From Nitrosopumilus sp. (GTDB taxonomy: Archaea; Thermoproteota; Nitrososphaeria; Nitrososphaerales; Nitrosopumilaceae): a stretch of DNA of 64,000 nucleotides. Shown here piece by piece: positions 1-64,000 of the stretch. Every line of letters starts with the position of its first letter. Within the stretch, counting starts at the first letter, position 1. The position numbers and the translations under genes are program-made. The stretch covers positions 1,088,001 through 1,152,000 of the forward strand of contig OZ245040.1 of assembly GCA_965224195.1 (NCBI GenBank), in the 5' to 3' direction. Below the pieces are notes generated by a model. The model saw only the letters and a program-made list of their open reading frames with translations. It did not search any database and had not been told where the DNA came from.

Positions 1-407
1 TACAAATTTCTGCTTTAGCTAAAATTAGAAAAATGGAACTCAAAAGAGATGTTCCGCCAAACACCGTAGCCAAAATGATGTCCAACATGATGTATGAACG
101 AAGATACTTCCCATTGCTGACTCAGGTAATTGTTGGTGGTGTAGTTGACAAACCAATCATGTACACATTAGACCCATTAGGTTCAGTACTTCCTGATGAT
201 TATGCAGCAGTAGGAACTGGTGCAGAAATGGCATTGGGTGTTTTGGATCCTCAGTTCAAACCAAACATGAGTAGAGAAGAAGCAGTAGAGTTAGCAAAAC
301 ATGCAGTTCGTTCAGCAGCACTTAGAGATTCTGCCAGTGGTGATGGATTAGATGTACTTGTAATCACTAAAGATGGTACTGAAGAATTTACAGAAGACAT
401 TAAATAA
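1..407 (+). CDS. psmB: Proteasome beta subunit, 5'-truncated by the window edge
   Basis: ORF 33..407 carries YAAVGTG and ALRDSASGDG motifs; the frame appears open to the window start. Confidence 0.9.
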   Translation, partial: QISALAKIRKMELKRDVPPNTVAKMMSNMMYERRYFPLLTQVIVGGVVDKPIMYTLDPLGSVLPDDYAAVGTGAEMALGVLDPQFKPNMSREEAVELAKHAVRSAALRDSASGDGLDVLVITKDGTEEFTEDIK

Positions 408-431
408 AAAAATTCTTTTAAAAAAATAGTT

Positions 432-908
432 TTAATCGTAAATCGTTTTACCTGTTTCCCAGAATCTGTCTGAGATATAATGCATGTTTCTTATGATCTC
501 GCCTTTTTTCATAGTTTCTAGTTCTGAGCTACTTACCAATGATTTTCCAACTGCCAAAAACTTGTGTTGAGATTCCTCAACGATACATACTATCTTGTCT
601 TTTTCAAACTCTGTAAATTTTTTAATTCCAGGTCTCATCAAGTTTGCCCCCTTACACATGAATTTCACTGCACCCATGTCTACTGTAACTGTTGGAAATT
701 TCTCCAACATTTCAATTTCAGATAAAAATGGTAAATAATCTTCATCAACTTTTAGAATTTTTAATCCATCACCTGTGATTATTTGTGCATCATCTAAAAT
801 TTGATGGACTTTGACATTTTTTATTTTAGGAAATTCCATTCCCCATTTTTCTGAAACTGTTTTTAGCAGTGTGCTAGTTTCACTTTTAGAAATTAAATTA
901 GACTTCAA
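432..908 (-). CDS. PUA-domain RNA-binding protein (Tma20/MCT-1-like)
   Basis: VTVDMGAVKFMCKGANLMRPGI PUA motif. Confidence 0.85.
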   Translation of the reverse strand: MKSNLISKSETSTLLKTVSEKWGMEFPKIKNVKVHQILDDAQIITGDGLKILKVDEDYLPFLSEIEMLEKFPTVTVDMGAVKFMCKGANLMRPGIKKFTEFEKDKIVCIVEESQHKFLAVGKSLVSSSELETMKKGEIIRNMHYISDRFWETGKTIYD

Positions 909-1915
909 TCTCTGGCAATCTCTTGTCTGATATCTAACAAGTCTCTGAGAATTGAACTAGCTGTTTCCATGCCTCCTGCACCTTTACCGATAATTGTCTG
1001 AGTGCCTGAATGCTCAGATGTAAAAGCAATTGCATTTAATGTTCCATTTACACATAATGGATCGTCATTTGGTACTTCTTTTGGTCCCACAACAAGTTCT
1101 TTGTTACAAGACGAGATTAATTTTATTGCACAATTGTTCTTAGCTGCCTTTTTGATATCATTAACTGTAACTTTTCTAATTCCTGTACAATTGATGTCAG
1201 GTAAGGTTACTTTCATTCCCATAACCCAGTTTGCAAGAATGACTAGTTTTGCTGCAGCATCTAGTCCGTCTAAATCCAATGCCTCGTCAGCTTCGACATA
1301 TCCTTTGTCTTTTGCATCTTTGAGTGCCCCTTCGTAGGTTTCACCTGTTCCCATATTTGTTAAAATGTAATTTGTGGTTCCATTTAGAATTCCTGCAAAT
1401 GATGTAATTCTTTCACCACTAAGGCTATTTTTAGCATAATCTAGAATTGGAGTTCCGCCACCTACTGTCCCGCTAAATTTGAACATTACCTGGTTGTATA
1501 TTGCAAGTTCTAGAAGCGATGGGAATGCCAAGGCCAGTGGTCCTTTATTTACTGATATAACGTGCATACCTTTTTTCATGGCAGTAGTTATGTGAGTCAT
1601 TCCAGGCTCTGCATCTTTGTAATTACTTGCAGTGGTCTCAATGAGAACATCTGCTTCTACATTTTTTAACATGTCGATTCCTGACATTGAATTTTTGGAA
1701 TCTGCATAATTTTTTACAGTTCCAAACTTTTTCTTTGTCTCGATTAGTTTATTGAAATTTAATCCTGATGGGTTTACTGCACTTCCTTTACTATCAAAGA
1801 CTCCTACAACTCTAGGTTTTAACCCATATTTTGCATATAGATCATCTGCTCTTGATTCAAATAATTTTACCAAGCTTTGACCTACAACCCCAAAACCGCA
1901 TAACATGATTCTCAA
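905..1915 (-). CDS. hom: Homoserine dehydrogenase
   Basis: GFGVVG Rossmann fold, NKGPLA, GILNGTTNYIL, GKGAGGMETA. Confidence 0.95.
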   Translation of the reverse strand: MRIMLCGFGVVGQSLVKLFESRADDLYAKYGLKPRVVGVFDSKGSAVNPSGLNFNKLIETKKKFGTVKNYADSKNSMSGIDMLKNVEADVLIETTASNYKDAEPGMTHITTAMKKGMHVISVNKGPLALAFPSLLELAIYNQVMFKFSGTVGGGTPILDYAKNSLSGERITSFAGILNGTTNYILTNMGTGETYEGALKDAKDKGYVEADEALDLDGLDAAAKLVILANWVMGMKVTLPDINCTGIRKVTVNDIKKAAKNNCAIKLISSCNKELVVGPKEVPNDDPLCVNGTLNAIAFTSEHSGTQTIIGKGAGGMETASSILRDLLDIRQEIARD

Positions 1916-2240
1916 ATCATTTTTTTCCTTTTTGTTTGGTTTTTGCAGTTCATAATATTCTTCTTGATTTTATTATCCTTAATTGTGTATAATACACCAT
2001 GTTTCGTCCTATTTTCTAACGGTGTTTGTATCATAGGATGATTCACCTTTTTGGTTTCATAAATATTCCTAGTCAAAATTCCTGTGTTTTTGATCAATTC
2101 TGAGGTTGAAATAGAGTTTAGAATCTAATTTCTGATAAAAACCAATGACGGGATTTAGTCAAAAAGTTTCAAGCCTATTCTGAAACGATTGATTTTAGTT
2201 TATTCACAAAATCAAAATTATTTCTGTAGATGGTCTTTTT

Positions 2241-3319
2241 TTATTCTTTCACATAACTCTCTGTTTTTAGCTCTTTTCCTGATTCTAACCTAATCGTATA
2301 TGCACTTAGTTTACTTTCAAAAATTGCCAGTACTGGCTCTTTAGTCTGCTTGATAGTTATCACTATGCATTCTTTTTGATCCTTTTTCTCATTCTCTAAG
2401 GAAATTTGTTGAAGAATAACATAACTGGGATCATATTCTGTAAATTTGTTAATCATAGTTCTTAACGATTGCATTCTATCCTCTAAATCTTCAACACCTA
2501 CAATTTCTCTAGTTCTATCGGTAATGCCTATGATGATAATACCATCATTTGAATTGGCATAACTGACAATATGCTGTGCAAATTCAAATTGTTTGATGTT
2601 TTTTGCCCCTGCTCCTTTTATACTCCAAAAATCTAATGTTTTTTTAAAATCCCACAAATTGTTTTCTACTATGCTTTGTTTTCTAACATAATTGATCACT
2701 TTTTTAAAAATTATATGTCTAAAAATTTATTCTGCTCTTGAATTTTTTTAATATCCAAAATTATTAGATTTACCGAGTCTCTAATTTTATGACAATATTC
2801 TTCAAAATCATGCATGATTTCATTTTCAGCTCTTGTAAACAGATACTTTTTACCTATTACTGGATGGCCAAGAAACGTCTCAGTAATCGTGCAGCTGTTC
2901 CCAGCTGCATACAAAGCAGGTGTAGAAGAAGCAATCGCCAACAAGAAACGTCTCAGTAATCGTGCATCTGTTCCCAGCTTGTAAACAGATACTTTTTACT
3001 TATTACTGGATGGCTTTCAGGATCTAATGGATCAAAAGCATCTAAATGCAATTCATGATAAATTCTACCTACTTGGTAACCTCCATACATTACAAAACCT
3101 AATGCAATTTCAGCGTAATGCTTGATTGAAGATTCACTGTCCGCTATTATTCTGGCAGTGGTTGATGGAAATCTTTCAGAACGTCTACTTGTACCCCATC
3201 CTTTATATGAAAATAAAATTGTAGGCACATCTTCATCTTTTTGTTTTAACTATTCGGTATATTCTAATAATTCAGTAATTTCTTTGTCATTCTTATCTGC
3301 AAATTTTTTTATTTTTTGA
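2241..3319 (-). pseudogene. Fragmented gene with C-terminal AlbA_2/Schlafen-like domain
   Basis: 2241..2699 has WDFK...SYANSNDGIIIIGITD; fragments 2711..2944 and 2953..3228 overlap in HPVI(S/G)KKYLFT and fuse if the 146-bp insertion is removed; 5' end abuts an IS remnant. Confidence 0.6.
2832..3014. repeat. Nested direct repeats A-B-X-B'-A' with 73-bp period
   Basis: A 2832-2868 / A' 2978-3014 (37 bp, 1 mismatch); B 2869-2906 / B' 2942-2979 (38 bp, 1 mismatch); X 2907-2941 (35 bp, unique). Confidence 0.9.
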
Positions 3320-3551
3320 ATGATCTATCCATTGATCACAGCAAAATGTTTGGAAAAGGAGATGTGTACATTAATGGGATTGAAGGTTTTTAGAGTTTTG
3401 TCAAACAGAACATGGCAAAGCATCATGGGGTGAATCCGGGAAAGTTCTTGTTGTACATCAAGGAGATGGAATGCAGATACAACAGTAGAGATGTAGATAC
3501 TTTCTCATTATTGCTTGATTATTGCCTTGGTGATGAATAATTGAGTCACCC
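3320..3551 (+). mobile_element. IS1595-family transposase 3' remnant
   Basis: Translates to SIDHSKMFGKGDVYINGIEGF*...KHHG...YIKEMECRYN, homologous to the IS at 60296-61201. Confidence 0.8.
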
Positions 3552-3776
3552 ATTATTTTTTGTCGCATTGTTTGTAAATTGGCTCAAAGAATGGTAACGG
3601 CAAATGTATGACATTAAGATATTTAATTATTTGATCATGTCTCAAGATATTTTGTTTTTTGATTGTGACTTTATTCATTATAGAATGATCAAAATACAAA
3701 AAACCAGAAGATGTCGTTATAATTTGCACATATCCTAAAACTCTCAACACTCTGACAAAATGATGCCAGCCTATTT

Positions 3777-3980
3777 TCAGATAAACACCACCTTGTGCAT
3801 AATATCTTTTGTAAAAAATTCGGATTTGGATTCTGGAAAGGCCTCTACATATCCGGCAATAATTTTATCCAATTCTGATTTTATCTCCTGTTTGTTTTTT
3901 CCAACAACAATTATCTCTGGTTTGTCGTAGCATTGAGCTAGCAATCCCTGCTCACTTTTTACCAGTTTTACTTGCAAATT
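3777..3980 (-). CDS. HicB-like small protein (true start uncertain)
   Basis: VKLVKSEQGLLAQCYDKPEIIVVGKNKQEIKSEL resembles the HicB N-terminal fold pattern; C-terminal part of ORF 3777..4088. Confidence 0.4.
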   Translation of the reverse strand, partial: NLQVKLVKSEQGLLAQCYDKPEIIVVGKNKQEIKSELDKIIAGYVEAFPESKSEFFTKDIMHKVVFI

Positions 3981-4449
3981 ACCCAAGATATAGGTATAAT
4001 AAATATGATATATATAAAATGTTATTATCCGGATTGATGCTGTCCTGCATACCACACTCCTTGTATCTGAGGATTTTGGAATGTGCAAGCATTACTTTTA
4101 CTTCTTTTGTAGTATATGCTCGCAAGCTAGGTGTCTTTTGCCTCTGTGGTAACATCTTGTAGATTATTTCCCAATTAAGATGAACTCGATTCATCACAAA
4201 GAAGTGTTTTATTCCTCCAAGCTTTGACGGTATGGAGTTAGGGTTTGCAGTCTGCCTCAAATACAGAACATAGTTTTCAAGCATTATCTGTAGATCATTG
4301 ATGAAAATTTCCAATAACTTCTTTTCATTAAATAATCCTGTGAATTTTCTGAATTGAGTAAGGTTTGATGTATAATTCTTTTTGGTATGCTTTGACTTGA
4401 TTGATTCTTCAAACAAGATCATGCTTCTTTGTTTTGTAAGCAATGTCAA
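3979..4449 (-). pseudogene. Tyrosine recombinase, N-terminal fragment lacking the catalytic domain
   Basis: Paralog of 14288..15217 (LTKQRS..LFEESIKSK, ..NPNSIPSK..GIKHF, LRAYTTKEVK), then similarity is lost. Confidence 0.85.
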
Positions 4450-4677
4450 ACATTACATTCTTGTAATCCTTGGCAAAATTTTCTTTGCTTATGTTTGCAT
4501 ATAGCAATATAGAATATGGAGTTTTAATCCTCAATCTCTTGTTTTCTGCTGGTACCACCGTAACGATATTTTCATTTCTTAGTGTCAGATGATTCCTTTC
4601 TTTTAAGTCATGGTGAATCTTTGTTTTTGCAGGTATCTTATCATCTGGTTGCCTGATATTCTTGGAAACTTTGACAT
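4447..4677 (-). pseudogene. hicA: HicA toxin pseudogene
   Basis: MSKFPRISGNQMIRYLQKQRF, then stop/frameshift; paralog of 15310..15546. Confidence 0.75.
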
Positions 4678-4889
4678 TATTGTTTGATAATAAGCATGTT
4701 AAATTCAGTTAAATTTCCACTCTCTTCGGCTGCAAGCTCTACTGCTTCCTTTATATTTTCCATCATATCTCCGAATGTATCGCTTTCTGATACTGCATGT
4801 AGTTCGTCACATCTGCCAACAAATCCGCCATCTTCAAGATCCTTGGTTATTACTACTGTGTAGGTCTTTTTTTGTAGGGTTGTACTCGT
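4677..4889 (-). pseudogene. hicB: HicB antitoxin with start codon mutated to ACG
   Basis: Open frame STTLQKKTYTVVITKDLEDGGFVGRCDELHAVSESDTFGDMMENIKEAVEL; paralog of 15546..15752. Confidence 0.75.
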
Positions 4890-6175
4890 AACGTAGATAG
4901 TCTCAAAAGCGTTAAAAATATTGCTAGTCTTATGCGTATTTTTGTAAGTAAAAAGAGATTATTGATTGCATCAACTCCTGACAGGATTGACGCAATCTTT
5001 TGCTGTTCCTTAATGTTTTTTGTATATGGTAGTTTTGTATTGGCAATTTCATCTTGATTTATTGCATCATAAGTAGTTCCTTGTGAATAAACTAAAAATC
5101 TTTTTTTACTGTGATTGACAAGGTAGTAACAATATAATAGATCGCATTCTATTGGATTTAACGCTGCTACTCCTCTACCTAAGCAACATTTCTTTCTTGT
5201 TAAGTTAATTTCTCCAACAGGAGCCCTTACAGAAAATAGAATCGAATTATCATTTGTAGTTTTTTTAGGATCAGTACACCAAATCATTGGATTTGGATAT
5301 GTTGCTCCAAAATCTGTTACTCCTTGATAGAATGGCAATCCTTTTTCTTCTTTATTATAACTTTCAGATGGTGGAGATTGACCCATTGTAATTTGTAGTA
5401 TCTTTGCAGTAGGTTTGATCTCCCATTCTTCTGGAATCTCATCATATTTTCCAAATAATCCCCTTACCCTCTTGAATTTTTTATGCCCTATCCCCCTGGT
5501 CAGAAGCTCCTGCATTAGACCTTTCTTCAATAGCTCAGCTTTGTTTACAACTTCTTGTGTACATTCAATTAATGCGTCAACTCTAGAGAGGATTGACGCA
5601 ATCTTTTGCTGTTCATGAATTAGAGGCAAGAGAATCAAAATTTGTTTTAGGTTTTTTTTGGATAGTCCATAAACTGAAACTCCTGTAACTCTTGCAATAA
5701 TTTGTTTCGTGACAAAATTCATTGATGTCAGATATGCTCGAAAATCAACCGAAGTATTCCCTTTTACATCTCGGATTGCAATCGTATGTAACCCTGAGAC
5801 TAGTTTCTTTCCATCAACATTTTTCAACAATATGCTTGTGCCAGAACCTTCATGATCCTCTGATGCATCTGCTATGACAAGGTCTCCTTCTTTTAACAAC
5901 GAGATATTTTTTACTTTAATTTTATCAATGAAGGGAATTTCTTCATTTTTGCAATCAAGAAAAATTTTCCATTTTGTATGCATGTCTCCATAATGGATAT
6001 AGTTCACATCACCTTTGTCTTCAAGATCGTTACGTGAGTTTGTAGCTGTGGAAAGGAATTCAAACACTTCCTCAAATGTTTTGGTCTTCCAATCTTCAGG
6101 AATCTCTATCTCTTTTCCAAACAACCATTTAACAAGCTTGTATCCTTTTTGCGGTGGCGTGCAACCATCCTTCAA
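4853..6175 (-). CDS. hsdS: Type I R-M specificity subunit, allele 1 (TRD1a+TRD2a); conserved C-terminal helix replaced by a read-through tail
   Basis: Two IPE(D/E)W...EQQKIASILS units; after SGVDA the sequence departs from the canonical tail seen in 12766..14013. Confidence 0.9.
   Translation of the reverse strand: MKDGCTPPQKGYKLVKWLFGKEIEIPEDWKTKTFEEVFEFLSTATNSRNDLEDKGDVNYIHYGDMHTKWKIFLDCKNEEIPFIDKIKVKNISLLKEGDLVIADASEDHEGSGTSILLKNVDGKKLVSGLHTIAIRDVKGNTSVDFRAYLTSMNFVTKQIIARVTGVSVYGLSKKNLKQILILLPLIHEQQKIASILSRVDALIECTQEVVNKAELLKKGLMQELLTRGIGHKKFKRVRGLFGKYDEIPEEWEIKPTAKILQITMGQSPPSESYNKEEKGLPFYQGVTDFGATYPNPMIWCTDPKKTTNDNSILFSVRAPVGEINLTRKKCCLGRGVAALNPIECDLLYCYYLVNHSKKRFLVYSQGTTYDAINQDEIANTKLPYTKNIKEQQKIASILSGVDAINNLFLLTKIRIRLAIFLTLLRLSTLRVQPYKKRPTQ
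4965..5008 (-). repeat. Palindromic hsdS site S1 (38-bp inverted repeat of S4)
   Basis: 4971-5008 is the exact reverse complement of 13870-13907. Confidence 0.9.
5418..5614 (-). repeat. Long inverted repeat, left copy (contains site S2)
   Basis: 5448-5614 is the exact reverse complement of 13234-13400 (167 bp); 5418-5440 matches 13408-13430. Confidence 0.95.
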
Positions 6176-6278
6176 TGTCTGATTTCAAATGTTATTCCAT
6201 ATTAAGGCATAAACCATCATTTACAAACCCCGATAAATACAATACATTAAAAAACTCTGAAACACATATCAGTCTAAA

Positions 6279-9200
6279 ATGAATTTTGATGTAGGCAAAG
6301 GTCCTGAAGCAACAGAATCAGAACTTCCAGCACTAGAGCAGCTAGTTGCAATGGGATACCAATACATCACACAGTCAGAACTCAACAAAACACGTACAGA
6401 TTATCGTGATGTATTACTCTATGATAGACTTGAGCAAGCAATTAGACGCTTAAATCCTGATTTTGATGATGATGGGATTCATGATGCAGTAGCTCAAATC
6501 GGTGAGGATAGATTCCCTTACAATTTAGATCCTGTTGAAACAAATGAGAAAATCAGGGCAAAACTAATCGGACTATCAAAGTCTGGTGGATTAGAACCCG
6601 TTGTTGTAACTCAAAATTTTGGTGAAGGGCCAGTTCAAAAGGTGGCAAAAATATTTGATCTTGATAATCCACAAAACAATGACTTTGTAGTAACAAACCA
6701 ATTCCAACTAGAAGGATTAAAGAATCCAATCTTTCCCGATGTAACAATTTTTGTAAATGGCATCCCTCTAGTTCAAATTGAATGCAAATCCCCTGCAATA
6801 CCTGACCCAATTGGTGAGGCAGTGGATAGAAAAAATTTCTACAAGTATCAGCAAAGAGGTAACGGGTATGAAAAACTATTTTTCTACAATCACTGTCTAA
6901 TTGCAGCTTGTGGAACTTTGGCTAGAGTTGGAACACTAAATTCTAATTTAAACTATTATTCTAGATGGGCAAAGCCATATCCGTTATCTGTAGATGATGT
7001 AAAACAACTATGCAATGGCAAGGCAAGAGAGCAAGAAATTCTCATTGCAGGATTACTTGCAAAAGAAAATCTGCTAAACCACATGCAAAATTTTGTACTC
7101 TATGATACAATTAACCACAATCGTGTCAAAATGATTGCAAAACATCAGCAATACAAAGCAGTATCTGAATGTGTGAATCGTTTAAAATTAGGCGAGGACA
7201 TCAAAGACAAGGGCGGAATCATTTGGCACACACAAGGTTCAGGTAAATCATTTTCCATGTTATGGTTTGCATCGCAGCTAATGTACAAGTTTGGCAATCC
7301 TCCAATAATGATAGTTACAGACAGAAAACAACTAGACAAACAAATTCATGACACTTTTAAAAAATGTGGATTTCCCAGTCCAATTAGAGCAAAAAATGGG
7401 AAGCACTTGGCAGAACTATTGAAAAACCCTAAAGGCAAAACCATCATGGCAATTATTGACAAGTTTGCAACAGAGCATGGGGCACATACTGATGAGAAGG
7501 TAATATGCCTAGTTGATGAGGCACACAGAAGTCAGTACAAGATAAATGCCGAACAAATGCGAGTATCCATGCCTAATGCCGTGTTTTATGGCTTTACAGG
7601 CACGCCAATTGACAAAAATGACAAGAGTACACCTCGTGTCTTTGGACCAATCATTGACAAGTATGGATTCCGAGAATCCCAAGAAGATGGTGCAACATTG
7701 CCAATCAGGTATCATGGAAGACTATCTGAATTGTTTGTTGAAGGCGGAGAAACAATTGATGAACTCTTTGAGCGAATTATTGGCAGTGATCCTACAGTAA
7801 ATGAAGAACTCAAAGACAAACTCAAAAAACAATGTGCCACAAAGGGAAAGATTGCAGAAGCTCCATCAAGAATCAAACGAATATCCTTGGATTTAGTCAA
7901 ACATTACACTACTCACATTGAACCAAACGGATACAAGGCAATGCTTGTTGCACCATCAAGGGAAGCCGCTGTACTTTACAAAAAAAATTTAGATGAACTA
8001 AACGCGCCACCATCAAAAATTATCATGACTTCTGATTTGGGTGAGAAAGGAAAAGATGAGCAAAGTTGGGATGAATATCGCCTCTCCTCTGAACAAAGAG
8101 AACAAGAAGCAGAACTATTCAAGAGTGCAGATAATCCGACCAAGATCCTAATTGTAGTTGACATGTTGCTTGTAGGATATGATGCACCAATTTGTCAGGT
8201 ATTATATCTTGATAAGGGAATTAGAGAACACAGCTTACTTCAAGCAATTGCCAGAGTAAACAGACCGCATGATGAACCAAAGACACATGGATTAATTGTA
8301 GATTATTCAGGTGTCACCAAAGAATTACAAACAGCACTTGAAATGTTTGAGAAAGATGACATTGAAGGGGCATTGGATCCACTAAATGAATTTCTACAGT
8401 TACTAAAAGATAGACATGCTGATGCAATTGTCTTTTTCAAAGGTATTGACAGAGAAGACAATGATGCAATCATAGAATACTTTGAACCATTAGATCTACG
8501 TGATGAGTTTGAGCAAGCATTCAAGCTGTTTTCAAGGGCATTGGATTCTGTAATGCCTGATAAAGAAGCAGACCCATACATTGAGGATTTCAAGTTCCTA
8601 AGTAAGGCAAGGCAGATAATTCGCACCTATTATGAGGGTGTCAAGCCCAGTACACGCCCATATGCCAAAAAAATCCAGAAATTAATCGATGATCATATTC
8701 GTTCACTATGTATTTCTGAATTAATTAATCCAATGGAGATTACATATGAGAATTTCTTGGCCTTTGTCAAAAAGAAGGTAAAAAGTGAGAAAGCACAAGC
8801 TGCCTTGATCAAAAACAAGGCAATCCAGGTAATTGAAGAACTAAGGGGGAACAATCCTGCATATTATGAGAAACTCTGGGAGAGACTACAAAAAATTATT
8901 GAAGAGGAAGAAAAAAGACGCAGAGAAAATGCACAATACTTTATACATCAAGAAGTATATGCAGAAGTCTATGACAAAGCACTAGCAGAAGAAAAAGAAA
9001 GGCAAAAAGTATTCGGTGATTATGAAGCAACCCAATTTGAATTTGCATTGTATGGAGAATTTAATGAAATAAAAGGCAGTCGTGAGGAATCAATTGAATT
9101 AACAAAAAAGATTCACTCTCAATTGGTTAAAGAAACTGAAATTGTCGGATGGAGAACAAAAAACAGTGTTGAGAAAAACATGAAGACTATACTATATGAT

Positions 9201-9284
9201 ACACTTAGTGTTGCAGGATTTGAAGATGAAAAACTCTCCAAACTTTCAGAGAAGATACTAACATTGGCAAAGAACAGATTATGA
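6279..9284 (+). CDS. hsdR: Type I restriction endonuclease subunit R
   Basis: PD..FVNGIPLVQIECK nuclease motif, HTQGSGKS, DEAH, QAIARVNR. Confidence 0.97.
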   Translation: MNFDVGKGPEATESELPALEQLVAMGYQYITQSELNKTRTDYRDVLLYDRLEQAIRRLNPDFDDDGIHDAVAQIGEDRFPYNLDPVETNEKIRAKLIGLSKSGGLEPVVVTQNFGEGPVQKVAKIFDLDNPQNNDFVVTNQFQLEGLKNPIFPDVTIFVNGIPLVQIECKSPAIPDPIGEAVDRKNFYKYQQRGNGYEKLFFYNHCLIAACGTLARVGTLNSNLNYYSRWAKPYPLSVDDVKQLCNGKAREQEILIAGLLAKENLLNHMQNFVLYDTINHNRVKMIAKHQQYKAVSECVNRLKLGEDIKDKGGIIWHTQGSGKSFSMLWFASQLMYKFGNPPIMIVTDRKQLDKQIHDTFKKCGFPSPIRAKNGKHLAELLKNPKGKTIMAIIDKFATEHGAHTDEKVICLVDEAHRSQYKINAEQMRVSMPNAVFYGFTGTPIDKNDKSTPRVFGPIIDKYGFRESQEDGATLPIRYHGRLSELFVEGGETIDELFERIIGSDPTVNEELKDKLKKQCATKGKIAEAPSRIKRISLDLVKHYTTHIEPNGYKAMLVAPSREAAVLYKKNLDELNAPPSKIIMTSDLGEKGKDEQSWDEYRLSSEQREQEAELFKSADNPTKILIVVDMLLVGYDAPICQVLYLDKGIREHSLLQAIARVNRPHDEPKTHGLIVDYSGVTKELQTALEMFEKDDIEGALDPLNEFLQLLKDRHADAIVFFKGIDREDNDAIIEYFEPLDLRDEFEQAFKLFSRALDSVMPDKEADPYIEDFKFLSKARQIIRTYYEGVKPSTRPYAKKIQKLIDDHIRSLCISELINPMEITYENFLAFVKKKVKSEKAQAALIKNKAIQVIEELRGNNPAYYEKLWERLQKIIEEEEKRRRENAQYFIHQEVYAEVYDKALAEEKERQKVFGDYEATQFEFALYGEFNEIKGSREESIELTKKIHSQLVKETEIVGWRTKNSVEKNMKTILYDTLSVAGFEDEKLSKLSEKILTLAKNRL

Positions 9285-9823
9285 TCAGTAAACTTCGCTA
9301 TGGCAATAGTGTCATAGAATACCAAATTATTAAAAGTAAGAGAAGAAAGACTTCGGAAATTAGAGTGGATGAAAACGGAGTAGAGATTCATACTCCAATT
9401 ACAAAAAAAGATTCAGAGATTCAAGAGATTGTTAACACCAAAAAACAATGGATATTCAAAAAACAATTAGAGTTTACAGACAGAAATAAAAGACAATTCA
9501 AAACTACAACAAAAACTCTTGAATATCTTGAGAAAAGATCTTGGAAGCTGGCAGAGAAGATTGGTGTTAAACCAAAGAAGATAGTAGTAAAAAATCTCAA
9601 ATCAAGATGGGGAAGTGCTGGAAAAACAGGAACAATTACGCTTAATCAGGCGTTAACCAGAATGCCTCCGAGAATAATCGACTATGTGATAATTCATGAA
9701 TTATGTCATTTGAAAATTAAAGGACATTCAAGTAGATTTTGGAGTATTCTTTACTCATACAACAAAGACTATCAAAAAAACATTCTCTGGTTAGAAAATA
9801 ATTTCAAGGATTTGTTGGGATGA
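9281..9823 (+). CDS. M48/YgjP (DUF45) zinc metallopeptidase commonly linked to hsdR
   Basis: KSRWGS, DYVIIHELCHL..GHS. Confidence 0.9.
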   Translation: MISKLRYGNSVIEYQIIKSKRRKTSEIRVDENGVEIHTPITKKDSEIQEIVNTKKQWIFKKQLEFTDRNKRQFKTTTKTLEYLEKRSWKLAEKIGVKPKKIVVKNLKSRWGSAGKTGTITLNQALTRMPPRIIDYVIIHELCHLKIKGHSSRFWSILYSYNKDYQKNILWLENNFKDLLG

Positions 9824-9929
9824 CAAATGACTTGCAATTACTCAAAATAGGAATAAAAATGGGAGCCCACATTTGACATAACCAAAAATAAAAACAGAAT
9901 ATTTTATAAATTAATTATGGTGTTATAGA

Positions 9930-10695
9930 AGTATGTTGGAATTAAAACGTGTTCAGCATATCTTTATTGAATGCTATTCTGAACCTATTGATACCATTGA
10001 AACATGGAACAGAGCTTGTCATACAATTGCAATTAAGAATGATTCCGCATTTTACAACACTACAAAAGGTAGTAGCTCGAATCAGTCAAGAAATATTACA
10101 CACTGCAATTGGCAGATTCATTGGAATGGTATCACCTGGAAAAATATTTGCAGGAATCGATGGTACATGATTTGAGAGAAGACACGCCATACTGCAGATG
10201 TAATCTCAGGCATGCATTTACAAAATGCTCAACAGGATCTGGTATGAAATTGCAGTTGATTTGTGCAGTTGTAATCCAACATAATCCCATATCTCATGAC
10301 ACAAAGCATTTCCCAAAACTGTTTTCTAAAATGCTTGATGTTGTTGCAATGTGGATTATAGTGCTGGACAAGTAATACGATGCAGAACCAATACGCAAGA
10401 TGATCAAAGATGAGAATGGCTTATCTTTGATTCCTGTAAGAAACAAAGATTGTCTGATTAGCAGAACAAAAGGAAGATTACAGAAAACAGATGAGAAGAG
10501 AATTTGATTATTCATATACCATGAGAGAAATAAAACTGGAACGATATTTTCTGTAATTAAGAGAAGGTTTGATTCTGAAATCAAATCGTACAATGATGCC
10601 ATGAAAACAAAAGAGCTGTTGTATCGTGTCTTGGCTTGCAATTGTCATAGGATGCGTTTGATTTCTCTAGTTTGTATGATGATTTCTAGGAAGTC
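9930..10695 (+). mobile_element. Decayed IS5-like DDE element
   Basis: IPHFTTLQK and AGIDGT fragments; 3' part homologous to 18598..19116; right end TGATTTCTAGGAAGTC at 10680-10695. Confidence 0.75.
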
Positions 10696-10772
10696 TTTTA
10701 TCTTAAATACAACTGACTCATCTAGCATCATCAGAATCCATATAACCCTGAATAATAGGTATCATTACAGAT

Positions 10773-12257
10773 TTGTCTGAAAAAGTTACACTTGAGATGC
10801 TAAAATCACACCTGTGGAAGGCATCAGACATTCTCAGAGGCAGTCTTGATGCATCAGAGTATCGAGAACCAGTAATGACCATTCTATTCCTAAAGCGACT
10901 AAATGATAGATTCGAGGAAAATGTTGAGAAACTGATTGCAGATGGAAAATCCGAAAAGGAAGCAAATCAAGACTTTAGACATGACTTTTTTGTTCCAAAA
11001 GAAGCAAGATGGGATAAACTATCTGCAGTAAGAAGCAGAGTTGGAGAAAAAATTGACAAGATTTGCAAACTAATTGAAAAATCAAATGAGAAGCTAGAAG
11101 GTGTTCTGACTAATACAAAGTATTCTGATCCTAGAAAGTATCCTGATGACAATTTAGCAAACTTGATTTCCCACTTTAATTCCCCACGATTAAGAAATTC
11201 CGATTTGGAGAAAGAAGATATTTTCGGGGATGCATATGAGTATCTCTTAGAGCAGTTTGCAGACGCAACAAAGAAGAAAGGTGGAGAGTTTTTTACACCA
11301 CGTGAAGTTGTAAATTTGCTTGTCAATTTGGTAGACCCCAAAGAAGGAATGAGAGTTTCAGACCCCACATGTGGCTCTGGTGGTATGTTGATTGTATCAC
11401 GTCATTACGTGGAGCAAAACAAGGGAAATCCACGTGACTTGGTACTAGATGGTCAGGAATCAAACTATGGAAACTTGGCAATGTGCAAAATGAACATGGT
11501 ATTGCATGGAATTTCAGACTTTACAATAGAGTATGGCGATACACTATCCAATCCTAGACAAGTAGATGGTGGAAAACTCAAAACATATGACAAGGTACTT
11601 GCAAATTTCCCATTCTCAATGGATTGGGATAACAACGGTGCAGAAAAAGATCCTTACAATCGATTCAGATTTGGCATTCCTCCTGCAAAAGGCAAGGCAG
11701 ATTTTGCATTTATTCAGCACATGTATTCGCAATTAAATGAAAAAGGTCAAGCTGCAATCGTCTGTTCTCAAGGCGTTTTGTTTAGGAGTTCAGTTGAGAG
11801 TAAAATTCGTGAAGGACTAATTGCAGAGGATGTAATTGAGGCAATAATTGCGATTCCTTCAAATTTATTCTTTGGAACAGGTATTCCTGCATGTGTTTTG
11901 ATATTAAACAAAAACAAACCAGCAAAAAGAAAGGAAAAAATAATTTTCATTTATGGTGCTAAAGATTACTTGGATGGTAAAAATAGAAACAAGCTTCGTG
12001 ATGAAGACATTACAAAAATAGTCAAGGCATTTTCTAATTTCAAAGATGTTGATAGATATTGCCATGTTGCAGATATTGATGAACTAAAAGAAAATGAGTT
12101 TAACCTTAATGTTCCAAGATATGTAGACATATCAGAACCTGAGGAAGAGATTGATATTCAGAATGCTTGGGATGAACTCAAAGAGACCAATACAGAACAA
12201 GAAAAACTAGAAAAGCAAGTAAAATCAGATTTGATGGAATTGGGAATAAATCTCTGA
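10773..12257 (+). CDS. hsdM: Type I R-M methyltransferase subunit M
   Basis: GEFFTP, DPTCGSGG, motif IV ANFPF, NLFFGTGIP. Confidence 0.97.
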   Translation: MSEKVTLEMLKSHLWKASDILRGSLDASEYREPVMTILFLKRLNDRFEENVEKLIADGKSEKEANQDFRHDFFVPKEARWDKLSAVRSRVGEKIDKICKLIEKSNEKLEGVLTNTKYSDPRKYPDDNLANLISHFNSPRLRNSDLEKEDIFGDAYEYLLEQFADATKKKGGEFFTPREVVNLLVNLVDPKEGMRVSDPTCGSGGMLIVSRHYVEQNKGNPRDLVLDGQESNYGNLAMCKMNMVLHGISDFTIEYGDTLSNPRQVDGGKLKTYDKVLANFPFSMDWDNNGAEKDPYNRFRFGIPPAKGKADFAFIQHMYSQLNEKGQAAIVCSQGVLFRSSVESKIREGLIAEDVIEAIIAIPSNLFFGTGIPACVLILNKNKPAKRKEKIIFIYGAKDYLDGKNRNKLRDEDITKIVKAFSNFKDVDRYCHVADIDELKENEFNLNVPRYVDISEPEEEIDIQNAWDELKETNTEQEKLEKQVKSDLMELGINL

Positions 12258-12317
12258 TTTGTAATATTTGTTCTACAAATTAGAAAATGTTTTGTGCAGT
12301 TATGTGTATACTATCAC

Positions 12318-12704
12318 ATGGAGATGATTATTCTAGTAGGCATTGCAGGAAGTGGAAAAACTACATGGTGTACAAAGTATTTGCCACACCATACAAGAAT
12401 ATCACTGGATGACATAAAAAATCATAACAGAAAACTGGAAGATAAGATGATAATATCTGAACTGGAAAAAGAAAATAATATTGTTATAGATGACACAAAT
12501 CTTACACGAGACATACGTGAAAGACACATTACAATTGCTAGAGAGTATTGTACTTTAGTAAATGCAATTTATTTTTGCATTGACATACAAAAAACATATG
12601 TGCAAAATTTCAAGCGTGAAAAAAAGATACCATGCTATGTTTTAGATCGCCAGAAAAAACAGCTTGAGATACCTCGTGAAGAAGAAGGTTTTGGGTTTGT
12701 CTAG
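12318..12704 (+). CDS. AAA_33 / polynucleotide-kinase-like P-loop protein, possibly 3'-truncated
   Basis: LVGIAGSGKTT, VIDDTNL, EEGF. Confidence 0.75.
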   Translation: MEMIILVGIAGSGKTTWCTKYLPHHTRISLDDIKNHNRKLEDKMIISELEKENNIVIDDTNLTRDIRERHITIAREYCTLVNAIYFCIDIQKTYVQNFKREKKIPCYVLDRQKKQLEIPREEEGFGFV

Positions 12705-12783
12705 TTTTTAAATACATGAAAACTTGTAATCAGAATAGCCCGTTTGACCAGTCTTAAAATATGATGTGAGATGTCGCTTGATA

Positions 12784-14013
12784 ATGAAAAAACCAAAAAA
12801 AGGTTGCAAACTAGTCAAGGGATTATTTGGAAAGGAGATCGAGATTCCAGAAGAATGGAAAGTTGAAAAATTCAATGATAGAATTAAACTAGAATATGGC
12901 TCAAGTTTAACAGCAGAACAACGAGATAATGCAGGTAATCCAGTATATGATTCAGGTGGAATTATTGGATTTCATTCTAAACCTATTGTGAATAATATAG
13001 GAATTGTTGTAGCAAGAAAAGGTTCTATTGGAAATATTTTCTATGAAAAACAAGATTTCTTTCCAATAGATACTGTATATTATATTACAAAAAATGAAAC
13101 GACATTCAATTTACTTTTTCTTTTTTATTACCTAACAAATATGAAATTAGAAAATCTTGCAATAGTTACCTCTAAACCTGGAATTAGCAGAAATGAAATT
13201 TACTCACTTAAAATAATATTTCCTCTACTTCCCGAACAGCAAAAGATTGCGTCAATCCTCTCTAGAGTTGACGCATTAATTGAATGTACACAAGAAGTTG
13301 TAAACAAAGCTGAGCTATTGAAGAAAGGTCTAATGCAGGAGCTTCTGACCAGGGGGATAGGGCATAAAAAATTCAAGAGGGTAAGGGGATTATTTGGAAA
13401 GGAGATCGAGATTCCAGAAGAATGGGAGATTAGAAAGTTAGATGGAATAGGAGAGTTAATTGGTGGTGGCACACCTGATTCTACAAATCTAGAGTATTGG
13501 AATGGAGAAATATTATGGGCAGTTCCCACAGATATTACAAAATTACAAACTAATCTGATTGAAAATACTGAAAGAAAGATTACAAAAAAAGGATTGGATA
13601 ACAGTTCTGCTAAATTATTACCTATCGGTACAGTTTTGATTACTTCTAGAGCTACCATTGGTAAATGTGCAATAACTACAAAATCCATTACAACCAATCA
13701 GGGATTTCAGAATATTATCTGTAATAAAGATCAGAGTAATTTATTCATATTTTATGTAATGAAACATAATCAAAATGTATTAGTGAGATTATCTTATGGA
13801 ACAACATTTTTAGAAATCAGCAAAAAAGATATGCGGAAAATGCTAGTATGTTTGCCGTATTCTAGTTACGAACAGCAAAAGATTGCGTCAATCCTGTCAG
13901 GAGTTGACGCATACATACAGAAGAACCAAGAATACAAGGAAAAGTTGGAGAGGCTTAAAAAAGGCCTTATGCAAAAACTGCTTACAGGTCAGATCCGTGT
14001 AAAAATCAAATAA
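12784..14013 (+). CDS. hsdS: Type I R-M specificity subunit, allele 2 (TRD1b+TRD2b), complete
   Basis: Two TRDs and a canonical LKKGLMQKLLTGQIRV C-terminus; follows hsdM. Confidence 0.95.
   Translation: MKKPKKGCKLVKGLFGKEIEIPEEWKVEKFNDRIKLEYGSSLTAEQRDNAGNPVYDSGGIIGFHSKPIVNNIGIVVARKGSIGNIFYEKQDFFPIDTVYYITKNETTFNLLFLFYYLTNMKLENLAIVTSKPGISRNEIYSLKIIFPLLPEQQKIASILSRVDALIECTQEVVNKAELLKKGLMQELLTRGIGHKKFKRVRGLFGKEIEIPEEWEIRKLDGIGELIGGGTPDSTNLEYWNGEILWAVPTDITKLQTNLIENTERKITKKGLDNSSAKLLPIGTVLITSRATIGKCAITTKSITTNQGFQNIICNKDQSNLFIFYVMKHNQNVLVRLSYGTTFLEISKKDMRKMLVCLPYSSYEQQKIASILSGVDAYIQKNQEYKEKLERLKKGLMQKLLTGQIRVKIK
12819..13425 (+). repeat. 40-bp perfect direct repeats bracketing TRD1b (12819-12858 and 13386-13425)
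   Basis: GGGATTATTTGGAAAGGAGATCGAGATTCCAGAAGAATGG occurs twice. Confidence 0.9.
13234..13430 (+). repeat. Long inverted repeat, right copy (contains site S3)
   Basis: Reverse complement of 5418-5614 except for a 7-nt block. Confidence 0.95.
13870..13911 (+). repeat. Palindromic hsdS site S4
   Basis: TGCGTCAA-TCCTGTCAGGAG-TTGACGCA. Confidence 0.9.
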
Positions 14014-14041
14014 TTTCTGAGTTATAACATATTAAAAATTA

Positions 14042-14248
14042 TTATTGTCTATCTTTATTATCGGATTTTTTCCAGATTTGTATTTGTCCACCATATACAT
14101 CATTGTCATATGCCATTGAAGGAATTTGAGCATAAAATCCTGTACGGCCAGTGCTAAAAGTTTTAGCTGGCAATAATACCTCATGTTCTTTGCCATCAGG
14201 CATTGTTAGTTTGGCTGAGACAAAATTTGGTTTCTCATTAGACATCAT
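14042..14248 (-). CDS. Small hypothetical protein downstream of the recombinase
   Basis: 68 aa with KTFSTGRTGFY motif, predicted beta-rich; co-oriented with the recombinase. Confidence 0.65.
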   Translation of the reverse strand: MMSNEKPNFVSAKLTMPDGKEHEVLLPAKTFSTGRTGFYAQIPSMAYDNDVYGGQIQIWKKSDNKDRQ

Positions 14249-14287
14249 TTGTTTTTGTTGTCTGTGGCTTGTTAATTAATTGAAAGT

Positions 14288-15217
14288 TTATCTGATCTCT
14301 ATTTTATACATTATTTTCTTAAATTCGGTAAATAACTCCTTCAATGTTGGTGTAAAGTAAATTCCATCAAGGCCATTTTTGTGACCCATTAGTTTCTCTG
14401 CAATGTTATAGTTTATGCTATTGTCCAGTTTTAGTATGGTATTATATCGCTTTCTAAATCCATGATCCGCTTGTACATCAAAACGATTGTCATACTTTAG
14501 TCTTGTAATGTTGCTTTTTTGTATTGTTCTGTATATTACAGAGCGAACTCCACTCCATCCTATCTGCTTAGGGCGAAATTTGCATGTAGCAAATATGGGT
14601 GTGTCTTTGTAAAATATCTCACCCTTACTTTTTCGATAGTCATGATATGCATTTACTGCTTTTGTTGCTTGTGGTGTGAGAAATGCCCAATATTCTTCTA
14701 TATCTCCAGCATAGAGCAGTACTGCTGTACAGCCATAAGGCATTTTCATCATATGTCTTATTGACAAATCATGATCAAAGATGCCTATCCTGGCACCAGT
14801 AACTGCAAAGAAATGAATTAACGCCTTGTTTCTAGGATTTGTTGCGCTATGTATTAGTTCTTTTACTTCTTTTGTCGTATATGCTCGCAAGCTTTGTGTC
14901 TTTTGTTTTTGTGGGAACATCTTTGTGATTATATTCCAATTGAGGCTGATCTCATTCATAACGCAAAAATGCTTTATGCCATGAAATTTTGACGGTATTG
15001 AGTTAGGATTTGTGGCGCGTTTTAGTTCAATCAAGTAATTTTCTAGCTTGTATTGTAATTCCAAATTAGGCATAGTAACTAATTGATTTTGATGTGAAAG
15101 ATCTGCAAATTTTAGAAATGAATCAAGATGTGCGGTATAATTCTTTTTTGTATATTTTGATTTGATTGATTCTTCAAATAATAGAGAACTACGTTGTTTA
15201 GTTAGTAAAATACTCAT
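14288..15217 (-). CDS. Tyrosine recombinase/integrase, intact
   Basis: Catalytic residues TGAR, HGFRK, LMGH and GIYF. Confidence 0.93.
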   Translation of the reverse strand: MSILLTKQRSSLLFEESIKSKYTKKNYTAHLDSFLKFADLSHQNQLVTMPNLELQYKLENYLIELKRATNPNSIPSKFHGIKHFCVMNEISLNWNIITKMFPQKQKTQSLRAYTTKEVKELIHSATNPRNKALIHFFAVTGARIGIFDHDLSIRHMMKMPYGCTAVLLYAGDIEEYWAFLTPQATKAVNAYHDYRKSKGEIFYKDTPIFATCKFRPKQIGWSGVRSVIYRTIQKSNITRLKYDNRFDVQADHGFRKRYNTILKLDNSINYNIAEKLMGHKNGLDGIYFTPTLKELFTEFKKIMYKIEIR

Positions 15218-15309
15218 GTATTACTTTATGGCAAAATGTTTATTTCTGCACGTATGTTTATGAAACTAGATTGTTTTGATTTTTATAATCATATTATTTT
15301 TACAGCATA

Positions 15310-15546
15310 TTATTTTACATTTCCTTTGTTGTGATCACCTACAAATTCATCCCTGGTTATTTCTACAGCTTTTAATATTTGTAAAAACAAACCTGGTTTT
15401 ATCATATTTTGGCCTGCAGGAATAGTTACACGTATACTGATATTTGCTAATGTAACATGACTGCCTTTTCTATTTTTTACAAAGAATCCCTTTTTAATTA
15501 AATATTTTATCATCTGGTTGCCTGATACTTTTGGAAGTTTTGTCAT
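15310..15546 (-). CDS. hicA: HicA-family mRNA interferase toxin
   Basis: KLPKVSG..MIKYL.KKGF...RKGSHV. Confidence 0.9.
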   Translation of the reverse strand: MTKLPKVSGNQMIKYLIKKGFFVKNRKGSHVTLANISIRVTIPAGQNMIKPGLFLQILKAVEITRDEFVGDHNKGNVK

Positions 15547-15752
15547 TACTTTAGTACAATAAGCATATTAAATTCATCTTGGCTGCTTTCAGATGCAAGC
15601 TCTACAGCTTCTTTGATATTTTCCATTATCTCGCCATACGTTTCGCCTTGAGAATAGGCATGTAATTCCTCACATGTGCCAACAAACCCGCCATCTTCTA
15701 CGTCTGCTGTAACTATAATGGTGTAAGTTTTTTTTTCCAGTGTAGTACTCAT
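15546..15752 (-). CDS. hicB: HicB-family antitoxin
   Basis: EDGGFVGTCEELHAYSQGETYGEIMENIKEAVEL; likely start MSTT at 15752; TAATG coupling to hicA. Confidence 0.9.
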   Translation of the reverse strand: MSTTLEKKTYTIIVTADVEDGGFVGTCEELHAYSQGETYGEIMENIKEAVELASESSQDEFNMLIVLK

Positions 15753-15824
15753 TGTATACACATTGTGCACATATGCAAATATATTAAATATACTGTTGAT
15801 TTTATGCATAATTTCAAATATGTT

Positions 15825-15977
15825 ATTGCATCAACTCCTGTCAAGGATTGACGCAATCTTTTGCTGTTCATAGATTAGAGGCAAGAGAATCAAAATTTGT
15901 TTTAGGTTTTTTTTGGATAGTCCATAAACTGAAACTCCTGTAACTCTTGCAACAATTTGTTTCGTGACAAAATTCAT
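15825..15977 (-). pseudogene. hsdS: Third hsdS fragment: 3' end of TRD1a plus site S5
   Basis: 15844-15977 matches 5589-5722 with 3 mismatches in 134 bp; the outer arm ATTGCATCAACTCCTG matches S1. Confidence 0.9.
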
Positions 15978-16190
15978 AGACGTGATGGAAAACATTTCAG
16001 ATTCTCTTGATGATAGTATGATGGAGGAAACTACATCAGTTTATACAGACAAGGGATTGACAGTGTAGCCATCAGAGATCATCTGAAAAACAAAAGCATT
16101 GTTCCATGCATTCCAAAAAGAGCTTTCAAGAAAAACAACAGTAAAAAATACAGTCACAAAAACTACAACAGGGCGAGATTTGTAGCGGAG
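15978..16190 (+). mobile_element. IS5-family transposase orfB fragment
   Basis: FIDVMENISDSLDD...VYTDKG, homologous to 17920..18316. Confidence 0.8.
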
Positions 16191-16990
16191 CGGATGATGT
16201 TGAATGCGTCTTTGAATGTCTCAGAGAGAGGCTCAGCTGAAATCTTTCTGTCCCTGTATGATTTTTGGCCTTCTTTAGAACCATAAAACTCTGCAAGTTT
16301 GATGCTTTCTGGCAGCGTATGTGGATACTGTTTGGCTGGAATGATCAATCGGGAATGTTTCTTGTTGGCTGAATCATACAGTGAATCATCATCATATGTA
16401 GGATCTGCCAGAATGTTTTGGAATAATCCTGCAAGCGGTTCTGTTATTGCATTGAATTTTTGAGAATCATGAATATTTGCAGTGCTAACATCAGAGAACA
16501 GCGGAACTACCAGTTTTCCAGTAGAGCCATCAGTATCAGTTCCTGCAACTGGAAGACGGTTGCTTCTGATGCCTGGTTTGTGCCAGGCAGGGCCTGCAGT
16601 TTTCAGCACGGAGATGTCAACTGGTGCAGATGTGTAATCGGCTAGTCTCTCTGAGACAGACAGACTGCCCATGGTGCTGATAATTTCAGATGTTGGAAGA
16701 TTCTGAAGTCTTCTGCCGACTGTTCTTCTGTTTGGGATCTGTTGCACCCTGCAAGCCTTGAGCAGTATGTAATCATTGCACTTGATTGAAAAAAATAACG
16801 AGACGTGTCGTTACTTGGAACTCTCATCCTAGACCTTGTGATGAACAATTGTATCACAAGAACAGTTGAACAGGCATACGGCCTGCCAGGCCTAACCATA
16901 TCCCCAACAAATACAATACTCCAGCCGGTTCTTTTGCGTCTTCGATAAAATAGATGAGTAGGCATGATTTTGATGGTGTTGCGTGGCGGT
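16190..16990 (-). mobile_element. Decayed DDE transposase, frameshifted
   Basis: GRPYACST, IPNRRTVGRRL, STANIHDS, ILADPTYD, YRDRKISAEP. Confidence 0.75.
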
Positions 16991-16994
16991 GAAT

Positions 16995-17351
16995 TTAGAA
17001 CATCTTGTGTTTTTTGGCTAGTTTGACTAATTTCTCAAAATCTTTTGGAGGAATAAAAGTAGCAAACTGAGCAAAAGTCCATTTACCTCTCATTCTTGGT
17101 TTGTCACCAATGATATTGTATCTTAATCTAAGCTCCTTTTTTCTATTAATTTGAATCTCATCTAGAATTATTATTTTTCCTTGTTCTGCTGAATCTTGTT
17201 GAATCCATACACATCTTAGGATTTGACAATTCTTGAGTGTCTTTTTGTTGTAATGTGTATGAAAGATAAACGGTGGTAGTTTTGGTAATTGTATTGTTCT
17301 ATCTTCTTCGGATAAACTGTAAACGTTTTCCAAGTATCCTGACTTTGTCAT
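16995..17351 (-). CDS. Hypothetical protein
   Basis: 118-aa ORF with ordinary composition. Confidence 0.55.
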   Translation of the reverse strand: MTKSGYLENVYSLSEEDRTIQLPKLPPFIFHTHYNKKTLKNCQILRCVWIQQDSAEQGKIIILDEIQINRKKELRLRYNIIGDKPRMRGKWTFAQFATFIPPKDFEKLVKLAKKHKMF

Positions 17352-17357
17352 TTTGAT

Positions 17358-18611
17358 TTATTCGTCTGTTGGTTTGTCAATCAATCTTTTTTGGATTTTC
17401 CAATAAGCCCACTGATAATGACTTTCTTCACATACAATGAACTCGTCTCAAAACAGATCATTTAGTAAATAATTGATGATCATTTAGATCTATGAACAGC
17501 AAAATCTCAAATCAATTCATGAAATTCAAAGAATTGACAGGCAAACAGTGGGAAATGATTGAATCATGTGCTCCTCCACCTGCAAAAACTGGCAGGCCAA
17601 GAGATACGGACAGAAAAATCATCAACGGAATCATTTATGTTCTGACAACTGGATGCAGATGGGATGACATGCCAAAAAAATACGGCGATGACTCCACTGC
17701 AAACAGAAGATTAAACTCTTGGCAGCAGAAAGGAATCTGGAAAAAGATTTTTCCTTCAATGATAAAATCAGCACATAAACAAAGCAAGGTTAATCTGCAA
17801 AGGATATCAGTTGACTCATCAAGTGTTGCTGCAAAAAAAGGGGCAACTGCATAGGAAGAGATGGTTTCAAGAAGGTTACAGGCACAAGGATTCATGCTGC
17901 CGTAGTAGATGGCAATGGATTGCCAGTATCCATACTATCGAGTCCTGCAAATACTCATGACAGTACGAAATTCATTGATGTGATGGAAAACATTTCGGAT
18001 TTTCCTGGTGATGAATCAGCTAAACAGATCACATCAGCATATGCAGACAGGGGATACGATTCAAAATCAATTCGAGATTATTTGAAAAATAGAAATATCA
18101 ATCCATGCATTCCATTTGGAAAAAATAACAATAAAGCAACAAAAAACAAGTCATACAAAAAATACAATAAAATTCGTTATGTTGTGGAGGGATTCTTTGC
18201 TTGGTTCAAAAATGGATTCAGAAGGACAGCAATCAGATATGAAAGAGCAGGCAGAAAATTATCTGGCATTTGTCAATATTGCATCATTTTTGATGTATTG
18301 TAGGGTTTTGAGATGAGTTGGACATAATCTTTGTCATTGTATTGAAACGCATATGGTTCGTTTTCTTCCAATAAGTATTCTTTAACTTTGATAGTATCGT
18401 TAACAACTTTAACAGGTTGAAGATTTTTAGAATAAAACTCAAACAATTCTCCCAACAAGGAAGTGACAATACCTGAAGTAGTTGAGTCACTTCCAACAGT
18501 ATAAAACGCTGATCTGTCGTTTGCTATTTGTTGAGATTTTCTTGGATTATCAAAACTTGTTAATTGACTCATACCACAATATCTCCATAATTCATTATTA
18601 ACTTTTTCCAA
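17358..18611 (-). pseudogene. Hypothetical gene interrupted by the IS5 element
   Basis: ...NDKDYV from 18273..18611 plausibly continues as IVCEESHYQWAYWKIQKRLIDKPTDE* on the other side of the IS. Confidence 0.5.
17440..18319 (+). mobile_element. IS5-family (IS427-group-like) element with two ORFs
   Basis: TIRs AACTCGTCTCAAAAC (17440) and GTTTTGAGATGAGTT (18305); orfA LTGKQW..TGCRW; A7G slippery run at the orfA/B junction; orfB ADRGYDS, RYE. Confidence 0.92.
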
Positions 18612-18615
18612 ATCG

Positions 18616-19203
18616 GGGCTTCCTAGAAATCATAATCCAAACCAAAGAAATGATACACATCCTGTGACAACAAGCCAACACACGGTACAGCAGCTCTTTT
18701 GTCTTCATGGTATTATCATACGATTTTATTTCAGAATCAAACCTTCTTTTTACTACAGAAAACATCGTCTCAGTCTTGTTTCGCTCATGGTACAATGAAT
18801 AATCAACTCTTCTCATCAATTTTCTGTATCCTCCTTTTGTTCTGTTAATCAGACAGTCTTTGTTTCTTGTAGGAATCATGGAAATAGTATTTTTACCTCG
18901 AATTCTCTTGTGAACTGGTTCTGCATCACGCCCATCCAGCCATTCAACAAATGACTCGTAGCTTTCTGACTCGTACTGTCCAAGGACTGGTAAAATGATG
19001 TGCTGGTGTATTGAAAATGTATGCTTTGATTTTGGATATACAAACAACGGAGCATTCATTTTCTTTAGAATCTGGCGCATGAGGGAGATCATCATGCGTT
19101 GGTGTTTGTTTTTCATGAAATGAGAAATGTGTAATTATTGATGGATCTTGATAATTAGTTTGATCTACAATTAGGTAAAATCTTGGTGATTTCCAGGAAG
19201 CCC
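18616..19203 (-). mobile_element. Internally deleted IS5-like element (non-autonomous, 588 bp)
   Basis: 17-bp TIRs GGGCTTCCTAGAAATCA / TGATTTCCAGGAAGCCC; transposase N- and C-termini joined (YHERNKTETMFSVVKRRF). Confidence 0.85.
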
Positions 19204-19250
19204 AGTAAACGCAGTTCTATCTTTTTATCCTGCACATAATATTTTGAATC

Positions 19251-19994
19251 ATGTATTATCTGTACATTGATGAAAGTGGGGATTCAGGAGATTATTTGGA
19301 TGAATTTAATAAGGTCATAGAAGGGAGTTCCAAATTTTTTACTCTGGCTGGAATCATCGTAGATGATACTCTAAAAACAAATCTGGATAATGAAATTAAT
19401 TCCATAAGTGACAGATATTTTTCAACGATTTCACTTCCAGAAAATTTCAAGATTCACTATCATCCATTAAGAAACAAACGCCCTCCATATGACAAATTAT
19501 TAGATAGTCAGAGGTTTCAATTGGCAAATGACATGTTTAAACTCATCAAAAAATCAAACTGTCATCTTTTGTCAGTTACAATAAATCTAGAACGTCATTG
19601 TAGAAAATATGGCATACCTGCCAATCCCAAAGCATATGCCATGTTGATAATACTTGAGAGGTTTCAAGATTTTCTTGAGGAAAATGGCGCAGAAGGTAGG
19701 GCAATTTATGAAAAATTCAATAAAAAAGCAAGAAAAAAAGTGGAGCGTACAATAAGAGGATTGAAGGAAATTTTACGTTTTAGACATTATAGGGAATTAA
19801 ACAACATCCGAGGTCATGTGGAAAATGGAGATCCTAAGACATCTCCAATATTACAACTTGCAGATTTTTTTGCATATGCTGTATGGATAAAACTAACTAC
19901 TTCTGATGCTTCCAAAAACAGATGGCTTTCAATCAAAGACAAGTATTATCGATTAGATTACGGTCGGTATAAAGCAGGAAATGTTGAAATCTAA
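19251..19994 (+). CDS. DUF3800 family protein
   Basis: N-terminal YIDESG and C-terminal LQLADFFAY signatures. Confidence 0.88.
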   Translation: MYYLYIDESGDSGDYLDEFNKVIEGSSKFFTLAGIIVDDTLKTNLDNEINSISDRYFSTISLPENFKIHYHPLRNKRPPYDKLLDSQRFQLANDMFKLIKKSNCHLLSVTINLERHCRKYGIPANPKAYAMLIILERFQDFLEENGAEGRAIYEKFNKKARKKVERTIRGLKEILRFRHYRELNNIRGHVENGDPKTSPILQLADFFAYAVWIKLTTSDASKNRWLSIKDKYYRLDYGRYKAGNVEI

Positions 19995-19997
19995 AGG

Positions 19998-20051
19998 CGA
20001 TTCCTGAGCTCTCTTGCGAGTCTCATAGTTAGCATTACACCAACGGAACCG
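19998..20051 (+). ncRNA. Candidate DUF3800-associated structured RNA (3-way junction)
   Basis: Hand-folded stems CGaTTCC/GGAAcCG, TGAG-ct-CTC ttgc GAG-t-CTCA, GTTaG/CcAAC; GC-richer than its flanks. Confidence 0.45.
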
Positions 20052-20465
20052 TACTAATAATACCAATCTCTATTTTTTAAAGGTTGGGAATTTTCAAACC
20101 ATTTTAAAAAATAAAGACCCATAATCATCAAAAATTTAATTTACGCACAAAAGATAACCCCCTTTCTCACAGCAGAATTTTAGTCACAACACAATTTGGT
20201 CAAACTAGGGCTTTAGCTTTTACTCACAACACAAAAAGATCATACAACTCTAGCTGAGATAGAATTGTGATGGTATTGCGTTTTGTAATTAGGTGTGATC
20301 GTTGCACACACACCTTTTTGGCATCATTCTGAGAAAATTGTAATATGCCTGTTATTCATGTTGAATTTTTGGGATTTAGCTGAACATGCATAAGAGCTAA
20401 ACCCCCTATTTTAATAATTTTGTGTTTTCTGATGTTGAATTAATCATTTCAGATTTGTCAAATGG

Positions 20466-21628
20466 TAACTTTGTTTCCTAATTATACAGTCTAGGCTCAA
20501 AATACAACCAAAAAAGATTTGGATCATAGATTGTACAATCATTTTCATGCCTGAGAAAAGATATGCTGTTCTAACGTATCATCAATCATCAGATTGTAAA
20601 TCATCACCTTGAATTTTATCACCCTTGTCACATTGCACCACACTCTGGCTGAAATATTCTCACCTAAAATTCCCTTGAATGTGGGAACTGCAATCCCTGC
20701 TGCCCAGCGTCTTCGATAACAAATGTCTTTCCTCCGCTGTCTTTGATTCTCTTTCTTTTGCACTTTTGTTAAACCATAAAATATTTTGAAATTCTCAGGA
20801 TTCATCTAGCAATTGCCAAGCTGCAACAACCCTTGCTCTTTTCTTGACTTGCTGCCCTTTGTTTTTATTGAGAAATTTTTTCTTACTGAAATTATTGGTG
20901 TGGCATTTTGCTTGTCGCATTCTTTAAAATTGTCATCAGGACCATATGCTCCATCAGCACCAACTGACAATTCTTCAGATGATACGACATTGGGAGAATT
21001 CTCAATATTTTGTAACGCTTCATCAAGTAACTTTTTGAATTCTGGTGCATCACCACAAGAATCATCAGCTGCTGATACTGCGCAAGTCTTTTTTGTTTTT
21101 GAGTCAACCATGATGTGCAGCTTTATGAATCCACGCTTTACGTTCCATTTTTCATCCGTCCAGTCCACTCTGTCTGTTGGTTCAAGTCCAGTAGAGCCGC
21201 CTGCCAAAAATACAATCCCTGTTTTTACTTTGCCATCTGAAAACCAACTCCTGCCATTGTCATCTTCCAAGTTTATTTTGTTGATTCTTTTCCAAATGGC
21301 TGAAAAGTTTGGTGAATTTTCTTTTCCCAACATGTCCTCAGCTATTCCCTGTAGTTGTCCGTATCCAGTATCAACAGTATTTCGAAACAGTGCCATTATC
21401 ATAAAGTATCTGAATAAAAAAACGGTGCTCCAACTCTGCCGTCATTTAGTTGTTCAATACACTCAGACATTATAGTATCATCAAGATGCAGAACATGGAA
21501 CTTGCCACGTGAGATGTGCCTTCTATCATCATATTTTTTTCAGACATGAAAATGATTGTACAATCTATGATCCAAATCTTTTTTGGTTGTATTTTGAGCC
21601 TAGACTGTATAATTAGGAAACAAAGTTA
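20466..21628 (-). mobile_element. Decayed IS5-like transposase bounded by 84-bp perfect inverted repeats
   Basis: 20466-20549 equals the reverse complement of 21545-21628; internal PNFSAIWKR, FIKLHI, ADGAY, YRRRW fragments. Confidence 0.88.
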
Positions 21629-21882
21629 TCTGGTGGGAACATTGTATTTATATGAGGATATGATTAGACCTACAGACCGTCCGTTGCAGACAATACAAAT
21701 GGCCTAACTTGTCACAGCATGTATTTTTCTACACTACTGCTAGCAGTCCAATTCTGATGATTTGTATTTTTCCCGGACATTGGATTGTGTCCGGTTCTCA
21801 GACGGTATCTGCAGCTCTCAACAATTGGTCGGTTTTCCTTATTTTTTACTAAAACTTGCAATGTGTTGCTGCCAATCAAACT

Positions 21883-22908
21883 CTAGGACTGTTTTTTTTC
21901 CTTCATTGTTTCAAAATAATAAACAATGGCAGCAAACACAACGACAAAAAATATTATGGAAGTTATTAGCAGATCACCAATAGATAGTTTGAGCTCGACA
22001 GGTTCGGGTGTTGGCTCTGGTGTTGGCTCTGGTGTTGGCTCTGGTGTTGGCTCTGGTGTTGGCTCTGGTGTTGGCTCTGGTGTTGGCTCTGGTGTTGGCT
22101 CTGGTGTTGGCTCTGGTGTTGGCTCTGGTGTTGGCTCTGGTGTTGGCTCTGGTGTTGGCTCTGGTGTTGGCTCTGGTGTTGGCTCTGGTGTTGGCTCTGG
22201 TGTTGGCTCTGGTGTTGGCTCTGGTGTTGGCTCTGGTGTTGGCTCTGGTGTTGGCTCTGGTGTTGGCTCTGGTGTTGGCTCTGGTGTTGGCTCTGGTGTT
22301 GGCTCTGGTGTTGGCTCTGGTGTTGGCTCTGGTGTTGGCTCTGGTGTTGGCTCTGGTGTTGGCTCTGGTGTTGGCTCTGGTGTTGGCTCTGGTGTTGGCT
22401 CTGGTGTTGGCTCTGGTGTTGGCTCTGGTGTTGGCTCTGGTGTTGGCTCTGGTGTTGGCTCTGGTGTTGGCTCTGGTGTTGGCTCTGGTGTTGGCTCTGG
22501 TGTTGGCTCTGGTGTTGGCTCTGGTGTTGGCTCTGGTGTTGGCTCTGGTGTTGGCTCTGGTGTTGGCTCTGGTGTTGGCTCTGGTGTTGGCTCTGGTGTT
22601 GGCTCTGGTGTTGGCTCTGGTGTTGGCTCTGGTGTTGGCTCTGGTGTTGGCTCTGGTGTTGGCTCTGGTGTTGGCTCTGGTGTTGGCTCTGGTGTTGGCT
22701 CTGGTGTTGGCTCTGGTGTTGGCTCTGGTGTTGGCTCTGGTGTTGGCTCTGGTGTTGGCTCTGGTGTTGGCTCTGGTGTTGGCTCTGGTGTTGGCTCTGG
22801 TGTTGGCTCTGGTGTTGGCTCTGGTGTTGGCTCTGGTGTTGGCTCTGGTGTTGGCTCTGGTGTTGGCTCTGTGAATCTATGTCGGATTACTTGATACAGA
22901 ATATGCAA
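21883..22908 (-). CDS. (PEPT)n Pro/Thr stalk protein with C-terminal membrane anchor; possibly a remnant
   Basis: PEPT repeat followed by hydrophobic [20 protein letters not shown] and a basic tail; no signal peptide visible. Confidence 0.55.
22007..22870. repeat. Perfect 12-bp tandem repeat (GGTGTTGGCTCT) x72
   Basis: 864 bp with no visible variant unit. Confidence 0.97.
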
Positions 22909-22968
22909 TTTGATTGATATATTTAATATTTCAAATTAATTTTTTCTATCATAGTATTTTGAATTCTT

Positions 22969-23247
22969 CTAAGCATGAACATCACTTCTTAAAAGAAACA
23001 GAAATAGTAAAAGAATTGCAGGGGAAAAAATAATGTACTTGAAAGGAGTCTTGTTTATCACATAAAGAGGAATGCCAATAATTCCGATTATCACTCCAAC
23101 ATACATTATCTCAAAGGGAACCATCTGACCAAGTACATAGGTTTTGTTGGACGTAAGCAAAAGTAATGCAAACATAACCGCCCCCATTCCAGTAATTATC
23201 AAAGTATTCTGCATAATTTTCTGTTTGTTCATATTTGACAGTTTCAT
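22969..23247 (-). CDS. Small membrane protein
   Basis: Three hydrophobic segments. Confidence 0.55.
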   Translation of the reverse strand: MKLSNMNKQKIMQNTLIITGMGAVMFALLLLTSNKTYVLGQMVPFEIMYVGVIIGIIGIPLYVINKTPFKYIIFSPAILLLFLFLLRSDVHA

Positions 23248-24277
23248 GTGTATGATAAAAAAGAGATCTCTAAGGAACTGTAACCTTAGAGAGAGAAGAG
23301 TTTGTGTCTGATGTGTCCATCATATGATTCCAAGTATTGGAAACATAGACATTTCCATCTGACCACGTTTTTGTTGTAGTGTCGTGACAACCTGCAATCA
23401 CCCAGCACGTATCATTAAAGTCATGACCATTACTCCAAGTGTTATCAAACTCTATTGTAGAGTTGTTCTTGATAGTAAAGGACTCGATATCGTGGATTCT
23501 ATTATACCATGCTTGTCTTAATCCATCATAGAATGCATCAAGAGTTGGTACCTCTCTTGTTATGATTCATGACCTCTAATTCTTTATGCCAGTTATCAAT
23601 AGCATCAAATGACATTATGATCTCGCCTCTTCTGACTAGTTTTTCATTGTATTGGTTCCAGTTAACCATGAGAATGGTCAGAATGTGAGATCCAAAGATA
23701 TTGTTATGAAATAAAGTTGATCAGATTGTTATTTGTTCGACAAAGTAGAGGCAATACATTTGCAGGTGATAACGATCTTTATATCGTAACTACTTCAGAC
23801 AATAGTTCCATATGTGAAAGAACTTACACATTGTATTTCTATGATGAAGATCTAGAAAGTCTGACTATCCTGATAGTCCGTTTGGATTTTAAACTGGTAT
23901 GTGATCCTATAATATAATGACTATGAAAAAATATCTATGGCATTTTTGTTTGCAGATATATTGCTAATACCGGCAAACGCTCTTACAAATGGTGCCAACG
24001 ATCTAGAAGACGATATAATGACTTCATATGATAATACCAACAAGCTAGAGCCTGTAGACAGCACGGTGGATCCCCCCATCCATTGTGATAAATTTCCACC
24101 AATCTTCTTCCACAGAGGGGACAGTTGCTATTTTCAAACAGGATTTCTTTCTCCAGTTTGCCATATGACAAGTCACCAAACCACAATGTGTGGCACACAT
24201 TTGGAATCCTAAATCAAATCCTGTCGAAATATCTATGAGTAAACTTGAAGGAAATACCAGCGCTGTAATTAAAAAAA

Positions 24278-25612
24278 TTATTTTCCAACATACTTTTTCC
24301 AGCTTTCTTTATTACTAGAATCCAATAGATTATGCAGGTTTGAAAGATGGGAATTCTTTTTTCTGAATGACAAAGTATCTCTATATTTTTGTTCAGCATC
24401 ATGAAAAATTTTTACATCCTCAACTGATTTCCACCATTTAGTAAAACAAGAAAGTCCAATCAGTTGTGGTTCTGCAGTAAGCTTGAACTGGCTTCCGTAT
24501 CCCTTCCTGCCTTTGGAAATTGTTTGAGATATGGCAATTCCAGAGTTTACTAGCTCAACTAGCATTTCTGAGAATCTCCTGTAGGAAATTCTCCTATATT
24601 CTTTTGAAAGGATTTTTTGGTACTGATTATACAACTCAGAAGTACTATGCCATTCACCACCACTAAGAAAAGTGAGACTGGATAATGCAGCACACGCCAT
24701 TCTAAAATGATGGGAACCGCCATTTATGATGGTAGTTAGTTGGTTTTTCTGTAGTTGCTTTATGGCTTCATCAATATGTTGTTTTGAAAGTTTTTTATTT
24801 TCAGTGCCAGCTAGTTCCCCGCTTGTTCTTAGCAGATCAATTGCACGTCTTACATCACCATGTTCTTCAGAACTAATTTTTGCGCAATATTTCAAGACAC
24901 CATCATCAATGAATTTAGAAAATGATTTTTTTGCTCTATTGCGGACTATTTTAAGAACATTGCTTTCTGAATATGAATTAAAATAGATTTCAGATGATCC
25001 AATTCTTGAAACAACTCTGTCATCAAGATCAAATTCTGAAAGGATTTTGTTGGATATGGTAATCACGCACATGTGATTTCGCAATGCGCGCAGGCTTTCA
25101 ACTAAAACAAGAAGATTGTAAATAAAATCAGAAGGCTTTCCTCTTTTATCAGAAAACAAAGTATCAAATTCATCAAGACACAATACAAAAAGAGATTTTT
25201 TTGACTGTGCAAGCCTGTCTTTGATTAGTTTCCCTAAAATTGAAAATGTAGAATTGATGCCTTGAGCATTTTTTAGGTTTGGGTGGCCAAGTTCAGATAA
25301 AATCAAATTTGCACATCCAAAAATGGTTTTTGATTTACGTAAATCAACATAGCAAAAATCAAGATCAAGATTCTCACATACAAACTGGATAATTGTAGAT
25401 TTTCCTGAGCCGCTTCGCCCATAAACTGAAATCAATGGAACCACAAGGCCTCTCTCATAAGACAGTAAATAATTCACCAATTGTTTTGATTCATCTTTTC
25501 TACCGATAATAGATTTTGGAACAGTTAGATTATCAAGATAAGATTTGTTAGAAAATACAGAATTTTGTTTTCTAACATCAATAACTATTTTTTGTAATTT
25601 TTGCTTATTCAA
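24278..25612 (-). CDS. cdc6: Cdc6/Orc1-like AAA+ replication initiator (island-encoded)
   Basis: YGRSGSGKS Walker A, LDEFD Walker B, GDVRRAIDLLR, C-terminal wHTH. Confidence 0.9.
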   Translation of the reverse strand: MNKQKLQKIVIDVRKQNSVFSNKSYLDNLTVPKSIIGRKDESKQLVNYLLSYERGLVVPLISVYGRSGSGKSTIIQFVCENLDLDFCYVDLRKSKTIFGCANLILSELGHPNLKNAQGINSTFSILGKLIKDRLAQSKKSLFVLCLDEFDTLFSDKRGKPSDFIYNLLVLVESLRALRNHMCVITISNKILSEFDLDDRVVSRIGSSEIYFNSYSESNVLKIVRNRAKKSFSKFIDDGVLKYCAKISSEEHGDVRRAIDLLRTSGELAGTENKKLSKQHIDEAIKQLQKNQLTTIINGGSHHFRMACAALSSLTFLSGGEWHSTSELYNQYQKILSKEYRRISYRRFSEMLVELVNSGIAISQTISKGRKGYGSQFKLTAEPQLIGLSCFTKWWKSVEDVKIFHDAEQKYRDTLSFRKKNSHLSNLHNLLDSSNKESWKKYVGK

Positions 25613-25702
25613 GATATCACATTATGTTCCACTAGAAACTCATATATATTTATAAAAGTACTTTCTAGGCGTAAAAATTTGGAAAATTCTGATTAGTTTA
25701 GT

Positions 25703-27064
25703 CTATGTAAAAGAAAAAGTCTCACGTTTGGTACCAAGTAGAATTATGCCAATCATGCCAATTGCAAGAATAATCATAGCAATGCTGCCAAATTCAGGTA
25801 CAACTATTAAAACAAATTCAGTTTCTTGTCCTGTATTTCTAATATTTTCAAATTTTATTACTGTCGGACCTGTCTGATCTTCAGTAAATGTAAATTTTTC
25901 AAATTCGCCACCAACTTGTGCCATTCCAGAGGCCCGATGAATTTCCTCTCCATTTTGAATTATTACAAATGTATAATCAGAACTTCTTAAAGGTTCATTT
26001 GTTCTTCCATCCCTAATTGTAAAAATAAAATTAGTATCAACACCAGGTTCTATATTTAAGGGATCCCATGAAAGATTTACTTTAAAATCCTCACTTTTTG
26101 TATATGCTTCTAATGGAAAAGCCGTAGCTTCACTTGTAGATAATGTAAATAAAATATTATCAGGTAATGGTTCATCTAATTTTTTCATTTCATTTTTCAA
26201 ATATCGTAAATGATCTTGTAACAAAACAAAATGAATTATTCTTTCATCATCTTCAGTATAGTCATCAACAGAAACTGAAGATTTGAATAATTCGATTCCG
26301 TTAACATATCCTGAATAACTAGGTGCGATAAACTCGACAAATTCTTTTGGAAGGTGTGTTTCTACGTGAACCACATTAACATGTGACATTTGTTTTTCAC
26401 TCCAGTCAAATGGCATTTCAAACGTGACTTGGTTAGCCTCATAATCATAATTGAAATTAGAAATTGTGTCAAAATATGACTTTGAACGAAAATCTACATC
26501 ATTATTTTCAGAGTCTTTTTGAGTAAATGATACAGTCTCAATTACGCTCAAATCAGCATTATAGATTCCCGATTCTATGATATTTGTAGGCTCATCAATT
26601 GTTCGTATCTCAATTTCAAAGTTGTATAATCCACTGGAATCAAACAAAGGTCCTATAATTTTAAGAGGATTAGATTCAGTTCCGTGCCATGCTCCAAGCA
26701 AAGAGTCTTGTTCACCATGAATTGTAATTTCATTTTCTTGGGTAGGCTTGACTTGGATTTGTAAAATGCCATCTTCTGCAAAGAAATAGTTTCTAAATAT
26801 CATTTCATTTTCATGAAATAGACCAATTAAAAAGGTGACATTTTTTGCATTTTCTTTTGTTGCATCTTCAGTAGCAGTAATTGTAATTTGTTCTTGATCA
26901 TTTTCAAAAGTCATTGGCATCTCTACAGAAATTGAGAGTTTTTTTCCTTGAATGTCTATTGAAGAAATAGTATCAAGACCAAATCCATGTCCATAAACAC
27001 TACTTGCAGGAAACAATAAACATGAAATTAATCCAAATATTACAAATTTTTTTAAAAAAATCAT
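25703..27064 (-). CDS. Secreted PEFG-CTERM sorting-domain protein
   Basis: N-terminal signal peptide; C-terminal VPEFG + TM + basic residues. Confidence 0.9.
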   Translation of the reverse strand: MIFLKKFVIFGLISCLLFPASSVYGHGFGLDTISSIDIQGKKLSISVEMPMTFENDQEQITITATEDATKENAKNVTFLIGLFHENEMIFRNYFFAEDGILQIQVKPTQENEITIHGEQDSLLGAWHGTESNPLKIIGPLFDSSGLYNFEIEIRTIDEPTNIIESGIYNADLSVIETVSFTQKDSENNDVDFRSKSYFDTISNFNYDYEANQVTFEMPFDWSEKQMSHVNVVHVETHLPKEFVEFIAPSYSGYVNGIELFKSSVSVDDYTEDDERIIHFVLLQDHLRYLKNEMKKLDEPLPDNILFTLSTSEATAFPLEAYTKSEDFKVNLSWDPLNIEPGVDTNFIFTIRDGRTNEPLRSSDYTFVIIQNGEEIHRASGMAQVGGEFEKFTFTEDQTGPTVIKFENIRNTGQETEFVLIVVPEFGSIAMIILAIGMIGIILLGTKRETFSFT

Positions 27065-27066
27065 AT

Positions 27067-27774
27067 CTATATTGCCAATAATTCCTCAACTCGCTTAATT
27101 AGTTCATCCATAGTAGTTGCTTCTAAAATTGGTTGTAATTCATTTGGATCCTTAGCCCCTATTGCAGATAATGAGTATATGTAATCAACTGTAGGTGTGT
27201 CAGTGTTTAGATAGTATTGCTCCAAAACATGATCTAACGAATGTGAATCAACAACTTGAGGTAAAGCTTGTTTGATGGTTTTCTTTTTCCATAATTCAAC
27301 TAGTGCGTCCCATTTTTCAAGAGAAATGTTCTCATCAATTTCAGGAATCATTTCAACTTCTGCTTGTATGTACATTTTTTCTCCTGTTCCAATTTTTTCA
27401 TGTATTTCAGAAATTTCTTGATGTCCTTCTACAGAAAGAGGATCATAATTTGCAGGTTGTGTAATAGATGGTGGAATGATTCTTTTAATTTTAAATGAAT
27501 TTCGTCCTAGAGTTTCTATGTGTAATTGTAATCCATCAATCTCTACATCTTCACATTTAGAAATTTTAGCAATAGTACCTACTAATTTTGGAGAATTCCA
27601 GCCATTAACAGAATTATTTTCATCAATCAAACATACACCAAATTGACCATCACCAATCATGCAATCGTCAACTAATTGCTTGTATCGAGGCTCAAAAATT
27701 CGAAGTGGAAGTTCTTGTCTAGGAAATAATACCAAGTCTAAAGGAAATATTGGAATAATTTTTGTTTCAGCCAA
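27067..27774 (-). CDS. Lon protease N-terminal (substrate-binding) domain protein
   Basis: IPIFPLDLVLFP..LPLRIFEPRY. Confidence 0.9.
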   Translation of the reverse strand: MAETKIIPIFPLDLVLFPRQELPLRIFEPRYKQLVDDCMIGDGQFGVCLIDENNSVNGWNSPKLVGTIAKISKCEDVEIDGLQLHIETLGRNSFKIKRIIPPSITQPANYDPLSVEGHQEISEIHEKIGTGEKMYIQAEVEMIPEIDENISLEKWDALVELWKKKTIKQALPQVVDSHSLDHVLEQYYLNTDTPTVDYIYSLSAIGAKDPNELQPILEATTMDELIKRVEELLAI

Positions 27775-27826
27775 CTAATCATATTGAAATGTCTCTAGAT
27801 ATATGGAATACGGATTTTCCTAAAAT

Positions 27827-28756
27827 TTAAAATCCATTCTCATTTAGAATCATACCTAATAGAGCTGCACGAGTGTGTTTTCCGTATTCTGCTTGCTCAA
27901 AGTACTTGGCATTTTTTGTTTTATCAACATCTGCAGCAATTTCATCTATTCTTGGTAATGGATGTAAAATTATGGAATCATCTTTCATTCGCTTTAACAT
28001 ATCTAATCCCACAACATAACTTCCCTTTACTTTGAGATATTCTTCATCATCAGGAAATCTCTCTTTTTGAATTCTTGTTACATAAAGGACATCAAGTTCA
28101 TCTAAATGATCTTCAATGTCACTAGATTCAGTAAAGTCTAATTTCTTTTTGATTTCATAAGTAGAGTCAGATCTTATTCTTAGTGATTCAGGGGAAATTA
28201 ATCTAACATCAACATCATAATTTCCTAGTCCATGTAATAGAGAGTAAACAGTTCGTCCATACTTTAGATCACCTACAATTCCAATTTTTAGACCATCAAT
28301 TTTTTTCTTTTCTTTTTTTATTGTATACAAATCTTGAATTGCTTGGGTTGGATGTTCTTCTGTACCACTGCCTGCATTAATTATAGGTTTATCAGAAATT
28401 TCAGCTGCAAATCTACTAGAGCCATCAAGAGTATGACGCAAAACTAAAACATCTGAATAAATGGACATTATTCTAACAGTATCAGCAAGACTTTCACCTT
28501 TTTGAGTTGATGAAGATGTTATATCAGATATTCCTAAAGAATTTCCACCAATGGATGCTATAGCAGAATCAAAGCTAAGACGAGTTCTAGTGCTTGGCTC
28601 ATAAAACAAATATCCCAAAGTATTGCCTTTACAAATCTCCCTTCTATCTGAAGGGCTTAATTTCATAATTTTATCAGTTGATGCAAAGATTGTTTCTAAT
28701 TGTTCTTTGGTATAGTCCTTAATTGAGATGATGTCTTTTTGGTAGAACTCGTTCAT
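27827..28756 (-). CDS. pyrB: Aspartate carbamoyltransferase catalytic subunit
   Basis: FYEPSTRTRLSF, HPTQ, HPLPR. Confidence 0.97.
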   Translation of the reverse strand: MNEFYQKDIISIKDYTKEQLETIFASTDKIMKLSPSDRREICKGNTLGYLFYEPSTRTRLSFDSAIASIGGNSLGISDITSSSTQKGESLADTVRIMSIYSDVLVLRHTLDGSSRFAAEISDKPIINAGSGTEEHPTQAIQDLYTIKKEKKKIDGLKIGIVGDLKYGRTVYSLLHGLGNYDVDVRLISPESLRIRSDSTYEIKKKLDFTESSDIEDHLDELDVLYVTRIQKERFPDDEEYLKVKGSYVVGLDMLKRMKDDSIILHPLPRIDEIAADVDKTKNAKYFEQAEYGKHTRAALLGMILNENGF

Positions 28757-28797
28757 TCTTTCAATAATATATACAGGTGACTATACAAAGTATTCTG

Positions 28798-29259
28798 ATG
28801 GAACAGTCCGACCTTATGGTTCGACGAATTAAGGAAGGTACAGTAATTGACCACATAGATGAAGGCAAGGGTCTTCAGGTACTAAACGCATTAAGGATTG
28901 ATGGTGGGGATGGGAGTCTAATTACCATAGCCTTGAATGTTCCAAGTGGTAAATTTAAGAAAAAAGATATTATCAAAGTAGAAAACAAGTTTCTAAAAGA
29001 TGATGACACAAACAAACTAGCAGTCATTGCACCAACTGCAACAATCAACATGATTAGAGAATACAAACTTGTTGAGAAGAGAAGAGTCTCATTGCCAAAT
29101 GAGATTGATAGAATTTTCAGATGTTCAAACCCTGATTGTATTACAAATAGTACAGAGCATATTGAATCTGTAATGGATGTGATTAACAAAGATGGAAGAG
29201 TTCTCAAATGCAGATATTGTGCACGAGTTTTGGATGTTAATCAGCTAAAATATAATTAA
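28798..29259 (+). CDS. pyrI: Aspartate carbamoyltransferase regulatory subunit
   Basis: GTVIDHI, CSNPDCIT, CRYC. Confidence 0.96.
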   Translation: MEQSDLMVRRIKEGTVIDHIDEGKGLQVLNALRIDGGDGSLITIALNVPSGKFKKKDIIKVENKFLKDDDTNKLAVIAPTATINMIREYKLVEKRRVSLPNEIDRIFRCSNPDCITNSTEHIESVMDVINKDGRVLKCRYCARVLDVNQLKYN

Positions 29260-29296
29260 ATAAAAAATCTAAAAATTGAAAAATATGCTGTTTGGA

Positions 29297-29602
29297 CTAT
29301 TGTCCTAAGATGATAAACATCATAACTATACCGTAGATTGCGATTGATTCGACCATACCTACAAAGATGAATACCTTAGATTGTAAAGCTGGGTTTTCAC
29401 TAATGACTGCAAGACCTGCTGCACCTACTTGACCAAGACCTATTCCTGCTCCACCGGCTGCAATACCAAATGCTAAACCAGCACCTAGGAGTTTCATAGA
29501 GTCGCCACTAGATGCACCATCTTCTTGAGCAAATGCAACTCCAGTTGAACCTAGAATTGAAATTGCTGATGCTGCCAAAAGTAACATGACGATAGATTTC
29601 AT
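29297..29602 (-). CDS. atpK: A-type ATP synthase subunit K (c)
   Basis: Gly-rich hairpin, VESIAIYG. Confidence 0.95.
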   Translation of the reverse strand: MKSIVMLLLAASAISILGSTGVAFAQEDGASSGDSMKLLGAGLAFGIAAGGAGIGLGQVGAAGLAVISENPALQSKVFIFVGMVESIAIYGIVMMFIILGQ

Positions 29603-29665
29603 TTACGATCAGGCTCCATGATATCCATATTTAAATCATGATAAGATAAAAAGATCAAATTCGAT

Positions 29666-29786
29666 CTAAAGTTTTCTTTTTGAATGATGTTAGATCGTCT
29701 TTAATGGATTTTACGAAATTATCATAATCTCCATTTAATTCCTTCTTAGAATTTTCAAGCATTTTTTTTATTTCTTCTTTTGCCAT
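29666..29786 (-). CDS. Short charged helical ORF inside the ATP synthase operon
   Basis: MAKEEIKKMLENSKKELNGDYDNFVKSIKDDLTSFKRK..., starts immediately after the atpD stop; 3' end approximate. Confidence 0.45.
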
Positions 29787-29788
29787 TA

Positions 29789-30418
29789 TTATCTACTTTC
29801 CATCTTTGCCTTCACTTTTTTTAACTTTGCGAATTCTTCTCTTTCTCTCTCTTCAAGAGTAGAGAGAATAAATCGAATATTTTCTTTGTATTGAGGAATA
29901 ATTACATTTTCAAGTGCATTTAGTAACTTTTGTGTCTTTTCTAATGCTTTTGCAAGACTAAAAATAGAATTTTCATATTCTGCTACTTTACAAATTTTTG
30001 GCATCAATTCTTTGATTTGTTTTGCTGCTCTATCAATTGAAGAATTTGTATCTGCAAATCCATAAGGCATTGATTTTGTATCTTTTTCAGTTACAGCAAG
30101 TGCAGGAATTTTTACATCAACAACTCTTCTAACATGAACTTCTACTTCCATAACAGGAGGAGTAGATTCTGCAACAGAGTCGACAGTATTAGTGCCAAGT
30201 GCTAGATATGCTTCGTTAACTGATTTGTAAATATCTTGTAAAGGATCCCAAATTCCACCTCTTGCTTTAGATGCTTCCTGGATCATTTCTTCAATATTTT
30301 TTAAGAGAACTTTACGTTTATCATCTAAAATTTGTTGAACCATAACAGCGATTTGTGTTGATTTTTTATATTTGAAAAGTTCAATCTTTGTTGCTGCAAC
30401 GTTTTGTCCAAATGACAT
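29789..30418 (-). CDS. atpD: A-type ATP synthase subunit D
   Basis: LNALENVIIP, LEEREREEF. Confidence 0.95.
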   Translation of the reverse strand: MSFGQNVAATKIELFKYKKSTQIAVMVQQILDDKRKVLLKNIEEMIQEASKARGGIWDPLQDIYKSVNEAYLALGTNTVDSVAESTPPVMEVEVHVRRVVDVKIPALAVTEKDTKSMPYGFADTNSSIDRAAKQIKELMPKICKVAEYENSIFSLAKALEKTQKLLNALENVIIPQYKENIRFILSTLEEREREEFAKLKKVKAKMESR

Positions 30419-30422
30419 TCAG

Positions 30423-31808
30423 TTACTCTTCCTTGTAATATTTTTCTACGTGCTTGTCTTTGATTTTAGTAATCTCATTCTTTGGTAATTTTGATATAAT
30501 CTTCCACATAAGAGCAAGTGTTTCTTCAATTGTTCTGTTCTCATCAGTTGCTTGTGTAAGAAATTCTTTTTCAAAAGTATCACCAACATCCATGTATTTG
30601 AGGTCAATTTCAGTAAGTCCTGCTTTACCTACAATACCTGCAAGTGCTCTTACTTCTTGTGCCCTAGAATATGCATCATAAACTTGGTTAGAAACTTCAC
30701 TGTGATCTTCTCTAGTACTTCCTTCACCAATTCCGTCTTTCATTAGTCTACTAAGACTAGACAAAATATTGATTGGTGGATAAACTCCTTGTCTGAACAA
30801 ATCTCTACCAACTACCATTTGTCCCTCAGTAATGTATCCAGTAAGGTCAGGAATTGGGTGAGTAATATCATCAGATGGCATTGATAAAATTGGAACTTGT
30901 GTAACACTTCCTTTTCTTCCATTAAGTTTTCCTGCTCTTTCATAAAGTGTTGAAAGATCAGTGTAAAGATAACCAGGATATCCCTTTCTTCCAGGAACTT
31001 CTTCTCTTGCTGCACTAATCTCTCTTAGTGCCTCTGCATAGTTTGTCATATCAGTAATTACAACTAGAACGTGCATTCCTAAATCAAATGCCAAATATTC
31101 TGCTACAGTTAATGCTACACGAGGTGTGATGATTCTTTCGATTGCAGGATCATCTGCTGTATTTAGAAATAGAACACTTCTTTTGAGTGCACCAGATTCT
31201 TCAAGACTTCTTCTGAAATATTCTGCTTCACTGTATTGCACACCGATTGCTGCAAATACTACAGCAAAGTCATCTTGTTTTCCAACAACACTTGCTTGTC
31301 TTGCAATTTGTGCTGCCAAAAGATTGTGAGACATACCAGAACCAGAAAAGATTGGAAGTTTTTGTCCTCTAACTAGAGTCATCAATCCATCAATTACAGA
31401 TACACCGGTTTGAATGAAATCTTTTGGATATTCACGTTGTTCTGGATTCATTGGTTCTCCGTTAATATCTACAAATTTATCAGCAATTGGATCTGGGAGT
31501 CCATCTTTTGGTCTTCCTAATCCATCAAATACTCTACCAAGTACCTCTTTTGATACGGGCATTTCCATAACTTTACCTACAAATTTTGCTTTAGTTCCAG
31601 AGATTGATAATCCAGTTGTTCCTTCAAAGACTTGTACAACTGCTTTACCATTTCCTACTTCGAGAACTTTACCTAATCTTCTTTCTCCTTCAATAGTTTC
31701 AATTTCAACTAGTTCATCAAATGCTGCACTTTCAACATCATCTACAACAACCAGAGGACCTTTGATTTCTGCAATCTTACTGTATTGAACTCCTCCTTCT
31801 GCTGTCAA
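30423..31808 (-). CDS. atpB: A-type ATP synthase subunit B
   Basis: [26 protein letters not shown]. Confidence 0.97.
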
Positions 31809-33583
31809 TTTGATACCTTCACTCCTGAAATTGCTTTGAATTGTTCTTGCATATCTTTATCTAATTGATCAAGTTTTGGCATCTCATCATCTTTGACATC
31901 CATTCTTGCTTTGAGTAAACTGGTTATTACAGATAATTCACGTATGTCAGATAGTGCTGCACCTTCTTTGAGTGCTTGTTGTCCTTTTTTGTAAAAGTCA
32001 ACACATAATTTCATTAATTTGAATTGTTTTTCTGGACTACAAAAAGTATCAACATCATCAAATGAGTTTTGTTGTAACAAACCAATTTTTACCATTCTTG
32101 CAACCTCAAGAATTAGTTTTTCTTCATCAGGTAATGCTTCAGGACCTAAGAGTCTGACAATTTCTTTTAGTGTATCTTCTCTTTGTAGAATACCATAAGT
32201 TTCACCTCTAATGCTAAACCAATCTTCACTAATGTTTTCAGTCCACCATTTTGCAATATCTGTAAGATAACCAGAATAACTGTTCATCCAGTTAATTGAT
32301 GGATAGTGTCTAGAGTATGCAAGTTTTGCATCCAATGCCCAGAAAGTTTTGATAAATCTCATTGTGTGAGTTGTAACTGGTTCTGTAAAGTCACCACCAG
32401 ATGGAGATACAGCACCAATCAAAGTAACTGAACCATTACGTTCTGGACTACCAGATGCTTGAACACGACCTGCTCTTTCATAAAATTCTGCTAATCTAGA
32501 TGCTAAGTATGACGGATAACCTTCTTCTGCAGGCATCTCTTCTAATCTTCCACTCATTTCTCTAAGTGATTCAGCCCATCTACTTGTAGAATCTGCTACA
32601 AGTACAACGTCTTTACCCATATCTCTATAATATTCTGCAATTGTGACACCAGTGTAAATACTTGCTTCTCTTGCTGCTACTGGCATGTTACTTGTATTTG
32701 CGACAAGGACAGTTCTATCCATTAATGGTTTTCCACTACGTGGATCTTTAAGATGTGGGAATTCAACTAACACTTCAGTCATTTCGTTTCCTCTTTCACC
32801 ACAACCAATGTAAACAACAACTTGAGAATCAGCCCATTTTGCAATTTGGTGCAATGTAACAGTTTTTCCTGTTCCAAATGCTCCAGGAATTGAACCAGTT
32901 CCCCCTTTTGCAATTGGGAAGAATGTATCAATGACACGTTGACCGGTTAAGAGCGGTACAGTTGGATCGTGTCTTTTATTGTAAGGACGTGGTTTTCGTA
33001 CAGGCCATTTGTGATACATTTTGACAGGAATTGATTGTCCATCTTTCTCAATAGTAGCCATTACAGTTTCTAAATCATAATCTCCTTCAGATACAAGGTT
33101 TGAAAGTTTTCCACCTACATAATCTGGTGGAAGCATGATAGGGTGGTCTATAAGATCAGTTTCTTTAACAGTTCCAATAACATCTCCTGCTACAACTTCA
33201 TCGCCATTACTTGCAGATGGAATAAAGTGATATTTTTTTGTCATATCAACTGCAGTTGTTGTGATACCCCTTCCAATGAAAGAACCAGATGCTTTAGATA
33301 ATTCTTTTAGCGGTCTTTGAATTCCATCATAAAGTTGTCCAATAATTCCAGGACCTAATAATACACTGAGTGGGTTTCCAGTACCTACCACAGGCTCACC
33401 TGGTTTAAGACCACTTGTTGATTCGTATACTTGAATAAATGCGACCTCTCCGGTTAATCGAATAACTTCGCCTACTAATTTTGAATTACCTACAGTTACA
33501 GTTTCATACATTTTTGCATCAGACATACCATCTGCTTTTACAGCTGGGCCACTTACCCAAACAATTCTACCCTGAGCTGCCAT
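31805..33583 (-). CDS. atpA: A-type ATP synthase subunit A
   Basis: [27 protein letters not shown]. Confidence 0.97.
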
Positions 33584-33586
33584 ATT

Positions 33587-34204
33587 CTAATTTCCCACTC
33601 CGAATTTTGCTGCAATATCTTTCCTTATTAAAGGCTTCAGACGTTCAATTCTTGCATCGATCGTGTTATCGAATGTCATTGTACCATCTTTAGATTTCAC
33701 TCTAATTCCTCCAAGACATTCAATTGTTTCAGATGATAACTCAGCTCCTGAAAATTGAAAAATTGTTGATTGGACAACGTCTTTGTCTTTTGCATTTGTG
33801 AAAATTGTTATTTCTGAAGTACCTAAAATTTGAGTTGCCTCTTCAATCAAAGCCTTAATAAGATTTGAATAATCACCACTGCGATCAGCATTTGCAATTT
33901 GCTCTAATGCAGATGTAAATACTCTATCAACTGCTTCCTCTAGAGCCATTAATTGTTTATTTCTGGCTTCAATATCTGAACCTCCTGTGATCTGTTTTTC
34001 AATCTTATCAGCCTCTTTTTTACCATCTGAGATAATTTTATCATATTCACCTTCTAATCTAGGAATAGCATCATCAAGTTTTTGCTGGGATTCATCTAAT
34101 CCAGATTTAATGTTTGTGAGAATATCTTTTTCAGTATTTTTTAGAATTTTGTCAATTGTACTTTCTAATGCAGAATTAGATGCCAATGGGTGCCGTTTAT
34201 CCAT
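33587..34204 (-). CDS. atpE: A-type ATP synthase subunit E
   Basis: CLGGIRV...FDNTIDAR; operon position. Confidence 0.92.
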   Translation of the reverse strand: MDKRHPLASNSALESTIDKILKNTEKDILTNIKSGLDESQQKLDDAIPRLEGEYDKIISDGKKEADKIEKQITGGSDIEARNKQLMALEEAVDRVFTSALEQIANADRSGDYSNLIKALIEEATQILGTSEITIFTNAKDKDVVQSTIFQFSGAELSSETIECLGGIRVKSKDGTMTFDNTIDARIERLKPLIRKDIAAKFGVGN

Positions 34205-34273
34205 AATGGATTTTAATGTTTGGGATGAGAATCAGAAAGATATTAAACTCAATGAAAGTACCCAAAATTTGTC

Positions 34274-36373
34274 TTGGGAACAGCCGATCTAAAACTAGGA
34301 ACCGTAATTTTACCAAGAAGTGAGTCGCCAAAAGCAATTTCTAGACTAACAGAGTTTGAGTGGTATCACAAAATTGATTCTGCTGATGATTTAGTTACGC
34401 CTGAAATTGATGATTTACTACTAAAAGCACAGCAAACTTACCAATCCATTGATGATGTCATCAAAGGAATGGGGATTCCTCTAGAAGTAGGAATTATGGA
34501 GATTTTGTTCAAAGGTACTGTAATCAAGAAAAAAGACTATGAGATTAATGAAATTGAAGATATGGTAGAGCAGATTACTAAAGAATCTCCATCAATTATT
34601 GATAAACCAGCATCACTGTTAGAAGAAGCCGCAACTGCAAGAGTTTCCATTGAGGAATACAAGTCTCTCAAAGATACCTTAGAAGTAATCAGAAAAATGA
34701 AGATGGATATTTCTGGATTTGGTTTAATGAGACACTTTTTTACAAATCTCTTTGTGATTAATTCTGCTGACTTTGATGAGATTAACCGTTCACTTGAAGG
34801 CATTACAGTTTACAAATATGATTTAGAGAATAAAGAAAAAGCAGCAATCTTAGTAATTTCAGATACTACTGATTCTGAAAAAGTTTTAAAAGTTTTAAGA
34901 AGTTTCAATTCAAACTCATTTAAAATTCCAGAAGGATTTCCTCAAATTCCTAGTGATGCATATGCATTAGCAGAATCAAAAATTAAAGAACTAGAAACAA
35001 AACAAGCTTCAATTAAAAAAGAATTAGGAAAAATTACAAAGAAAATTAGACGAGATATTCTAGCACTTCATGAGAAATCACAAGTTGCAAAAGATGTTCT
35101 TGAGACTTTGAGAAAACCTGGAGGAACAAAAAACTTTGCAGTGATTCAGGGCTTTATTCCAAAGAAGATGGAAGCAAAATTCACAGAATCAACTAAACAA
35201 TGGATGTCAGTTGTTGAGGACATCACAGATCCTAAACTAAAAGAAGAGATTCCAACCTTATTTGACAATAAACGATTTGTTAGAACTTTTGAAGTGATCA
35301 CAAAAAGTCAAGGTATTCCAAAGGCCGGAGAGCCAGATCCAACGCCTATGATTGCCCTAATGTGGCCAATTTTCTACGGATTGATGTTTGCAGATATGGG
35401 TCACGGATTATTACTTATGGCATTAGGATTACTATTCAAATTCAAAGGACAAGGCGAGCTATCAAAATGGGGAATGCTCATTGCAATCTCTGGTGCATCA
35501 GCAGCTATTGCTGGTGTAGGCGCAGGAGAAGCGTTTGGTTTCCATCTTGATCATATGGGTCCATTTGAAGGATTGTTAGAAGAAGGTGGAGCATTACATT
35601 CTGTTAGTTGGTTAGTTGGAATTCTCAGTGTTGCTGAATTAACATTTGATCAAGTAATCAATATTCTCAAAGTTTCATTATTCATTGGAATTGTACATTT
35701 AGTTTGGGCAATGACTCTACGTGTAATTAGATTAGCAAAAGAAGGGCACAAGATGGTAGTCTTTACTGAAGCAATTCCAAACATTGCACTTTACGGAGGA
35801 ATTGTTGTTATCATGATGTGTGCAATTGGTTCACAATATGATGTGATGAACATGTATTCCAAAGTTCATACAGAATCTGTTCCTTGGGTTACAATGTTCT
35901 TAGGAGATTGGGCACAAGTTTGGATTATTACAAGAATTTCAATTATTATCGTAATTGCATCAATGGCAATCATGATGGTTGGTGGTGTAATGCATGCAAA
36001 GAAACATCCTGAAGATGGAGCGGATCCTGCAAGTGTCATCATGGAAGTTCTCTTAGGTAAAACAGTAGAGAGTTTAGCTCACACAATTAGTTATGCTCGG
36101 CTTGGAATTATGTTACTTGTACATGCGGCTTTGCTGATGACAGTAAACAATGCGTTCACATCATTAGGTGGTTCTGAATCAGGTGCTGCAATGGTCATGA
36201 TCATTGGAGGTAACTTAGGAATTATGATGATTGAAGGATTAATTGTGTATATCCAGTCACTCAGATTGCACTTGTATGAATTCTTTACAAAATGGTACGT
36301 AGGTGGTGCACAACCATTTAGACAAATTAGACCAGAGTTGATTTACAATCAATTCATTTGGAAGAAAAAATAG
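34274..36373 (+). CDS. atpI: A-type ATP synthase subunit I (a), divergently transcribed
   Basis: FYGLMFADMGHG, ISYARL, LRLHLYEFFTKWY. Confidence 0.96.
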   Translation: MGTADLKLGTVILPRSESPKAISRLTEFEWYHKIDSADDLVTPEIDDLLLKAQQTYQSIDDVIKGMGIPLEVGIMEILFKGTVIKKKDYEINEIEDMVEQITKESPSIIDKPASLLEEAATARVSIEEYKSLKDTLEVIRKMKMDISGFGLMRHFFTNLFVINSADFDEINRSLEGITVYKYDLENKEKAAILVISDTTDSEKVLKVLRSFNSNSFKIPEGFPQIPSDAYALAESKIKELETKQASIKKELGKITKKIRRDILALHEKSQVAKDVLETLRKPGGTKNFAVIQGFIPKKMEAKFTESTKQWMSVVEDITDPKLKEEIPTLFDNKRFVRTFEVITKSQGIPKAGEPDPTPMIALMWPIFYGLMFADMGHGLLLMALGLLFKFKGQGELSKWGMLIAISGASAAIAGVGAGEAFGFHLDHMGPFEGLLEEGGALHSVSWLVGILSVAELTFDQVINILKVSLFIGIVHLVWAMTLRVIRLAKEGHKMVVFTEAIPNIALYGGIVVIMMCAIGSQYDVMNMYSKVHTESVPWVTMFLGDWAQVWIITRISIIIVIASMAIMMVGGVMHAKKHPEDGADPASVIMEVLLGKTVESLAHTISYARLGIMLLVHAALLMTVNNAFTSLGGSESGAAMVMIIGGNLGIMMIEGLIVYIQSLRLHLYEFFTKWYVGGAQPFRQIRPELIYNQFIWKKK

Positions 36374-36385
36374 AATTAGAAAAAT

Positions 36386-37179
36386 CTAATCATTTTCATA
36401 AAGATTTATTGTAACTTTTGTAGTCCACGGTTTTAGATTATCAGGAAAGATTACTAGTAAACCACTATCTTTTTTGATATTTTCACAGGTTCCACTATAG
36501 CTTTGTTTGTTTATTCCATAGCAACCAGAGTCTGTGTAATAATCAAATTTTGAATTTACAAAGTTTTCACGTTCTTCAGATGATGGAACAAAATATACAT
36601 CAAAACCCAAATTTTTATTGTCAGTTTTTACACTATAATTGTATGATGTGGTATCCTGTGAAGTACAAATTGGGAAAAATTGCACATATCCATTTTTAAT
36701 TTTTAGTTGCTGCTCTGAATTATCATAATTTTTGTTCTCAATGTCGGGATATACAGAAACGCTAGGATCTGTACTTAGCTGTTGTCCTTGGACATATTCT
36801 ATTTCATGTCTTACAGTATCTATGGCTTTTCTATACAACATTGGTTGCCATTCTTCTTGACAATCGCTGAATTCATGTTTTAATTCAACATATGATTTGT
36901 CATTGATTTTATGAAGTTGGTTTGTGTTGTATTCTTTAGATTCAGCATCAAAGACATGATTAACGTTATTGATTTTATCTGATTCATGCCAAGTATTTGT
37001 TACTTCAAAAATAATATTCTTTGAATCACTTTGCCATTCAGATAACAAGTGAACATACACTGAATACTTGTTTACAACTTCTTGGGTTTCAGATGCAAAA
37101 ATCAAATGTCCAAAAAACATATTTACAAAAATTATGGAAAATACAAGAACTGGAATTATGGCATAGAGAATTTTATTCA
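36386..37179 (-). CDS. Hypothetical exported protein
   Basis: Probable start MNKILYAIIPVLVF (signal/TM) within ORF 36386..37288. Confidence 0.7.
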
Positions 37180-37297
37180 TTTTGACCTCCAAAACAACAA
37201 AATGATAATCCACAAGACGTGCACAAAAATTGATTGTCCTGAGACCTAATTTCTTTTGAACTGCATTTGGGACATTTTTGGTTGTCAATCATTGCTG

Positions 37298-37780
37298 TCA
37301 TTTTCTTTCCTCCAATTTCGGTTTGAACATAAGACCAATTACTGCACCAAAAACAATATGTCTAAACATAGTCATTGCTGGAACTTCTGGAGATATGTTG
37401 AGTTCTGCTATTCCTGCACCTAATGCAGGTAACATTCCAAACCAAACTGTTGTAACAGTTACAAGCATACCAAAAATTATTCCATGTAACCATATTCTAC
37501 TTTGCATAATTCTAGTAGAAATTGACAAGAAAATATATCCAAAGAATAATGTCAAACCTATACCATTAGAGATATGAAAAAGCTTGCCAATTATTATAGA
37601 AGATTCATGTTCTCCTACAACTAACATTCCAAGTACTGCTGAAATATCAAGTGGTACACCTGTAATTTCCATATCTACGTATGCTGCTATGTAAAAAGAA
37701 AAAGTTGCCACTAGTCCAGTAATGATTAGACTAGAAAATTTTTGATTTGTGTAAAAAGAAATTTTCATCATATTCATCAC
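37298..37780 (-). CDS. Hypothetical membrane protein
   Basis: About 4 TM segments with conserved-looking His residues. Confidence 0.7.
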   Translation of the reverse strand: MMNMMKISFYTNQKFSSLIITGLVATFSFYIAAYVDMEITGVPLDISAVLGMLVVGEHESSIIIGKLFHISNGIGLTLFFGYIFLSISTRIMQSRIWLHGIIFGMLVTVTTVWFGMLPALGAGIAELNISPEVPAMTMFRHIVFGAVIGLMFKPKLEERK

Positions 37781-38085
37781 TCTATTTTTTTAAGGTACTC
37801 CACTGCTTGTGCGGTTGTCCATAATGGAACAATTTTTGTTGCATTAAATTTTGCAACATTAGTCTCTACCATAAGATCCCAAATTACATGTGCACCAGGA
37901 GCTTCAACTATCCATTCAAAGGTATGTTCTAAACCAGAATGATACATTGATAAGACTTTGATTCCTTTTGCGTTTGCATCTTTTTCAAAAGTAGAACCCG
38001 CTTCTATTAGCAATTTTCTGTTTTCTTTATTGTTTAATGGACATGCTTCAGTTGTATGACTACCATAGATTCCATAGGTTCCCAT
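37777..38085 (-). CDS. Hypothetical protein (HxxExCP motif)
   Basis: 102-aa ORF overlapping the next gene by 4 nt. Confidence 0.7.
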   Translation of the reverse strand: MGTYGIYGSHTTEACPLNNKENRKLLIEAGSTFEKDANAKGIKVLSMYHSGLEHTFEWIVEAPGAHVIWDLMVETNVAKFNATKIVPLWTTAQAVEYLKKIE

Positions 38086-38123
38086 TGCTTGTTGTGTTGT
38101 ATTTTCTATAATCTTCTATAACT

Positions 38124-38181
38124 AAAATTGATAATATTGTACACGGAAGAAAATTTTGTTTAAAATTTCCGATTTGGTAGT
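38124..38181. promoter_or_regulatory. Conserved promoter/operator box, copy 1
   Basis: AAAATTGATAATA...CGGAA-N18-TTCCG-ATTTGGTAGT, shared with 40336-40393. Confidence 0.6.
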
Positions 38182-38263
38182 GGTTTTGGCCTGATTTAAG
38201 AACAAATGCCTTTGTATTTTCCGAACTGGAAATAAATAAAATCTAGTATGACACAATGACCAC

Positions 38264-39246
38264 ATGACAGATGAAATTGATAAAATCATTTTATCGCATC
38301 TAGGGAAAAATGCAAGGATTTCATCCCAAAACATTGCAAAAAATCTTCAAGATTTAGGATATACCATTACTGATAGAGCAATAAGACAAAGACTAGCAAG
38401 ATTGGAAAAAAATGATGTGATATTAGGCTATTCTGTAATTTTAAATCCCAATATCGTTTCAGAAAAAATTAATCGAACTATACTGCTAAAATTCAAACGT
38501 AATGAAAAAACAGATGAGCTTACTAATCTACTAATCAAATATGTGGAAGAATCAAATTTTTGTATTTATTCAAGTAAATTAAGTGGGGATTTTGATTGAA
38601 TATGTCATTTTGTATTTGATTCTATTGAACAATATGATTTAGAATCACATAATTTACTAAATAGATTTAGTAATTTGATTTCTGACTTTCGTTCTTATGA
38701 ATCAAAAACTATCAAATCTTCCCCTTACATGATTTATGGTGAAGATGAAGATGAAGAAAAGAAAGCACAAGTGTATAAAATTTTAAAAGCATTAAAGAAA
38801 CATGATAATATCAATGATAGATTACAAGCAATTACTGATAGTCTGATAAAATATTTTGATGGGTATTTTGCACGATTATGGTTTGTTGATAAAGATAGAA
38901 AAAATTTGATTTTAAAATTTAGTGCAGGTAAATACAAGAATATTGAAGGAGATTTGCCAAAGTTTCTATCGATTCGTTAAAGATAGGACCAGTAGTAAAA
39001 ACACGAAAAGCTGTAGTTACAAATGATGTAGCAAATGATCCCAGAATTAAACATCATGATTGGGCAAAAAAAGAGAAATTAAAATCATTTGCAGCATATC
39101 CTCTAGTCTATAAGAAAAAGTCTATTGCAGTACTGGCAATGTTTAGCAAAAAGAAACTTACACATGTAGATTTTGAGATTTTAGGTATATTTTGTGACCA
39201 ATTATCTAAAGAACTAACTGGCTTTTTTGAGGCTAAAGATTTCTAA
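38264..39246 (+). pseudogene. Lrp/AsnC + GAF transcriptional regulator, broken by a stop and a frameshift
   Basis: DEIDKIIL..L..NARIS HTH; TGA at 38597; frameshift near 38950; downstream VVTNDVANDPRI..SFAAYPL GAF motif. Confidence 0.8.
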
Positions 39247-39281
39247 TCTGAATAAAAAGAAAGAAAGGCCATTTGGCCAAT

Positions 39282-40331
39282 CTATTGTACAGAGTTTACA
39301 AATTCTCTCATTTGTTTTGCAACAAAGTCAAGGTTTTCTTCAAATACAAAGTGACCTGTATCAAGGAGATGTTTTTCTACATTCTCTAAATCACGTTCAT
39401 ACTGGTGTGCACCGCTTGCAGGGAAAATGTAGTCATTTTCGCCCCATACAATTAATGCTGGTGGTTGATGTTCACGTAATGACTCTTGCCATTGAGGATA
39501 CAATGGAACGTTTGTTCTGTAGTCATATGCCATTGCAAGTTGAATTGCAACGTTTCTTGGTCTAGCAAGTCCTGCTTGATCTGTAGTCCATGTTACAGGA
39601 TCAACTGCTTCTGGATTTCTCATTCCAAATTGATATTGCCACTGAGTAGTTTCTGGTGCTACTAAGTAGTGTAATTTGGATTCATTTTCTAGAGTTGGAT
39701 CATTCCACCAAACTTTCCAATCATCCCAAAATTCTTCTAATCCTTCATCGTAAGCATTTGCGTTTTGTATTACAAATCCTTGGACTTTTTCTGGATTGTT
39801 ATCAAAGAGTCTGAATCCTACTGGTCCACCATAGTCCATTACATAGAGAGGGTATTGATCTAGTTCTAATTTCTCTGTAAACTGTTCTACGATTTGTGTC
39901 TGATGATCAAATGTATATTCAAACTTATCAGTTGTTGGCATTGAACTTCTTCCATAACCTATCATGTCAGGTGCGATAACATGGAATTCATCTGCTAATT
40001 CTGGAACAAGATTTCTAAACATGTGTGAAGATGTTGGAAATCCGTGTAACAGTAATATTGTTGGTGCGTCAGAAGATCCTGCTTCCAAATAAAAAACGTC
40101 GAGGCCTTCAATTTTTATTGTTTTTTCTGCTACAGTAATTGCATTTACTTCAGAACATAAAACTCCGCCACAGACAATGTTGTCTGTTGCTGATCCATAT
40201 TTGAGTAATGGATTTCCTACGGATTTTAGTTCTGATGCGTCATCAATTAGAGCAGGAGTAATGGCCATTGTCAAAGACAATATTGCAACCAAACTCATGA
40301 TTGTTGATTTGTTATTCATGAAGTAATTCAA
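39282..40331 (-). CDS. Exported alpha/beta hydrolase (epoxide hydrolase/haloalkane dehalogenase-like)
   Basis: LLHGFP, APDMIGYGRS, MDYGG, TGHF; N-terminal signal peptide. Confidence 0.9.
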   Translation of the reverse strand: MNYFMNNKSTIMSLVAILSLTMAITPALIDDASELKSVGNPLLKYGSATDNIVCGGVLCSEVNAITVAEKTIKIEGLDVFYLEAGSSDAPTILLLHGFPTSSHMFRNLVPELADEFHVIAPDMIGYGRSSMPTTDKFEYTFDHQTQIVEQFTEKLELDQYPLYVMDYGGPVGFRLFDNNPEKVQGFVIQNANAYDEGLEEFWDDWKVWWNDPTLENESKLHYLVAPETTQWQYQFGMRNPEAVDPVTWTTDQAGLARPRNVAIQLAMAYDYRTNVPLYPQWQESLREHQPPALIVWGENDYIFPASGAHQYERDLENVEKHLLDTGHFVFEENLDFVAKQMREFVNSVQ

Positions 40332-40335
40332 TACA

Positions 40336-40393
40336 AAATTGATAATAGTCTCCTCGGAAAGGAAATTGAATCTAAAATTTCCGATTTGGTAGT
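40336..40393. promoter_or_regulatory. Conserved promoter/operator box, copy 2
   Basis: 21-bp identity TAAAATTTCCGATTTGGTAGT with 38161-38181; CGGAAA...TTTCCG dyad. Confidence 0.6.
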
Positions 40394-40502
40394 ATTTTCA
40401 GCATGAAGTCACTCTAAAAATACCCACAATTTCCAAATTGGAAAATTAAATTACAAATTTTCAAGGTTTAAATCCGTAAAGGCTTGGACCTTTCTTATTT
40501 CC

Positions 40503-41389
40503 AACTAATCCCAAAACTAACCGTTTAGGCAAATTTTGATGATCATCGGGATCTGTCTGCATTAACACCAACACTCATTTTCATGAAATTCACAGAAATG
40601 ACAGATTCGCAATGGAACACAACAAGGCCACATCTGCCAAGACCGGCAAGTACTGGCAGGCAAAGTGCAGACGACAGGACCACAATTGATGCAATAATGT
40701 TTGTACTGATTACGGGCTGCAGATGGATTGACCTGCCTTCAAGGTATGGCTCCAAATCATCTGCACACAGGAGATTCCAAAATCTGCAGCAGAAAGGAAT
40801 TTGAAAAAAGATTCTCAGATGTGCAATAAAATCAGCATACAAGCAAAACAAGATTAACATGCAGAAAATATCAGCTGACTCGTCAACAATCCACAATAAA
40901 AAAGGGGGGCGACGTAACTGGATATGACGGATTCAAGAAGATTCTAGGCACAAAGATACATGTTGCAGCAGAGCAAAACGGATTGCCAATATCAATTGTA
41001 ATGAGTACTGCAAATATTCATGACAGTACAAAATTCATTGATGTCATGCAAAACATTTCAGAGTTTTTGGATGATGATGAGATGGCAGAAGGGACTGTTT
41101 CAGTCCATGCAGAGAAGGGCCATGATGCAAGATGCATCAGAGACTATCTGAGATGCAACGGAATGGGGTGGCTGGCTGCATTCCATACAGGAATAATTCC
41201 AAGCTTGTTGTGCCAAAAAACATGCAAAGCAATTACAGCAGGACCATGTTTGTAGTGGAGAGATTCTTTGCATGGCTCAAGTGTGGATTTAGAAGAACTG
41301 CCATAAGATATGAAAGGAACTGCGAGAACCATCTTGGACTTGTTTACCTGGCATCAATTATGATGTACTGGATAGTATTGGGATGAGTT
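40503..41389 (+). mobile_element. IS5-family element, decayed relative of 17440-18319
   Basis: TIRs AACTAATCCCAAAAC / GTATTGGGATGAGTT; TGCRW, VERFFAWLK..RRTAIRYE; internal stop and frameshift. Confidence 0.9.
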
Positions 41390-41516
41390 GTATAAAGAAT
41401 TGTTTATGACTCATTTTGTTGAGATATCCAACAATTTTCATATCTAAAATTCCATTAGATTGTGTATAGATTACAAGTTCAAAATGTTTAAAGTAACTTG
41501 ATTAACAAAAATAACT

Positions 41517-41780
41517 ATGACAAAAGAGATTGAATCAAAGATTCGAGAATCAAACATCGTTTTTGCTCCCTCATTGCCACGACCAAGAATAACTATGACA
41601 AAAGAGATTGAATCAAAGATTCGAGAATCAAACATCACTAATGCTGAATTAATTGCACATTTTAGAGAGAAATGTAAGATTTGTGGCCATCATCGAATTA
41701 TGCACAATGAACTAGGTGTATGTGAAGGTGTAATGAACAAGCCATGTACATCTGGCTGTGATCTGTTTGAAGCAGAATAA
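41517..41780 (+). CDS. Small Cys/His protein with duplicated N-terminus
   Basis: CKICGH..H..C..C..C; 49-bp duplication at 41510-41558 / 41588-41636. Confidence 0.7.
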   Translation: MTKEIESKIRESNIVFAPSLPRPRITMTKEIESKIRESNITNAELIAHFREKCKICGHHRIMHNELGVCEGVMNKPCTSGCDLFEAE

Positions 41781-41826
41781 AGGATATTTTCCAATTCTTT
41801 AATAGGATATTTTTTGTAATTCCTCT

Positions 41827-42474
41827 ATGGGTTCAGAAAAGAATGGGGAGAGAATTTATCCATTAGGGTACGAACCTCAAGAAACATCTGATGTAGTAGA
41901 TGACAATGTTCGAAATAATTTACTTGATTTTATTTTAAAATCTGGACCTAGTGAAGTTGTAGATACTGACTTGTTTGCTGTAATGGCAAAAAGACGCTCT
42001 ACAAGAAAATTTTCAGATAAACCTGTTGAAACTACAAAAATTGATAAAATAATTGCAGCAGCTGATACTGCTCCAACTGCTGGTAATTTTCAAGGGTTTG
42101 AAATATTCTATGTAAAAAGTCCTGAAAAGAAAAAACTTCTAGTTGAGGCATGTAACAAACAGCCATACGTTAATGCGCCTGTGGTCCTTGTTTTCTGTAA
42201 AAATCCTTCCAGGGTAAAATTTGATTTCCCTGATTATATTTTGAAAAAATTTGCCATCCAAGATGCCACTTTAGCTGCAGGATATTCCCAGCTTGCAGCA
42301 CAGGCTTTGGGGTTGAGTTCTATTTGGATAGGAATGTTTGATGAACAAAAAGTGATGGATGTCATAGAAACTGATCTTGTACCTTCATCTGTCTTGTGTA
42401 TTGGATATCCCGAACAAACTAAATTCCCAAAACCCCGAAGAAATCTCAAAGATTTGGTACATGTAACTTGGTAA
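41827..42474 (+). CDS. Nitroreductase family protein
   Basis: RRSTRKF, APTAGNFQ, LGLSSIWIG. Confidence 0.92.
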   Translation: MGSEKNGERIYPLGYEPQETSDVVDDNVRNNLLDFILKSGPSEVVDTDLFAVMAKRRSTRKFSDKPVETTKIDKIIAAADTAPTAGNFQGFEIFYVKSPEKKKLLVEACNKQPYVNAPVVLVFCKNPSRVKFDFPDYILKKFAIQDATLAAGYSQLAAQALGLSSIWIGMFDEQKVMDVIETDLVPSSVLCIGYPEQTKFPKPRRNLKDLVHVTW

Positions 42475-42526
42475 GTTTTGTCTAAAATTCTCCATCTTTA
42501 AATAATCATAGTTTATTGTTTAGTTC

Positions 42527-42760
42527 ATGACTGATGCATATGTAATGCTAAATTGTGAACTTGGTGCTGAAACTGCAATTATAGAACAGCTCAAAGAACT
42601 TGAACAAGTAGTTGATGTCTTTGAAACCATTGGAACGCATGATATGATGGTAAAATTACAAGCAGAAAATTTTGAAAAAATCCGAGAGATTGTTTCATGG
42701 AATATTCAAAAACTAAAGAACGTACGTGCTACTTCAACTCTGATTAAAAAAGATAATTAA
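42527..42760 (+). CDS. Lrp/AsnC ligand-binding-domain protein
   Basis: AYVMLNCELG..GTHDMMVK..TSTLI. Confidence 0.85.
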   Translation: MTDAYVMLNCELGAETAIIEQLKELEQVVDVFETIGTHDMMVKLQAENFEKIREIVSWNIQKLKNVRATSTLIKKDN

Positions 42761-42782
42761 GAATAGGGTCTTAGTAATTCTA

Positions 42783-42959
42783 ATGGTTGATGAGAAAAAT
42801 GAAATCGAAAAATTAATTGATAATATGATTTCTAGTGGTGATGAATTAGTTGATAATCTCAAATCTGTTTTGCCTAATTCTTTATCTGAATCAATGGTGA
42901 TGTTTCATGAAACAAACGTTACAAATCTCAAAAAGATCAAAGAATTTTTGAATAAATAG
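42783..42959 (+). CDS. Small hypothetical protein (58 aa, below the ORF-track cutoff)
   Basis: MVDEKNEIEKLIDNMISSGDELVDNLK...KEFLNK. Confidence 0.55.
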   Translation: MVDEKNEIEKLIDNMISSGDELVDNLKSVLPNSLSESMVMFHETNVTNLKKIKEFLNK

Positions 42960-43025
42960 TCCTAGTAGTACTGAGCCTAATGATTGCTACTATATCCTTT
43001 TTAATCATTATTTGATTTTCATGTC

Positions 43026-43406
43026 ATGGGCAGATCAAGAACTATTTCCATCACTGTGGAAAAGAAAACAGGGGATGCATTTGATGCAATTTTGAAGATA
43101 CCTCCAAAGATGATGCCTGATGCAAAAATCGACAATTCTAGTTGGTGGTCATTCACTGGACCTCATGGAAAATCAATGCTAAAATTTAATGAAAATAAAT
43201 CGCTTGGAATTTTGGACCACCAATACATTGATGAGGAATCCAAATGGGATGTGCCAATGAGAGTTGTTTCAAACGGTGATGTTTCTGAAGTTGTAATTAC
43301 TTTGAACAAACCTGATGAAATTACTGATGAGAAATTTGATCAAAGAATGCAAAAACTTGGTGAGATGTTCAATTCAATGAAAAACATCATAGAGTCTGAG
43401 TCTTAG
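43026..43406 (+). CDS. SRPBCC/polyketide cyclase-like protein
   Basis: GILDH...WDVPMRVVSNG. Confidence 0.65.
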   Translation: MGRSRTISITVEKKTGDAFDAILKIPPKMMPDAKIDNSSWWSFTGPHGKSMLKFNENKSLGILDHQYIDEESKWDVPMRVVSNGDVSEVVITLNKPDEITDEKFDQRMQKLGEMFNSMKNIIESES

Positions 43407-43563
43407 AATTTGGTCTTTAGTTAAGCCTGAACAAGTACAAATTATTCTTCAAGCTTAAATGTGAATTTTGTAATATAGAATAGAGAAAAAATGCCGTATG
43501 AAGAACATATTTCCAGAAAATGGAAGATGAAAAATCAGAGAAACTAAAGTCTAAAAAACAGGA

Positions 43564-43908
43564 TTAATCCTTGTCTGGATTATTGGAATTGTCATTTTGA
43601 TTATTTCCAGGGCCTATAATGTCTTCCGGTTTAACTTTGTTATCCCAGTTTCCTCTAACACCTTTAATTAGAGAAATGACTCCAGCTACAATGAATCCTA
43701 AAACTAGTCCAAAGAAAACAGTTTGATCAAATATCTTAAATGAACAATTGATTTCTACTGGAGGGATATCATCAGAATACTCGTAACATGTTCCAAATTC
43801 ATTTGATTCTAGAGTGGCAGCTTGAAAATTATGGCCAAATCCGCCTAGGATAAGAAATCCTACAAAAACTAGGGCGATACCTGCAATGATAAATCTCATG
43901 TCACTCAT
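43564..43908 (-). CDS. Membrane protein (2 TM)
   Basis: Two hydrophobic segments. Confidence 0.7.
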   Translation of the reverse strand: MSDMRFIIAGIALVFVGFLILGGFGHNFQAATLESNEFGTCYEYSDDIPPVEINCSFKIFDQTVFFGLVLGFIVAGVISLIKGVRGNWDNKVKPEDIIGPGNNQNDNSNNPDKD

Positions 43909-43961
43909 AATTTTTTTCCTGATTTGTTGTATTTACATTTTGACCTTGGAATGCACTGGTG

Positions 43962-44414
43962 TTATTTTTCAAGAGATGCTTTGAGATTCTCAAGTGATGC
44001 TTCATAAAATGCTGCCATGAACACTATGAAATCTAAAAATTCTTTTTCAGACATTTTTTCACTGTTGAGATATGATTGCCATGTCAACTCTACAAGATTT
44101 TTAGATTTTGGTTTAATTGAAATTGTTGCAATATATACTCTTAATGGTAGTCCTTCAGTTGCGATATATGTGAAATATTCTCCTTTTTTCCATGCAACCA
44201 CATGTTCTTCAATTTGATTTCCATCTTCAAATGTAATCAATCTAATGGCTCCTACGTCTGTTTTCTTTTTTGATAGGTATACTGTTTTTTTAACATCAAC
44301 AACCCATGTTGGCAACCCTACAATGTTGCTAATTTTTCTCCAAACCCTGTCTTTTGATGCTTTGATCTTGATTGTTTTTTTAACAGTTCTAGTGTGAAAT
44401 GACTTTTTTACCAT
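43962..44414 (-). CDS. SRPBCC family protein
   Basis: IKASKDRVW..I, VGAIRLI; likely start MVKKS. Confidence 0.8.
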   Translation of the reverse strand: MVKKSFHTRTVKKTIKIKASKDRVWRKISNIVGLPTWVVDVKKTVYLSKKKTDVGAIRLITFEDGNQIEEHVVAWKKGEYFTYIATEGLPLRVYIATISIKPKSKNLVELTWQSYLNSEKMSEKEFLDFIVFMAAFYEASLENLKASLEK

Positions 44415-44491
44415 GCTCCTATCAGGATATTGCTGAATTTTAAATTTTAGTTGAACAACCATTTTTAATCCCCTGAAGAGAAAGATATCAA

Positions 44492-45772
44492 ATGGTCTTT
44501 GGATGGGGGAAAAAGAAACAAGAAGAAACACCTATTGATGAAATCCCACAAAATAAGGAAATTTCACTTGCCGATGTTCCTAAAATTCTATCTGATCTTA
44601 GTGCTTTGAGAAAATCTCAAACTTTATCTGAAATAAATAATTTGAGAAACAAAACTGCTCCTCTCATTGAAGAATTAATGAAAATAGGAAATGTTCTTGA
44701 AAAAGATAATCTCAACATGGATGATGTAGATAAACATCTTGCAATTATCGTGGTTAGAGGTAAAAAGCAAGTTATTGATATGATCAAAAAAGATGTTGTT
44801 TCATTACCAAAAATATCTAGTTTTGAGGATGCTGAAAAACTAAATTCTGCATTAAATCTTATTCTTAAAAAAGTGGGTGATGTCTTGGGACGTCAAACTA
44901 GAGTAATCCATATTTTTGCTAAAAAATATGCGGGGCAATTAAAATCAAATCTTGCACTCATGAATTCTAATCATTCTGAAATTAGTGATTTATTGAAAAA
45001 TTATGATTCTACAAAGTCTCTTTCTGAAGAAACACTTGATATAATTAACCAAATCAAAAACTTTACAGAGGTACGTCAAGAACAATCTGAAAAAATTGAT
45101 AGTATTTCAAAAAATACAATTGTAATAAATGAAAAAATATCTACAATTCAGAACAATATCGATGAGATAAAGTCCTCTGATAATTACAAAAAATACCAAA
45201 ATTTGAAAAAGACTTTGGATGAATATGTTAATGAAAAATCAAAAATCAAAAATCAAATTAACACGCAATTTACAAAAATTTCCCGCCCTCTTAGTAGATA
45301 TGAATATGCCTCATCATTGGATAAGGATCAAAAAAATATTTTATCCAACTTAGTCTCTGAGCCATTTGATGTATTGACTGCAGCAAATAAAGATTCTATT
45401 GTAACTATACTTGAAAATATTCGAAAAGGAATTTCATCTGGTTCTATTTCTGTAAAGGATATTGAGAAAACATATTCTCAGATAACTGAAACTGAAGAAT
45501 CCTTAGATGGATTTGTACGCCAAGTTTCAGAATACCATAAAAAATATCAAGAGATACAAAATGAACTGAATTCTCTAATGCCTAGAGATTTGATTTCATT
45601 GGAAAGTGATCTTACCAAAAATACTTCCACATTAGATGAGTCTCAACTGAAATCTGAAACTTTTCAAGGTGAAATTAATGAAATTGATTCAAAAATCCCT
45701 GAACTAGTCTCTGAAATTGAACAAAAACTAAGACAATTTTCTAATACTAGATACACTATTTTAGCATCCTAA
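44492..45772 (+). CDS. Coiled-coil hypothetical protein
   Basis: 426-aa ORF rich in heptad patterns. Confidence 0.75.
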   Translation: MVFGWGKKKQEETPIDEIPQNKEISLADVPKILSDLSALRKSQTLSEINNLRNKTAPLIEELMKIGNVLEKDNLNMDDVDKHLAIIVVRGKKQVIDMIKKDVVSLPKISSFEDAEKLNSALNLILKKVGDVLGRQTRVIHIFAKKYAGQLKSNLALMNSNHSEISDLLKNYDSTKSLSEETLDIINQIKNFTEVRQEQSEKIDSISKNTIVINEKISTIQNNIDEIKSSDNYKKYQNLKKTLDEYVNEKSKIKNQINTQFTKISRPLSRYEYASSLDKDQKNILSNLVSEPFDVLTAANKDSIVTILENIRKGISSGSISVKDIEKTYSQITETEESLDGFVRQVSEYHKKYQEIQNELNSLMPRDLISLESDLTKNTSTLDESQLKSETFQGEINEIDSKIPELVSEIEQKLRQFSNTRYTILAS

Positions 45773-45803
45773 AATTAAATTAGTTCTAAACTGGATACTT
45801 GGT

Positions 45804-46202
45804 GTGTTATTCAAAAAGAAAAAATTTGAACGTAAAGTTCTATTGAAAAAAAAAGTTCTTGATAGCATATTGTCATTTTGTCAAATGAAACATCCCAATG
45901 AAGGAATTTTAATTTTAAAAGGAAAATCAAAAAATGGTGAAATCAAAATAGATGGATTAGTAATTCCACCATTTAGTGAAACCGGGCCTACTTTTGCAGG
46001 ATTTCCACATTCGTTCTTACCGTTTGATATGAGTTATGTGGGAATTATTCATTCTCACCCAAGTGGTTCTGCAGAACCTTCTGTAACTGATTTACATAAT
46101 TTCTTTGGATTAGTTTCAATGATTGTCAAATCTCCCTATGATGATGATTCAATTTTTGCATGGGATAGTAATGGAAATGCTATTCCACTTTCTATTGAAT
46201 AA
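45804..46202 (+). CDS. JAB1/MPN (JAMM) metalloprotease
   Basis: HPNE...HSHPSGSAEPSVTD. Confidence 0.9.
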   Translation: MLFKKKKFERKVLLKKKVLDSILSFCQMKHPNEGILILKGKSKNGEIKIDGLVIPPFSETGPTFAGFPHSFLPFDMSYVGIIHSHPSGSAEPSVTDLHNFFGLVSMIVKSPYDDDSIFAWDSNGNAIPLSIE

Positions 46203-46279
46203 TTTTACAAAAAACCTGCTGACCAGCCTGAAGAAAACTGAAGAAACTTTATAACCGTTTTAAAGTTACTTTTGTTGAA

Positions 46280-46612
46280 TTGAATCCTCAGCTTAAACGA
46301 TATTATCTTTTCCTAGGTGCTTCTTTGGTATTTAGTATTGGTTTACAAATTGGTCTTGGTTACCTTGGTGTTCCATGGTATATCAGCATAGGTGCAGTAA
46401 TGGCGATTTTCATTTTACTACCTATGATCATGAGAAGAAGACAAATGAGTAATGCTGGCAATTATGGTGGAGATTCAGGAACTGGTGGCGGATTCTTTGG
46501 TTCCCAAGGCGGTTCTAGTGGAATTCGATATGTTTGCCTTGTTTGTAACAACAAACACAAAGGTGGTACTTGTCCACGGTGTGGTTCCAAAATGCAAAAA
46601 GCCGATTTTTAG
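46280..46612 (+). CDS. Membrane protein with C-terminal zinc ribbon
   Basis: 2 TM segments plus CLVC...CPRCGS. Confidence 0.75.
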   Translation: MNPQLKRYYLFLGASLVFSIGLQIGLGYLGVPWYISIGAVMAIFILLPMIMRRRQMSNAGNYGGDSGTGGGFFGSQGGSSGIRYVCLVCNNKHKGGTCPRCGSKMQKADF

Positions 46613-46622
46613 TTGATGCAAA

Positions 46623-46940
46623 ATGGCGTTAGAAGAATTAAGAAAAAAAGTTCTCTATCAAAACTCTATTGAAATATGGATTGGAATAAGTAAGGAAAAA
46701 AACATAGACTGGGTTGACACTGATAACTACCAAAAGTTCATAGCATTTCTTTTAAAAAATAACCAAAACATGAAACAAATGTCCATCTGTTTTGATGAAT
46801 CCGATAAAGCATCTGACGGTGGTCACAGCAAAAAAGTATTTGCTAACAATTTGGCAGCAATCAATAATGAAAATTCTGCATGCTATTCAATAAAATTGAA
46901 TGATGGTGCTATTGAATTAATTCGAAAATTTGATCTCTAA
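46623..46940 (+). CDS. Hypothetical protein
   Basis: 105-aa ORF. Confidence 0.65.
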   Translation: MALEELRKKVLYQNSIEIWIGISKEKNIDWVDTDNYQKFIAFLLKNNQNMKQMSICFDESDKASDGGHSKKVFANNLAAINNENSACYSIKLNDGAIELIRKFDL

Positions 46941-46945
46941 TTTTA

Positions 46946-48313
46946 TTATCTTTTCAATTTTGGGTTAACTATTGCATCAAGTGCATTGCCGATAAATACA
47001 AAAGATAATCCTGTAATTGCAATCATTATTCCTGGTGGCATTATCCACCACCACAATCCTCTAGCTGCTGCTCCAAACGTATTGGCGTCATGTAATATTT
47101 GTCCCCATGTGGGAAATGACGGATCCCCCAACCCTAGAAAACTTAATCCTGCTTCAGTTGTAATTGCGGCTGGAACTGAAATTGCAATACTTGCAAAAGC
47201 ATATGGCAATAATTGTGGAACAATATGTTTTAGAACAATTTTAGAGTCTTTCTGACCCATCATGTTTGCAGCATCTACATAGTCTCGGGTTTTGATTTGA
47301 AGAGACATACTTCTTGCCACTTTAGCAATGCCTACCCATCCAAAAATCATCAAAAACCCAACCATGACAAAAATACTGTTACTAATTGTAACTGAGAGAA
47401 TAATCAAAAATGGAAGTGCTGGCAAGGCGTAAATCACATCGTTAAATCTCATCATGGTCTCATCTGTTTTCTTGCCTTTGTATCCTGCATACACACCATA
47501 AAGCAAACCTGCCACAACTGATGCTATTGAAACTACTAATCCGATGAACAGTGCAAGGGGTGTTCCCCATAGAAGTCCAATTGCTAAATCTCGTCGTAAC
47601 TCATCAGTTCCCATTATTCCAAATGCCTTTCCACCGATGATTAATTTTGATTCATGAATTTGGGTTTCAGAATTTACTCCATACATGTCAATAGTAAAAA
47701 TATAATTTCCTTTCAATGGCTCATTTGTACCAATTTTAGAAAAAACAATGTTTTCTGCAGATAGTCTTTCAAACACAAACTCAAATTTTTCTGATTGCAA
47801 AAACAGGTTTTTCTTTATAGAATTATCTGTAGAGAAAATTCTTTCACTGTGTATTGTTTTTCCATCTGAATGTGGAAGTGATGTTGTTATCAAATCAAGT
47901 TTAACTCCATCTGGTCTAATTACTGACATTTGTAGAAGTGGCGAACCCGAATACTCTGAAGAGAATTCATAGATGAAATCATTAGGAAAATCATCATAAT
48001 CAAAATTTAATCCAAAATTATGTGATGTGAGATTTATTTCATCAACTGATATTTTTTCAATGTTTGGATTTTCCAAAATTTTATGTTCGGGGATTTTTTC
48101 AGTCATGAAAATATTTACCCATATTGGAATTGCTACTTTGGGATTTGAAATCCAATTACCTGGATTGTTCCACTCTTGAAATATTTCAACAGGAATGCTG
48201 ATTATTGTTATGACTGAGGTTATGACTAGAATTGAAAGAATTGTAATTCCTACAATTCCCATCTTGCTTTTCATGAATTCTTGCTTTATTTCATGAGGTG
48301 TGATGTTGCTCAT
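46946..48313 (-). CDS. Peptide/nickel ABC transporter permease (DppC-like)
   Basis: MGTDELRRD, DYVDAA..MG, EAGLSFLGLG. Confidence 0.92.
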   Translation of the reverse strand: MSNITPHEIKQEFMKSKMGIVGITILSILVITSVITIISIPVEIFQEWNNPGNWISNPKVAIPIWVNIFMTEKIPEHKILENPNIEKISVDEINLTSHNFGLNFDYDDFPNDFIYEFSSEYSGSPLLQMSVIRPDGVKLDLITTSLPHSDGKTIHSERIFSTDNSIKKNLFLQSEKFEFVFERLSAENIVFSKIGTNEPLKGNYIFTIDMYGVNSETQIHESKLIIGGKAFGIMGTDELRRDLAIGLLWGTPLALFIGLVVSIASVVAGLLYGVYAGYKGKKTDETMMRFNDVIYALPALPFLIILSVTISNSIFVMVGFLMIFGWVGIAKVARSMSLQIKTRDYVDAANMMGQKDSKIVLKHIVPQLLPYAFASIAISVPAAITTEAGLSFLGLGDPSFPTWGQILHDANTFGAAARGLWWWIMPPGIMIAITGLSFVFIGNALDAIVNPKLKR

Positions 48314-49359
48314 TGTCCAGTTCTCACTCTAGGATCAAAGTAGCCATAAAGCAAATCTGCAATAAATATGCTGATTAGAAAAAATACTGTTAGTAGGTAT
48401 GTTGCACCGATGATGACCGGTAAATCCATTACCGTAATTGCTTCAAAGTATAATCTTCCCATTCCTGGCCAATCAAAAACAGCTTCTGTAATTATTGCTC
48501 CGCCTAAAGACCCTGACAAACTAAGAGCTAGAATTGTAACAATTGGCGGTGCTGCATTTTTGAGTGCATGTGTATAGATAATCTTTTTTTGTTTAATCCC
48601 AATAGTTTTTTTTGCTATGATGAAATCTTCTTGCATAATCCCTACCATGAAATTTCTTACTAAATATGCCCATGAACCAAATCCAATCATTACAATTGTG
48701 ATTAATGGTAATGCCATGTGGTATAGTAGAGATACAAGATATGATGGATCTGATGATGGGATATCTGGTGTTGCTCTTGCTGGAAATATTTGCCATGTAA
48801 ATGCAAATAGAAAGATCATCAACATTCCTATCCACCATACAGGAAAACTAGAACTAATTATTGCAAAACTTGAAGTAATTCTATCAATTGTAGAGCCAAC
48901 TTTACTGCTAGAAAAAGCACCCAGGAATATTCCTATAATTGATATGATTATGGTAGCAGTTGTAAATAACAAAACTGTTCTGGGGAGTTTCTCAAATAAG
49001 ATGTCTTTTACATCTGAAGATCCTTCATCACTAGTTAGAAATGTTGCATTTCCAAAATCCAATAGCATTATTTTGTACATTGTTACCCCTATCCTTTGAG
49101 GTGAATACCACGGTTCATCCAGCCCTAAAACTTGTATTCTTTGATCAATTTGATTTTGAATGAACCCTTCAAATTCATCTACTGATGAGAAACTTTCTGC
49201 AATGGCTGGATTTTCTGTTATTTCAGATCTTACTTGAAAAACGATTCCTTGTTTTAGAATAATATCCATATTGGAGCCTACTAATACAATTGTAATAAAT
49301 AATGTAATCATCAAAACCCCGAACATTGTAGCCATTCGTGTGGCGATGTATTTTTTCAT
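48310..49359 (-). CDS. Peptide/nickel ABC transporter permease (DppB-like)
   Basis: HALKNA, EAVFDWPGMG, DPRVR. Confidence 0.92.
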   Translation of the reverse strand: MKKYIATRMATMFGVLMITLFITIVLVGSNMDIILKQGIVFQVRSEITENPAIAESFSSVDEFEGFIQNQIDQRIQVLGLDEPWYSPQRIGVTMYKIMLLDFGNATFLTSDEGSSDVKDILFEKLPRTVLLFTTATIIISIIGIFLGAFSSSKVGSTIDRITSSFAIISSSFPVWWIGMLMIFLFAFTWQIFPARATPDIPSSDPSYLVSLLYHMALPLITIVMIGFGSWAYLVRNFMVGIMQEDFIIAKKTIGIKQKKIIYTHALKNAAPPIVTILALSLSGSLGGAIITEAVFDWPGMGRLYFEAITVMDLPVIIGATYLLTVFFLISIFIADLLYGYFDPRVRTGQ

Positions 49360-49453
49360 GCCCAATAATCTGACAGTAGAGAATTAGTTTATAACAATAG
49401 ATGTTTTTTCCCACAGTTTATTACTACACAATAATATTGAGATTTTGAAAGAC

Positions 49454-49813
49454 ATGTCCTTTGATAGAGAAGAAAGAGAAATGCACACCGCTACATGTGG
49501 TGACTGTGGAAATGAATGTCAAGTACCATTCAAACCAAAAGAAGACAGACCTGTTTATTGCAGAGAATGCTTCCAAAGCCACAAACCTGAACCAAGACAA
49601 GGTGGGGGTAGATTTGGTGGAAGATCCGGCGGTGGAAGATCTGGCGGATTTGGTGGAGATAGAGGTTCTAGATTTGGTAATCGCGACGACAGACCACGAG
49701 AAATGCATGACGCAAAATGTGGTGACTGTGGAAATGAATGTCAAGTACCATTCAAACCAAAAGAAGACAGACCTGTTTATTGCAGAGAATGCTTCCAAAG
49801 CCACAAAAATTAG
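49454..49813 (+). CDS. CxxC-x17-CxxC domain protein (two zinc fingers around a Gly/Arg-rich linker)
   Basis: CGDCGNECQVPFKP..RPVYCREC occurs twice. Confidence 0.9.
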   Translation: MSFDREEREMHTATCGDCGNECQVPFKPKEDRPVYCRECFQSHKPEPRQGGGRFGGRSGGGRSGGFGGDRGSRFGNRDDRPREMHDAKCGDCGNECQVPFKPKEDRPVYCRECFQSHKN

Positions 49814-49893
49814 AAATACCGTTTTGAGTAAATTTCAAAACTCCTTTATTTTATAAAACAAAGATTTAGAATCTTTCATTGTTGCTAAATCTC

Positions 49894-50088
49894 ATGAATG
49901 GTATTCCTCCAAGAAATAAAATTTTAATTGGTATGATGGTTGAAATTGTTCAAAAACAAGATCAACGTTCAGGACAATTAACTTCTGGAACTGTTAAGCG
50001 AATCCTTACGTCAAGTCATATTCATCCCCATGGAATTAAAGTTGAATTAGATTCTGGTAAAATTGGTAGAGTTCAAAAAATATCTTAA
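49894..50088 (+). CDS. YwbE/DUF2196 family protein
   Basis: KQDQRSGQLTSG, HPHGIKV..GRVQ. Confidence 0.88.
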   Translation: MNGIPPRNKILIGMMVEIVQKQDQRSGQLTSGTVKRILTSSHIHPHGIKVELDSGKIGRVQKIS

Positions 50089-50240
50089 TTTAAAAAAAAA
50101 CGAGAGTGAAACGAATTCTAGGCTTAACTAAGGCCACAAAGCAATTCTCTCGTCATAGTTTTATACGCGATCATAGAATTTAAACATTGTATGAATATAT
50201 GAAAAATAACAGATAAAACTTTGAGATTTATTGATTTTGT

Positions 50241-50483
50241 ATGAGTGCTAATACGATTAGAAAAGCAAAAAAGCTTGTTGAAAGCGGTGGAGTTGTAAAA
50301 ATTGAAGATGATTTATTTCAAATAAAATCTTCATCTGATCCTGAAAAATCTTACTTTGTAACATCTGATACTTGTGAATGTCCTGGTTTCAAAAATTTTT
50401 ATAAATTTCATCATGGAAAAGGTTTGAAGGCAAATTGCTCTCATTTAGAGGCGATTAGAATATTCAAAGAAGATTCTGATTAG
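50241..50483 (+). CDS. SWIM zinc-finger protein
   Basis: CECPGF...CSH. Confidence 0.8.
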   Translation: MSANTIRKAKKLVESGGVVKIEDDLFQIKSSSDPEKSYFVTSDTCECPGFKNFYKFHHGKGLKANCSHLEAIRIFKEDSD

Positions 50484-50484
50484 A

Positions 50485-50820
50485 TTATTTCAAATCTTTT
50501 ACATCTAATTTTCCAACATGTGCTTTGTTTTTAGTAATTACGATTGGTCGTAAAATTAAACCTGGATACTTTACCATTAATTTGATTAATTGAATATCTG
50601 ATTTTTTGATATTATCCAAGTCTAACTCTTTGTACATTTTGTCTCTTTTCCGTAACATCTCATGTGGTCTTTTGTCTGTCATTTTGATGATTTTTTTTAA
50701 TTCAGACTCTGTAAAAGGATCTTTAAAGAAATCACGTGCTTCTACATCTATTTTCATTCTCTCAATGCTTGAGATTACCTTTTTGCATGTAATGCAGGTT
50801 GATTTGTGATATATTTTCAA
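50485..50820 (-). CDS. ArsC/Spx family protein
   Basis: CITCKK, PGLILRPI. Confidence 0.88.
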   Translation of the reverse strand: MKIYHKSTCITCKKVISSIERMKIDVEARDFFKDPFTESELKKIIKMTDKRPHEMLRKRDKMYKELDLDNIKKSDIQLIKLMVKYPGLILRPIVITKNKAHVGKLDVKDLK

Positions 50821-50875
50821 TCTGTTTTAATTTTTCATTTAGATTAAAATTTGTTTAGAAAAATGAAAAACATTG

Positions 50876-51043
50876 CTATGCACAGCAAATTGATTTTTTG
50901 AAATCTTCTGAATTCCTTTCAAAATTACATTCTTTACATACTTGCAAGCTTCTTTTTTTGAGGATTGAGAATGATACATCATATGATACTGAATACATTT
51001 TTCCGCCACATGAAGGACACGGTAATGGAATATCTATTTTCAT
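50876..51043 (-). CDS. Zinc-ribbon microprotein (55 aa)
   Basis: MKIDIPLPCPSCGG...CKEC...ICCA; absent from the ORF track. Confidence 0.6.
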   Translation of the reverse strand: MKIDIPLPCPSCGGKMYSVSYDVSFSILKKRSLQVCKECNFERNSEDFKKSICCA

Positions 51044-51195
51044 CAATTTTTAATGCTTAATTTTGAATATAAGGTCCGCGTAGAATTTATCAATTGTTCA
51101 TTCTTCGCTGGTTTGATTTTTTAATTCTTCTTCAGAATCCTCTAAACTTGTTTCATTGAATTCCTCAAGTATTTCTTTAGGAATTGATATTCTGT

Positions 51196-52008
51196 CTAGA
51201 TATGCTTGTCTTGCTTCATTGTATTTCCTCCGTTTTCTAAAATTTCATTTCTGATTTTCTGAGCATCTAAAAAGTTGTTCTGAGTAAAGTTCAATTGATT
51301 AGATACCAAATCTCTGATTTCTGGCTCTAGGCCTGCAATGTAGTTTTCATACTGGTATCCACCATAGGTGCCATAACCTGGTTTGTATTCCTCAATTACT
51401 TGGTTTCTAAGATTTTCAGCAATTCTTCTTTGTTGTTCTAAAAATATCTCTTCTTCATTTGGTTCTTGGGATTTTTTCTTTTCAGTAATTAATTGGTCAT
51501 GTAATTCATAATAATATTTGAATAAAGTTTGACCTATTGGATTCTTTTCAAAATCGCTTTCATTTGAGCCAAGATATTTTCTTGCTTGATCTGTTGATAA
51601 TTGTTGTTGTAATATTGAGATTGGACTGGCATCTCCTTTAACTTGAAATTCAGTATATGCTAATCCTGCCATACCGCCCCATGATGCAACTGCGTTAACG
51701 GTATATGTCCCTAGTACTCTTTGAAAATCCACAAACTGTGCTTTAAATTCACCTGCAGGATTTGTGAATGCTTTAGTGGTATCTGTCCCTGTTCTAACTA
51801 AAACTTCTACGCTTCTAGCAGGATGATATGCGTGGTCTACTACTCTCCCAGTAACGACTACTGTATCTCCAGAGTGTATGGTGTCTTTTTCCATGTCTAA
51901 TTCTACGATAAAATCCCAAAGCACTGCCTGGGAAGTTGGAATAAATGAAAATAAAATAACAAATGAGCACAGTCCTATTACTATGGCTTTATCATTATAC
52001 ACATCCAC
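51196..52008 (-). CDS. Exported hypothetical protein; C-terminus possibly frameshifted
   Basis: Signal peptide followed by a beta-sandwich-like N-domain. Confidence 0.65.
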   Translation of the reverse strand: MDVYNDKAIVIGLCSFVILFSFIPTSQAVLWDFIVELDMEKDTIHSGDTVVVTGRVVDHAYHPARSVEVLVRTGTDTTKAFTNPAGEFKAQFVDFQRVLGTYTVNAVASWGGMAGLAYTEFQVKGDASPISILQQQLSTDQARKYLGSNESDFEKNPIGQTLFKYYYELHDQLITEKKKSQEPNEEEIFLEQQRRIAENLRNQVIEEYKPGYGTYGGYQYENYIAGLEPEIRDLVSNQLNFTQNNFLDAQKIRNEILENGGNTMKQDKHI

Positions 52009-52161
52009 TTATTTTGATTTTTGCAGTTAAGACAAAGTATGAATAAAAATTTGCTAATTTTCAATTTTAATTGAGTAATTTTACTTGGTTTAAGCCCTGA
52101 GACTGTCAATTTAACAATCCCTACTAATTCTTAAACCCTTACAATCACTCTATCTTAAATC

Positions 52162-52836
52162 ATGGATTTGAAAAAATTCAGCAATGATATTTTTGAGATG
52201 TCTGAAAAACTCTCAAAAAATCTAAAGGAAAACGATGTTCCTAAACTGAACTATGTTGGGCAGCAATTGATTGGAATGTATAGGAAAAACCTTGTTAAAA
52301 TTAATCATTCTATTTTAGAACTAATTTGCGCTAGTAATCTAATTTCTAGAGGATTTACTGTTGAAGTTAAAAAAGATGTTTCTGATATTCTTGTTTCTGA
52401 TATTCTTGTTTGTAATATTTTTGCAAAGAAAGGTGGAGGAAATAATATTATTGAAATTGAAACTGGGTTTACTCCTCCTGAACATGCTATGGATACTATA
52501 GATTATTTCTCAGCCAGAATTATGAGTAAGATTGCAAGATATAGCCAACACTGTTCAAAGTTTTCTTTAGCAACTTCTGCGGTAGGATTGTTACCAATTT
52601 CCAAAATATTTCTATTGCCTCCAAATGCACGAAAAAAAGATGATGTGCAGAAAATTAAAAATCTATGTGATCGATATTATAAAAATCCCCCAATAAAATA
52701 TGATGATATATTGAATGCGCATCTTCATTCAATATATTTAATTAATATCGACAAGGGTTTTGCCAAAGAGCTTGATCCACAAGGATATGTTGATTTGACA
52801 AATGATCTGTTTAAACGAAGTGAAGTCCAGTATTGA
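52162..52836 (+). CDS. Hypothetical protein with PD-(D/E)xK-like pattern
   Basis: IIEIETG motif; in-frame 15-bp duplication (VSDIL x2). Confidence 0.65.
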   Translation: MDLKKFSNDIFEMSEKLSKNLKENDVPKLNYVGQQLIGMYRKNLVKINHSILELICASNLISRGFTVEVKKDVSDILVSDILVCNIFAKKGGGNNIIEIETGFTPPEHAMDTIDYFSARIMSKIARYSQHCSKFSLATSAVGLLPISKIFLLPPNARKKDDVQKIKNLCDRYYKNPPIKYDDILNAHLHSIYLINIDKGFAKELDPQGYVDLTNDLFKRSEVQY

Positions 52837-52887
52837 GACTGTATAATTGAAAAAATTCAAATTCTCCTATTTCTTAGTAATATTAGG

Positions 52888-53022
52888 ATGATTTGTGCCG
52901 CATGTGAAACTAGAAAACACTTTGAATGCATTGATTGTATGAACAATCACAAAACTCATCTTTGTAGTTGTGATTGTCATAATGAGAATACTGAATCTCA
53001 TGAAGTTGGAAAATCTCATTAA
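52888..53022 (+). CDS. Cys/His-rich microprotein (44 aa)
   Basis: MICAACETRKHFECIDCMNNHKTHLCSCDCH... Confidence 0.5.
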   Translation: MICAACETRKHFECIDCMNNHKTHLCSCDCHNENTESHEVGKSH

Positions 53023-53024
53023 AT

Positions 53025-53705
53025 TTAGTTTTTAAATTTTCTTTCAATCTCTTGGGCCATAATTTCTAATTGACTGGTATCGCCTAATTTTCTATATGTC
53101 AATTTCTCTATGGTCTTGATAATGCTGATTGCTGATCTGTATTGTGGTATTTCAGGCTCATTTAGTTCACCATACATCCCTATTCCTTGAATTTCATTCA
53201 TTTTTGCAAATCCTAAAATTAATCCATTAAATCCTGTGATGATTGATTTTTGTGGAGTGGTTTCTACATCCAACCCTTCCATCTATTTTGTCAGTTCTCT
53301 TGATGTTGTGGTGATGAATGTTTTTGGTTCATTATTAAAAATTCTACTGGTGTGAAATCCTCCTAATGTGTAGATAAATTTTGCAGAATATTTTTTTGCA
53401 GTATCAATTACATCTTGACATAATTCATTTAATTCATTATTACTTTGAGGTTGCCCTTTACCCCCACCAAAAACTATCAAATCATCTGTATACTTGTATT
53501 CCCACTTTTCATCAGGAATGTCTACATATCCTCCTCTATCCACAATATATGTTGGAAATGGCGTCTTTGCTGTTCTGAATGTTTTTGTTCTAAGTGAATC
53601 GTTGATGAAATTTACAACTATACTTCCAACATTTCCCATGTCTTGCATAGCTGCTATGATGATTGGTTTTGTAATTTCTGGCTCTTCATTTTGAATGAAT
53701 TCCAT
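53025..53705 (-). pseudogene. PAC2 (proteasome assembly chaperone) family gene split by one in-frame TAG
   Basis: DMGNVG, IYTLGGF, ITGFNGLILG; TAG at 53283-53285 directly followed by an in-frame ATG. Confidence 0.8.
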
Positions 53706-54114
53706 AACACATCTAAAATCTAATGAATTTTAAACGTATGTTGTATATGCGATTTTTTATAATGAGAATAAATCTTATAAAATTATTTTTATTTTCTCAT
53801 TTCATTATCTAGAATAATTCCCTATTTTATAATCATTCATTTTTTAACATTAATGATGTTGTATTTTTTTTGTAAATGTATTGGGGAAAAATTCCTGTCT
53901 TGTATCAATTAAATGTACATGTTTTTGATTTGTGTATTTTGAATTTTTTTATCAGGTTTGTGGTAGTTTTGTGCCTAGAGATCGACTCTAAAAATTTACC
54001 CCAAAAGTAGAAACCAGTATCATATTTTAACTCTTGTAGAATTTTTGTTTCTATTTGTATGATCGAGAAAAATATGAAGATTCATAAGTAAAAAAAACTT
54101 TCTGTCGACAAATT

Positions 54115-55839
54115 ATGGAAACATCAATGGAAACTATTGGTACACTCGAGTATGTTCTTGACAAATACTCTAAAATCTGGAGCTGGAAGGTTACGGGTGA
54201 TCGAGCCGTCAGCATGATCTCAAGATTGGTATCTGAAGCATGGTATGGTGAGAATGTTAATGAAATTATTATTCCTGACAATACTGAAACTGTAAAACAA
54301 CTAAAACTCATTATGGATAGATATCCTCTTGAAATTTTATCAAAATCAACTTGGCAGAGAAAAATTGTAAAAACGTATGCTCCAAAGCCTACTCTTCCTC
54401 CAATCAAACTAAAACTAAAACGTGCAAAATCTGGAGAACAATTTAGAGGAAAATTATTAAATTTTCAAAAGGAAGGTTTAGATTTTCTACTGAAATCATT
54501 TGGAAATGCTTTACTTGCTGATGAGATGGGGCTTGGTAAAACTGTTCAAACCCTTTCATATGCGGCAACTGAAAAACAAACCTTTCCTCTTCTAGTTGTA
54601 GCCCCATTAGTTACATTAAACAATTGGGAACGTGAAATTCAAAAATTCTTAAAAAAGAAAAGTAGGAATGGACGAATTGTTGAATCTGAATCGCCAAGTG
54701 TCACAATGATTAGAACTGGAAAATCAAAAGAACTCCCAAAAACTGACATTTACTTGATCAATTATGAATTACTTTTCAAAAGAAATGATGACTTGGCTAA
54801 AATGGGATTGAGAACAATTGTTTGTGACGAGGTTCATAATTTAAGATCAAAAACAACCCAAAAATACAAGGCAGTAAAAAAATTAGCTGCAAATTCTTCG
54901 GTTCTTTATAGAATTGGTCTTTCTGGAACTCCGATTTACAATCGTGGTTCAGAAATTTGGCCAATTATTGATATTTTAAAACCTGGGTTGCTGGGGAGCT
55001 TTAAGGAATTTTGTGAATACTTTTGTTATGTTAATGAAAAAGGAAAAGCAATTGTTTTAGAAAACAAACGTGCATCCCTTAGAAATGAATTACAAAAACA
55101 TGTTATGCTTCGAAGAAAGAAAGCAGATGTTCTAAAAGAACTCAAAGATAAAGTTCGTTACAAAGAAGTTATTGCTGCTGATACTGATTATTATCTTGAA
55201 GAATTAGATAAAATTTGGAAGAAAGTGGAAACTGAACAAAAAGATGCTGACTCAGAATTCATCAAATCAGCATCATACCACAGGGCTATTCAAAGTGAAA
55301 GACAAATTGCAGGTATTGCAAAATTACCCCATGTGATTAATTTTGTAAAGAATATTATGGAAATTGAAGAAAGTGTTGTGGTATTTTGCCATCATAAGGT
55401 GATTCACAAATTACTTCATGAGAGTTTACAGGAATTCTCACCTGTATCAATAATTGGTGGTCAATCCGACAACCTTCGTCAAGATCAAATAGACAAATTC
55501 CAAAGAGGTGAATCAAAATTAATGATTGCTGGAATTCGTGCAGGAAATGTTGGTATTAATTTAACAAGAGCAAAATATGTTATTTTTGCAGAACTTGATT
55601 GGAGTCCTGCAATTCATAGACAAGCAGAAGATAGACTTCACAGAATAGGTCAGAAAAATACTGTATTTGCATACTATTTGATTGGAAAAGGAACTCTTGA
55701 TGATCACGTTGCCAATATTTTGGTGGATAAAAGCTATGAAATTGATGAAATCATGGATGAATCAAAAGAAAACTATGAAAATAAAGACAAAGCAGAATTA
55801 ATTCTGGCACAAATCCAAGATAAGATTAGATCAAAATAA
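54115..55839 (+). CDS. SNF2-family helicase
   Basis: LLADEMGLGKT, DEVH, LSGTP, QAEDRLHRIGQ. Confidence 0.95.
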   Translation: METSMETIGTLEYVLDKYSKIWSWKVTGDRAVSMISRLVSEAWYGENVNEIIIPDNTETVKQLKLIMDRYPLEILSKSTWQRKIVKTYAPKPTLPPIKLKLKRAKSGEQFRGKLLNFQKEGLDFLLKSFGNALLADEMGLGKTVQTLSYAATEKQTFPLLVVAPLVTLNNWEREIQKFLKKKSRNGRIVESESPSVTMIRTGKSKELPKTDIYLINYELLFKRNDDLAKMGLRTIVCDEVHNLRSKTTQKYKAVKKLAANSSVLYRIGLSGTPIYNRGSEIWPIIDILKPGLLGSFKEFCEYFCYVNEKGKAIVLENKRASLRNELQKHVMLRRKKADVLKELKDKVRYKEVIAADTDYYLEELDKIWKKVETEQKDADSEFIKSASYHRAIQSERQIAGIAKLPHVINFVKNIMEIEESVVVFCHHKVIHKLLHESLQEFSPVSIIGGQSDNLRQDQIDKFQRGESKLMIAGIRAGNVGINLTRAKYVIFAELDWSPAIHRQAEDRLHRIGQKNTVFAYYLIGKGTLDDHVANILVDKSYEIDEIMDESKENYENKDKAELILAQIQDKIRSK

Positions 55840-56454
55840 TTAAATTTCTAATTTTTCTTTTAGCCTAGTTAGTTTTTCAATAATTGAATCTTTTTTTATT
55901 TGTTGTAATTGGGTGTCTTGAATTTCTTTTATCATCAATTCTATAATGCTGAGAATCTCTACATCTTGTTTTACGTCTCCAAATTTAATATCGTTAAACC
56001 CTTCAGTTTCTGTCTTGTCTATCTCTACAATTCCTTCTGGGAGAATTTCATATATTTTGATTACTTTATCTTCTATTCTTTGTGGTGACATTAACACGAA
56101 TTGATTCTTTCTTAGTTTTTCAATCTCTTCTACTATTTCATTTCTAGATATTTTTAAAATGCTTTCAATCTGCTCAATATTACATGATTTGATTTGTAAT
56201 AATCGTAAGATTTTTGCCCATATTGGAATACTTTTACTCCAAAGAATTTCCCTTGCTAGTTCAGTAATTGAAAATGATCCATCACTGTTCAACGATATCA
56301 TTTTTCTGTCTTTTAATGTTGCAAGTGAATCTAATAGTTTCCCAACTCCTAATCTCTTTAATTCTGAGTTCTCTAGGTTGGTCTCATCAAATGTGCCATT
56401 TTCATTAATTGCTAAATGCAAAATTTCTAAATCAATAGTTCCTAATTTTCTCAT
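55840..56454 (-). CDS. Hypothetical protein, wHTH-like
   Basis: 204-aa ORF. Confidence 0.65.
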   Translation of the reverse strand: MRKLGTIDLEILHLAINENGTFDETNLENSELKRLGVGKLLDSLATLKDRKMISLNSDGSFSITELAREILWSKSIPIWAKILRLLQIKSCNIEQIESILKISRNEIVEEIEKLRKNQFVLMSPQRIEDKVIKIYEILPEGIVEIDKTETEGFNDIKFGDVKQDVEILSIIELMIKEIQDTQLQQIKKDSIIEKLTRLKEKLEI

Positions 56455-56527
56455 ATTCTCAACAATTTCTTAAGATTTATCATTCTTTGCACTTGAAGAA
56501 TATATGTGGATTATACTAAATTGATTT

Positions 56528-57148
56528 ATGGTTCAATACGAACTTCCACGATTACCTTATGGATATGATGAACTAGAACCATTCCTTGATACAGAAACAA
56601 TGAAAATTCATCATCAAAAACATCATCAGGCTTATGTTGATGGATTAAACAAATCACTTGCAGATGTTGGAAGTGCATCTCATCCACAATACATCTCATC
56701 TGTACTCTCTGATCTAAAATCAATTCCTGAATCTGGAAGAAGCGCAATAAACTTTTTTGGTGGCGGATTTGAAAACCATAGATTGTTTTGGGAAACAATG
56801 ACCCCAAATAGTGATGGAATCCCCACTGGCCAATTAGAGGATCAAATTGATGTATATTTTGATAATTTTGAAAATTTTAAAAAAGTTTTTTCTGAAAAAG
56901 CAGTTACCATTCAAGGGAGTGGTTGGTGCTGGCTAGTTTTTAATTCCACATATCATAAAATAGAAATCATTACAACTGAAAATCAAACTAGCCCTTGGAC
57001 TCTGGGGAAATTTCCATTACTTGGTTTGGATGTTTGGGAGCATGCATATTATTTGAAATATCAAAACAAGAGACCTGCTTATGTTGAGGCTTGGTGGAAT
57101 GTAGTTAATTGGGATTATGTGGGAAACCGATTTTCAGAACTTGCATAG
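56528..57148 (+). CDS. sod: Fe/Mn superoxide dismutase
   Basis: HHQKHHQAYV, DVWEHAYY. Confidence 0.96.
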   Translation: MVQYELPRLPYGYDELEPFLDTETMKIHHQKHHQAYVDGLNKSLADVGSASHPQYISSVLSDLKSIPESGRSAINFFGGGFENHRLFWETMTPNSDGIPTGQLEDQIDVYFDNFENFKKVFSEKAVTIQGSGWCWLVFNSTYHKIEIITTENQTSPWTLGKFPLLGLDVWEHAYYLKYQNKRPAYVEAWWNVVNWDYVGNRFSELA

Positions 57149-57200
57149 TTTTGTCTGATTTGGGCAAATTCTTTTAAAGATAAATCATTATTTTCCACTT

Positions 57201-58448
57201 ATGAACAAGAGTCTAAGATACATTGCACTTCTTGCAATTTTACCCTTGTTTACAGCAGGTATGACGACAGATTATTTCTTAGATGCTGAGGCCCTCAAAA
57301 GCCAAGGTACTGGAACATCACAATATGGTTCTGGTATCTGTGGATTACAACTCTGTTCTGAAATCCCAGGTGGTAAAGCCGCTTGGGAAGCAGGACAAGT
57401 TCCAGTCGCTCCTGTAGCTCCAGTTGAAGAAACTATGGAAGAAACCCATGAAGAAGAACACATGGAAGAAACTGAAGCAGACTTGGGTTCTGTACTTAGA
57501 TTATCAAGAGCAAATGTTCCAGCAACAATTCCTATGCATCAAGGATACTACAATGGTGAAGATGTTTTCTACATCATCACTGATTCTAGTGATCCAACAC
57601 ATGCAGACATAATTACTGCAAACCAAGGATGGCAAGTAGAACTTGCTCCTTTATTGAAGAACGCTCCTGAAGACGCACTTTCAACAGTATACTTGTTTGC
57701 CAACGGCATTCAAGGCAATGGTATACACGGATATCAAGGTCAAGTATTCACCAGTACTCCTGCACAAGCAGATGTGTACAGTGCATTGACCTCACATGTC
57801 CATGTAATGTGGAATGATGATGCATCTCCAAGGGTGCTTGATTCAGAAGCAATGGTTATGGAAGCAGCTGAGAATAATGAAATTACATTAACAGAAATTG
57901 ATGTAGTTTTGAACATGCCACAAATTATTTGGCCTGAAGGTCAGATGATGGTTAAGGAAGACAAAACATTAACTGATGTTACTCCTTATGGTGGAGGTCA
58001 AGTTCTTGATATCGATACAGAAGAGATGAATGTAACTTTCATAGCTCATCGTGAATGGGGTCCAGATGGTAGAACAATCTATTACATTGTAACAGATGCT
58101 ACTCCAAGTGGTCCTGCCGAAATGATGGGTGTTGTAAGTTCACCAATATCTGCAAGCTTGATTGCAAATTCAGCAGCAGACTTGTATCAGTTCAAAAATG
58201 GTTTAACAGGTACTGGTCCGTTAGGATTTCAACCTGGTATAGCAGCAGGAACTCCTGGCGATGCTAATTATTCTCCAATGTGGAGAATCTTTATGATTGG
58301 CTGGGATAATCCAGATGATGCTCAATTGCTAGAAACTATTGATGATATGAACGCATACAACGAAGCTGGTTTGATCAACATTGATATTGCACGTCCAATG
58401 TATAGTGACCATATTGTTAACTGTCCGTTTATCGACCCATTCCAATAA
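57201..58448 (+). CDS. Exported protein with two internal YYI(I/V)TD repeat domains
   Basis: Signal peptide, ICGLQLCSE motif, YSPMW, VNCP. Confidence 0.8.
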   Translation: MNKSLRYIALLAILPLFTAGMTTDYFLDAEALKSQGTGTSQYGSGICGLQLCSEIPGGKAAWEAGQVPVAPVAPVEETMEETHEEEHMEETEADLGSVLRLSRANVPATIPMHQGYYNGEDVFYIITDSSDPTHADIITANQGWQVELAPLLKNAPEDALSTVYLFANGIQGNGIHGYQGQVFTSTPAQADVYSALTSHVHVMWNDDASPRVLDSEAMVMEAAENNEITLTEIDVVLNMPQIIWPEGQMMVKEDKTLTDVTPYGGGQVLDIDTEEMNVTFIAHREWGPDGRTIYYIVTDATPSGPAEMMGVVSSPISASLIANSAADLYQFKNGLTGTGPLGFQPGIAAGTPGDANYSPMWRIFMIGWDNPDDAQLLETIDDMNAYNEAGLINIDIARPMYSDHIVNCPFIDPFQ

Positions 58449-58571
58449 GATCTTTTTTTCTTTTTTGTTTTTTTTAATTATTTAACATTTGTTTGTTTTT
58501 AAGGATTTTTTCAAACATCTTTTTTGGGAATTATATGTCTAACTTATCTTTGATTGTGAGCATATTACATC

Positions 58572-58946
58572 ATGAGTATTGCTGGAATGTACATGTTAAA
58601 TTCAGAAGAATATCGTGAAGAAAAAGTTCATCAGGTTCTTGACATGTTGTATCTTGATAGGAAGAATGAATTTCGTGAATTATCTGAGGTTCTTCTAAAT
58701 GAAAAAGCTCTAAAGGTAATGTCAAACTGGAAAGAATTTGTTTTGAATTTCAGTTTGGATGTTGAAGATGCTTTCAAAACATGGTCTGGACAGAGTCCTT
58801 TAGCTCCAAGTTCTCCACAAAAAGCTTTGACTTTGTTAAGACAATTGGGGCATGACAAGACATCGATGAATCAGCTAGCACATTTGCTCAATATGTCATA
58901 CAACATATCGTGTGAATTCAAAGAGATTTATCGCCGTCTAAAATAA
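58572..58946 (+). CDS. Hypothetical protein
   Basis: 124-aa ORF. Confidence 0.7.
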   Translation: MSIAGMYMLNSEEYREEKVHQVLDMLYLDRKNEFRELSEVLLNEKALKVMSNWKEFVLNFSLDVEDAFKTWSGQSPLAPSSPQKALTLLRQLGHDKTSMNQLAHLLNMSYNISCEFKEIYRRLK

Positions 58947-58970
58947 TCTTTTTTTAATCTAAATGTCTTG

Positions 58971-61244
58971 CTAGTAATTGAATAATGGATAGTCCGCGAT
59001 GAAATAGTTTAGCATGTATAGTAAAAATAATGCAAGTATTGCCAACTTCAATATTTTGGATGGTATTTTGTAAATTACACTAATTAAACCAAACATCATA
59101 ATGGGAATAAAATAAATCATGTAATATGCATAAGTGTCTCTCATTGTATTGATGCACAAAAATGGGATGAAAAATACTAAACCACTAATTATGAAATATA
59201 CCGTTTTTGAAAGTGGTGTTTTGTTATGTAATCTCTGATATACGCCATATCCTATTAGGGCGATGCTACTCCAAAAAGCTAAATATCATACAGGATTGAT
59301 CTTTGATTGAGTCCATAATGTGCTAGGGATGACAATATTTTTCTCTCGTCCATCTTCTGTCATATCTGTTCTGATAGATTCTCTGATTTGATGAAGTTGT
59401 ACACTATCCTCAGCTAAAAATGGGATAAATGTTTGTGAAAAATCAATAACTCCAAATTCTGTACTACGTTGATCCAAGTACCCGCCTGTAAACATTGTTT
59501 TTAGACGGTCAATAGGATTTGTGATTATATTTAAATTCTAAAATATTTTTTTCCAATAATGGTGTATTTGTACCTGTAACATTAAATCGAAGTATTTTTC
59601 TTTCTGATCCCTCAGGATAAATGTATACATCAGGGTCTCTTGTTTCATATTCAAAAACTGTCACTGTATTTTCATAAATTGCAAGTGGAATAAGAAATGC
59701 AGACATCAATATTAAAAATGCGATAAATGGTGTTTTTGTTAATTTCTTTGATAGGAAATGTAGACACAAATTCTCACGATTAGTGATAACATAATGGATC
59801 ATAATAAATATCAAAAAGAACATTGCAGTTTCTTTGATTAGTGCAGTTAGTCCAATTACTAAAGCTGCAAAATAATATTTTTGTTTGAAATAAAGATAAA
59901 TTGAAAAGAACCCAAGTGCCATAACTGGAATGTTTCTTAACATTAATGTAGAATGTACAAATATTATTGGACTAAGAGATAGAGCAACTGTGCTGAGTAA
60001 TGCCATTTTTTTGTTACTTAGATGTTCAATGACTTTATAATTGAAATACAAAAATACCATTCCAAATATTACAATTGGGAATCTCCAGCTAAACCAATTA
60101 TCCCCAAACACATAGAAAAACGGTGAGGCCATTATTGCCAAGCCTGGAAGCTGGTATGGCGTATGGTCAATTCCTAACATGAGCCATCTGGTAAAGTTTG
60201 TAAAATACAATTCATCTAATATCTGAAAACCTGGCTGATATATCACCAAAAGATGCAACCCAAACGAAATTGCAATAATATGAATAATACTAATTGGCGA
60301 TTATGCATCTATTGCCCCTAGCATATACTTCAACAATAGATCAAACAATTTACAATCTCTATTGTTGTATCTCCATTCCATTTCTTTGATGTACAACAAA
60401 AACTTTCTTGGACTTGCTCCGTGATGCTTTGCCATATTCTCTTTTGCAAAACTCCAAAACCCCTCAATGCCGTTGATGTATACGTTCACCTTTTCCAAAC
60501 ATCTTGCTGTGATCTATTGCGAGATGTTTGTAGCCGTTGAATACAAGTGAGTCATATCCCTTCCACTTGTCAGTATACACGATGCTGCCTTTCTTGACTT
60601 TTCTAATCGTACTTTTCAGAAGAGTTTTGGCTTTGACGTTATTTACAATCTCAACATGTACCTTGCCATTTCTCTCTAAAATTCCAAATACAATTGTCTT
60701 GTTTTTGGCACCTCTGCCACGATTTCCCTTTCTTCTGCCTCCAAAATACGCCTCATCAGCCTCAATTTTTCCTTTCAGAACCTTGTCTGTCTTTGCCAGT
60801 TCCTCAAGTATTGAATACCTGATTGTATCAAATGCTTTCAAGGTGGTCTTGTAGCTTGGACGTACTTGTTCTGATGCAGTCTTTGCAGAAACTGACAGCT
60901 CAAAGAGCTTGATTAGTGAGAGCCATGTGGAATATGGAATTCTAATCAAAGAGAACTTTGATGCAGAAAACGGTTTGAAATCTTTCTGACATTTTGTGCA
61001 TCTCATTCTGTCTCTGCTTTTCATGGTGTAGAGAGTTTTGTTTTTGCAGAAAGGACAGGAAATATTCTTAGTGTATTTTGATTCTAGGAATTGTATTAGC
61101 AATGATTCATCAGAGATTATTTTTGCAAATGATACAAAGTCCATCCAACATTGTTGAAAATTATTCCATAATAATCTAGGGGCAGTAGATATCCAATCAC
61201 CTACTAATTTTATTTAGATATTTTGATAATTGATCTTTGTTCAA
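58971..61244 (-). pseudogene. GT-C fold (PMT-like) membrane glycosyltransferase, IS-interrupted and frameshifted
   Basis: LDELYF, FGDNWFSWRFP, LIKE; removing the IS restores MNKDQLSKYLNKISIIHIIAISFGLHLLVIYQP. Confidence 0.75.
60296..61201 (-). mobile_element. IS1595-family element with 8-bp TSD; transposase frameshifted
   Basis: 26-bp imperfect TIRs (core ATCTA(T/C)TGCCCCTAG); TACTAATT at 60288-60295 and 61202-61209; CPFC..CTKC, EADEAY, YTDKW, NGIEGFWS, EWRYN. Confidence 0.95.
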
Positions 61245-61443
61245 GAATTCTCACAATATGCAATATTTGGAATACTTGGGTATAATAATTTATGAAACTC
61301 TTATTCTAAATTCAAATGAAATTTTTAGCATTTTCTGTTTAATTAAACTCTGAAGTTTAGATGGAACTATTGCAAATAACATCGATCAGAATAAAAATTA
61401 TCCAAAAAAAGATTAATTGAGTATGTGAAATCCATATTTTGTT

Positions 61444-61695
61444 ATGGACTTTATGTTGGAAGAAGAATTAATTGATTTGATGACTTTTTGTCTTCAGAAC
61501 CCTGATTCAGAAGAAATATCTGATAAACACAAGCGAATCACTGAGATTGGTCATGAATTATTTGCCGATGGTGGTATTGATGCTTTGGAGAATTTCTCCT
61601 TCGTGCTAAAAAATAGAATAATGGAAGAAATAGAAAAAGATCCATCTCCACTGCGTTCGCTGTGGAATGGCCTTACTGATGAATGGCAGTATTAA
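61444..61695 (+). CDS. Hypothetical protein
   Basis: 83-aa ORF. Confidence 0.7.
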   Translation: MDFMLEEELIDLMTFCLQNPDSEEISDKHKRITEIGHELFADGGIDALENFSFVLKNRIMEEIEKDPSPLRSLWNGLTDEWQY

Positions 61696-61713
61696 ATTTC
61701 TCTAGTGAGAAGT

Positions 61714-61857
61714 TTATCCTCTGCCGATTCTGAAAATGGCTGTACTACATGTAGGGCATGTACCCTTGATTGCAGGTTTACCATTTTTCATGGTGTATGG
61801 TGCAGGGGCGCCGATTTCTCGTTTGTCTCTACACTTTACACAATATCCTATTGTCAT
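61714..61857 (-). CDS. DUF5679-like zinc-ribbon microprotein (47 aa)
   Basis: MTIGYCVKCRDKRE..MKNGKPAIKGTCPTCSTAIFRIG. Confidence 0.8.
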   Translation of the reverse strand: MTIGYCVKCRDKREIGAPAPYTMKNGKPAIKGTCPTCSTAIFRIGRG

Positions 61858-62052
61858 AATTTCATTAGGCTCAAGGTCGTATTAGCGAGAACTTGTTGAA
61901 CTTTTTTCACTATTAGACAAATCTCCGATCCCATTTTTTGTGTTGCAGACCAATCTTTTTCGTATCGGAACGAATTATGATCATTTTAGGAACAAATTCT
62001 TCGAATTCTTTAAATTTATGAATAATTTTTTGTCTAAATTATTTTATTAATT

Positions 62053-62478
62053 TTAGCTTACACTGATTGATAATTTTGTGTATTCTGATAATGCACTTTG
62101 ATTTTTCAAACCTTCCCAGACAAAAACTTCTGCAGTATATTTGCCTGAATCATTTGGTGTCCATGATAGTGATGGACTAAATTCTTGGTTTGGAGTAAGT
62201 TGACCACTTATCCATCCTAATGATACAACAAAATCTGCATTGTTTTTAATCTGAACCAGATAAACAAAATTTTGTGATTTTGTTTGATGGTTTGTAATGT
62301 CTGCAGATATCTGAATTTTTTGATTCACGTTTATGTTATCTAATACTGGAGATCCAAAAGTGTTTTCTAATCTTGGATCTATTATTGATGTTCTTTCTAA
62401 TTCAGTTAATGCAAATGCTGGTGTAACACTTACAGTGATCACTAGTATTGCTAATAGCCCTATGCCCTTACTTACCAC
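62053..62478 (-). CDS. Exported hypothetical protein (Ig-like)
   Basis: Signal peptide, SWTP..GKYTAEVFVW. Confidence 0.75.
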   Translation of the reverse strand: MVSKGIGLLAILVITVSVTPAFALTELERTSIIDPRLENTFGSPVLDNINVNQKIQISADITNHQTKSQNFVYLVQIKNNADFVVSLGWISGQLTPNQEFSPSLSWTPNDSGKYTAEVFVWEGLKNQSALSEYTKLSISVS

Positions 62479-62556
62479 AATTTTTTGGACATTTTTAGTT
62501 ACAAAAGCCTTTCTGCATTGATATTTCCAACTTTGATTCTAAATAATTTAAAATTT

Positions 62557-63873
62557 CTAAAGTTTAATTCTATAATAGTCCCATCTTTCAGGATCAAATA
62601 ATGTTACAAATTCTGCTTGTTCTTTATCGACTCTCGCTCTAATGACATCCCTTAATGCAAAACTGGTTAGAAATTTGAATTTCATGGCATGGGCTTGCAT
62701 GATGAACATATGGCGCATTTCACTACCTCCCTTTAACCCCCAATATCCCATTTTTAGGGCAAGTGGTTCTAAAAATATGGTATTTCCTATTCCATAATTT
62801 TCATCTCTAATCTCTTCTCGTAATTTGTAATTCTCTAAAGGACCTCCTTTTGAAAATCCAATTATTTCTCCATTTTTGTCATTTAATCGTAATGTGTTTA
62901 TAATCACTTGAGGATCTTTAACTGATTTTTCAAAATTTTCTTTTTCAAATTGAAGTGGTGATGGTAGTTCCAAAAATATTTCATATAATGATTCAATAAA
63001 CTTTGGATCATCTCTTGTTGTCATTGACTCTATTGTTGGAACCATCTTTAGATTCTCATATGAATAATTTGCTTGAATTATAATTTCTTGCTGTCTGATT
63101 TTCATAAATGATAAAACAGTATCAAAGAAATTCTTTCGCATTTCTTTAGGAAGTACTTTGAGAATTCCTTTTGCCATGTCTGTTTCTTTGTTTAAGAGTT
63201 CTTCAAAATATGCAACTGCACTTCTAACAATTAATGATGGTCTCCATGCTAATGCATGTGCATTCATCTTTGCCATCTCCATGGCTTTAGCAAAATCTCC
63301 TAATGCATAACCGCTAATTCTATCTACAACTGATAGATACCATCCAATTTCCATAATGTGCTCCTGATATGGTAAATTGTTTCTTGTTAAATCTGAATTA
63401 TTGAAGCATTCTTTTATTTGAATTTCTGCGTTGTCCTTAATTTTTCCACTCCAAGGGTACGTGGTTCTCAAAATCAAAACTTTGATAACTTTTAAATCTA
63501 TTTTTGCTTCATCAATTAACTGACGAAGTTTTTTATCCATTGAAATAAATTTCAATACACTTTCTTCGTGAGGTTTATCTACATTTTTTTGAGGATCAAA
63601 ATCATGGAATAGTGCTGCAACGTATAAATATTTTATATCTTCACTTGTAAATTTCACTCTTTTTTGATTATTTGCTAAAAGTGAAACATATGTTACTTCT
63701 AATTCGTGGTTGATATTGTGATATCCGTAGTAATCTATTCCCAATCCTTGGCTTTCAAACAGGTCTATGGTGTAATCTAACATCTCTACATAACAATCCT
63801 CTTCTAATCCATTTTCTACCATTAGGCTGAGAATTTCATTTCTCATTGAAGGTGTATTTGCAAATTGTTGCAA
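62557..63873 (-). CDS. HD-domain protein
   Basis: YHNINH...AALFHDFD. Confidence 0.85.
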   Translation of the reverse strand: MQQFANTPSMRNEILSLMVENGLEEDCYVEMLDYTIDLFESQGLGIDYYGYHNINHELEVTYVSLLANNQKRVKFTSEDIKYLYVAALFHDFDPQKNVDKPHEESVLKFISMDKKLRQLIDEAKIDLKVIKVLILRTTYPWSGKIKDNAEIQIKECFNNSDLTRNNLPYQEHIMEIGWYLSVVDRISGYALGDFAKAMEMAKMNAHALAWRPSLIVRSAVAYFEELLNKETDMAKGILKVLPKEMRKNFFDTVLSFMKIRQQEIIIQANYSYENLKMVPTIESMTTRDDPKFIESLYEIFLELPSPLQFEKENFEKSVKDPQVIINTLRLNDKNGEIIGFSKGGPLENYKLREEIRDENYGIGNTIFLEPLALKMGYWGLKGGSEMRHMFIMQAHAMKFKFLTSFALRDVIRARVDKEQAEFVTLFDPERWDYYRIKL

Positions 63874-64000
63874 TAATCTTCGATCTAAATTCCAGTTTTT
63901 AAAGATGATCTCTTTGATTTAGAACTCATTTGTTTTTGGTGACTGTGGTTAGAAAGATTCAATAGAATTATGATTTGGTAATTTTTGAATGTCATTTAAC

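Follow-up and report, generated by a model that had tools for sequence, protein, structure and literature searches.

A Type I restriction-modification locus of Nitrosopumilus sp. with the probable organisation of an hsdS-shuffling inverton and a HicAB pair in its recombinase module

Background

In the R64 shufflon, a single tyrosine recombinase (Rci) acts on short sites in both orientations and exchanges the C-terminal ends of one gene, and in the hsd system of Mycoplasma pulmonis, two hsdS genes flank hsdR and hsdM, and the whole block inverts. According to the available text of the respective reports, the bacterial inverting Type I restriction-modification (R-M) systems, known as “epigenetic invertons” or phasevarions, include pneumococcal SpnD39III/cod with PsrA and the four-way switch of Streptococcus suis (PMC7394358, PMC7672463, PMC4948785, PMC7096588), and an inverton survey, in its accessible part, reports invertons from 10 phyla of bacteria plus a candidate phylum, with 91.9% being host-associated (PMC7672463). 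In pneumococcus, as far as the available text goes, a toxin-antitoxin pair, SpxA1-TenA, modulates invertase expression and, through it, the hsdS configuration (PMC11709252). The supplement of a REBASE survey of duplicated hsdS genes lists S1/S2.NmaSCMORF606P of Nitrosopumilus maritimus SCM1, with an inverted repeat of 39 bp at the 5' ends, along with several methanogens (PMC7394358), so that archaeal candidates, including one from the type genus of the family analyzed here, are already on record. These are table entries only (the main text of PMC7394358 has 0 occurrences of the word “archaea”) and describe no recombinase, hicAB, C-terminal site or tail-swap geometry. The thaumarchaeal cryptic elements of Krupovic et al. 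(2019), in the available text, are read as integrated mobile elements between direct repeats, and a count of the words “Inversion”, “HicA” and “HsdS” in the main text of that paper gives 0 for each (PMC6563490).

The locus described here lies in a window of 64,000 nucleotides, the whole stretch of DNA analyzed, from the archaeon Nitrosopumilus sp. It looks like an inverton of the kind known from bacteria, here in ammonia-oxidising archaea and with HicAB inside the module. Shared with the bacterial invertons, as these are described in the accessible text, are hsdR/M/S, an inverted extra hsdS, inverted repeats in conserved regions, a locus-encoded tyrosine recombinase and incomplete hsdS copies as donors, the inversion itself being predicted from the sequence in our case. 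In contrast to the bacterial invertons, the present locus belongs to an archaeon from a family of ammonia oxidisers, its recombinase is XerA-like, and a HicAB pair is located inside the recombinase module. The donor hsdS copies of the pneumococcal locus lack the 5' end, whereas those found here lack the 3' tail. Compared to SCM1, where the repeat is at the 5' end, the repeat here is at the EQQKIASILS(G/R)VDA motif. The cryptic elements of PMC6563490, in the available text, likewise combine an integrase, HsdM/S/R, an M48-type peptidase and variable regions, but the recombinase here is tied to inverted hsdS pairs. By analogy, the locus would work like the R64 shufflon or the M. pulmonis system, with the block between the paired sites inverting as in M. 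pulmonis, but there is no sequence relationship to either, and the sites here are coding motifs of HsdS; a review, in its available part, finds no direct link between archaeal recombinases and Rci (PMC8371274). The HicAB pair resembles type II systems in that HicA matches the Pfam family and its partner matches HicB-like structures; unlike SpxA1-TenA, it is physically within the module, between the site and int, and any regulatory link is hypothetical.

Gene content and inverted repeats

The anatomy of the locus is plain from its gene order (Table 1). The Type I gene set is complete (hsdR, hsdM, hsdS), with Pfam matches that span the full length of each protein, and hsdS1 and hsdS2, on the minus and plus strand, respectively, are opposed, with hsdR and hsdM between them. 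In hsdS1, the C-terminal helix (the “tail”) is missing, and the frame reads on into the leader of the decayed antitoxin gene hicB'. The two hsdS genes share two inverted repeats, one of 212 nt at 95% identity (213 nt at 96% by blastn), and another, at sites S1 and S4, of 42 nt at 98%, with unrelated flanks on both sides. The small P-loop kinase-like gene additionally has weak matches, far under the cut-offs, to the polynucleotide kinase models TIGR04075 and TIGR01663. The neighbourhood is much decayed, containing a dead module copy (copy A, below), the S5 fragment of hsdS and IS remnants; the fragment is truncated upstream by one of these (15967-16014 matches the transposase gene at 17965-18012). 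Because S5 and its hsdS fragment are damaged, a part of the proposed switch is dead here.

Table 1. Features of the hsd locus and its recombinase module (positions in the window)
Feature	Position	Strand	Matches and content
int'	3979..4449	-	tyrosine recombinase remnant, N-terminal ~120 residues only; tblastn with intact int
hicA'	4457..4680	-	broken toxin gene; two tblastn pieces in different frames
hicB'	4687..4862	-	antitoxin remnant, 60% identity to hicB
hsdS1	4853..6175	-	PF01420 E 1.7e-33, two stretches; TRD1a, central conserved region, TRD2a, C-terminal motif
S1	4967..5008	-	C-terminal-type site of hsdS1, codes EQQKIASILSGVDA
S2	5572..5614	-	central-type site of hsdS1, EQQKIASILSRVDA; within the 212-nt inverted repeat 5418-5629 / 13219-13430
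hsdR	6279..9284	+	HSDR_N, SWI2_SNF2, T1R_D3-like domains
YgjP-like metallopeptidase (“M48” of the initial annotation)	9281..9823	+	PF01863 E 1.1e-36
hsdM	10773..12257	+	N6_Mtase E 6.5e-106, plus HsdM_N
P-loop kinase-like gene	12294..12704	+	small, between hsdM and hsdS2; AAA_33 E 6e-14
hsdS2	12766..14013	+	intact; PF01420 E 1.5e-48; TRD1b, central region, TRD2b, motif, tail YIQKNQEYKEKLERLKKGLMQKLLTGQIRVKIK
S3	13234..13275	+	central-type site of hsdS2
S4	13870..13911	+	C-terminal-type site of hsdS2; no other site in the window has a true tail behind it (tail at 13912-14013)
orf68	14042..14248	-	small ORF, conserved, located downstream of int; present three times in this genome
int	14288..15217	-	intact XerA-like tyrosine recombinase; NF040815 (XerA_Arch) E 4.7e-13; XerA 5hxy E 0.004
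hicA	15310..15546	-	toxin gene; PF07927 38.6 bits against a cut-off of 27, profile positions 2-57 of 58
hicB	15546..15752	-	antitoxin gene, short form (~68 aa); ORF 15546-15809, conserved start 15752
S5	15827..15875	-	C-terminal-type site, altered 13-nt centre, frame broken
hsdS fragment	15844..15983	-	last ~50 codons of a TRD1a-like domain; 96% identical to 5589-5728

The repeated site is a coding motif of HsdS

In the initial annotation, the repeated site is palindromic and part of a platform that resembles an integron-like att-int unit. Rather than an att site in intergenic DNA, it is located within the hsdS coding sequence and consists of the codons of the conserved HsdS motif EQQKIASILS(G/R)VDA, found at the end of every target recognition domain (TRD); in translation, the motif closes all four TRDs as well as the hsdS fragment. 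In the DNA, it forms the dyad TGCRTCAA-N12-TTGAYGCA, which could in part be a by-product of the conserved peptide. The 26-mer GAACAGCAAAAGATTGCGTCAATCCT has 5 exact copies in the window (at 4983, 5589, 13234, 13870 and 15844), with 0.00 expected from shuffles (0 of 100 reached 5), and all 5 genome-wide matches with up to 3 mismatches fall within this locus. As originally described, S1, S2 and S5 are in direct orientation; S3 and S4 are opposite. The sites of the two copies were also said to be almost identical; the 26-nt core is exact in all five sites, and the dyad of S5 has 29 nt rather than 28 nt: its centre has 13 nt versus 12 nt in S1, with 3 nt changed, and the reading frame is broken. 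The inverted partners are identical in the dyad centre (28/28 dyad positions for S2/S3 and 27/28 for S1/S4), and direct partners inside one hsdS gene show 3-4 nt differences, all of them in the centre. A search of 185,579 species representatives for the exact C-terminal dyad pattern gave 10 stretches, all in records titled Nitrosopumilaceae, Nitrosopumilus, Cenarchaeum or Thaumarchaeota. A loose dyad pattern matched 132 of 251 genomes, many at unrelated places, and is therefore not a clean control.

The recombinase module and its copies

The catalytic set of Int (R143, H252-x-x-R255, H279, Y287) is complete and invariant in 13 sequences. Assignment to XerA proper, the archaeal chromosome-dimer resolvase, was rejected given the score of 49.3 bits versus the equivalog cut-off of 220; furthermore, full-length matches with at least 54% identity were detected in only 9 of the 250 other genomes of the family, that is, int is not present as one conserved copy per genome. 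HicA contains a KGSH motif, which we take to hold the catalytic His. For hicB, no Pfam match and no DNA-binding domain were detected, but a profile built from 6 orthologues matches 2yzt (E 1.4e-6) and HicB 6u0i (E 0.004). The conserved start of hicB is 74 nt after the site, and the start of hicA overlaps the hicB stop (TAATG); hicB-hicA-int is an operon-like unit that starts ~75 nt past the tail-less C-terminal site and ends facing the hsdS2 tail. HicAB belongs integrally to the recombinase module and is frequently conserved in it; its role would be module stabilisation or tuning of int expression, with a guard against locus loss being possible.

The order site-hicB-hicA-tyrosine recombinase is indeed found in two minus-strand copies, one intact (copy B, 14288-15875, with int, hicA and hicB all intact) and one decayed (copy A, 3979-5008). 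Direct repeats (families D1, D3, D4, D5 and D9) tie 4095-5014 to 14860-15875, and blastn aligns 4634-5008 with 15503-15869 (71% over 387 nt) and 4095-4416 with 14860-15181 (72% over 328 nt). Copy A is dead: int' retains residues 4-122 of the 309 of intact int (62% identity by tblastn) and has lost the catalytic domain, hicA' has a stop after codon 24 followed by homology in another frame, and hicB' has ACG in place of the ATG start, with no minus-strand ORF of at least 40 aa in its region of the ORF list. Serial integration as the origin of the tandem copies is not supported: with a similarity of 62% (protein) and 71-72% (DNA), the two did not arise recently by repeated integration of a single element. 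The best explanation is that the two platform copies represent the conserved left edge of an hsdS switch, present twice.

Altogether, this genome contains five copies or remnants of the module, and copy A has a 90-97% identical twin (Z) elsewhere. Such numbers could suggest a selfish module, hicB-hicA-int(-orf68), that is, a small mobile element whose target would be the hsdS dyad, in the C-terminal conserved region, and which would split the gene; each hicB-proximal hsdS ends at the same residue (...VDA), and one locus of another genome (L046) has the module without hsdS. Simple insertion, however, predicts a co-directional tail just past the module, whereas the actual tail has the inverse orientation and is part of another, complete hsdS body; direct repeats bounding the module are absent, and the A/Z duplication ends 95 nt before S1. 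We consider this scenario highly improbable.

Conservation of the architecture

The second R-M locus of this genome (locus Y, L015) encompasses hsdR, hsdM and two opposed hsdS genes of another subfamily that share an inverted repeat of 504 nt at 96% (622 nt at 91% by blastn); its tail-less hsdS is directly followed by hicB-hicA-int, and an analogous dyad is present. Overall, the link between int and hsdS holds at 4 of the 5 copies within this genome. For other genomes of the family, we compared 10 loci with int at 53% identity or more (L046-L055) and 10 with more distant integrases (L056-L065). In the close set, hsdS adjoins 6 of the 10 int genes, with opposed hsdS pairs at 5 loci and the hicB-hicA-int order at 4; two of the remaining loci run off contig ends, and two close orthologues lack any hsdS, one located between IS elements (L046) and the other beside core genes (L049). 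At the distant loci, hsdS or hicAB was found in 0 of 10. The check put forward with the initial annotation came out positive: elsewhere in the family, the int-hicAB modules homologous to this one have hsdS, with the same dyad, immediately upstream of hicB.

The conserved geometry consists of a tail-less hsdS, hicB, hicA and int, with int facing the intact C-terminal tail of the opposed hsdS: after 8 of the 10 tail-less C-terminal sites, hicB or int comes next on the same strand, and 6 of the 9 tail-keeping sites are convergent with int. The junction after S1 is homologous to that of a locus from another genus (L051). In the 9 hsdS-holding loci elsewhere (L047, L048, L050, L051, L053, L055, L076, L077, L073+L078), the module is single and, where both sides are readable, flanked by opposed (inverted) hsdS genes.

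The latter observations bear on the earlier proposal that S1 x S5 recombination releases a circle of about 10.9 kb, in other words, that this stretch is an excisable, HicAB-guarded R-M cassette freed by Int in the manner of an integrative element or an integron-like unit. In its favour, hsdS1, hsdR, hsdM, hsdS2, int and hicAB lie between S1 and S5, which are directly repeated at a distance of 10860 nt, the locus sits in a variable island, and the published “cryptic integrated elements” combine, in the available text, an integrase, HsdM/S/R and an M48 peptidase (PMC6563490). Nevertheless, the dyad letters were not found in 4 supplementary files of that paper, and the same motif is present at S2, S3 and S4, within genes. 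The island edges identified by synteny, ~2.0 and ~41.6 kb in 3 of the 5 same-genus genomes compared (in the other 2, the left flank only), are not S1/S5. An att-flanked mobile element was rejected on this basis, given that the direct repeats do not coincide with the edges of the variable region in the 3 same-genus genomes. Tyrosine recombinases generally require matching centres, and the centre of S5 differs from that of S1. Additionally, the module is not duplicated in the 9 loci listed above, and the two copies are old paralogues rather than serial insertions. Integrons are characterised by an IntI-type integrase, attI, and promoterless cassettes each closed by an attC hairpin site; no integron features are present here, int is nearest to archaeal XerA, and the repeats are not the ends of cassettes but HsdS codons, in frame and within genes. 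Excision of this stretch appears highly improbable, and the conserved inverted hsdS pairs around the recombinase argue for inversion instead.

Mosaic edges and alternative arrangements

Mosaic edges are evident at the site. S5 is chimeric, with the upstream flank of S2 (96% over 140 nt), the downstream flank of S1 and the changeover in the dyad centre. A database protein (P0018) is the same as hsdS2 up to ...ASILSRVDALIE, bar one substitution, and then continues with a different central region and TRD; another (P0001) contains the two TRD types of hsdS2 in swapped order. In the protein database search, there was no near-identical hsdS1 with a true tail, the predicted product of S1 x S4. Logan contigs of 3 runs break at every repeat, and three low-depth contig joints (5008->5564, 12861->13870 and 13284->13870), each flagged “between: not known”, allow no interpretation. 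No joint at any S site was detected in one Hi-C raw-read run (~2/100 of the run, depth ~2-10), and no S1/S5 circle or deletion junction was seen among the read and contig joints, at low depth.

The lack of a detected alternative arrangement in low-depth reads, contigs and the protein database is compatible with a static relic, in which the repeats are conserved regions of hsdS paralogues occasionally homogenised by general homologous recombination, int is a leftover integrase of the island, and there is no programmed switching. The surroundings are largely decayed, the 212-nt repeats suffice in length for homologous recombination, and the high repeat identity could be maintained by homologous recombination or gene conversion without Int. 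Against this interpretation, which we consider unlikely, the int clade is tied to hsdS in a fixed geometry at 6 of 10 outside loci and, within this genome, at 4 of the 5 copies, compared to 0 of 10 for distant integrases; the 42-nt repeat at S1/S4 is embedded in flanks that are unrelated on either side; the junction at which a tail-less hsdS meets the hicB leader is conserved between genera; and copy B retains int, hicA and hicB intact.

Proposed recombination

Given the opposed hsdS genes, the inverted repeats, the intact recombinase, and the recurrence of this arrangement in the genome and the family, an hsdS-shuffling inverton is the best reading. Probably, then, the locus is a Type I R-M system built in this manner, with the HicAB pair within the recombinase module; we infer the inversion from the sequence. 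The exchange of TRD material, suggested from the start, is the most likely function of the recombinase. Int would recombine inverted partner sites with identical centres: S2 x S3 would exchange the second TRDs, and S1 x S4 would pass the single tail from hsdS2 to hsdS1, with up to four specificities resulting. S4 x S5 might once have passed the tail to a third hsdS, later truncated by an IS. That Int catalyses the exchange, and that the exchange still occurs in this strain, we infer from the same features.

A further, tentative possibility is that the module is a self-flipping “tail donor”, an invertible segment that carries the recombinase operon, HicAB and the only C-terminal helix of HsdS. 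A single flip would then have three effects, selecting which hsdS body works as the specificity subunit, altering read-through from an hsdS gene into hicB-hicA-int, and keeping the toxin gene inside the piece that direct-site mis-recombination would delete. If so, this would be a toxin-coupled, phase-variable methylome in ammonia-oxidising archaea, including lineages labelled Cenarchaeum, and the first archaeal phasevarion.

A minor observation concerns orf68, for which no family match was found in Pfam or NCBIfam; its copies in this genome (82% and 67% identity) each adjoin an int or hsdS gene.

Two copies of a hicB-hicA-integrase module

The order site, hicB, hicA and recombinase gene (int), which the initial annotation had noticed, occurs twice on the minus strand of the window, as an intact copy B and a decayed copy A. 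The Int protein of copy B matches the archaeal XerA model (E 4.7e-13) with a score far under the equivalog cut-off, and the structures with the HicB fold that are matched by the hicB family profile are 2yzt (E 1.4e-6) and 6u0i (E 0.004). In copy A, only residues 4-122 of int' remain, hicA' has a stop after codon 24 with further homology in another frame, and ACG replaces ATG in hicB'. The copies are 71-72% alike in DNA and 62% in the Int protein and are old paralogues.

Features of the module in the window and copies of the small open reading frame orf68
Feature	Position	Strand	Remarks
int, copy B	14288-15217	-	R143, H252-x-x-R255, H279 and Y287 invariant across 13 aligned sequences
hicA, copy B	15310-15546	-	PF07927 match exceeds its cut-off
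hicB, copy B	15546-15752 or 15809	-	Family profile matches HicB-fold structures
S5, copy B	15827-15875	-	Site before hicB
Copy A, decayed	3979-5008	-	Remnants int', hicA', hicB'
orf68, window	14042-14248		
orf68, source genome context L014	L014:9257-9460		
orf68, source genome context L015	L015:11684-11893		

In copy B, hicB is preceded by a spacer of 74 nt that contains a TTTAATATA box, the hicB stop and the hicA start overlap (TAATG), and hicA is separated from int by 92 nt; by this spacing and overlap, the three genes look co-transcribed. Possible roles of HicAB are to keep the module stable, to put a penalty on deletions between direct sites, or to adjust the expression of int. The SpxA1-TenA pair, which modulates the pneumococcal invertase, offers a distant parallel (PMC11709252).

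The repeated site encodes the ends of target-recognition domains

Read in the hsdS sense, all five sites, namely, S1 and S2 in hsdS1 (minus strand), S3 and S4 in hsdS2 (plus strand) and S5 before hicB of copy B, encode EQQKIASILS(G/R)VDA, the motif at the end of each target-recognition domain (TRD). The so-called “palindrome” is a dyad, TGCRTCAA-N12-TTGAYGCA, encoding (I)ASILSxVDA; the five sites have a 26-nt core in common without a single difference (chance expectation, 0), and this core has no further copy elsewhere in the source genome. S2 and S3 are the ends of TRD1 in hsdS1 and hsdS2, respectively, each followed by the central conserved region, and S4 is the end of TRD2 in hsdS2, after which comes the C-terminal helix, or tail, YIQKNQEYKEKLERLKKGLMQKLLTGQIRVKIK. 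In hsdS1, TRD2 closes with S1; no helix follows, and the frame continues into the hicB' leader. S5 closes a TRD fragment of 50 codons that shares 96% identity with the end of TRD1a and is cut off on its upstream side by an IS remnant.

Among public metagenome collections, the exact 26-mer matched 0 contigs, and a degenerate C-terminal dyad matched one uninformative contig of 1 kb. A looser dyad, TGNNTCAA-N12-TTGANNCA, was rejected as a control for selection at the DNA level: it has matches in 132 of the 251 family genomes, many in unrelated sequence.

Opposed hsdS genes and a putative inversion switch

The genes hsdS1 (-) and hsdS2 (+) oppose each other, with hsdR, a gene for a YgjP-like peptidase, hsdM and a small kinase-like gene between them, and share inverted repeats of 212-213 nt (95-96% identity) and 42 nt (98%), the latter with unrelated flanks. 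Inverted partners have a common dyad centre (28/28 for S2/S3 and 27/28 for S1/S4). The two sites in direct orientation inside one hsdS gene differ by 3-4 nt, all within the centre, and the 13-nt centre of S5 has three changes, so that the reading frame is also broken. Tyrosine recombinases generally need matching centres. The layout would favour inversion by S2 x S3 and S1 x S4, because the centres match there, and, as far as site sequences can tell, disfavours both deletion within a gene and excision by S1 x S5.

The initial annotation had proposed such an excision, reading the S1-S5 stretch as an excisable, integron-like cassette guarded by HicAB. The geometry is as it stated, the spacing being 10860 nt, and the reading has a precedent in a paper that describes cryptic integrated elements (CIEs) carrying M48 together with an integrase and HsdM/S/R (PMC6563490); its main text has 0 occurrences of “inversion”, and the dyad letters are absent from the 4 of its supplementary files that were searched. 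Nevertheless, we disfavour this explanation: S5 is the deviating site, the site motif also lies inside the hsdS genes, and other loci contain one module each, with opposed hsdS genes on both sides where readable. Furthermore, synteny with three genomes of the same genus delimits a variable island of ~2.0-41.6 kb, the window is without a tRNA gene, and the R-M locus is without a clear G+C step.

Traces of exchange are found both in the window and in the protein database. S5 is a mosaic, with the upstream flank from S2, the downstream flank from S1 and the changeover within the dyad centre. The database HsdS protein P0018 corresponds to residues 7-173 of hsdS2, with one substitution, up to ...ASILSRVDALIE, after which a different central region and TRD follow, and another, P0001, contains the two TRD types of hsdS2 in swapped order, at 65% and 76% identity. 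As sequence comparisons, these patterns show site-bounded exchange of TRDs in nature, that is, the exchange only and not its catalyst.

For inversion, we infer that Int would recombine inverted sites having matched centres. The S2 x S3 event would invert 7.6 kb and swap the second TRDs, S1 x S4 would invert 8.9 kb and pass the single tail from hsdS2 to hsdS1, and together these events could yield four TRD combinations. The coiled coil made by the conserved regions of HsdS keeps the subunit together, and because of this, the tail-less copy of hsdS is probably a silent donor. The invertible piece of the canonical unit would consist of the recombinase module and the tail; this unit is present at S4...S5 in the window, at locus Y of the same genome, and in three loci from other genomes (L050, L051 and L055).

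Further module copies in the same genome

By tblastn, the 2.07-Mb source genome contains five copies of the module: two intact (B and Y), one broken (X) and two decayed (A and Z). Copy Z duplicates A at 90-97% identity and stops 95 nt before S1. The duplicated stretch (window 3323-4872 and chromosome C1:1972147-1973758, context L016; 90-97%) comprises decayed A together with ~600 nt downstream; IS remnants adjoin the C1 duplicate, and 93 nt of the window (4651-4743) align in the opposite sense to the rest.

Locus Y (context L015, C1:505000-523000) is a second Type I R-M system with an HsdS of another subfamily, in which the motif is EQKRIVxKIESIFxxIDA. It contains hsdR and an hsdS on the plus strand, the latter separated from the module by NucS-like and extra HicB-like genes that lie inside the segment; on the minus strand, a tail-less hsdS is directly followed by intact hicB, hicA and int. 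Next in the locus are orf68 and hsdM. The opposed hsdS pair shares a 504-nt inverted repeat (96%), and the DNA encoding the motif is again a dyad, TGAATCAA-N12-TTGATGCA, with inverted partners identical at 28/28 positions. Locus X has int and orf68 in convergent orientation to half of an hsdS that retains the tail. The product of orf68 (68 aa) has no family match; the three copies in this genome (82% and 67% identity) each adjoin int or hsdS, and tblastn gave no match among 24 contexts (20 + 4) from other genomes.

The module in other Nitrosopumilaceae

An int query matched 98 of the 251 family genomes at E <= 1e-20 (source genome counted), but full-length matches at 54% identity or more were found in only 9 other genomes. 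This tally took in three genomes flagged as unpublished, which the analysed contexts leave out. We extracted 20-kb contexts of 20 loci, 10 with close orthologues (L046-L055) and 10 with distant ones (L056-L065). The search for int-hicAB neighbours in relatives, suggested in the initial annotation, was borne out among the close orthologues: hsdS adjoins int in 6 of 10 loci (L047, L048, L050, L051, L053 and L055), opposed hsdS pairs are present in 5, and the order hicB-hicA-int in 4; two loci are cut by contig ends. At L046, int is flanked by IS elements, and at L049, its neighbours are core genes and a Type II methylase gene that is split. Near the distant integrases (37-48% identity), neither hsdS nor hicAB was found in any of the 10 loci.

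Inverted repeats between the opposed hsdS genes measure 860 nt (98%) in L048, 208 nt (92%) in L050 and 146 nt (92%) in L055, and are weaker in L051 and L053. Across species representatives, the exact C-terminal dyad pattern occurs in 10 stretches, all from records titled as Nitrosopumilaceae, Nitrosopumilus, Cenarchaeum or Thaumarchaeota MAGs, and the same parts are found in three more contexts (L076, L077 and L073+L078). Over all loci, what follows a tail-less C-terminal site is hicB or int, on the same strand, in 8 of 10 cases; at L048:2961, hsdR follows instead, and L078:5027 converges with int. Of the 9 sites with a retained tail, 6 converge with int. The stretch following S1 (INNLFLLTKIRIRLAIFLTLLRLSTLRVQPYKKRPTQ) and the one behind the tail-less site of L051, a locus from another genus, are homologous, and therefore, this junction is old and conserved.

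Search for rearranged arrangements

Read data comprised three runs as contigs (0.97, 0.96 and 0.56 of words) and one raw Hi-C run; at the low power of these data, no interpretable joint of an inversion, deletion or circle was found. The contigs break at every repeat and yielded three joints at low depth that could not be interpreted, and the Hi-C run (depth ~2-10) had no joint at any S site. To the left of 4872, the reads have many “other letters” and joints, at first suggestive of a strain boundary at S1, which we rejected as cross-mapping from the 90-97% paralogue on C1; loose ends at 15970 and 16001 adjoin an IS remnant with paralogues elsewhere in the genome. The second contig, C2 (7434 nt), was dismissed as an alternative arrangement because it has no similarity to C1. 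For the predicted S1 x S4 product, hsdS1 with the true tail, a low-power search of the protein database returned, at high identity, nothing but the protein of the window itself.

Relation to published systems

Phase-variable Type I systems are regarded as a trait of host-associated bacteria. In one survey, 91.9% of the inverton-positive genomes were host-associated and 3.4% aquatic (PMC7672463). Inverting hsdS systems of bacteria are well known (PMC7394358, PMC7672463, PMC9881135), and archaeal invertons have been called “minimally investigated” (PMC10028968). A review of archaeal R-M systems (PMC11033074) mentions inversion, phase variation and recombinase 0 times, and in one of archaeal tyrosine recombinases (PMC8371274) “restriction” appears 0 times. 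In the supplement of a REBASE survey (PMC7394358), the loci whose hsdS pairs have inverted repeats include entries from methanogens and from Nitrosopumilus maritimus SCM1, so that the bare idea of such pairs in archaea is already on record. Our literature search found no published description of the recombinase-HicAB-hsdS module, of the tail-less/tail-bearing geometry, or of conservation in the family.

If this architecture is conserved across Nitrosopumilaceae, abundant marine nitrifiers would vary restriction specificity, and possibly the methylome, within clonal populations, a point relevant to the dynamics of viruses and hosts in the ocean. Such conservation would likewise caution that an integrase and direct repeats alone are insufficient to score such loci as integrated mobile elements. 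With a toxin-antitoxin pair fixed between a crossover site and a recombinase gene, the connection of such pairs to programmed DNA rearrangement becomes concrete and testable.

The surrounding island

Within conserved flanks, the window from ~2030 to 41580 is a variable island, in place of which three genomes of the same genus have 7.7-12.2 kb of unrelated DNA. The island includes several IS remnants, a Schlafen/AlbA_2 gene (2241-2699) and a DUF3800 gene. Small minus-strand ORFs at 2832-3014 contain two interleaved, near-perfect direct repeats (37-38 nt, 97% identity) with spacings of 73 and 146 nt. A repeat of ~315 nt occurs at 10379-10693, between the peptidase gene and hsdM, and inverted at 18619-18927 (81% identity), with one more copy in the genome (88%); it may separate transcription of hsdR from that of hsdM. 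The small P-loop kinase-like gene between hsdM and hsdS2 (12294-12704) has AAA_33 and weak polynucleotide-kinase matches. The stretch 19016-20000, 99.8% identical to C1:1425774-1426758, is a recent duplication spanning the DUF3800 gene. Finally, at 22001-24000, G+C is 0.44, compared to ~0.33 in the surroundings, with a strong AT skew (-0.34).

Follow-up and report, generated by a model that had tools for sequence, protein, structure and literature searches.

In the window analysed here, a stretch of 64,000 nt from Nitrosopumilus sp. (contig OZ245040.1, positions 1,088,001 to 1,152,000), two intact hsdS genes of a Type I R-M locus face outward around hsdR and hsdM (Table 1). This arrangement is probably best explained by inversion of hsdS through a dedicated, distantly XerA-like recombinase, which shares a small cassette with a HicA/HicB-like pair. 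That inversion takes place in the present day, at the cores described below and by this very enzyme, is what we infer. The locus combines inverted hsdS copies whose intragenic inverted repeats flank the TRDs, more than one hsdS sequence (hsdS1, hsdS2 and a third remnant) alongside complete hsdM and hsdR genes, and a site-specific recombinase of 309 aa at a distance of 275 bp from hsdS2, all of which are features of an inverton.

Table 1. Features of the hsdS locus and of the cassette copies at its ends (positions counted from the first nucleotide of the window).
Feature	Position	Strand	Description
Truncated second recombinase	3979..4449	-	N-terminal 156 aa only; tblastn and alignment to intact recombinase; weak SAM-like domain matches
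Decayed hicA/hicB-like pair	about 4615..4887	-	directly after hsdS1, whose tail reads into it
hsdS1	4853..6175	-	440 aa; Pfam Methylase_S in two stretches (1.7e-33); two TRDs with central conserved region and C-terminal repeat
C-terminal (e-type) repeat, hsdS1	4967..5008	-	28-bp palindromic core 4967-4994
Central (c-type) repeat arm, hsdS1	5448..5614	-	167/167 complementary to 13234-13400; core 5573-5600
hsdR	6279..9284	+	1001 aa, full domain set; Pfam HSDR_N, SWI2_SNF2, T1R_D3-like
YgjP-like metallopeptidase gene	9281..9823	+	Pfam YgjP-like 1.1e-36
Dispersed repeat, ~690 bp	10005..10696		inserted between ygjP-like gene and hsdM
hsdM	10773..12257	+	494 aa; Pfam N6_Mtase 6.5e-106, HsdM_N
Small P-loop kinase-like gene (AAA_33 / polynucleotide-kinase-like)	12294..12704	+	hsdM-hsdS2 gap; Pfam AAA_33 6.1e-14
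hsdS2	12766..14013	+	415 aa; two TRDs and conserved C-terminal helix (complete slot); Pfam Methylase_S 1.5e-48
Central (c-type) repeat arm, hsdS2	13234..13400	+	perfect inverted arm; core 13248-13275
C-terminal (e-type) repeat, hsdS2	13870..13911	+	core 13884-13911
Tyrosine recombinase, distantly XerA-like	14288..15217	-	309 aa; 275 bp past hsdS2 stop
hicA toxin-domain gene	15310..15546	-	Pfam HicA_toxin PF07927 1.2e-9, 38.6 bits (cut-off 27)
HicB-N-domain-like small ORF (presumed antitoxin)	15546..15809	-	likely start near 15752
Third hsdS remnant	15819..15977	-	TRD end of hsdS1-TRD1 type with mutated e-type repeat; cut by IS sequence

An earlier note on this DNA had described the outward-facing hsdS genes with four different TRDs and two perfect inverted repeats, and both descriptions were confirmed. 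The four TRDs differ from one another, and the closest BLASTP match between any two of them is 40% identical over 48 residues. The perfect arms, 167 bp (5448-5614 / 13234-13400) and 38 bp (4971-5008 / 13870-13907) in length, cannot be extended by a single base without a mismatch; if mismatches are allowed, the longer repeat reaches 212 nt at 95-96%, and the shorter is 98% complementary over 42 nt between the hsdS1 arm and 13870-13911. In hsdS2, the second Methylase_S stretch spans profile positions 1-168 of 168, and only this gene carries the conserved C-terminal helix, as the earlier note had also stated; hsdS1 is a tail-less slot that continues after SGVDA into a tail unrelated to the helix (alignment A2). 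Recombination in silico at the 167-bp and 38-bp repeats leaves both hsdS frames open in all four recombinants. The nested inversions of 7.6 and 8.9 kb suggested previously hold in silico, with all four TRD1 x TRD2 combinations open in the helix-bearing slot, but the locus turned out to be more complex than supposed, as it includes the third hsdS remnant and a decayed cassette.

Between the hsdS genes, the YgjP-like gene follows hsdR, as it does in the relatives L065, L069, L070 and L071, and it is a usual companion of Type I loci in this group. The kinase-like gene, whose NCBIfam Pnkp-like matches lie far under the cut-off, is kept between hsdM and hsdS in the relative G009. Parts of the dispersed repeat of about 690 bp recur at other places in the genome and in several relatives; the repeat showed no match to Pfam or Rfam, and it overlaps a region (9576-10443) with zero depth in run X3. 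Approximately 35 solo spacer-like insertions with target duplications of repeat length were also observed, dispersed across the Nitrosopumilus genome.

At 13884-13911, the candidate site of recombinase action is the dif-like palindrome TGCGTCAATCCTGTCAGGAGTTGACGCA, whose 28 bp read 11-6-11; dif sites likewise comprise 28 bp in an 11-6-11 layout. The palindrome lies inside the codons for IASILSGVDA, a stretch that is present after every TRD. Its central spacer defines two classes, one following TRD1 within the 167-bp repeat and one following TRD2 within the 38-bp repeat, and the spacers agree within the inverted pairs of the window and of the loci L040 and L043. A codon-blind scan for the protein motif returned 30 sites in genomes of about 33% G+C, in which, as counted in sequences related by descent and hence not independent, the serine is encoded by TCA (30/30), the valine by GTT (29/29), the leucine by CTN (30/30) and the alanine by GCG or GCA (30/30). 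Such fixed synonymous codons indicate a constraint at the nucleotide level.

In the proposed mechanism, the recombinase would act at this palindrome within the IASILSGVDA codons. As the two site classes differ in their spacers, each would pair solely with its own kind, thereby keeping the hsdS genes in register. Inversion at the central pair (7.6 kb) would exchange the TRD1s and inversion at the C-terminal pair (8.9 kb) would transfer the single C-terminal helix-coding end from one hsdS gene to the other, so that the two inversions together could equip the complete gene with any of the four TRD1 x TRD2 pairings. Along with the inverted segment, hsdR and hsdM would turn round; the large size of the inversions and this reversal of hsdR and hsdM count against active inversion.

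The recombinase is intact, as previously claimed: R143, H252, R255, H279 and Y287 are invariant across 18 family sequences (alignment A1), the set counted as intact being R, H-x-x-R, H and Y, with the Lys outside the count. The HxxR, H and Y residues align with those of the XerA structure 4a8e. On these signature residues and its domain matches, the protein can be assigned to the tyrosine recombinase superfamily. Its single-sequence match to Pfam PF00589 reaches 19.6 bits, under the gathering score of 27.1, and PF00589 is precomputed for many of its close homologues. The nearest solved structures are those of archaeal XerA (profile matches to 5hxy at 1.9e-6 and to 4a8e at 6.3e-5), and the nearest NCBIfam model is XerA_Arch (NF040815; E 4.7e-13), which together with XerC was the only match in that scan, both under cut-off. 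Identity as XerA proper was rejected because the score of 49.3 bits compares with an equivalog cut-off of 220; the enzyme is XerA-related only. It further differs from archaeal XerA in occurring in several copies per genome, each beside hsdS. Since the candidate sites lie in coding sequence and in inverted pairs, the outcome would be inversion rather than dimer resolution. No name is attached to the subfamily in the databases searched (0 of the 120 clusters listed), and the scores under the Pfam and NCBIfam family cut-offs count against a dedicated invertase.

The recombinase travels with the HicA/HicB-like pair. The HicB-like ORF had no match in Pfam; a profile built from eight homologues matched TTHA1756 (1.3e-6) and the HicB chains 6u0i (0.0092) and 6hpb (0.12), and the ORF is without a DNA-binding C-terminal domain. 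At the other end of the locus, the tail of hsdS1, which the earlier note had called unrelated sequence, is indeed unlike the hsdS2 helix, but it is a decayed second copy of the recombinase-HicAB cassette. Here, 4634-4835 is 78% identical to 15503-15698 of the hicAB-like pair (repeat families D1 and D3), and the truncated recombinase is a direct repeat of 14860-15178 at about 81%. Direct repeats of the cassette, separated by 10.3-10.9 kb, thus occupy the two ends of the locus, and several copies are found in the genome, at 1945 kb, 1972 kb and 514 kb.

A fifth repeat copy sits in the hsdS remnant past the recombinase, where the site carries a 1-nt insertion in the spacer. The remnant adjoins an IS (repeat 15967-16002 / 17965-18000 with transposase fragments), and its positions 15844-15977 are 97.8% identical to 5589-5722, the TRD1 end of hsdS1. 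As this TRD end is nevertheless joined to an e-type site and hicB, a TRD must have changed slots precisely at these repeats. The remnant truncated by the IS appears to have been the original partner of hsdS2, and hsdS1 appears to stem from the older, decayed cassette copy; in the proposed history, an IS element would have destroyed the original partner, and the tail-less hsdS1 would now stand in for it. Chance can be excluded as the source of the 167-bp repeat, because the hsdS genes are identical over this length, whereas the cassette copies beside them share just 78-81% identity. Taken together, the perfect repeats, the unrelated TRDs and the 78-81% cassettes suggest that hsdS segments were exchanged or homogenised long after the cassettes had separated.

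The 167-bp identity could, however, also be kept by homologous recombination or gene conversion, and a destroyed canonical partner, a mutated site and a decayed left cassette mean that the locus could be a recently frozen relic. In that case, rearrangement would belong to the past, gene conversion or RadA-type recombination would maintain the repeats, and there would be no programmed switching at a useful rate. The relative G009, which retains an inverted pair without a nearby recombinase, fits this scenario, as does pneumococcal spnIII, whose recombination is described in the accessible part of one report as independent of known site-specific recombinases (PMC6620402). We nevertheless consider it rather unlikely, as the C-terminal homology comprises only 38-42 bp, a short stretch by the standards of homologous recombination, and stops right at the palindrome edge, as the palindrome is fixed at synonymous positions, and as an intact recombinase ORF with invariant catalytic residues belongs to a subfamily that is tied to hsdS.

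This tie is evident from the genomic context of relatives. Recombinases at least 53% identical to that of the window were found at 21 loci (L027-L047), and hsdS lies within 1.5 kb in 14 of them (12 clear, 2 weak cases); hicA and/or hicB are present at 10. More distant homologues (38-49% identical) have an hsdS neighbour at none of 8 loci; among 36 metagenome loci that span 4 kb or more, with identities of 39-52% in most cases, 2 have one. Conserved synteny thus lends strong support to the link between recombinase and hsdS. Of 8 extended loci, 7 contain inverted hsdS pairs together with inverted repeats, for example L067 (repeats of 204 nt at 97.5% and of 62 nt at 96.8%) and L066 (193 nt at 94%); such pairs also occur in L056 and L058. 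L065 and L069 possess an intact recombinase, yet their central repeats are only 80-86% identical, which counts against active inversion. The usual layout of the family consists of hsdM and a complete hsdS, followed by recombinase, hicA and hicB on the other strand and a tail-less hsdS'. In G009, the hsdM-kinase-hsdS unit joins the tail-less end and a hicB remnant, a linkage opposite to that of the window and as an inversion inside hsdS would give; the inverted repeats of this locus have decayed to 83-89%, and no recombinase was found within 18 kb of it.

One of the 7 extended loci with inverted pairs is a second and unrelated Type I system in the same genome as the window (L068; hsdM 25% identical); it holds the cassette between a complete and a tail-less hsdS, and its two central sites contain an 8-6-8 palindrome. 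A broader reading, which we offer tentatively, is that Nitrosopumilaceae carry a portable "hsdS-inverting cassette" of an XerA-derived invertase and a HicA/HicB-like pair, which no fewer than two Type I families, unrelated to each other, have taken up. The cassette would follow a helix-swap logic, in which two otherwise complete hsdS genes share a single end coding for the C-terminal coiled coil and pass it to each other by inversion at the 28-bp dif-like core embedded in conserved codons, with a second core class of different spacer shuffling TRDs in register.

Alternatively, the recombinase might be the integrase of a mobile R-M island, or of a small rec-HicAB element targeting hsdS, and the repeats its attachment-site scars. 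The direct repetition of the cassette (hsdS end, hicB, hicA, recombinase) at both locus ends, its several genomic copies, the IS elements next door and the frequent position of more distant homologues right at metagenome contig ends, where integrases of mobile elements also lie, are in line with this view. It is improbable all the same: attL and attR would be direct, whereas the hsdS copies that flank the cassette have inverted orientation in nearly all extended loci, the cassette accompanies two unrelated families of Type I systems and in both cases has a complete hsdS on one side and a tail-less one on the other, and the distant, integrase-like homologues are those with few or no hsdS neighbours. 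Direct-repeat att sites by a tRNA or a conserved gene end were not detected, there is no tRNA gene in positions 1-24000 of the window, and the divergence of the cassette copies points to an old duplication rather than to att scars.

The earlier note had also named an assembly collapse of the repeats as a possible undoing of the inverting locus. The assembly behind the window is of metagenome type, and runs X1 and X2 contain a second strain at about a quarter of the depth, which leaves some room for a collapse or mis-join having produced the repeats or the inverted gene copy. Such an artefact is very hard to reconcile with independent contigs from three runs of two studies, which cover every unique segment at 100% identity and even depth, and with the recurrence of the architecture in many independently assembled genomes. 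Regarding orientation, both repeats interrupt the Logan contigs (k = 31), and as k is below the repeat lengths of 38 and 167 bp, a recombinant-specific word is impossible. The raw Hi-C pairs (about 5x, 151-nt reads) contain no strand-changing joint at the listing threshold, a depth that shows neither presence nor absence. This lack of an alternative orientation would also suit a frozen relic, in data that cannot resolve inversion. As alternative-orientation reads were not obtained from such data, switching stays an inference.

Among bacteria, pathogens and commensals have been the subject of much work on programmed inversions that switch R-M specificity. In the hsd loci of Mycoplasma pulmonis, two inverted hsdS genes flank hsdR and hsdM, and two kinds of intragenic sites give rise to chimeric genes; this work is reportedly that of Dybvig and Yu in 1994 and of Sitaraman and colleagues. 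The locus described here shares with this system the inverted hsdS pair around hsdR and hsdM and the two kinds of sites. HvsR of M. pulmonis is encoded elsewhere in its genome, whereas the recombinase of the Nitrosopumilus locus is encoded next to it; the two systems also differ in domain of life, in recombinase lineage and in the tail-less slot design.

The pneumococcal SpnD39III (cod, ivr) locus comprises several inverted hsdS copies and encodes a PsrA/CreX tyrosine invertase, and TRD shuffling yields several specificities, according to the accessible text of its description (PMC7672463). A Type I locus with inverted hsdS copies, intragenic repeats at two positions and a recombinase in the locus is common to both systems. 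In pneumococci, the expressed gene has a fixed 5' end and promoter and silent copies supply TRDs. In the window, by contrast, both hsdS genes keep their own 5' ends and have one C-terminal helix-coding end in common, the invertible segment encloses hsdR and hsdM, and the cassette includes the HicA/HicB-like pair.

Tables 1 and 2 of a survey of "epigenetic invertons" contain 4 and 11 loci of Euryarchaeota and none of Nitrososphaerota/Thaumarchaeota; in the accessible parts, these euryarchaeal entries are predictions and the emphasis is on host-associated bacteria (Huang et al., 2020, NAR 48:11468). With a repeat-flanked Type I hsdS, a multi-hsdS locus and an invertase homologue, the locus described here fits the definition given there. 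The invertase clades named in the same parts are PsrA/CreX, TvrR, BfiA, EfiA, MfiA and HvsR; the recombinase of the window would form a separate, XerA-like archaeal subfamily. The earlier suggestion that no archaeal example had been characterised therefore holds for experimental cases in those parts, but not for predicted ones, and the locus is a variant of predicted archaeal invertons already in print, not the first. Elsewhere, a scan for invertons was confined to bacteria and named archaea as future work (Milman et al., 2023), archaeal invertons were called "minimally investigated" (Chanin et al., 2023), and neither inversion, inverted nor recombinase occurs as a word in a review of R-M systems in archaea from 2024.

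Archaeal inversions that change R-M specificity have thus been scarcely examined so far, and the locus and its relatives offer a testable archaeal system, for which both the enzyme family and a candidate site of 28 bp are defined, in a genus of globally abundant nitrifiers with cultured members. If the system is active, it would constitute a compact archaeal invertase/site pair, possibly of use as a genetic tool, and populations would spread their risk from viruses through changes of methylation specificity, perhaps with effects on gene expression too. If the portable-cassette reading is true, the toxin-antitoxin pair would stabilise the cassette or gate its activity, the helix-swap logic would be one not described for bacterial systems, and programmed inversion and epigenetic switching would be regular in abundant marine ammonia-oxidising archaea.

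The gene order of the locus, obtained from the open reading frame (ORF) list and a Pfam scan of the window, is compiled in the table together with the repeats. An earlier note had described two hsdS genes with four different target recognition domains (TRDs), nested perfect inverted repeats and a conserved C-terminal helix in only one of the genes, and this observation of the locus structure is confirmed. The perfect repeats, of 167 bp after TRD1 and of 38 bp after TRD2, were recovered by script and cannot be extended by a single base, while a repeat finder that tolerates mismatches lengthens the first to 212 nt (95% identity) and the second to 42 nt (98%). The four TRDs are dissimilar to one another, and the helix, which mirrors the central conserved region, is present at the end of hsdS2 only; after the residues SGVDA, hsdS1 ends in a tail of 36 residues unrelated to the helix end. 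The accompanying statement that hsdS1 runs into unrelated sequence holds for this tail, which lacks the helix, but not for the DNA behind it, which is a decayed copy of the cassette formed by the recombinase, hicA and the small ORF.

Features of the hsdS locus and its surroundings, in window coordinates
Feature	Position	Strand
Schlafen/AlbA_2-domain gene	2241-2699	
Recombinase N-terminal fragment, 156 aa	3979-4449	minus
hsdS1	4853-6175	minus
Perfect inverted repeat, 38 bp	4971-5008 / 13870-13907	
Perfect inverted repeat, 167 bp	5448-5614 / 13234-13400	
hsdR	6279-9284	plus
YgjP-like gene	9281-9823	plus
Dispersed repeat, ~690 bp	10005-10696	
hsdM	10773-12257	plus
Small P-loop kinase-like gene	12294-12704	plus
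hsdS2	12766-14013	plus
68-aa ORF	14042-14248	minus
Tyrosine recombinase, 309 aa	14288-15217	minus
HicA-domain gene	15310-15546	minus
Small ORF upstream of hicA	15546-15809	minus
hsdS remnant, 134 nt	15844-15977	minus
341-aa ORF of TPEP repeats	21883-22908	

Several further features were observed in and around the locus. The 68-aa ORF, without a Pfam match, occupies the gap between hsdS2 and the recombinase, which measures 275 bp in the window and only 29-43 bp in relatives. The dispersed repeat forms an insertion that separates the ygjP-like gene from hsdM; the genome has incomplete copies at other places (including window 18619-18927), some relatives carry several per genome, and run X3, one of the contig-type runs, is without it. 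It matched no Pfam or Rfam family, clear terminal inverted repeats were not seen, and an Rfam search of window 3000-19000 likewise returned no match. The 341-aa ORF consists almost entirely of TPEP repeats with a hydrophobic segment at its end, and the 2-kb bin that holds it rises to 44% G+C. The Schlafen/AlbA_2-domain gene adjoins two short ORFs resembling pieces of one broken gene (region 2241-3228).

The module "hsdS end, small ORF, hicA, recombinase" exists twice on the minus strand, as positions 4634-4835 match 15503-15698 at 78% and positions 4095-4247 match 14860-15012 at 81% identity. The right copy is intact but its hsdS is broken, and the left copy is decayed but its hsdS (hsdS1) is intact. 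Self-comparison identified the broken hsdS as a fifth repeat copy, the remnant of the table, which immediately precedes the small ORF and hicA and is truncated by IS-related sequence (15967-16002 recurs at 17965-18000, accompanied by transposase fragments). The small ORF has no Pfam match; a profile built from eight homologues found TTHA1756 (1.3e-6) and, more weakly, two HicB chains (0.009 and 0.12), so that it may, with reservation, be considered HicB-like. Further cassette copies are found in the genome containing the window (G000, where the window spans C1:1088001-1152000; 2.07 Mb, 99.85% complete): one at 1.945 Mb beside a half-hsdS and with a stop in the recombinase, a decayed one at 1.972 Mb and an intact one at 0.514 Mb. 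The second contig of this genome (C2, 7.4 kb) was considered as an alternative haplotype of the invertible segment and rejected, having no similarity to the main contig or to any protein of the locus. The locus is archaeal, since the closest named records encoding the recombinase all belong to Nitrosopumilus or Nitrososphaerota metagenome-assembled genomes.

The four-way switch of TRD1 and TRD2 combinations proposed in the earlier note withstands simulation. When 5615-13233, 5009-13869 or both are inverted in silico, each slot retains an open frame, of 411-453 codons, and the helix-bearing gene then carries TRD1 of hsdS1 with TRD2 of hsdS2, both TRD1 and TRD2 of hsdS1, or TRD1 of hsdS2 with TRD2 of hsdS1, respectively. 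Three internal clocks bear on exchange in the past. Firstly, the two cassette copies are only 78-81% alike, whereas the hsdS genes next to them contain stretches of 167 bp and 38 bp without a single difference. Secondly, the remnant joins an hsdS1-type TRD (97.8% identity to the end of hsdS1 TRD1, 5589-5722) to a C-terminal-type site and hicB. Thirdly, the genome of a related species (G009) shows a linkage opposite to that of the window: its hsdM-kinase-hsdS unit is joined to the tail-less end and a hicB remnant, and the half-hsdS in front of hsdR is one that bears the helix; no recombinase was found within 18 kb there, and the inverted repeats are only 83-89% identical. As read from these sequences, the clocks show recombination at the repeats over evolutionary time, and switching within a population would go beyond them.

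In an alignment of 18 family members, the recombinase residues R143, H252, R255, H279 and Y287 are invariant. A recombinase profile matches the XerA structures 5hxy (1.9e-6) and 4a8e (6.3e-5), the latter alignment placing H252/R255 on the HxxR motif, H279 on the conserved histidine and Y287 on the region of the catalytic tyrosine. The single sequence scores below the Pfam gathering score, and a phmmer search with it against the PDB gave no match. NCBIfam XerA_Arch is matched at 4.7e-13, yet with 49 bits against a cut-off of 220. Judged from these profiles, the enzyme is a tyrosine recombinase related to XerA but is not XerA. In a collection of 5.8 billion proteins, 747 reach E <= 1e-5, and the 120 clusters listed include none with a name.

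Homologues of the recombinase occur in 193 of 401 genomes of the class, a tally that takes in five unpublished genomes, which contributed nothing further to the analysis. Among the 21 loci with a recombinase at least 53% identical (L027-L047), hsdS lies no more than 1.5 kb away in 14 (12 clear, 2 weak), and hicA and/or hicB-like genes are also present in 10; at 38-49% identity (L048-L055), hsdS is nearby in none of eight. A metagenome scan with the recombinase alignment returned 80 loci (L076-L155), nearly all distant (39-52% identity) and without hsdS: the 36 loci of at least 4 kb, mostly in this range of identity, have hsdS nearby in two cases, and neither hicA nor hicB was found in the metagenome loci. 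Many of these distant homologues, often 350-450 aa long with a C-terminal extension, begin less than about 200 bp from a contig end. These positions, together with the lack of hsdS and hicAB neighbours, fit mobile-element integrases, unlike the hsdS-linked subfamily.

Eight loci were extended, up to 20 kb, and seven of them contain inverted hsdS pairs with inverted repeats. The recurrent layout consists of hsdM and a complete hsdS, followed on the other strand by the recombinase, hicA and hicB, and then by a tail-less hsdS'. L066, with 193 nt of inverted repeat (94%), and L067, with one inverted repeat of 204 nt (97.5%) and another of 62 nt (96.8%), follow it, as do L065 and L070; in L056 (recombinase 78% identical) and L058, inverted repeats span 54-74 nt at 98%. 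In L069, two inverted hsdS genes enclose hsdM-hsdR-ygjP, as in the window. The last case, L068 (G000:C1:505000-523000), is a second, unrelated Type I system of the same genome, whose hsdR is of the EcoEI type and whose hsdM is only 25% identical. It comprises hsdR, hsdS, a NucS-like gene, the recombinase (67% identical), hicA, a hicB-like ORF, a tail-less hsdS' and hsdM; its complete and tail-less hsdS genes converge on the recombinase-hicA-hicB cassette, with inverted-repeat sequence of 623 nt at 92%. Consequently, the cassette is bound to hsdS pairs rather than to one restriction-modification (R-M) family. One TRD of L068 is common to both hsdS genes, in different positions.

Read in sense orientation, the five repeat copies of the window have identical first 26 nt, and each contains a 28-bp near-palindrome (13884-13911 in hsdS2) coded by IASILSGVDA. 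Its central hexamer is common to both post-TRD1 sites, and another is common to the post-TRD2 sites; the spacer of the remnant carries a 1-nt insertion. Inverted partners again have matching spacers in L040 and L043. Between loci, the C-terminal spacer is nearly universal and the central spacer varies. A codon-blind scan for the protein motif returned 30 sites, four of them in G000 and 26 spread over 14 loci from other genomes. In these genomes of about 33% G+C, the alanine codon is GCG or GCA at all 30 sites; serine is TCA (30/30), valine GTT (29/29, one site having isoleucine) and leucine CTN (30/30), counts that are not independent as the sites share ancestry. With surrounding proteins only 25-60% identical, this codon choice argues for a constraint that would act on the DNA itself. 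Covariation of the palindrome arms (GCG/GAC versus GCA/GAT) was not convincing, 18 of 30 sites being symmetric. The 38-bp perfect repeat ends within the right arm, and the tail-side and helix-side versions diverge from there consistently across loci, which is the trace expected of an exchange within the core. In L068, whose hsdS family is unrelated, both central sites carry an 8-6-8 palindrome at the corresponding codons. We infer that the recombinase may bind and cut at this candidate 28-bp site.

A separate set of observations concerns CRISPR-like structures. G000 contains three CRISPR arrays beside three cas1 genes, with 90 repeats of 36 nt (period 72-75 nt), 68 of 30 nt (period 66-67 nt) and 132 of 37 nt (period 72-74 nt). 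Outside the arrays, there are about 35 solo structures in which an unrelated insert of 33-40 nt is flanked by the two copies of a directly duplicated 35-39-nt stretch of ordinary sequence, often coding, with a start-to-start spacing of 70-76 that matches the repeat and period geometry of the arrays; one has a 32-nt duplication and a spacing of 66. When spacings of 40-160 were scanned, non-multiples of three counted 0-1 everywhere but at 70-76, where they sum to 25. About seven solo inserts are 100% identical to another place in G000, compared with 0 of 287 true array spacers. The solo structures look like off-target Cas1-Cas2 spacer integration, which would be of unusual scale. Such integration has reportedly been shown in E. 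coli. The window's own structure (~2869-2979) lies within the broken-gene pieces beside the Schlafen/AlbA_2 gene, and another location, G000:C1:1973078, is a paralogue of window 3904-3939. One solo insert, at 911.5 kb (G000:C1:911483-911590; L005 1465-1572), is 100% identical to 36 nt of the 167-bp repeat (window 13298-13333 / 5515-5550). It sits in frame in an MCM-like gene, 36 nt of which are duplicated on either side of it; this gene is broken and holds two more such insertions. This solo insert suggests that hsdS repeat DNA was once available as a prespacer.

Three contig-type runs (X1-X3, Logan contigs, k = 31) and one Hi-C raw-read run (X4) were aligned to window 3500-16500. An assembly artefact is unlikely, as sequence from two studies covers all unique segments with 100% identity. 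The contigs of X1-X3 break at every repeat of the locus, and a perfect repeat longer than 31 bp leaves no recombinant-specific word; X4 (about 2% of the library read, ~5x, 151-nt reads) gave no strand-changing joint at the listing threshold, a depth too low to decide. In X1 and X2, minor contigs depart from the reference just behind conserved hsdS segments, after 12861 or 13284, and join it again at 13870, where the C-terminal repeat starts (5008/5564 being the mirror positions of these points); their depth is 31-39 in X1 and 39-105 in X2, roughly one quarter of that of the locus. Contigs of the hsdS1 TRDs stand at ~70-85% of locus depth, and the hsdS1 TRD1 contig and the 12861-to-13870 variant together equal the depth of hsdR (78.5 + 31.5 versus 109.6 in X1; 273.8 + 104.8 versus 372-388 in X2). 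These values hint at TRD-cassette heterogeneity bounded by conserved repeats, possibly stemming from a second strain or from cassette replacement. A metagenome scan for other arrangements with a 30-mer of hsdS2 TRD2 gave no match. Active switching appears likely. The main rival explanation, a recently frozen relic kept by homologous exchange, is considered rather unlikely.

Epigenetic invertons are defined in the accessible text of Huang et al. (2020; PMC7672463), whose tables hold 827 and 1140 loci; Euryarchaeota account for 4 and 11 of these and Thaumarchaeota for none, and host-associated species make up 92%. Milman et al. (2023; PMC9881135), as far as their accessible text goes, scanned bacteria only and proposed archaea as the next step, and that of Chanin et al. 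(2023; PMC10028968) covers 42 archaeal long-read sets, none from Thaumarchaeota, with 12 putative invertons, and calls the field minimally investigated. No archaeon is named in the main text of Atack et al. (2020; PMC7394358), and the terms inversion, inverted and recombinase are absent from the accessible text of a 2024 review of archaeal R-M systems (PMC11033074). In a search of the literature on Nitrosopumilus hsdS and on archaeal phase variation and invertons, no account of a locus of this kind was found; further archaeal loci may be contained in Tables S4-S11 of Huang et al. (2020) and in the data sets of Atack et al. (2020). A toxin-antitoxin system is described, in the accessible text of its report, as regulating pneumococcal hsdS inversion (PMC11709252), but that regulator lies outside its hsdS locus and offers only a loose parallel to the HicAB-like pair. 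The structure of the locus is real, and functionally it belongs with the inverting Type I loci, among which it stands for a conserved archaeal variant not described before, marked by a recombinase subfamily of its own, a presumed toxin-antitoxin pair as passenger and a helix shared between two genes.

Follow-up and report, generated by a model that had tools for sequence, protein, structure and literature searches.

A repeated dyad in hsdS coding sequence as the candidate recombination site of a Type I restriction-modification inverton in Nitrosopumilus

A Nitrosopumilus MAG carries an inverton of Type I restriction-modification (R-M) hsdS genes, in which a short dyad recurs five times within hsdS sequence. 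Judging from sequence comparisons, this dyad is probably the core site at which the Xer-like tyrosine recombinase of the same locus (14288-15217) inverts the DNA between hsdS copies, which would make the R-M system phase-variable. The locus lies in a window of 64,000 nucleotides, by which we mean the whole stretch of DNA that was analysed, and its features are listed in Table 1. It comprises complete hsdR, hsdM and hsdS genes, the last being the expressed copy, together with an inverted silent copy (hsdS'), an hsdS fragment, inverted repeats and the recombinase gene, which stands beside hicA. The two hsdS copies (4853-6175, minus strand; 12766-14013, plus strand) are inverted with respect to each other, carry different target-recognition domains (TRDs) and are about 40% identical overall. 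The inverted repeats I1 (212 nt at 95% identity, with about 165 nt identical) and I2 (42 nt) lie in the conserved regions bounding the TRDs and contain the dyad sites, I1 being the mid-gene repeat. The silent hsdS' is without the C-terminal conserved helix, and its frame leaves hsdS homology right after site S1. The remnants of hicA and its small upstream ORF are a diverged copy of 15310-15809, and the N-terminal 120 aa of the decayed recombinase copy are about 62% identical to the intact one. The small ORF upstream of hicA gave no family match in Pfam and family profile searches. The hsdS fragment breaks off at about 15984, where it adjoins a transposase fragment.

Table 1. Features of the inverton locus, with positions in the window
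Feature	Position	Strand	Basis or remark
Decayed second recombinase gene copy, two overlapping ORFs	3777..4449	-	Direct repeat D5
Remnants of hicA and small upstream ORF	4463..4934	-	tblastn; direct repeats D1, D3 (74-76%)
Silent hsdS', two target-recognition domains	4853..6175	-	Pfam PF01420, two stretches
S1, terminal-type site of silent hsdS'	4967..4994	-	Pattern match; outer arm TTGATGCA, then AT
S2, mid-gene site of silent hsdS'	5573..5600	-	Within 212-nt inverted repeat I1
hsdR	6279..9284	+	Pfam HSDR_N, SWI2_SNF2, T1R_D3-like
YgjP-like metallopeptidase gene	9281..9823	+	Adjoins hsdR in related operons too
hsdM	10773..12257	+	Pfam N6_Mtase, HsdM_N
AAA_33 kinase-like gene, between hsdM and hsdS	12294..12704	+	Same position in L224
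Full-length hsdS, joined to fixed C-terminal conserved helix (13912-14013)	12766..14013	+	Pfam PF01420, two stretches
S3, mid-gene site of full-length hsdS, partner of S2	13248..13275	+	Pattern match, repeats
S4, terminal site of full-length hsdS, partner of S1	13884..13911	+	Pattern match, repeats
Xer-like tyrosine recombinase	14288..15217	-	Catalytic residues, family and fold matches
hicA toxin-family gene	15310..15546	-	Pfam PF07927, 38.6 bits vs cut-off 27
Small ORF upstream of hicA, putative antitoxin by position only	15546..15809	-	Beside hicA in related loci
S5, degenerate hybrid site, 13-nt spacer	15827..15855	-	Pattern match, repeats
hsdS fragment, 3' end of a TRD	15844..15983	-	96% identical to 5589-5728
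DDE transposase fragment flanking truncated hsdS fragment	16163..16747	-	Pfam DDE_Tnp_1, E 1.1e-4

The pattern TGCGTCAA-N(10-15)-TTGAYGCA was matched five times in the window and 0 times in 100 shuffles of it, and the whole genome of 2,067,682 bases held the same five sites and 0 others. These results bore out the initial annotation, which had reported five copies of the dyad in hsdS coding sequence and had sorted them by spacer: TCCTCTCTAGAG is found at the mid-gene pair S2/S3 and TCCTGTCAGGAG at the terminal pair S1/S4, while S5 has TCCTTGACAGGAG. Its observation that hsdS homology stops at the outer arm in S1 and S5 was equally correct, with TTGATGCA and the letters AT at that boundary. S2, S3 and S4 are perfect dyads, so both strands match the pattern, and codons for IASILS(R/G)VDA underlie all five sites, in frameshifted form at S5. 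The flanks of S5 are of two kinds: upstream it is of the S2 type (direct repeat D2, 96%), its outer arm and downstream sequence are of the S1 type (direct repeats D1/D3, 74-76%), and the switch falls inside the site. The palindrome alone is weak evidence, because the peptide x-A-S-I ... [VI]-D-A, with Ser as TCN, already dictates five of the eight arm pairs, and the free ones are three third-position pairs (1/28, 4/25 and 7/22 of the 28-mer). Nor are the five copies independent events, since all copy one conserved hsdS segment.

The dyad is conserved at the nucleotide level among relatives. An any-codon pattern for IASILSx[VI]DA, run on 401 genomes of the class, gave 41 sites in 18 genomes, and their codons were nearly uniform; 32 of these sites lay within 13 kb of a recombinase gene of the same clade or a partial copy of one, two lay by a decayed remnant, and seven by neither. 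Over 43 distinct site sequences, Ser was encoded by TCA (43/43), Val by GTT (39/39), Gly by GGA (29/30) and Ile by ATT (40/43), and Leu inside the site was never TTR; the flanking Leu positions use six codons each. Synonymous difference per sequence pair was 0.27 inside the ten codons versus 0.51 outside (p 0.011), and for the mid sites 0.29 versus 0.52 (p 0.006). The conserved-codon sites stem from related genomes and are not independent. Related loci include those of Nitrosopumilus, Nitrosopumilaceae and Cenarchaeum MAGs. Three orthologous M-S-R-YgjP operons with one hsdS each, checked with Pfam, served as a single-copy control. They encode IASILSNIDS, IASILSNIDN and IASILSYVDY by means of other codons (GCT, TCT, ATA, TTA) and are without the dyad, their arms matching at 4, 3 and 4 of 8 positions; the terminal motif is not conserved in them even as a peptide. 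The same recombinase clade also accompanies a second hsdS family (EcoEI-type, peptide IESIFxxIDA), which carries TGAATCAA-N12-TTGAYGCA. This second Type I family is unrelated to the first.

The expectation that synonymous conservation of the dyad would be specific to recombinase-linked hsdS held for the near-fixed codons and for the three single-copy operons, but failed at L206, where the dyad is kept without a nearby recombinase of the clade. It is kept in this way at L188 and L224 as well. Both had been chosen by tblastn as recombinase-free controls and were discarded when Pfam showed that each carries another integrase ORF, so they are not clean controls. A peptide-level scan of the genome collection, the pattern of which also let through IATILSDMDA (Thr, Met), an HsdS motif very frequent in bacteria, amounted to at least 119 loci, a count without a denominator for bacteria. 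Among the matches listed, 13 bacterial IASILSx[VI]DA sites had 5-7 of 8 arm positions matched and varied codons, whatever their recombinase status. A Furfurilactobacillus hsdS (L137) has, at the same position of the motif, a dyad that is perfect (8/8); it was rejected as a repeated site on account of its single occurrence in that genome, and since it has no partner, perfect arms can arise without a system.

The terminal repeats come close in size to the site itself. In six loci the terminal pair of silent and expressed copies shares 30 nt, from ATT to GCA, with one mismatch each, and beyond these 30 nt only 0-12 nt are shared upstream and 0, 0, 0, 13, 0 and 2 nt downstream. Homology to hsdS is lost directly after GCA in seven of ten silent copies, 2-13 nt later in the other three and inside the site in none, with seven different downstream contexts. 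In 19/19 loci at least 2 nt distinguish the mid from the terminal spacers, and the spacers of partners are identical in all 11 mid pairs and in nine of 13 terminal pairs, the other four having one mismatch. The initial annotation had taken the dyad for the crossover site of the recombinase, and to this the synonymous conservation, the terminal repeats of about 30 nt, the truncation of silent copies and the loss of the dyad in single-copy operons lend comparative support, although no inversion junction or cleavage position was seen. Its companion claim, that spacer identity sets partner choice, agrees with the spacer differences between mid and terminal sites, with partner choice itself being a prediction.

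For the region 3500-16500 we considered three runs of contigs and one of raw Hi-C reads. Strand-switch joints at the dyads numbered 0 in these data, where contigs made of 31-letter words, shorter than the 42-nt repeat, cannot show one and Hi-C coverage was about 2-10x. Minor-depth contigs join 12861 (equally 13428) to 13870, which hints at the replacement of a TRD whose upstream boundary need not be S3. Unknown letters stand between the two sides of this joint, as they do for 5008>5564 and 13284>13870.

The recombinase gene encodes an intact set of catalytic residues (R143, H252-x-x-R255, H279 and Y287), invariant in 16 sequences. Its product scores 19.6 against a Pfam PF00589 cut-off of 27.1, and proteins of the same clade pass that cut-off (L048 30.6, L054 29.2, L062 29.0). 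The best family match is archaeal XerA (NF040815, E 4.7e-13), at 49.3 bits versus an equivalog cut-off of 220; going by sequence, the protein is no XerA orthologue. A sequence search of the PDB with the recombinase returned 0 matches. The best fold matches were the archaeal XerA structures 5hxy and 4a8e, with the integron integrase 2a3v at rank 7, but these ranks weigh little either way because confidence in the structure model is low (mean pLDDT 65, below 50 in the catalytic part). The fold search accordingly supports only a tyrosine recombinase fold, with XerA first. The clade is well supported (100/100), and at least 32 further matches to it with at least 52% identity are listed in the 401 class genomes. 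In a sample of 23 loci, made up of 20 of those 32 matches and three loci of this genome, an hsdS gene lay within 10 kb of the recombinase in 17.

We weighed these data against other readings. The dyad might be a by-product of the HsdS peptide xASI..[VI]DA, an A+T-rich codon bias and common ancestry, with rearrangement, if any, proceeding via RadA homology or another repeat feature. Besides the five peptide-forced pairs, this explanation can draw on the preferred codons ATT, GCA, TCA, GTT and GAT, which supply the rest, and on the free pair 4/25, which did not co-vary over the 41 sites (G-C 13, A-T 10, G-T 7, A-C 11; 23/41 matched versus about 20 expected). It is at odds with the codons themselves, however: four- and six-fold degenerate codons are fixed in the site while the same kinds of codon are saturated 10-25 codons away, and the single-copy orthologues have the same peptide, other codons and no dyad. 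Silent copies, in which the frame is meaningless, retain the final Ala (GCA), and this also speaks against a by-product; the partnerless Furfurilactobacillus dyad speaks for one. At 212 nt, the mid-gene repeat is of sufficient length for homologous recombination; the terminal repeats, at about 30 nt, seem short to us for homology-driven exchange. On balance we regard a by-product as unlikely.

It also appears rather improbable that the main role of the site is to attach a mobile cassette, consisting of the outer arm, small ORF, hicA and recombinase, which integrates into motif-bearing hsdS genes, with inversion secondary or absent and with hsdS' ending at integration junctions in S1 and S5. 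As in known hsdS invertons, partner sites are inverted and enclose different TRDs, and the mid-gene sites, which no cassette abuts, are equally well conserved; a free or circular form was not seen, and no second cassette end was identified. A cassette would nonetheless fit the recurrence of the module, which has two copies in the window and adjoins the ends of silent hsdS genes in many related loci, and the stop of hsdS homology at an outer arm that differs there (TTGATGCA-AT). It would also fit the service of two hsdS families by one recombinase clade and the six of 23 recombinase loci without hsdS, which are often near transposases, in a family that is multi-copy. Least probable is recognition of the site as one folded strand bearing an extrahelical base, in the manner of integron attC, which the initial annotation had offered as a hint. 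S4 does fold as described there (12 pairs with one bulged G as single-stranded DNA, -10.1 kcal/mol, z -5.9), S1 and S5 likewise give 12-pair hairpins with one bulged G (z -4.2 to -5.9 for the three sites), and the fold matches include an integron integrase. Related sites, however, are without the extended hairpin, and neither the inner stem nor the bulge is conserved: in a fold comparison without L059, L061 and L047, the terminal site of L014 has a z of -0.5, and mid-type spacers such as TTCTTTCTAATG and TCCTTTGTAATG are not palindromic. The top family and fold matches of the recombinase, moreover, are to archaeal XerA, for the fold with a low-confidence model, and the attC idea is not supported.

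The mechanism that we favour is site-specific inversion by the Xer-like recombinase. The site would consist of a central 6-8 bp, reading CT-N-TC-N-GG in the present hsdS family, between inverted arms of 8 to 11 bp each, ATTGCRTCAA(T) on one side and (R)TTGAYGCA(AT) on the other. Each arm would be bound by one monomer of the recombinase, with strand exchange across the central bases at cleavage positions that we infer. Under the predicted homology rule, exchange would require identical central bases in both partners, as with lox, FRT and dif, and S2/S3 would therefore pair only mutually, as would S1/S4. Because the helix at 13912-14013 lies outside every invertible segment, the postulated inversion at S1/S4, at S2/S3 or at both would set which TRD pair is joined to it, giving up to four HsdS specificities.

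A broader idea seems possible but doubtful to us, namely that in recombinase-linked hsdS genes the DNA site, rather than HsdS function, fixes the peptides IASILSxVDA and IESIFxxIDA, and that a portable module makes an inverton of any hsdS bearing the motif. Fixation by the site would extend to the final Ala and to the motif's terminal copy; in single-copy orthologues these two drift. The module would be composed of the outer half-site, the small ORF, hicA and the Xer-like recombinase, and its portability would explain how it came to be in two Type I families and in many genomes of Nitrosopumilaceae.

In pathogenic bacteria, the switching of Type I specificity through hsdS inversion has been studied extensively. 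The present locus is most likely this known kind of switch, here in ammonia-oxidising archaea and with an unusually well delimited site; the surveys PMC7672463 and PMC9881135 may list archaeal loci. The comparative data delimit a candidate site of 28-32 bp and predict that its central bases set partner choice, and the module occurs in many genomes from a group of nitrifiers that is abundant worldwide. If the mechanism is true, it provides a minimal substrate on which an archaeal invertase can be tested directly and points to epigenetic and phage-defence heterogeneity in ammonia-oxidising archaea.

Excerpts of earlier reports describe hsdS invertons in S. pneumoniae (cod/ivr, with PsrA), Mycoplasma pulmonis (hsd), Bacteroides and others, and in the same excerpts the footprint of PsrA is given as a 15-bp repeat plus flanks, without a dyad core being named (PMC4948785, PMC7672463, PMC7096588). 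More generally, the literature searched, as far as its excerpts go, names no compact core site for hsdS invertases, and the words 'hsdS' and 'restriction' are absent from a review of archaeal tyrosine recombinases (PMC8371274). Our locus resembles those invertons in its inverted hsdS copies with different TRDs, in the repeats located in conserved regions after each TRD and in the tyrosine recombinase within the locus. It differs in its host, an ammonia-oxidising archaeon, in having an Xer-like recombinase with hicA alongside, in an invertible segment that includes hsdR and hsdM, and in a terminal repeat that has shrunk to one dyad of 28-30 bp. Archaeal XerA acts on dif sites of 28 bp (11-6-11), and the excerpted source counts Thaumarchaea among the archaea without xerA (PMC2958812). 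XerA supplies the best family and fold matches to the recombinase, and the present site, at 28 bp, is readable as 11-6-11; unlike dif, which is a single chromosomal copy, it is part of coding sequence and occurs five times, in inverted pairs and always within the hsdS sequences of a single locus, and the expected outcome is inversion and not dimer resolution. The likeness to integron attC is an imperfect palindrome with one extrahelical base predicted in some copies of the dyad, but that base and the inner stem are unconserved, a cassette array is absent, and the recombinase is nearer XerA than IntI. In Cre/lox and FLP/FRT, inverted arms surround a central region in which the partners must be identical, and sites with different centres do not cross-react. 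The arms shared by our sites and the centres that differ between mid and terminal sites recall this arrangement, although the arms here are shorter (8-11 bp of symmetry) and there is no sequence relation beyond the common fold, and the role of the dyad as a core site of this kind is what the comparison predicts.

The window locus is organised like a phase-variable Type I hsdS inverton. Its genome has two more loci of this kind, L014 and L015, the latter decayed; related records include Nitrosopumilus, Nitrosopumilaceae and Cenarchaeum MAGs. The initial annotation had described five copies of a dyad (two inverted 8-nt arms around a 12- or 13-nt spacer) on the hsdS codons for IASILS(R/G)VDA, and a search for TGCGTCAA-N(10-15)-TTGAYGCA returned the same five positions, with spacers and arms as described. 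The pattern was absent from 100 of 100 shuffled sequences and had no further match in the rest of the 2.07 Mb genome; the arm TGCGTCAA by itself occurs 14 times in the genome (3 from the five sites) and its complement 13 times (5 from the five sites). Repeat comparison confirmed that hsdS homology ends at S1 and S5, and folding reproduced the S4 hairpin with its single bulged G. S5 has an upstream flank of the S2 type (96% identity) and resembles S1 in its outer arm and downstream flank (74-76% identity); the switch falls within S5, whose spacer carries one extra base, and this single case (n=1) looks like the relic of a mid-by-terminal exchange.

Features of the hsdS locus, with TATA-binding protein genes at comparison loci
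Feature	Position	Strand	Remark
Decayed recombinase copy	3777-4449		
Remnants of hicA and of hicA-upstream ORF	4463-4934		beside decayed recombinase copy
Silent two-TRD hsdS'	4853-6175	minus	holds S1 and S2
S1	4967-4994		
S2	5573-5600		
hsdR, YgjP-like gene, hsdM, AAA_33 gene			in this order between hsdS' and full-length hsdS
Full-length hsdS	12766-14013		holds S3 and S4
S3	13248-13275		
S4	13884-13911		
Tyrosine recombinase	14288-15217	minus	
hicA (PF07927) and small upstream ORF	15310-15809		after recombinase, left to right
hsdS fragment with S5			140 nt; ends abruptly beside transposase fragment
S5	15827-15855		
Inverted repeat I1			212 nt, 95%; around S2/S3
Inverted repeat I2			42 nt; S1/S4; end coincides exactly with outer arm
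TBP genes	L051:8239-8841; L058:10700-11236; L060:11816-12367; L064:10569-11276		

Dyad symmetry alone proves little, because the peptide x-A-S-I...[VI]-D-A, with Ser as TCN, forces five of the eight arm pairs. In the 28-mer third codon positions pair with third codon positions, and only pairs 1/28, 4/25 and 7/22 are unconstrained. Among the matches listed, bacterial hsdS genes that encode this peptide reach scores of 5-7 of 8 and vary in their codons. The hsdS of Furfurilactobacillus siliginis (L137/L225) has an 8/8 dyad with other arms where the corresponding HsdS motif (IASIFRAVDA) lies, present as a single copy in that genome. Pair 4/25 showed no co-variation across 41 sites (G-C 13, A-T 10, G-T 7, A-C 11), where the only frequent arm changes were GCG to GCA and GAC to GAT, at positions 4 and 25. 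As both are CpG decay (CpG to TpG/CpA), they suggest an ancestral site with a CpG in each arm, in genomes of ~34% G+C.

Codon usage and the edges of homology are more telling. An any-codon pattern for IASILSx[VI]DA found the 41 sites in 18 of 401 genomes of the class, sharing ATT GCR TCA ATY CTN TCN nnn GTT GAY GC apart from three single-base exceptions (one TCG Ser, two ATC Ile) and one ATT (Ile) at [VI]. Across 43 distinct site sequences, TCA was found in 43/43, GTT in 39/39, GGA in 29/30, ATT in 40/43 and Leu only as CTN; in contrast, Leu 21 and 24 codons downstream uses six different codons in 11 sequences. Synonymous difference per pair was 0.27 within the ten codons versus 0.51 outside (p 0.011), and 0.29 versus 0.52 for mid sites (p 0.006), p values that overstate the constraint since the sequences are related. 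Three orthologous single-hsdS operons (L192, L217, L205) encode IASILS with GCT, TCT, ATA and TTA, match the arms at 4, 3 and 4 of 8 positions, and have terminal motifs that diverge even at the peptide level; they lack a second hsdS and any Pfam integrase within 8 kb, and L192 has a distant integrase-like ORF (tblastn). Terminal silent/expressed pairs at six loci have in common the 30 nt ATT..GCA, in which each pair has one mismatch, and hardly anything beyond. Among ten silent copies, with seven different downstream contexts, hsdS homology ended directly after GCA in seven, 2-13 nt further in three, and inside the site in none; at these frame-free sites AT often follows, so that the arms reach 10 bp.

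The window recombinase has the invariant residues R143, H252-x-x-R255, H279 and Y287. Its family match is archaeal XerA, but weakly (49 bits versus a cut-off of 220), and judged by its sequence it is not a XerA orthologue; a PDB sequence search gave no match. A low-confidence model matched the folds of XerA, then IntI, Cre, XerH and lambda Int, and an Xer- or Cre-type mode of working is predicted. Its close clade (at least 52% identity) is limited to family f1 among the 401 genomes and is separated from more distant paralogues with support of 100/100. We considered 23 recombinase loci, namely 20 of 32 listed matches outside this genome, chosen for long contigs, and three of its own; hsdS lay within 10 kb in 17. 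Conversely, a clade recombinase is found within 13 kb of 32 of the 41 sites; of the others, two lie by a decayed remnant and seven by neither. The 401-genome tallies take in G326, G231, G132, G364 and G283 (flagged unpublished), of which no locus was used. Three conserved sites also occur at L224 (G160:C1:1135000-1154999), which is syntenic with the window system (hsdS, AAA_33, hsdM, inverted half hsdS, hsdR, YgjP); here another, short Phage_integrase ORF (16130-16726) stands in for the clade recombinase. The stretch that separates the end of the silent hsdS from the recombinase contains a gene of the hicA toxin family (PF07927) and a small upstream ORF without family match, both also found at L014:10892-11342 and in loci L046-L065. 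By tblastn, roughly half of the 23 loci have both next to the clade recombinase, and the two look like an addiction-type pair carried along with the invertase. TATA-binding protein (TBP) genes directly adjoin the clade recombinase in four loci from different genomes.

In EcoEI-type systems (family 2, motif KIESIFxxIDA) the site reads TGAATCAA-N12-TTGAYGCA. These systems, too, are linked to the clade recombinase, and the clade does not divide according to hsdS family. Their terminal site is a coding palindrome (L014:7670-7701 and others), with IESIFGRIDA on one strand and IASILPKIDS, near the family-1 peptide, on the opposite one; the arms are small palindromes in their own right (ATTG-N3-CAAT). 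A hybrid site at L050:8181 (+), IESILSGVDA, joins left arm TGAATCAA of family 2 to the spacer and right arm of family 1, its spacer being identical to that of an inverted family-1 terminal site 7 kb off.

The dyad is a real feature and, on these comparisons, most likely the invertase core site; the crossover itself is something we infer. Spacer identity had been proposed to set partner choice, and in each of the 19 loci with both types the mid spacer indeed has 2 or more differences from the terminal one. Partner spacers are identical in 11/11 mid pairs and 9/13 terminal pairs, the remaining 4/13 having one mismatch, and at position 16 the terminal type varies among A, G and T, with agreement between the two partners of a locus. 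Positions 13 and 16 are variable and symmetric in the centre, which fits an 11-6-11 or 10-8-10 reading. Cre, FLP and Xer need identity of the central bases for exchange, and by analogy hsdS sites may have the same requirement. The suggested attC-like recognition of a bulged hairpin was not borne out, as the hairpin is not conserved among related sites.

Minor-depth contigs (roughly 10-30% of the main depth) connect 13284-13335, 13870, 12861 and the mirror 5008-5564, with unknown letters between, and loose contig ends carry a variant central conserved region, with ~34 other letters after 13335 and before 13298. These point to heterogeneity of hsdS within the population that was sampled. In the contigs of the three runs, built from 31-letter words, and in raw Hi-C reads of about 2-10x depth, no inversion was observed. 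Contigs also break at 10195-10340 in all three runs (loose ends at 10195, 10259 and 10339), with raw reads differing on both sides; this stretch, which separates the YgjP-like gene from hsdM, varies among strains.

This kind of system is already known, and the contribution here is a well delimited, testable site. One survey left archaea out (PMC9881135); the text of an archaeal R-M review (PMC11033074) lacks the words 'phase varia', 'inversion' and 'recombinase', and that of an archaeal tyrosine recombinase review (PMC8371274) lacks 'hsdS' and 'restriction'. By title and abstract start, none of the papers found on Nitrosopumilus and hsdS treats this topic. Among known systems, PsrA footprints span a 15-bp repeat plus flanks (PMC7096588), and the 11-6-11 reading of the hsdS dyad agrees with the 11-6-11 geometry of dif (PMC2958812).
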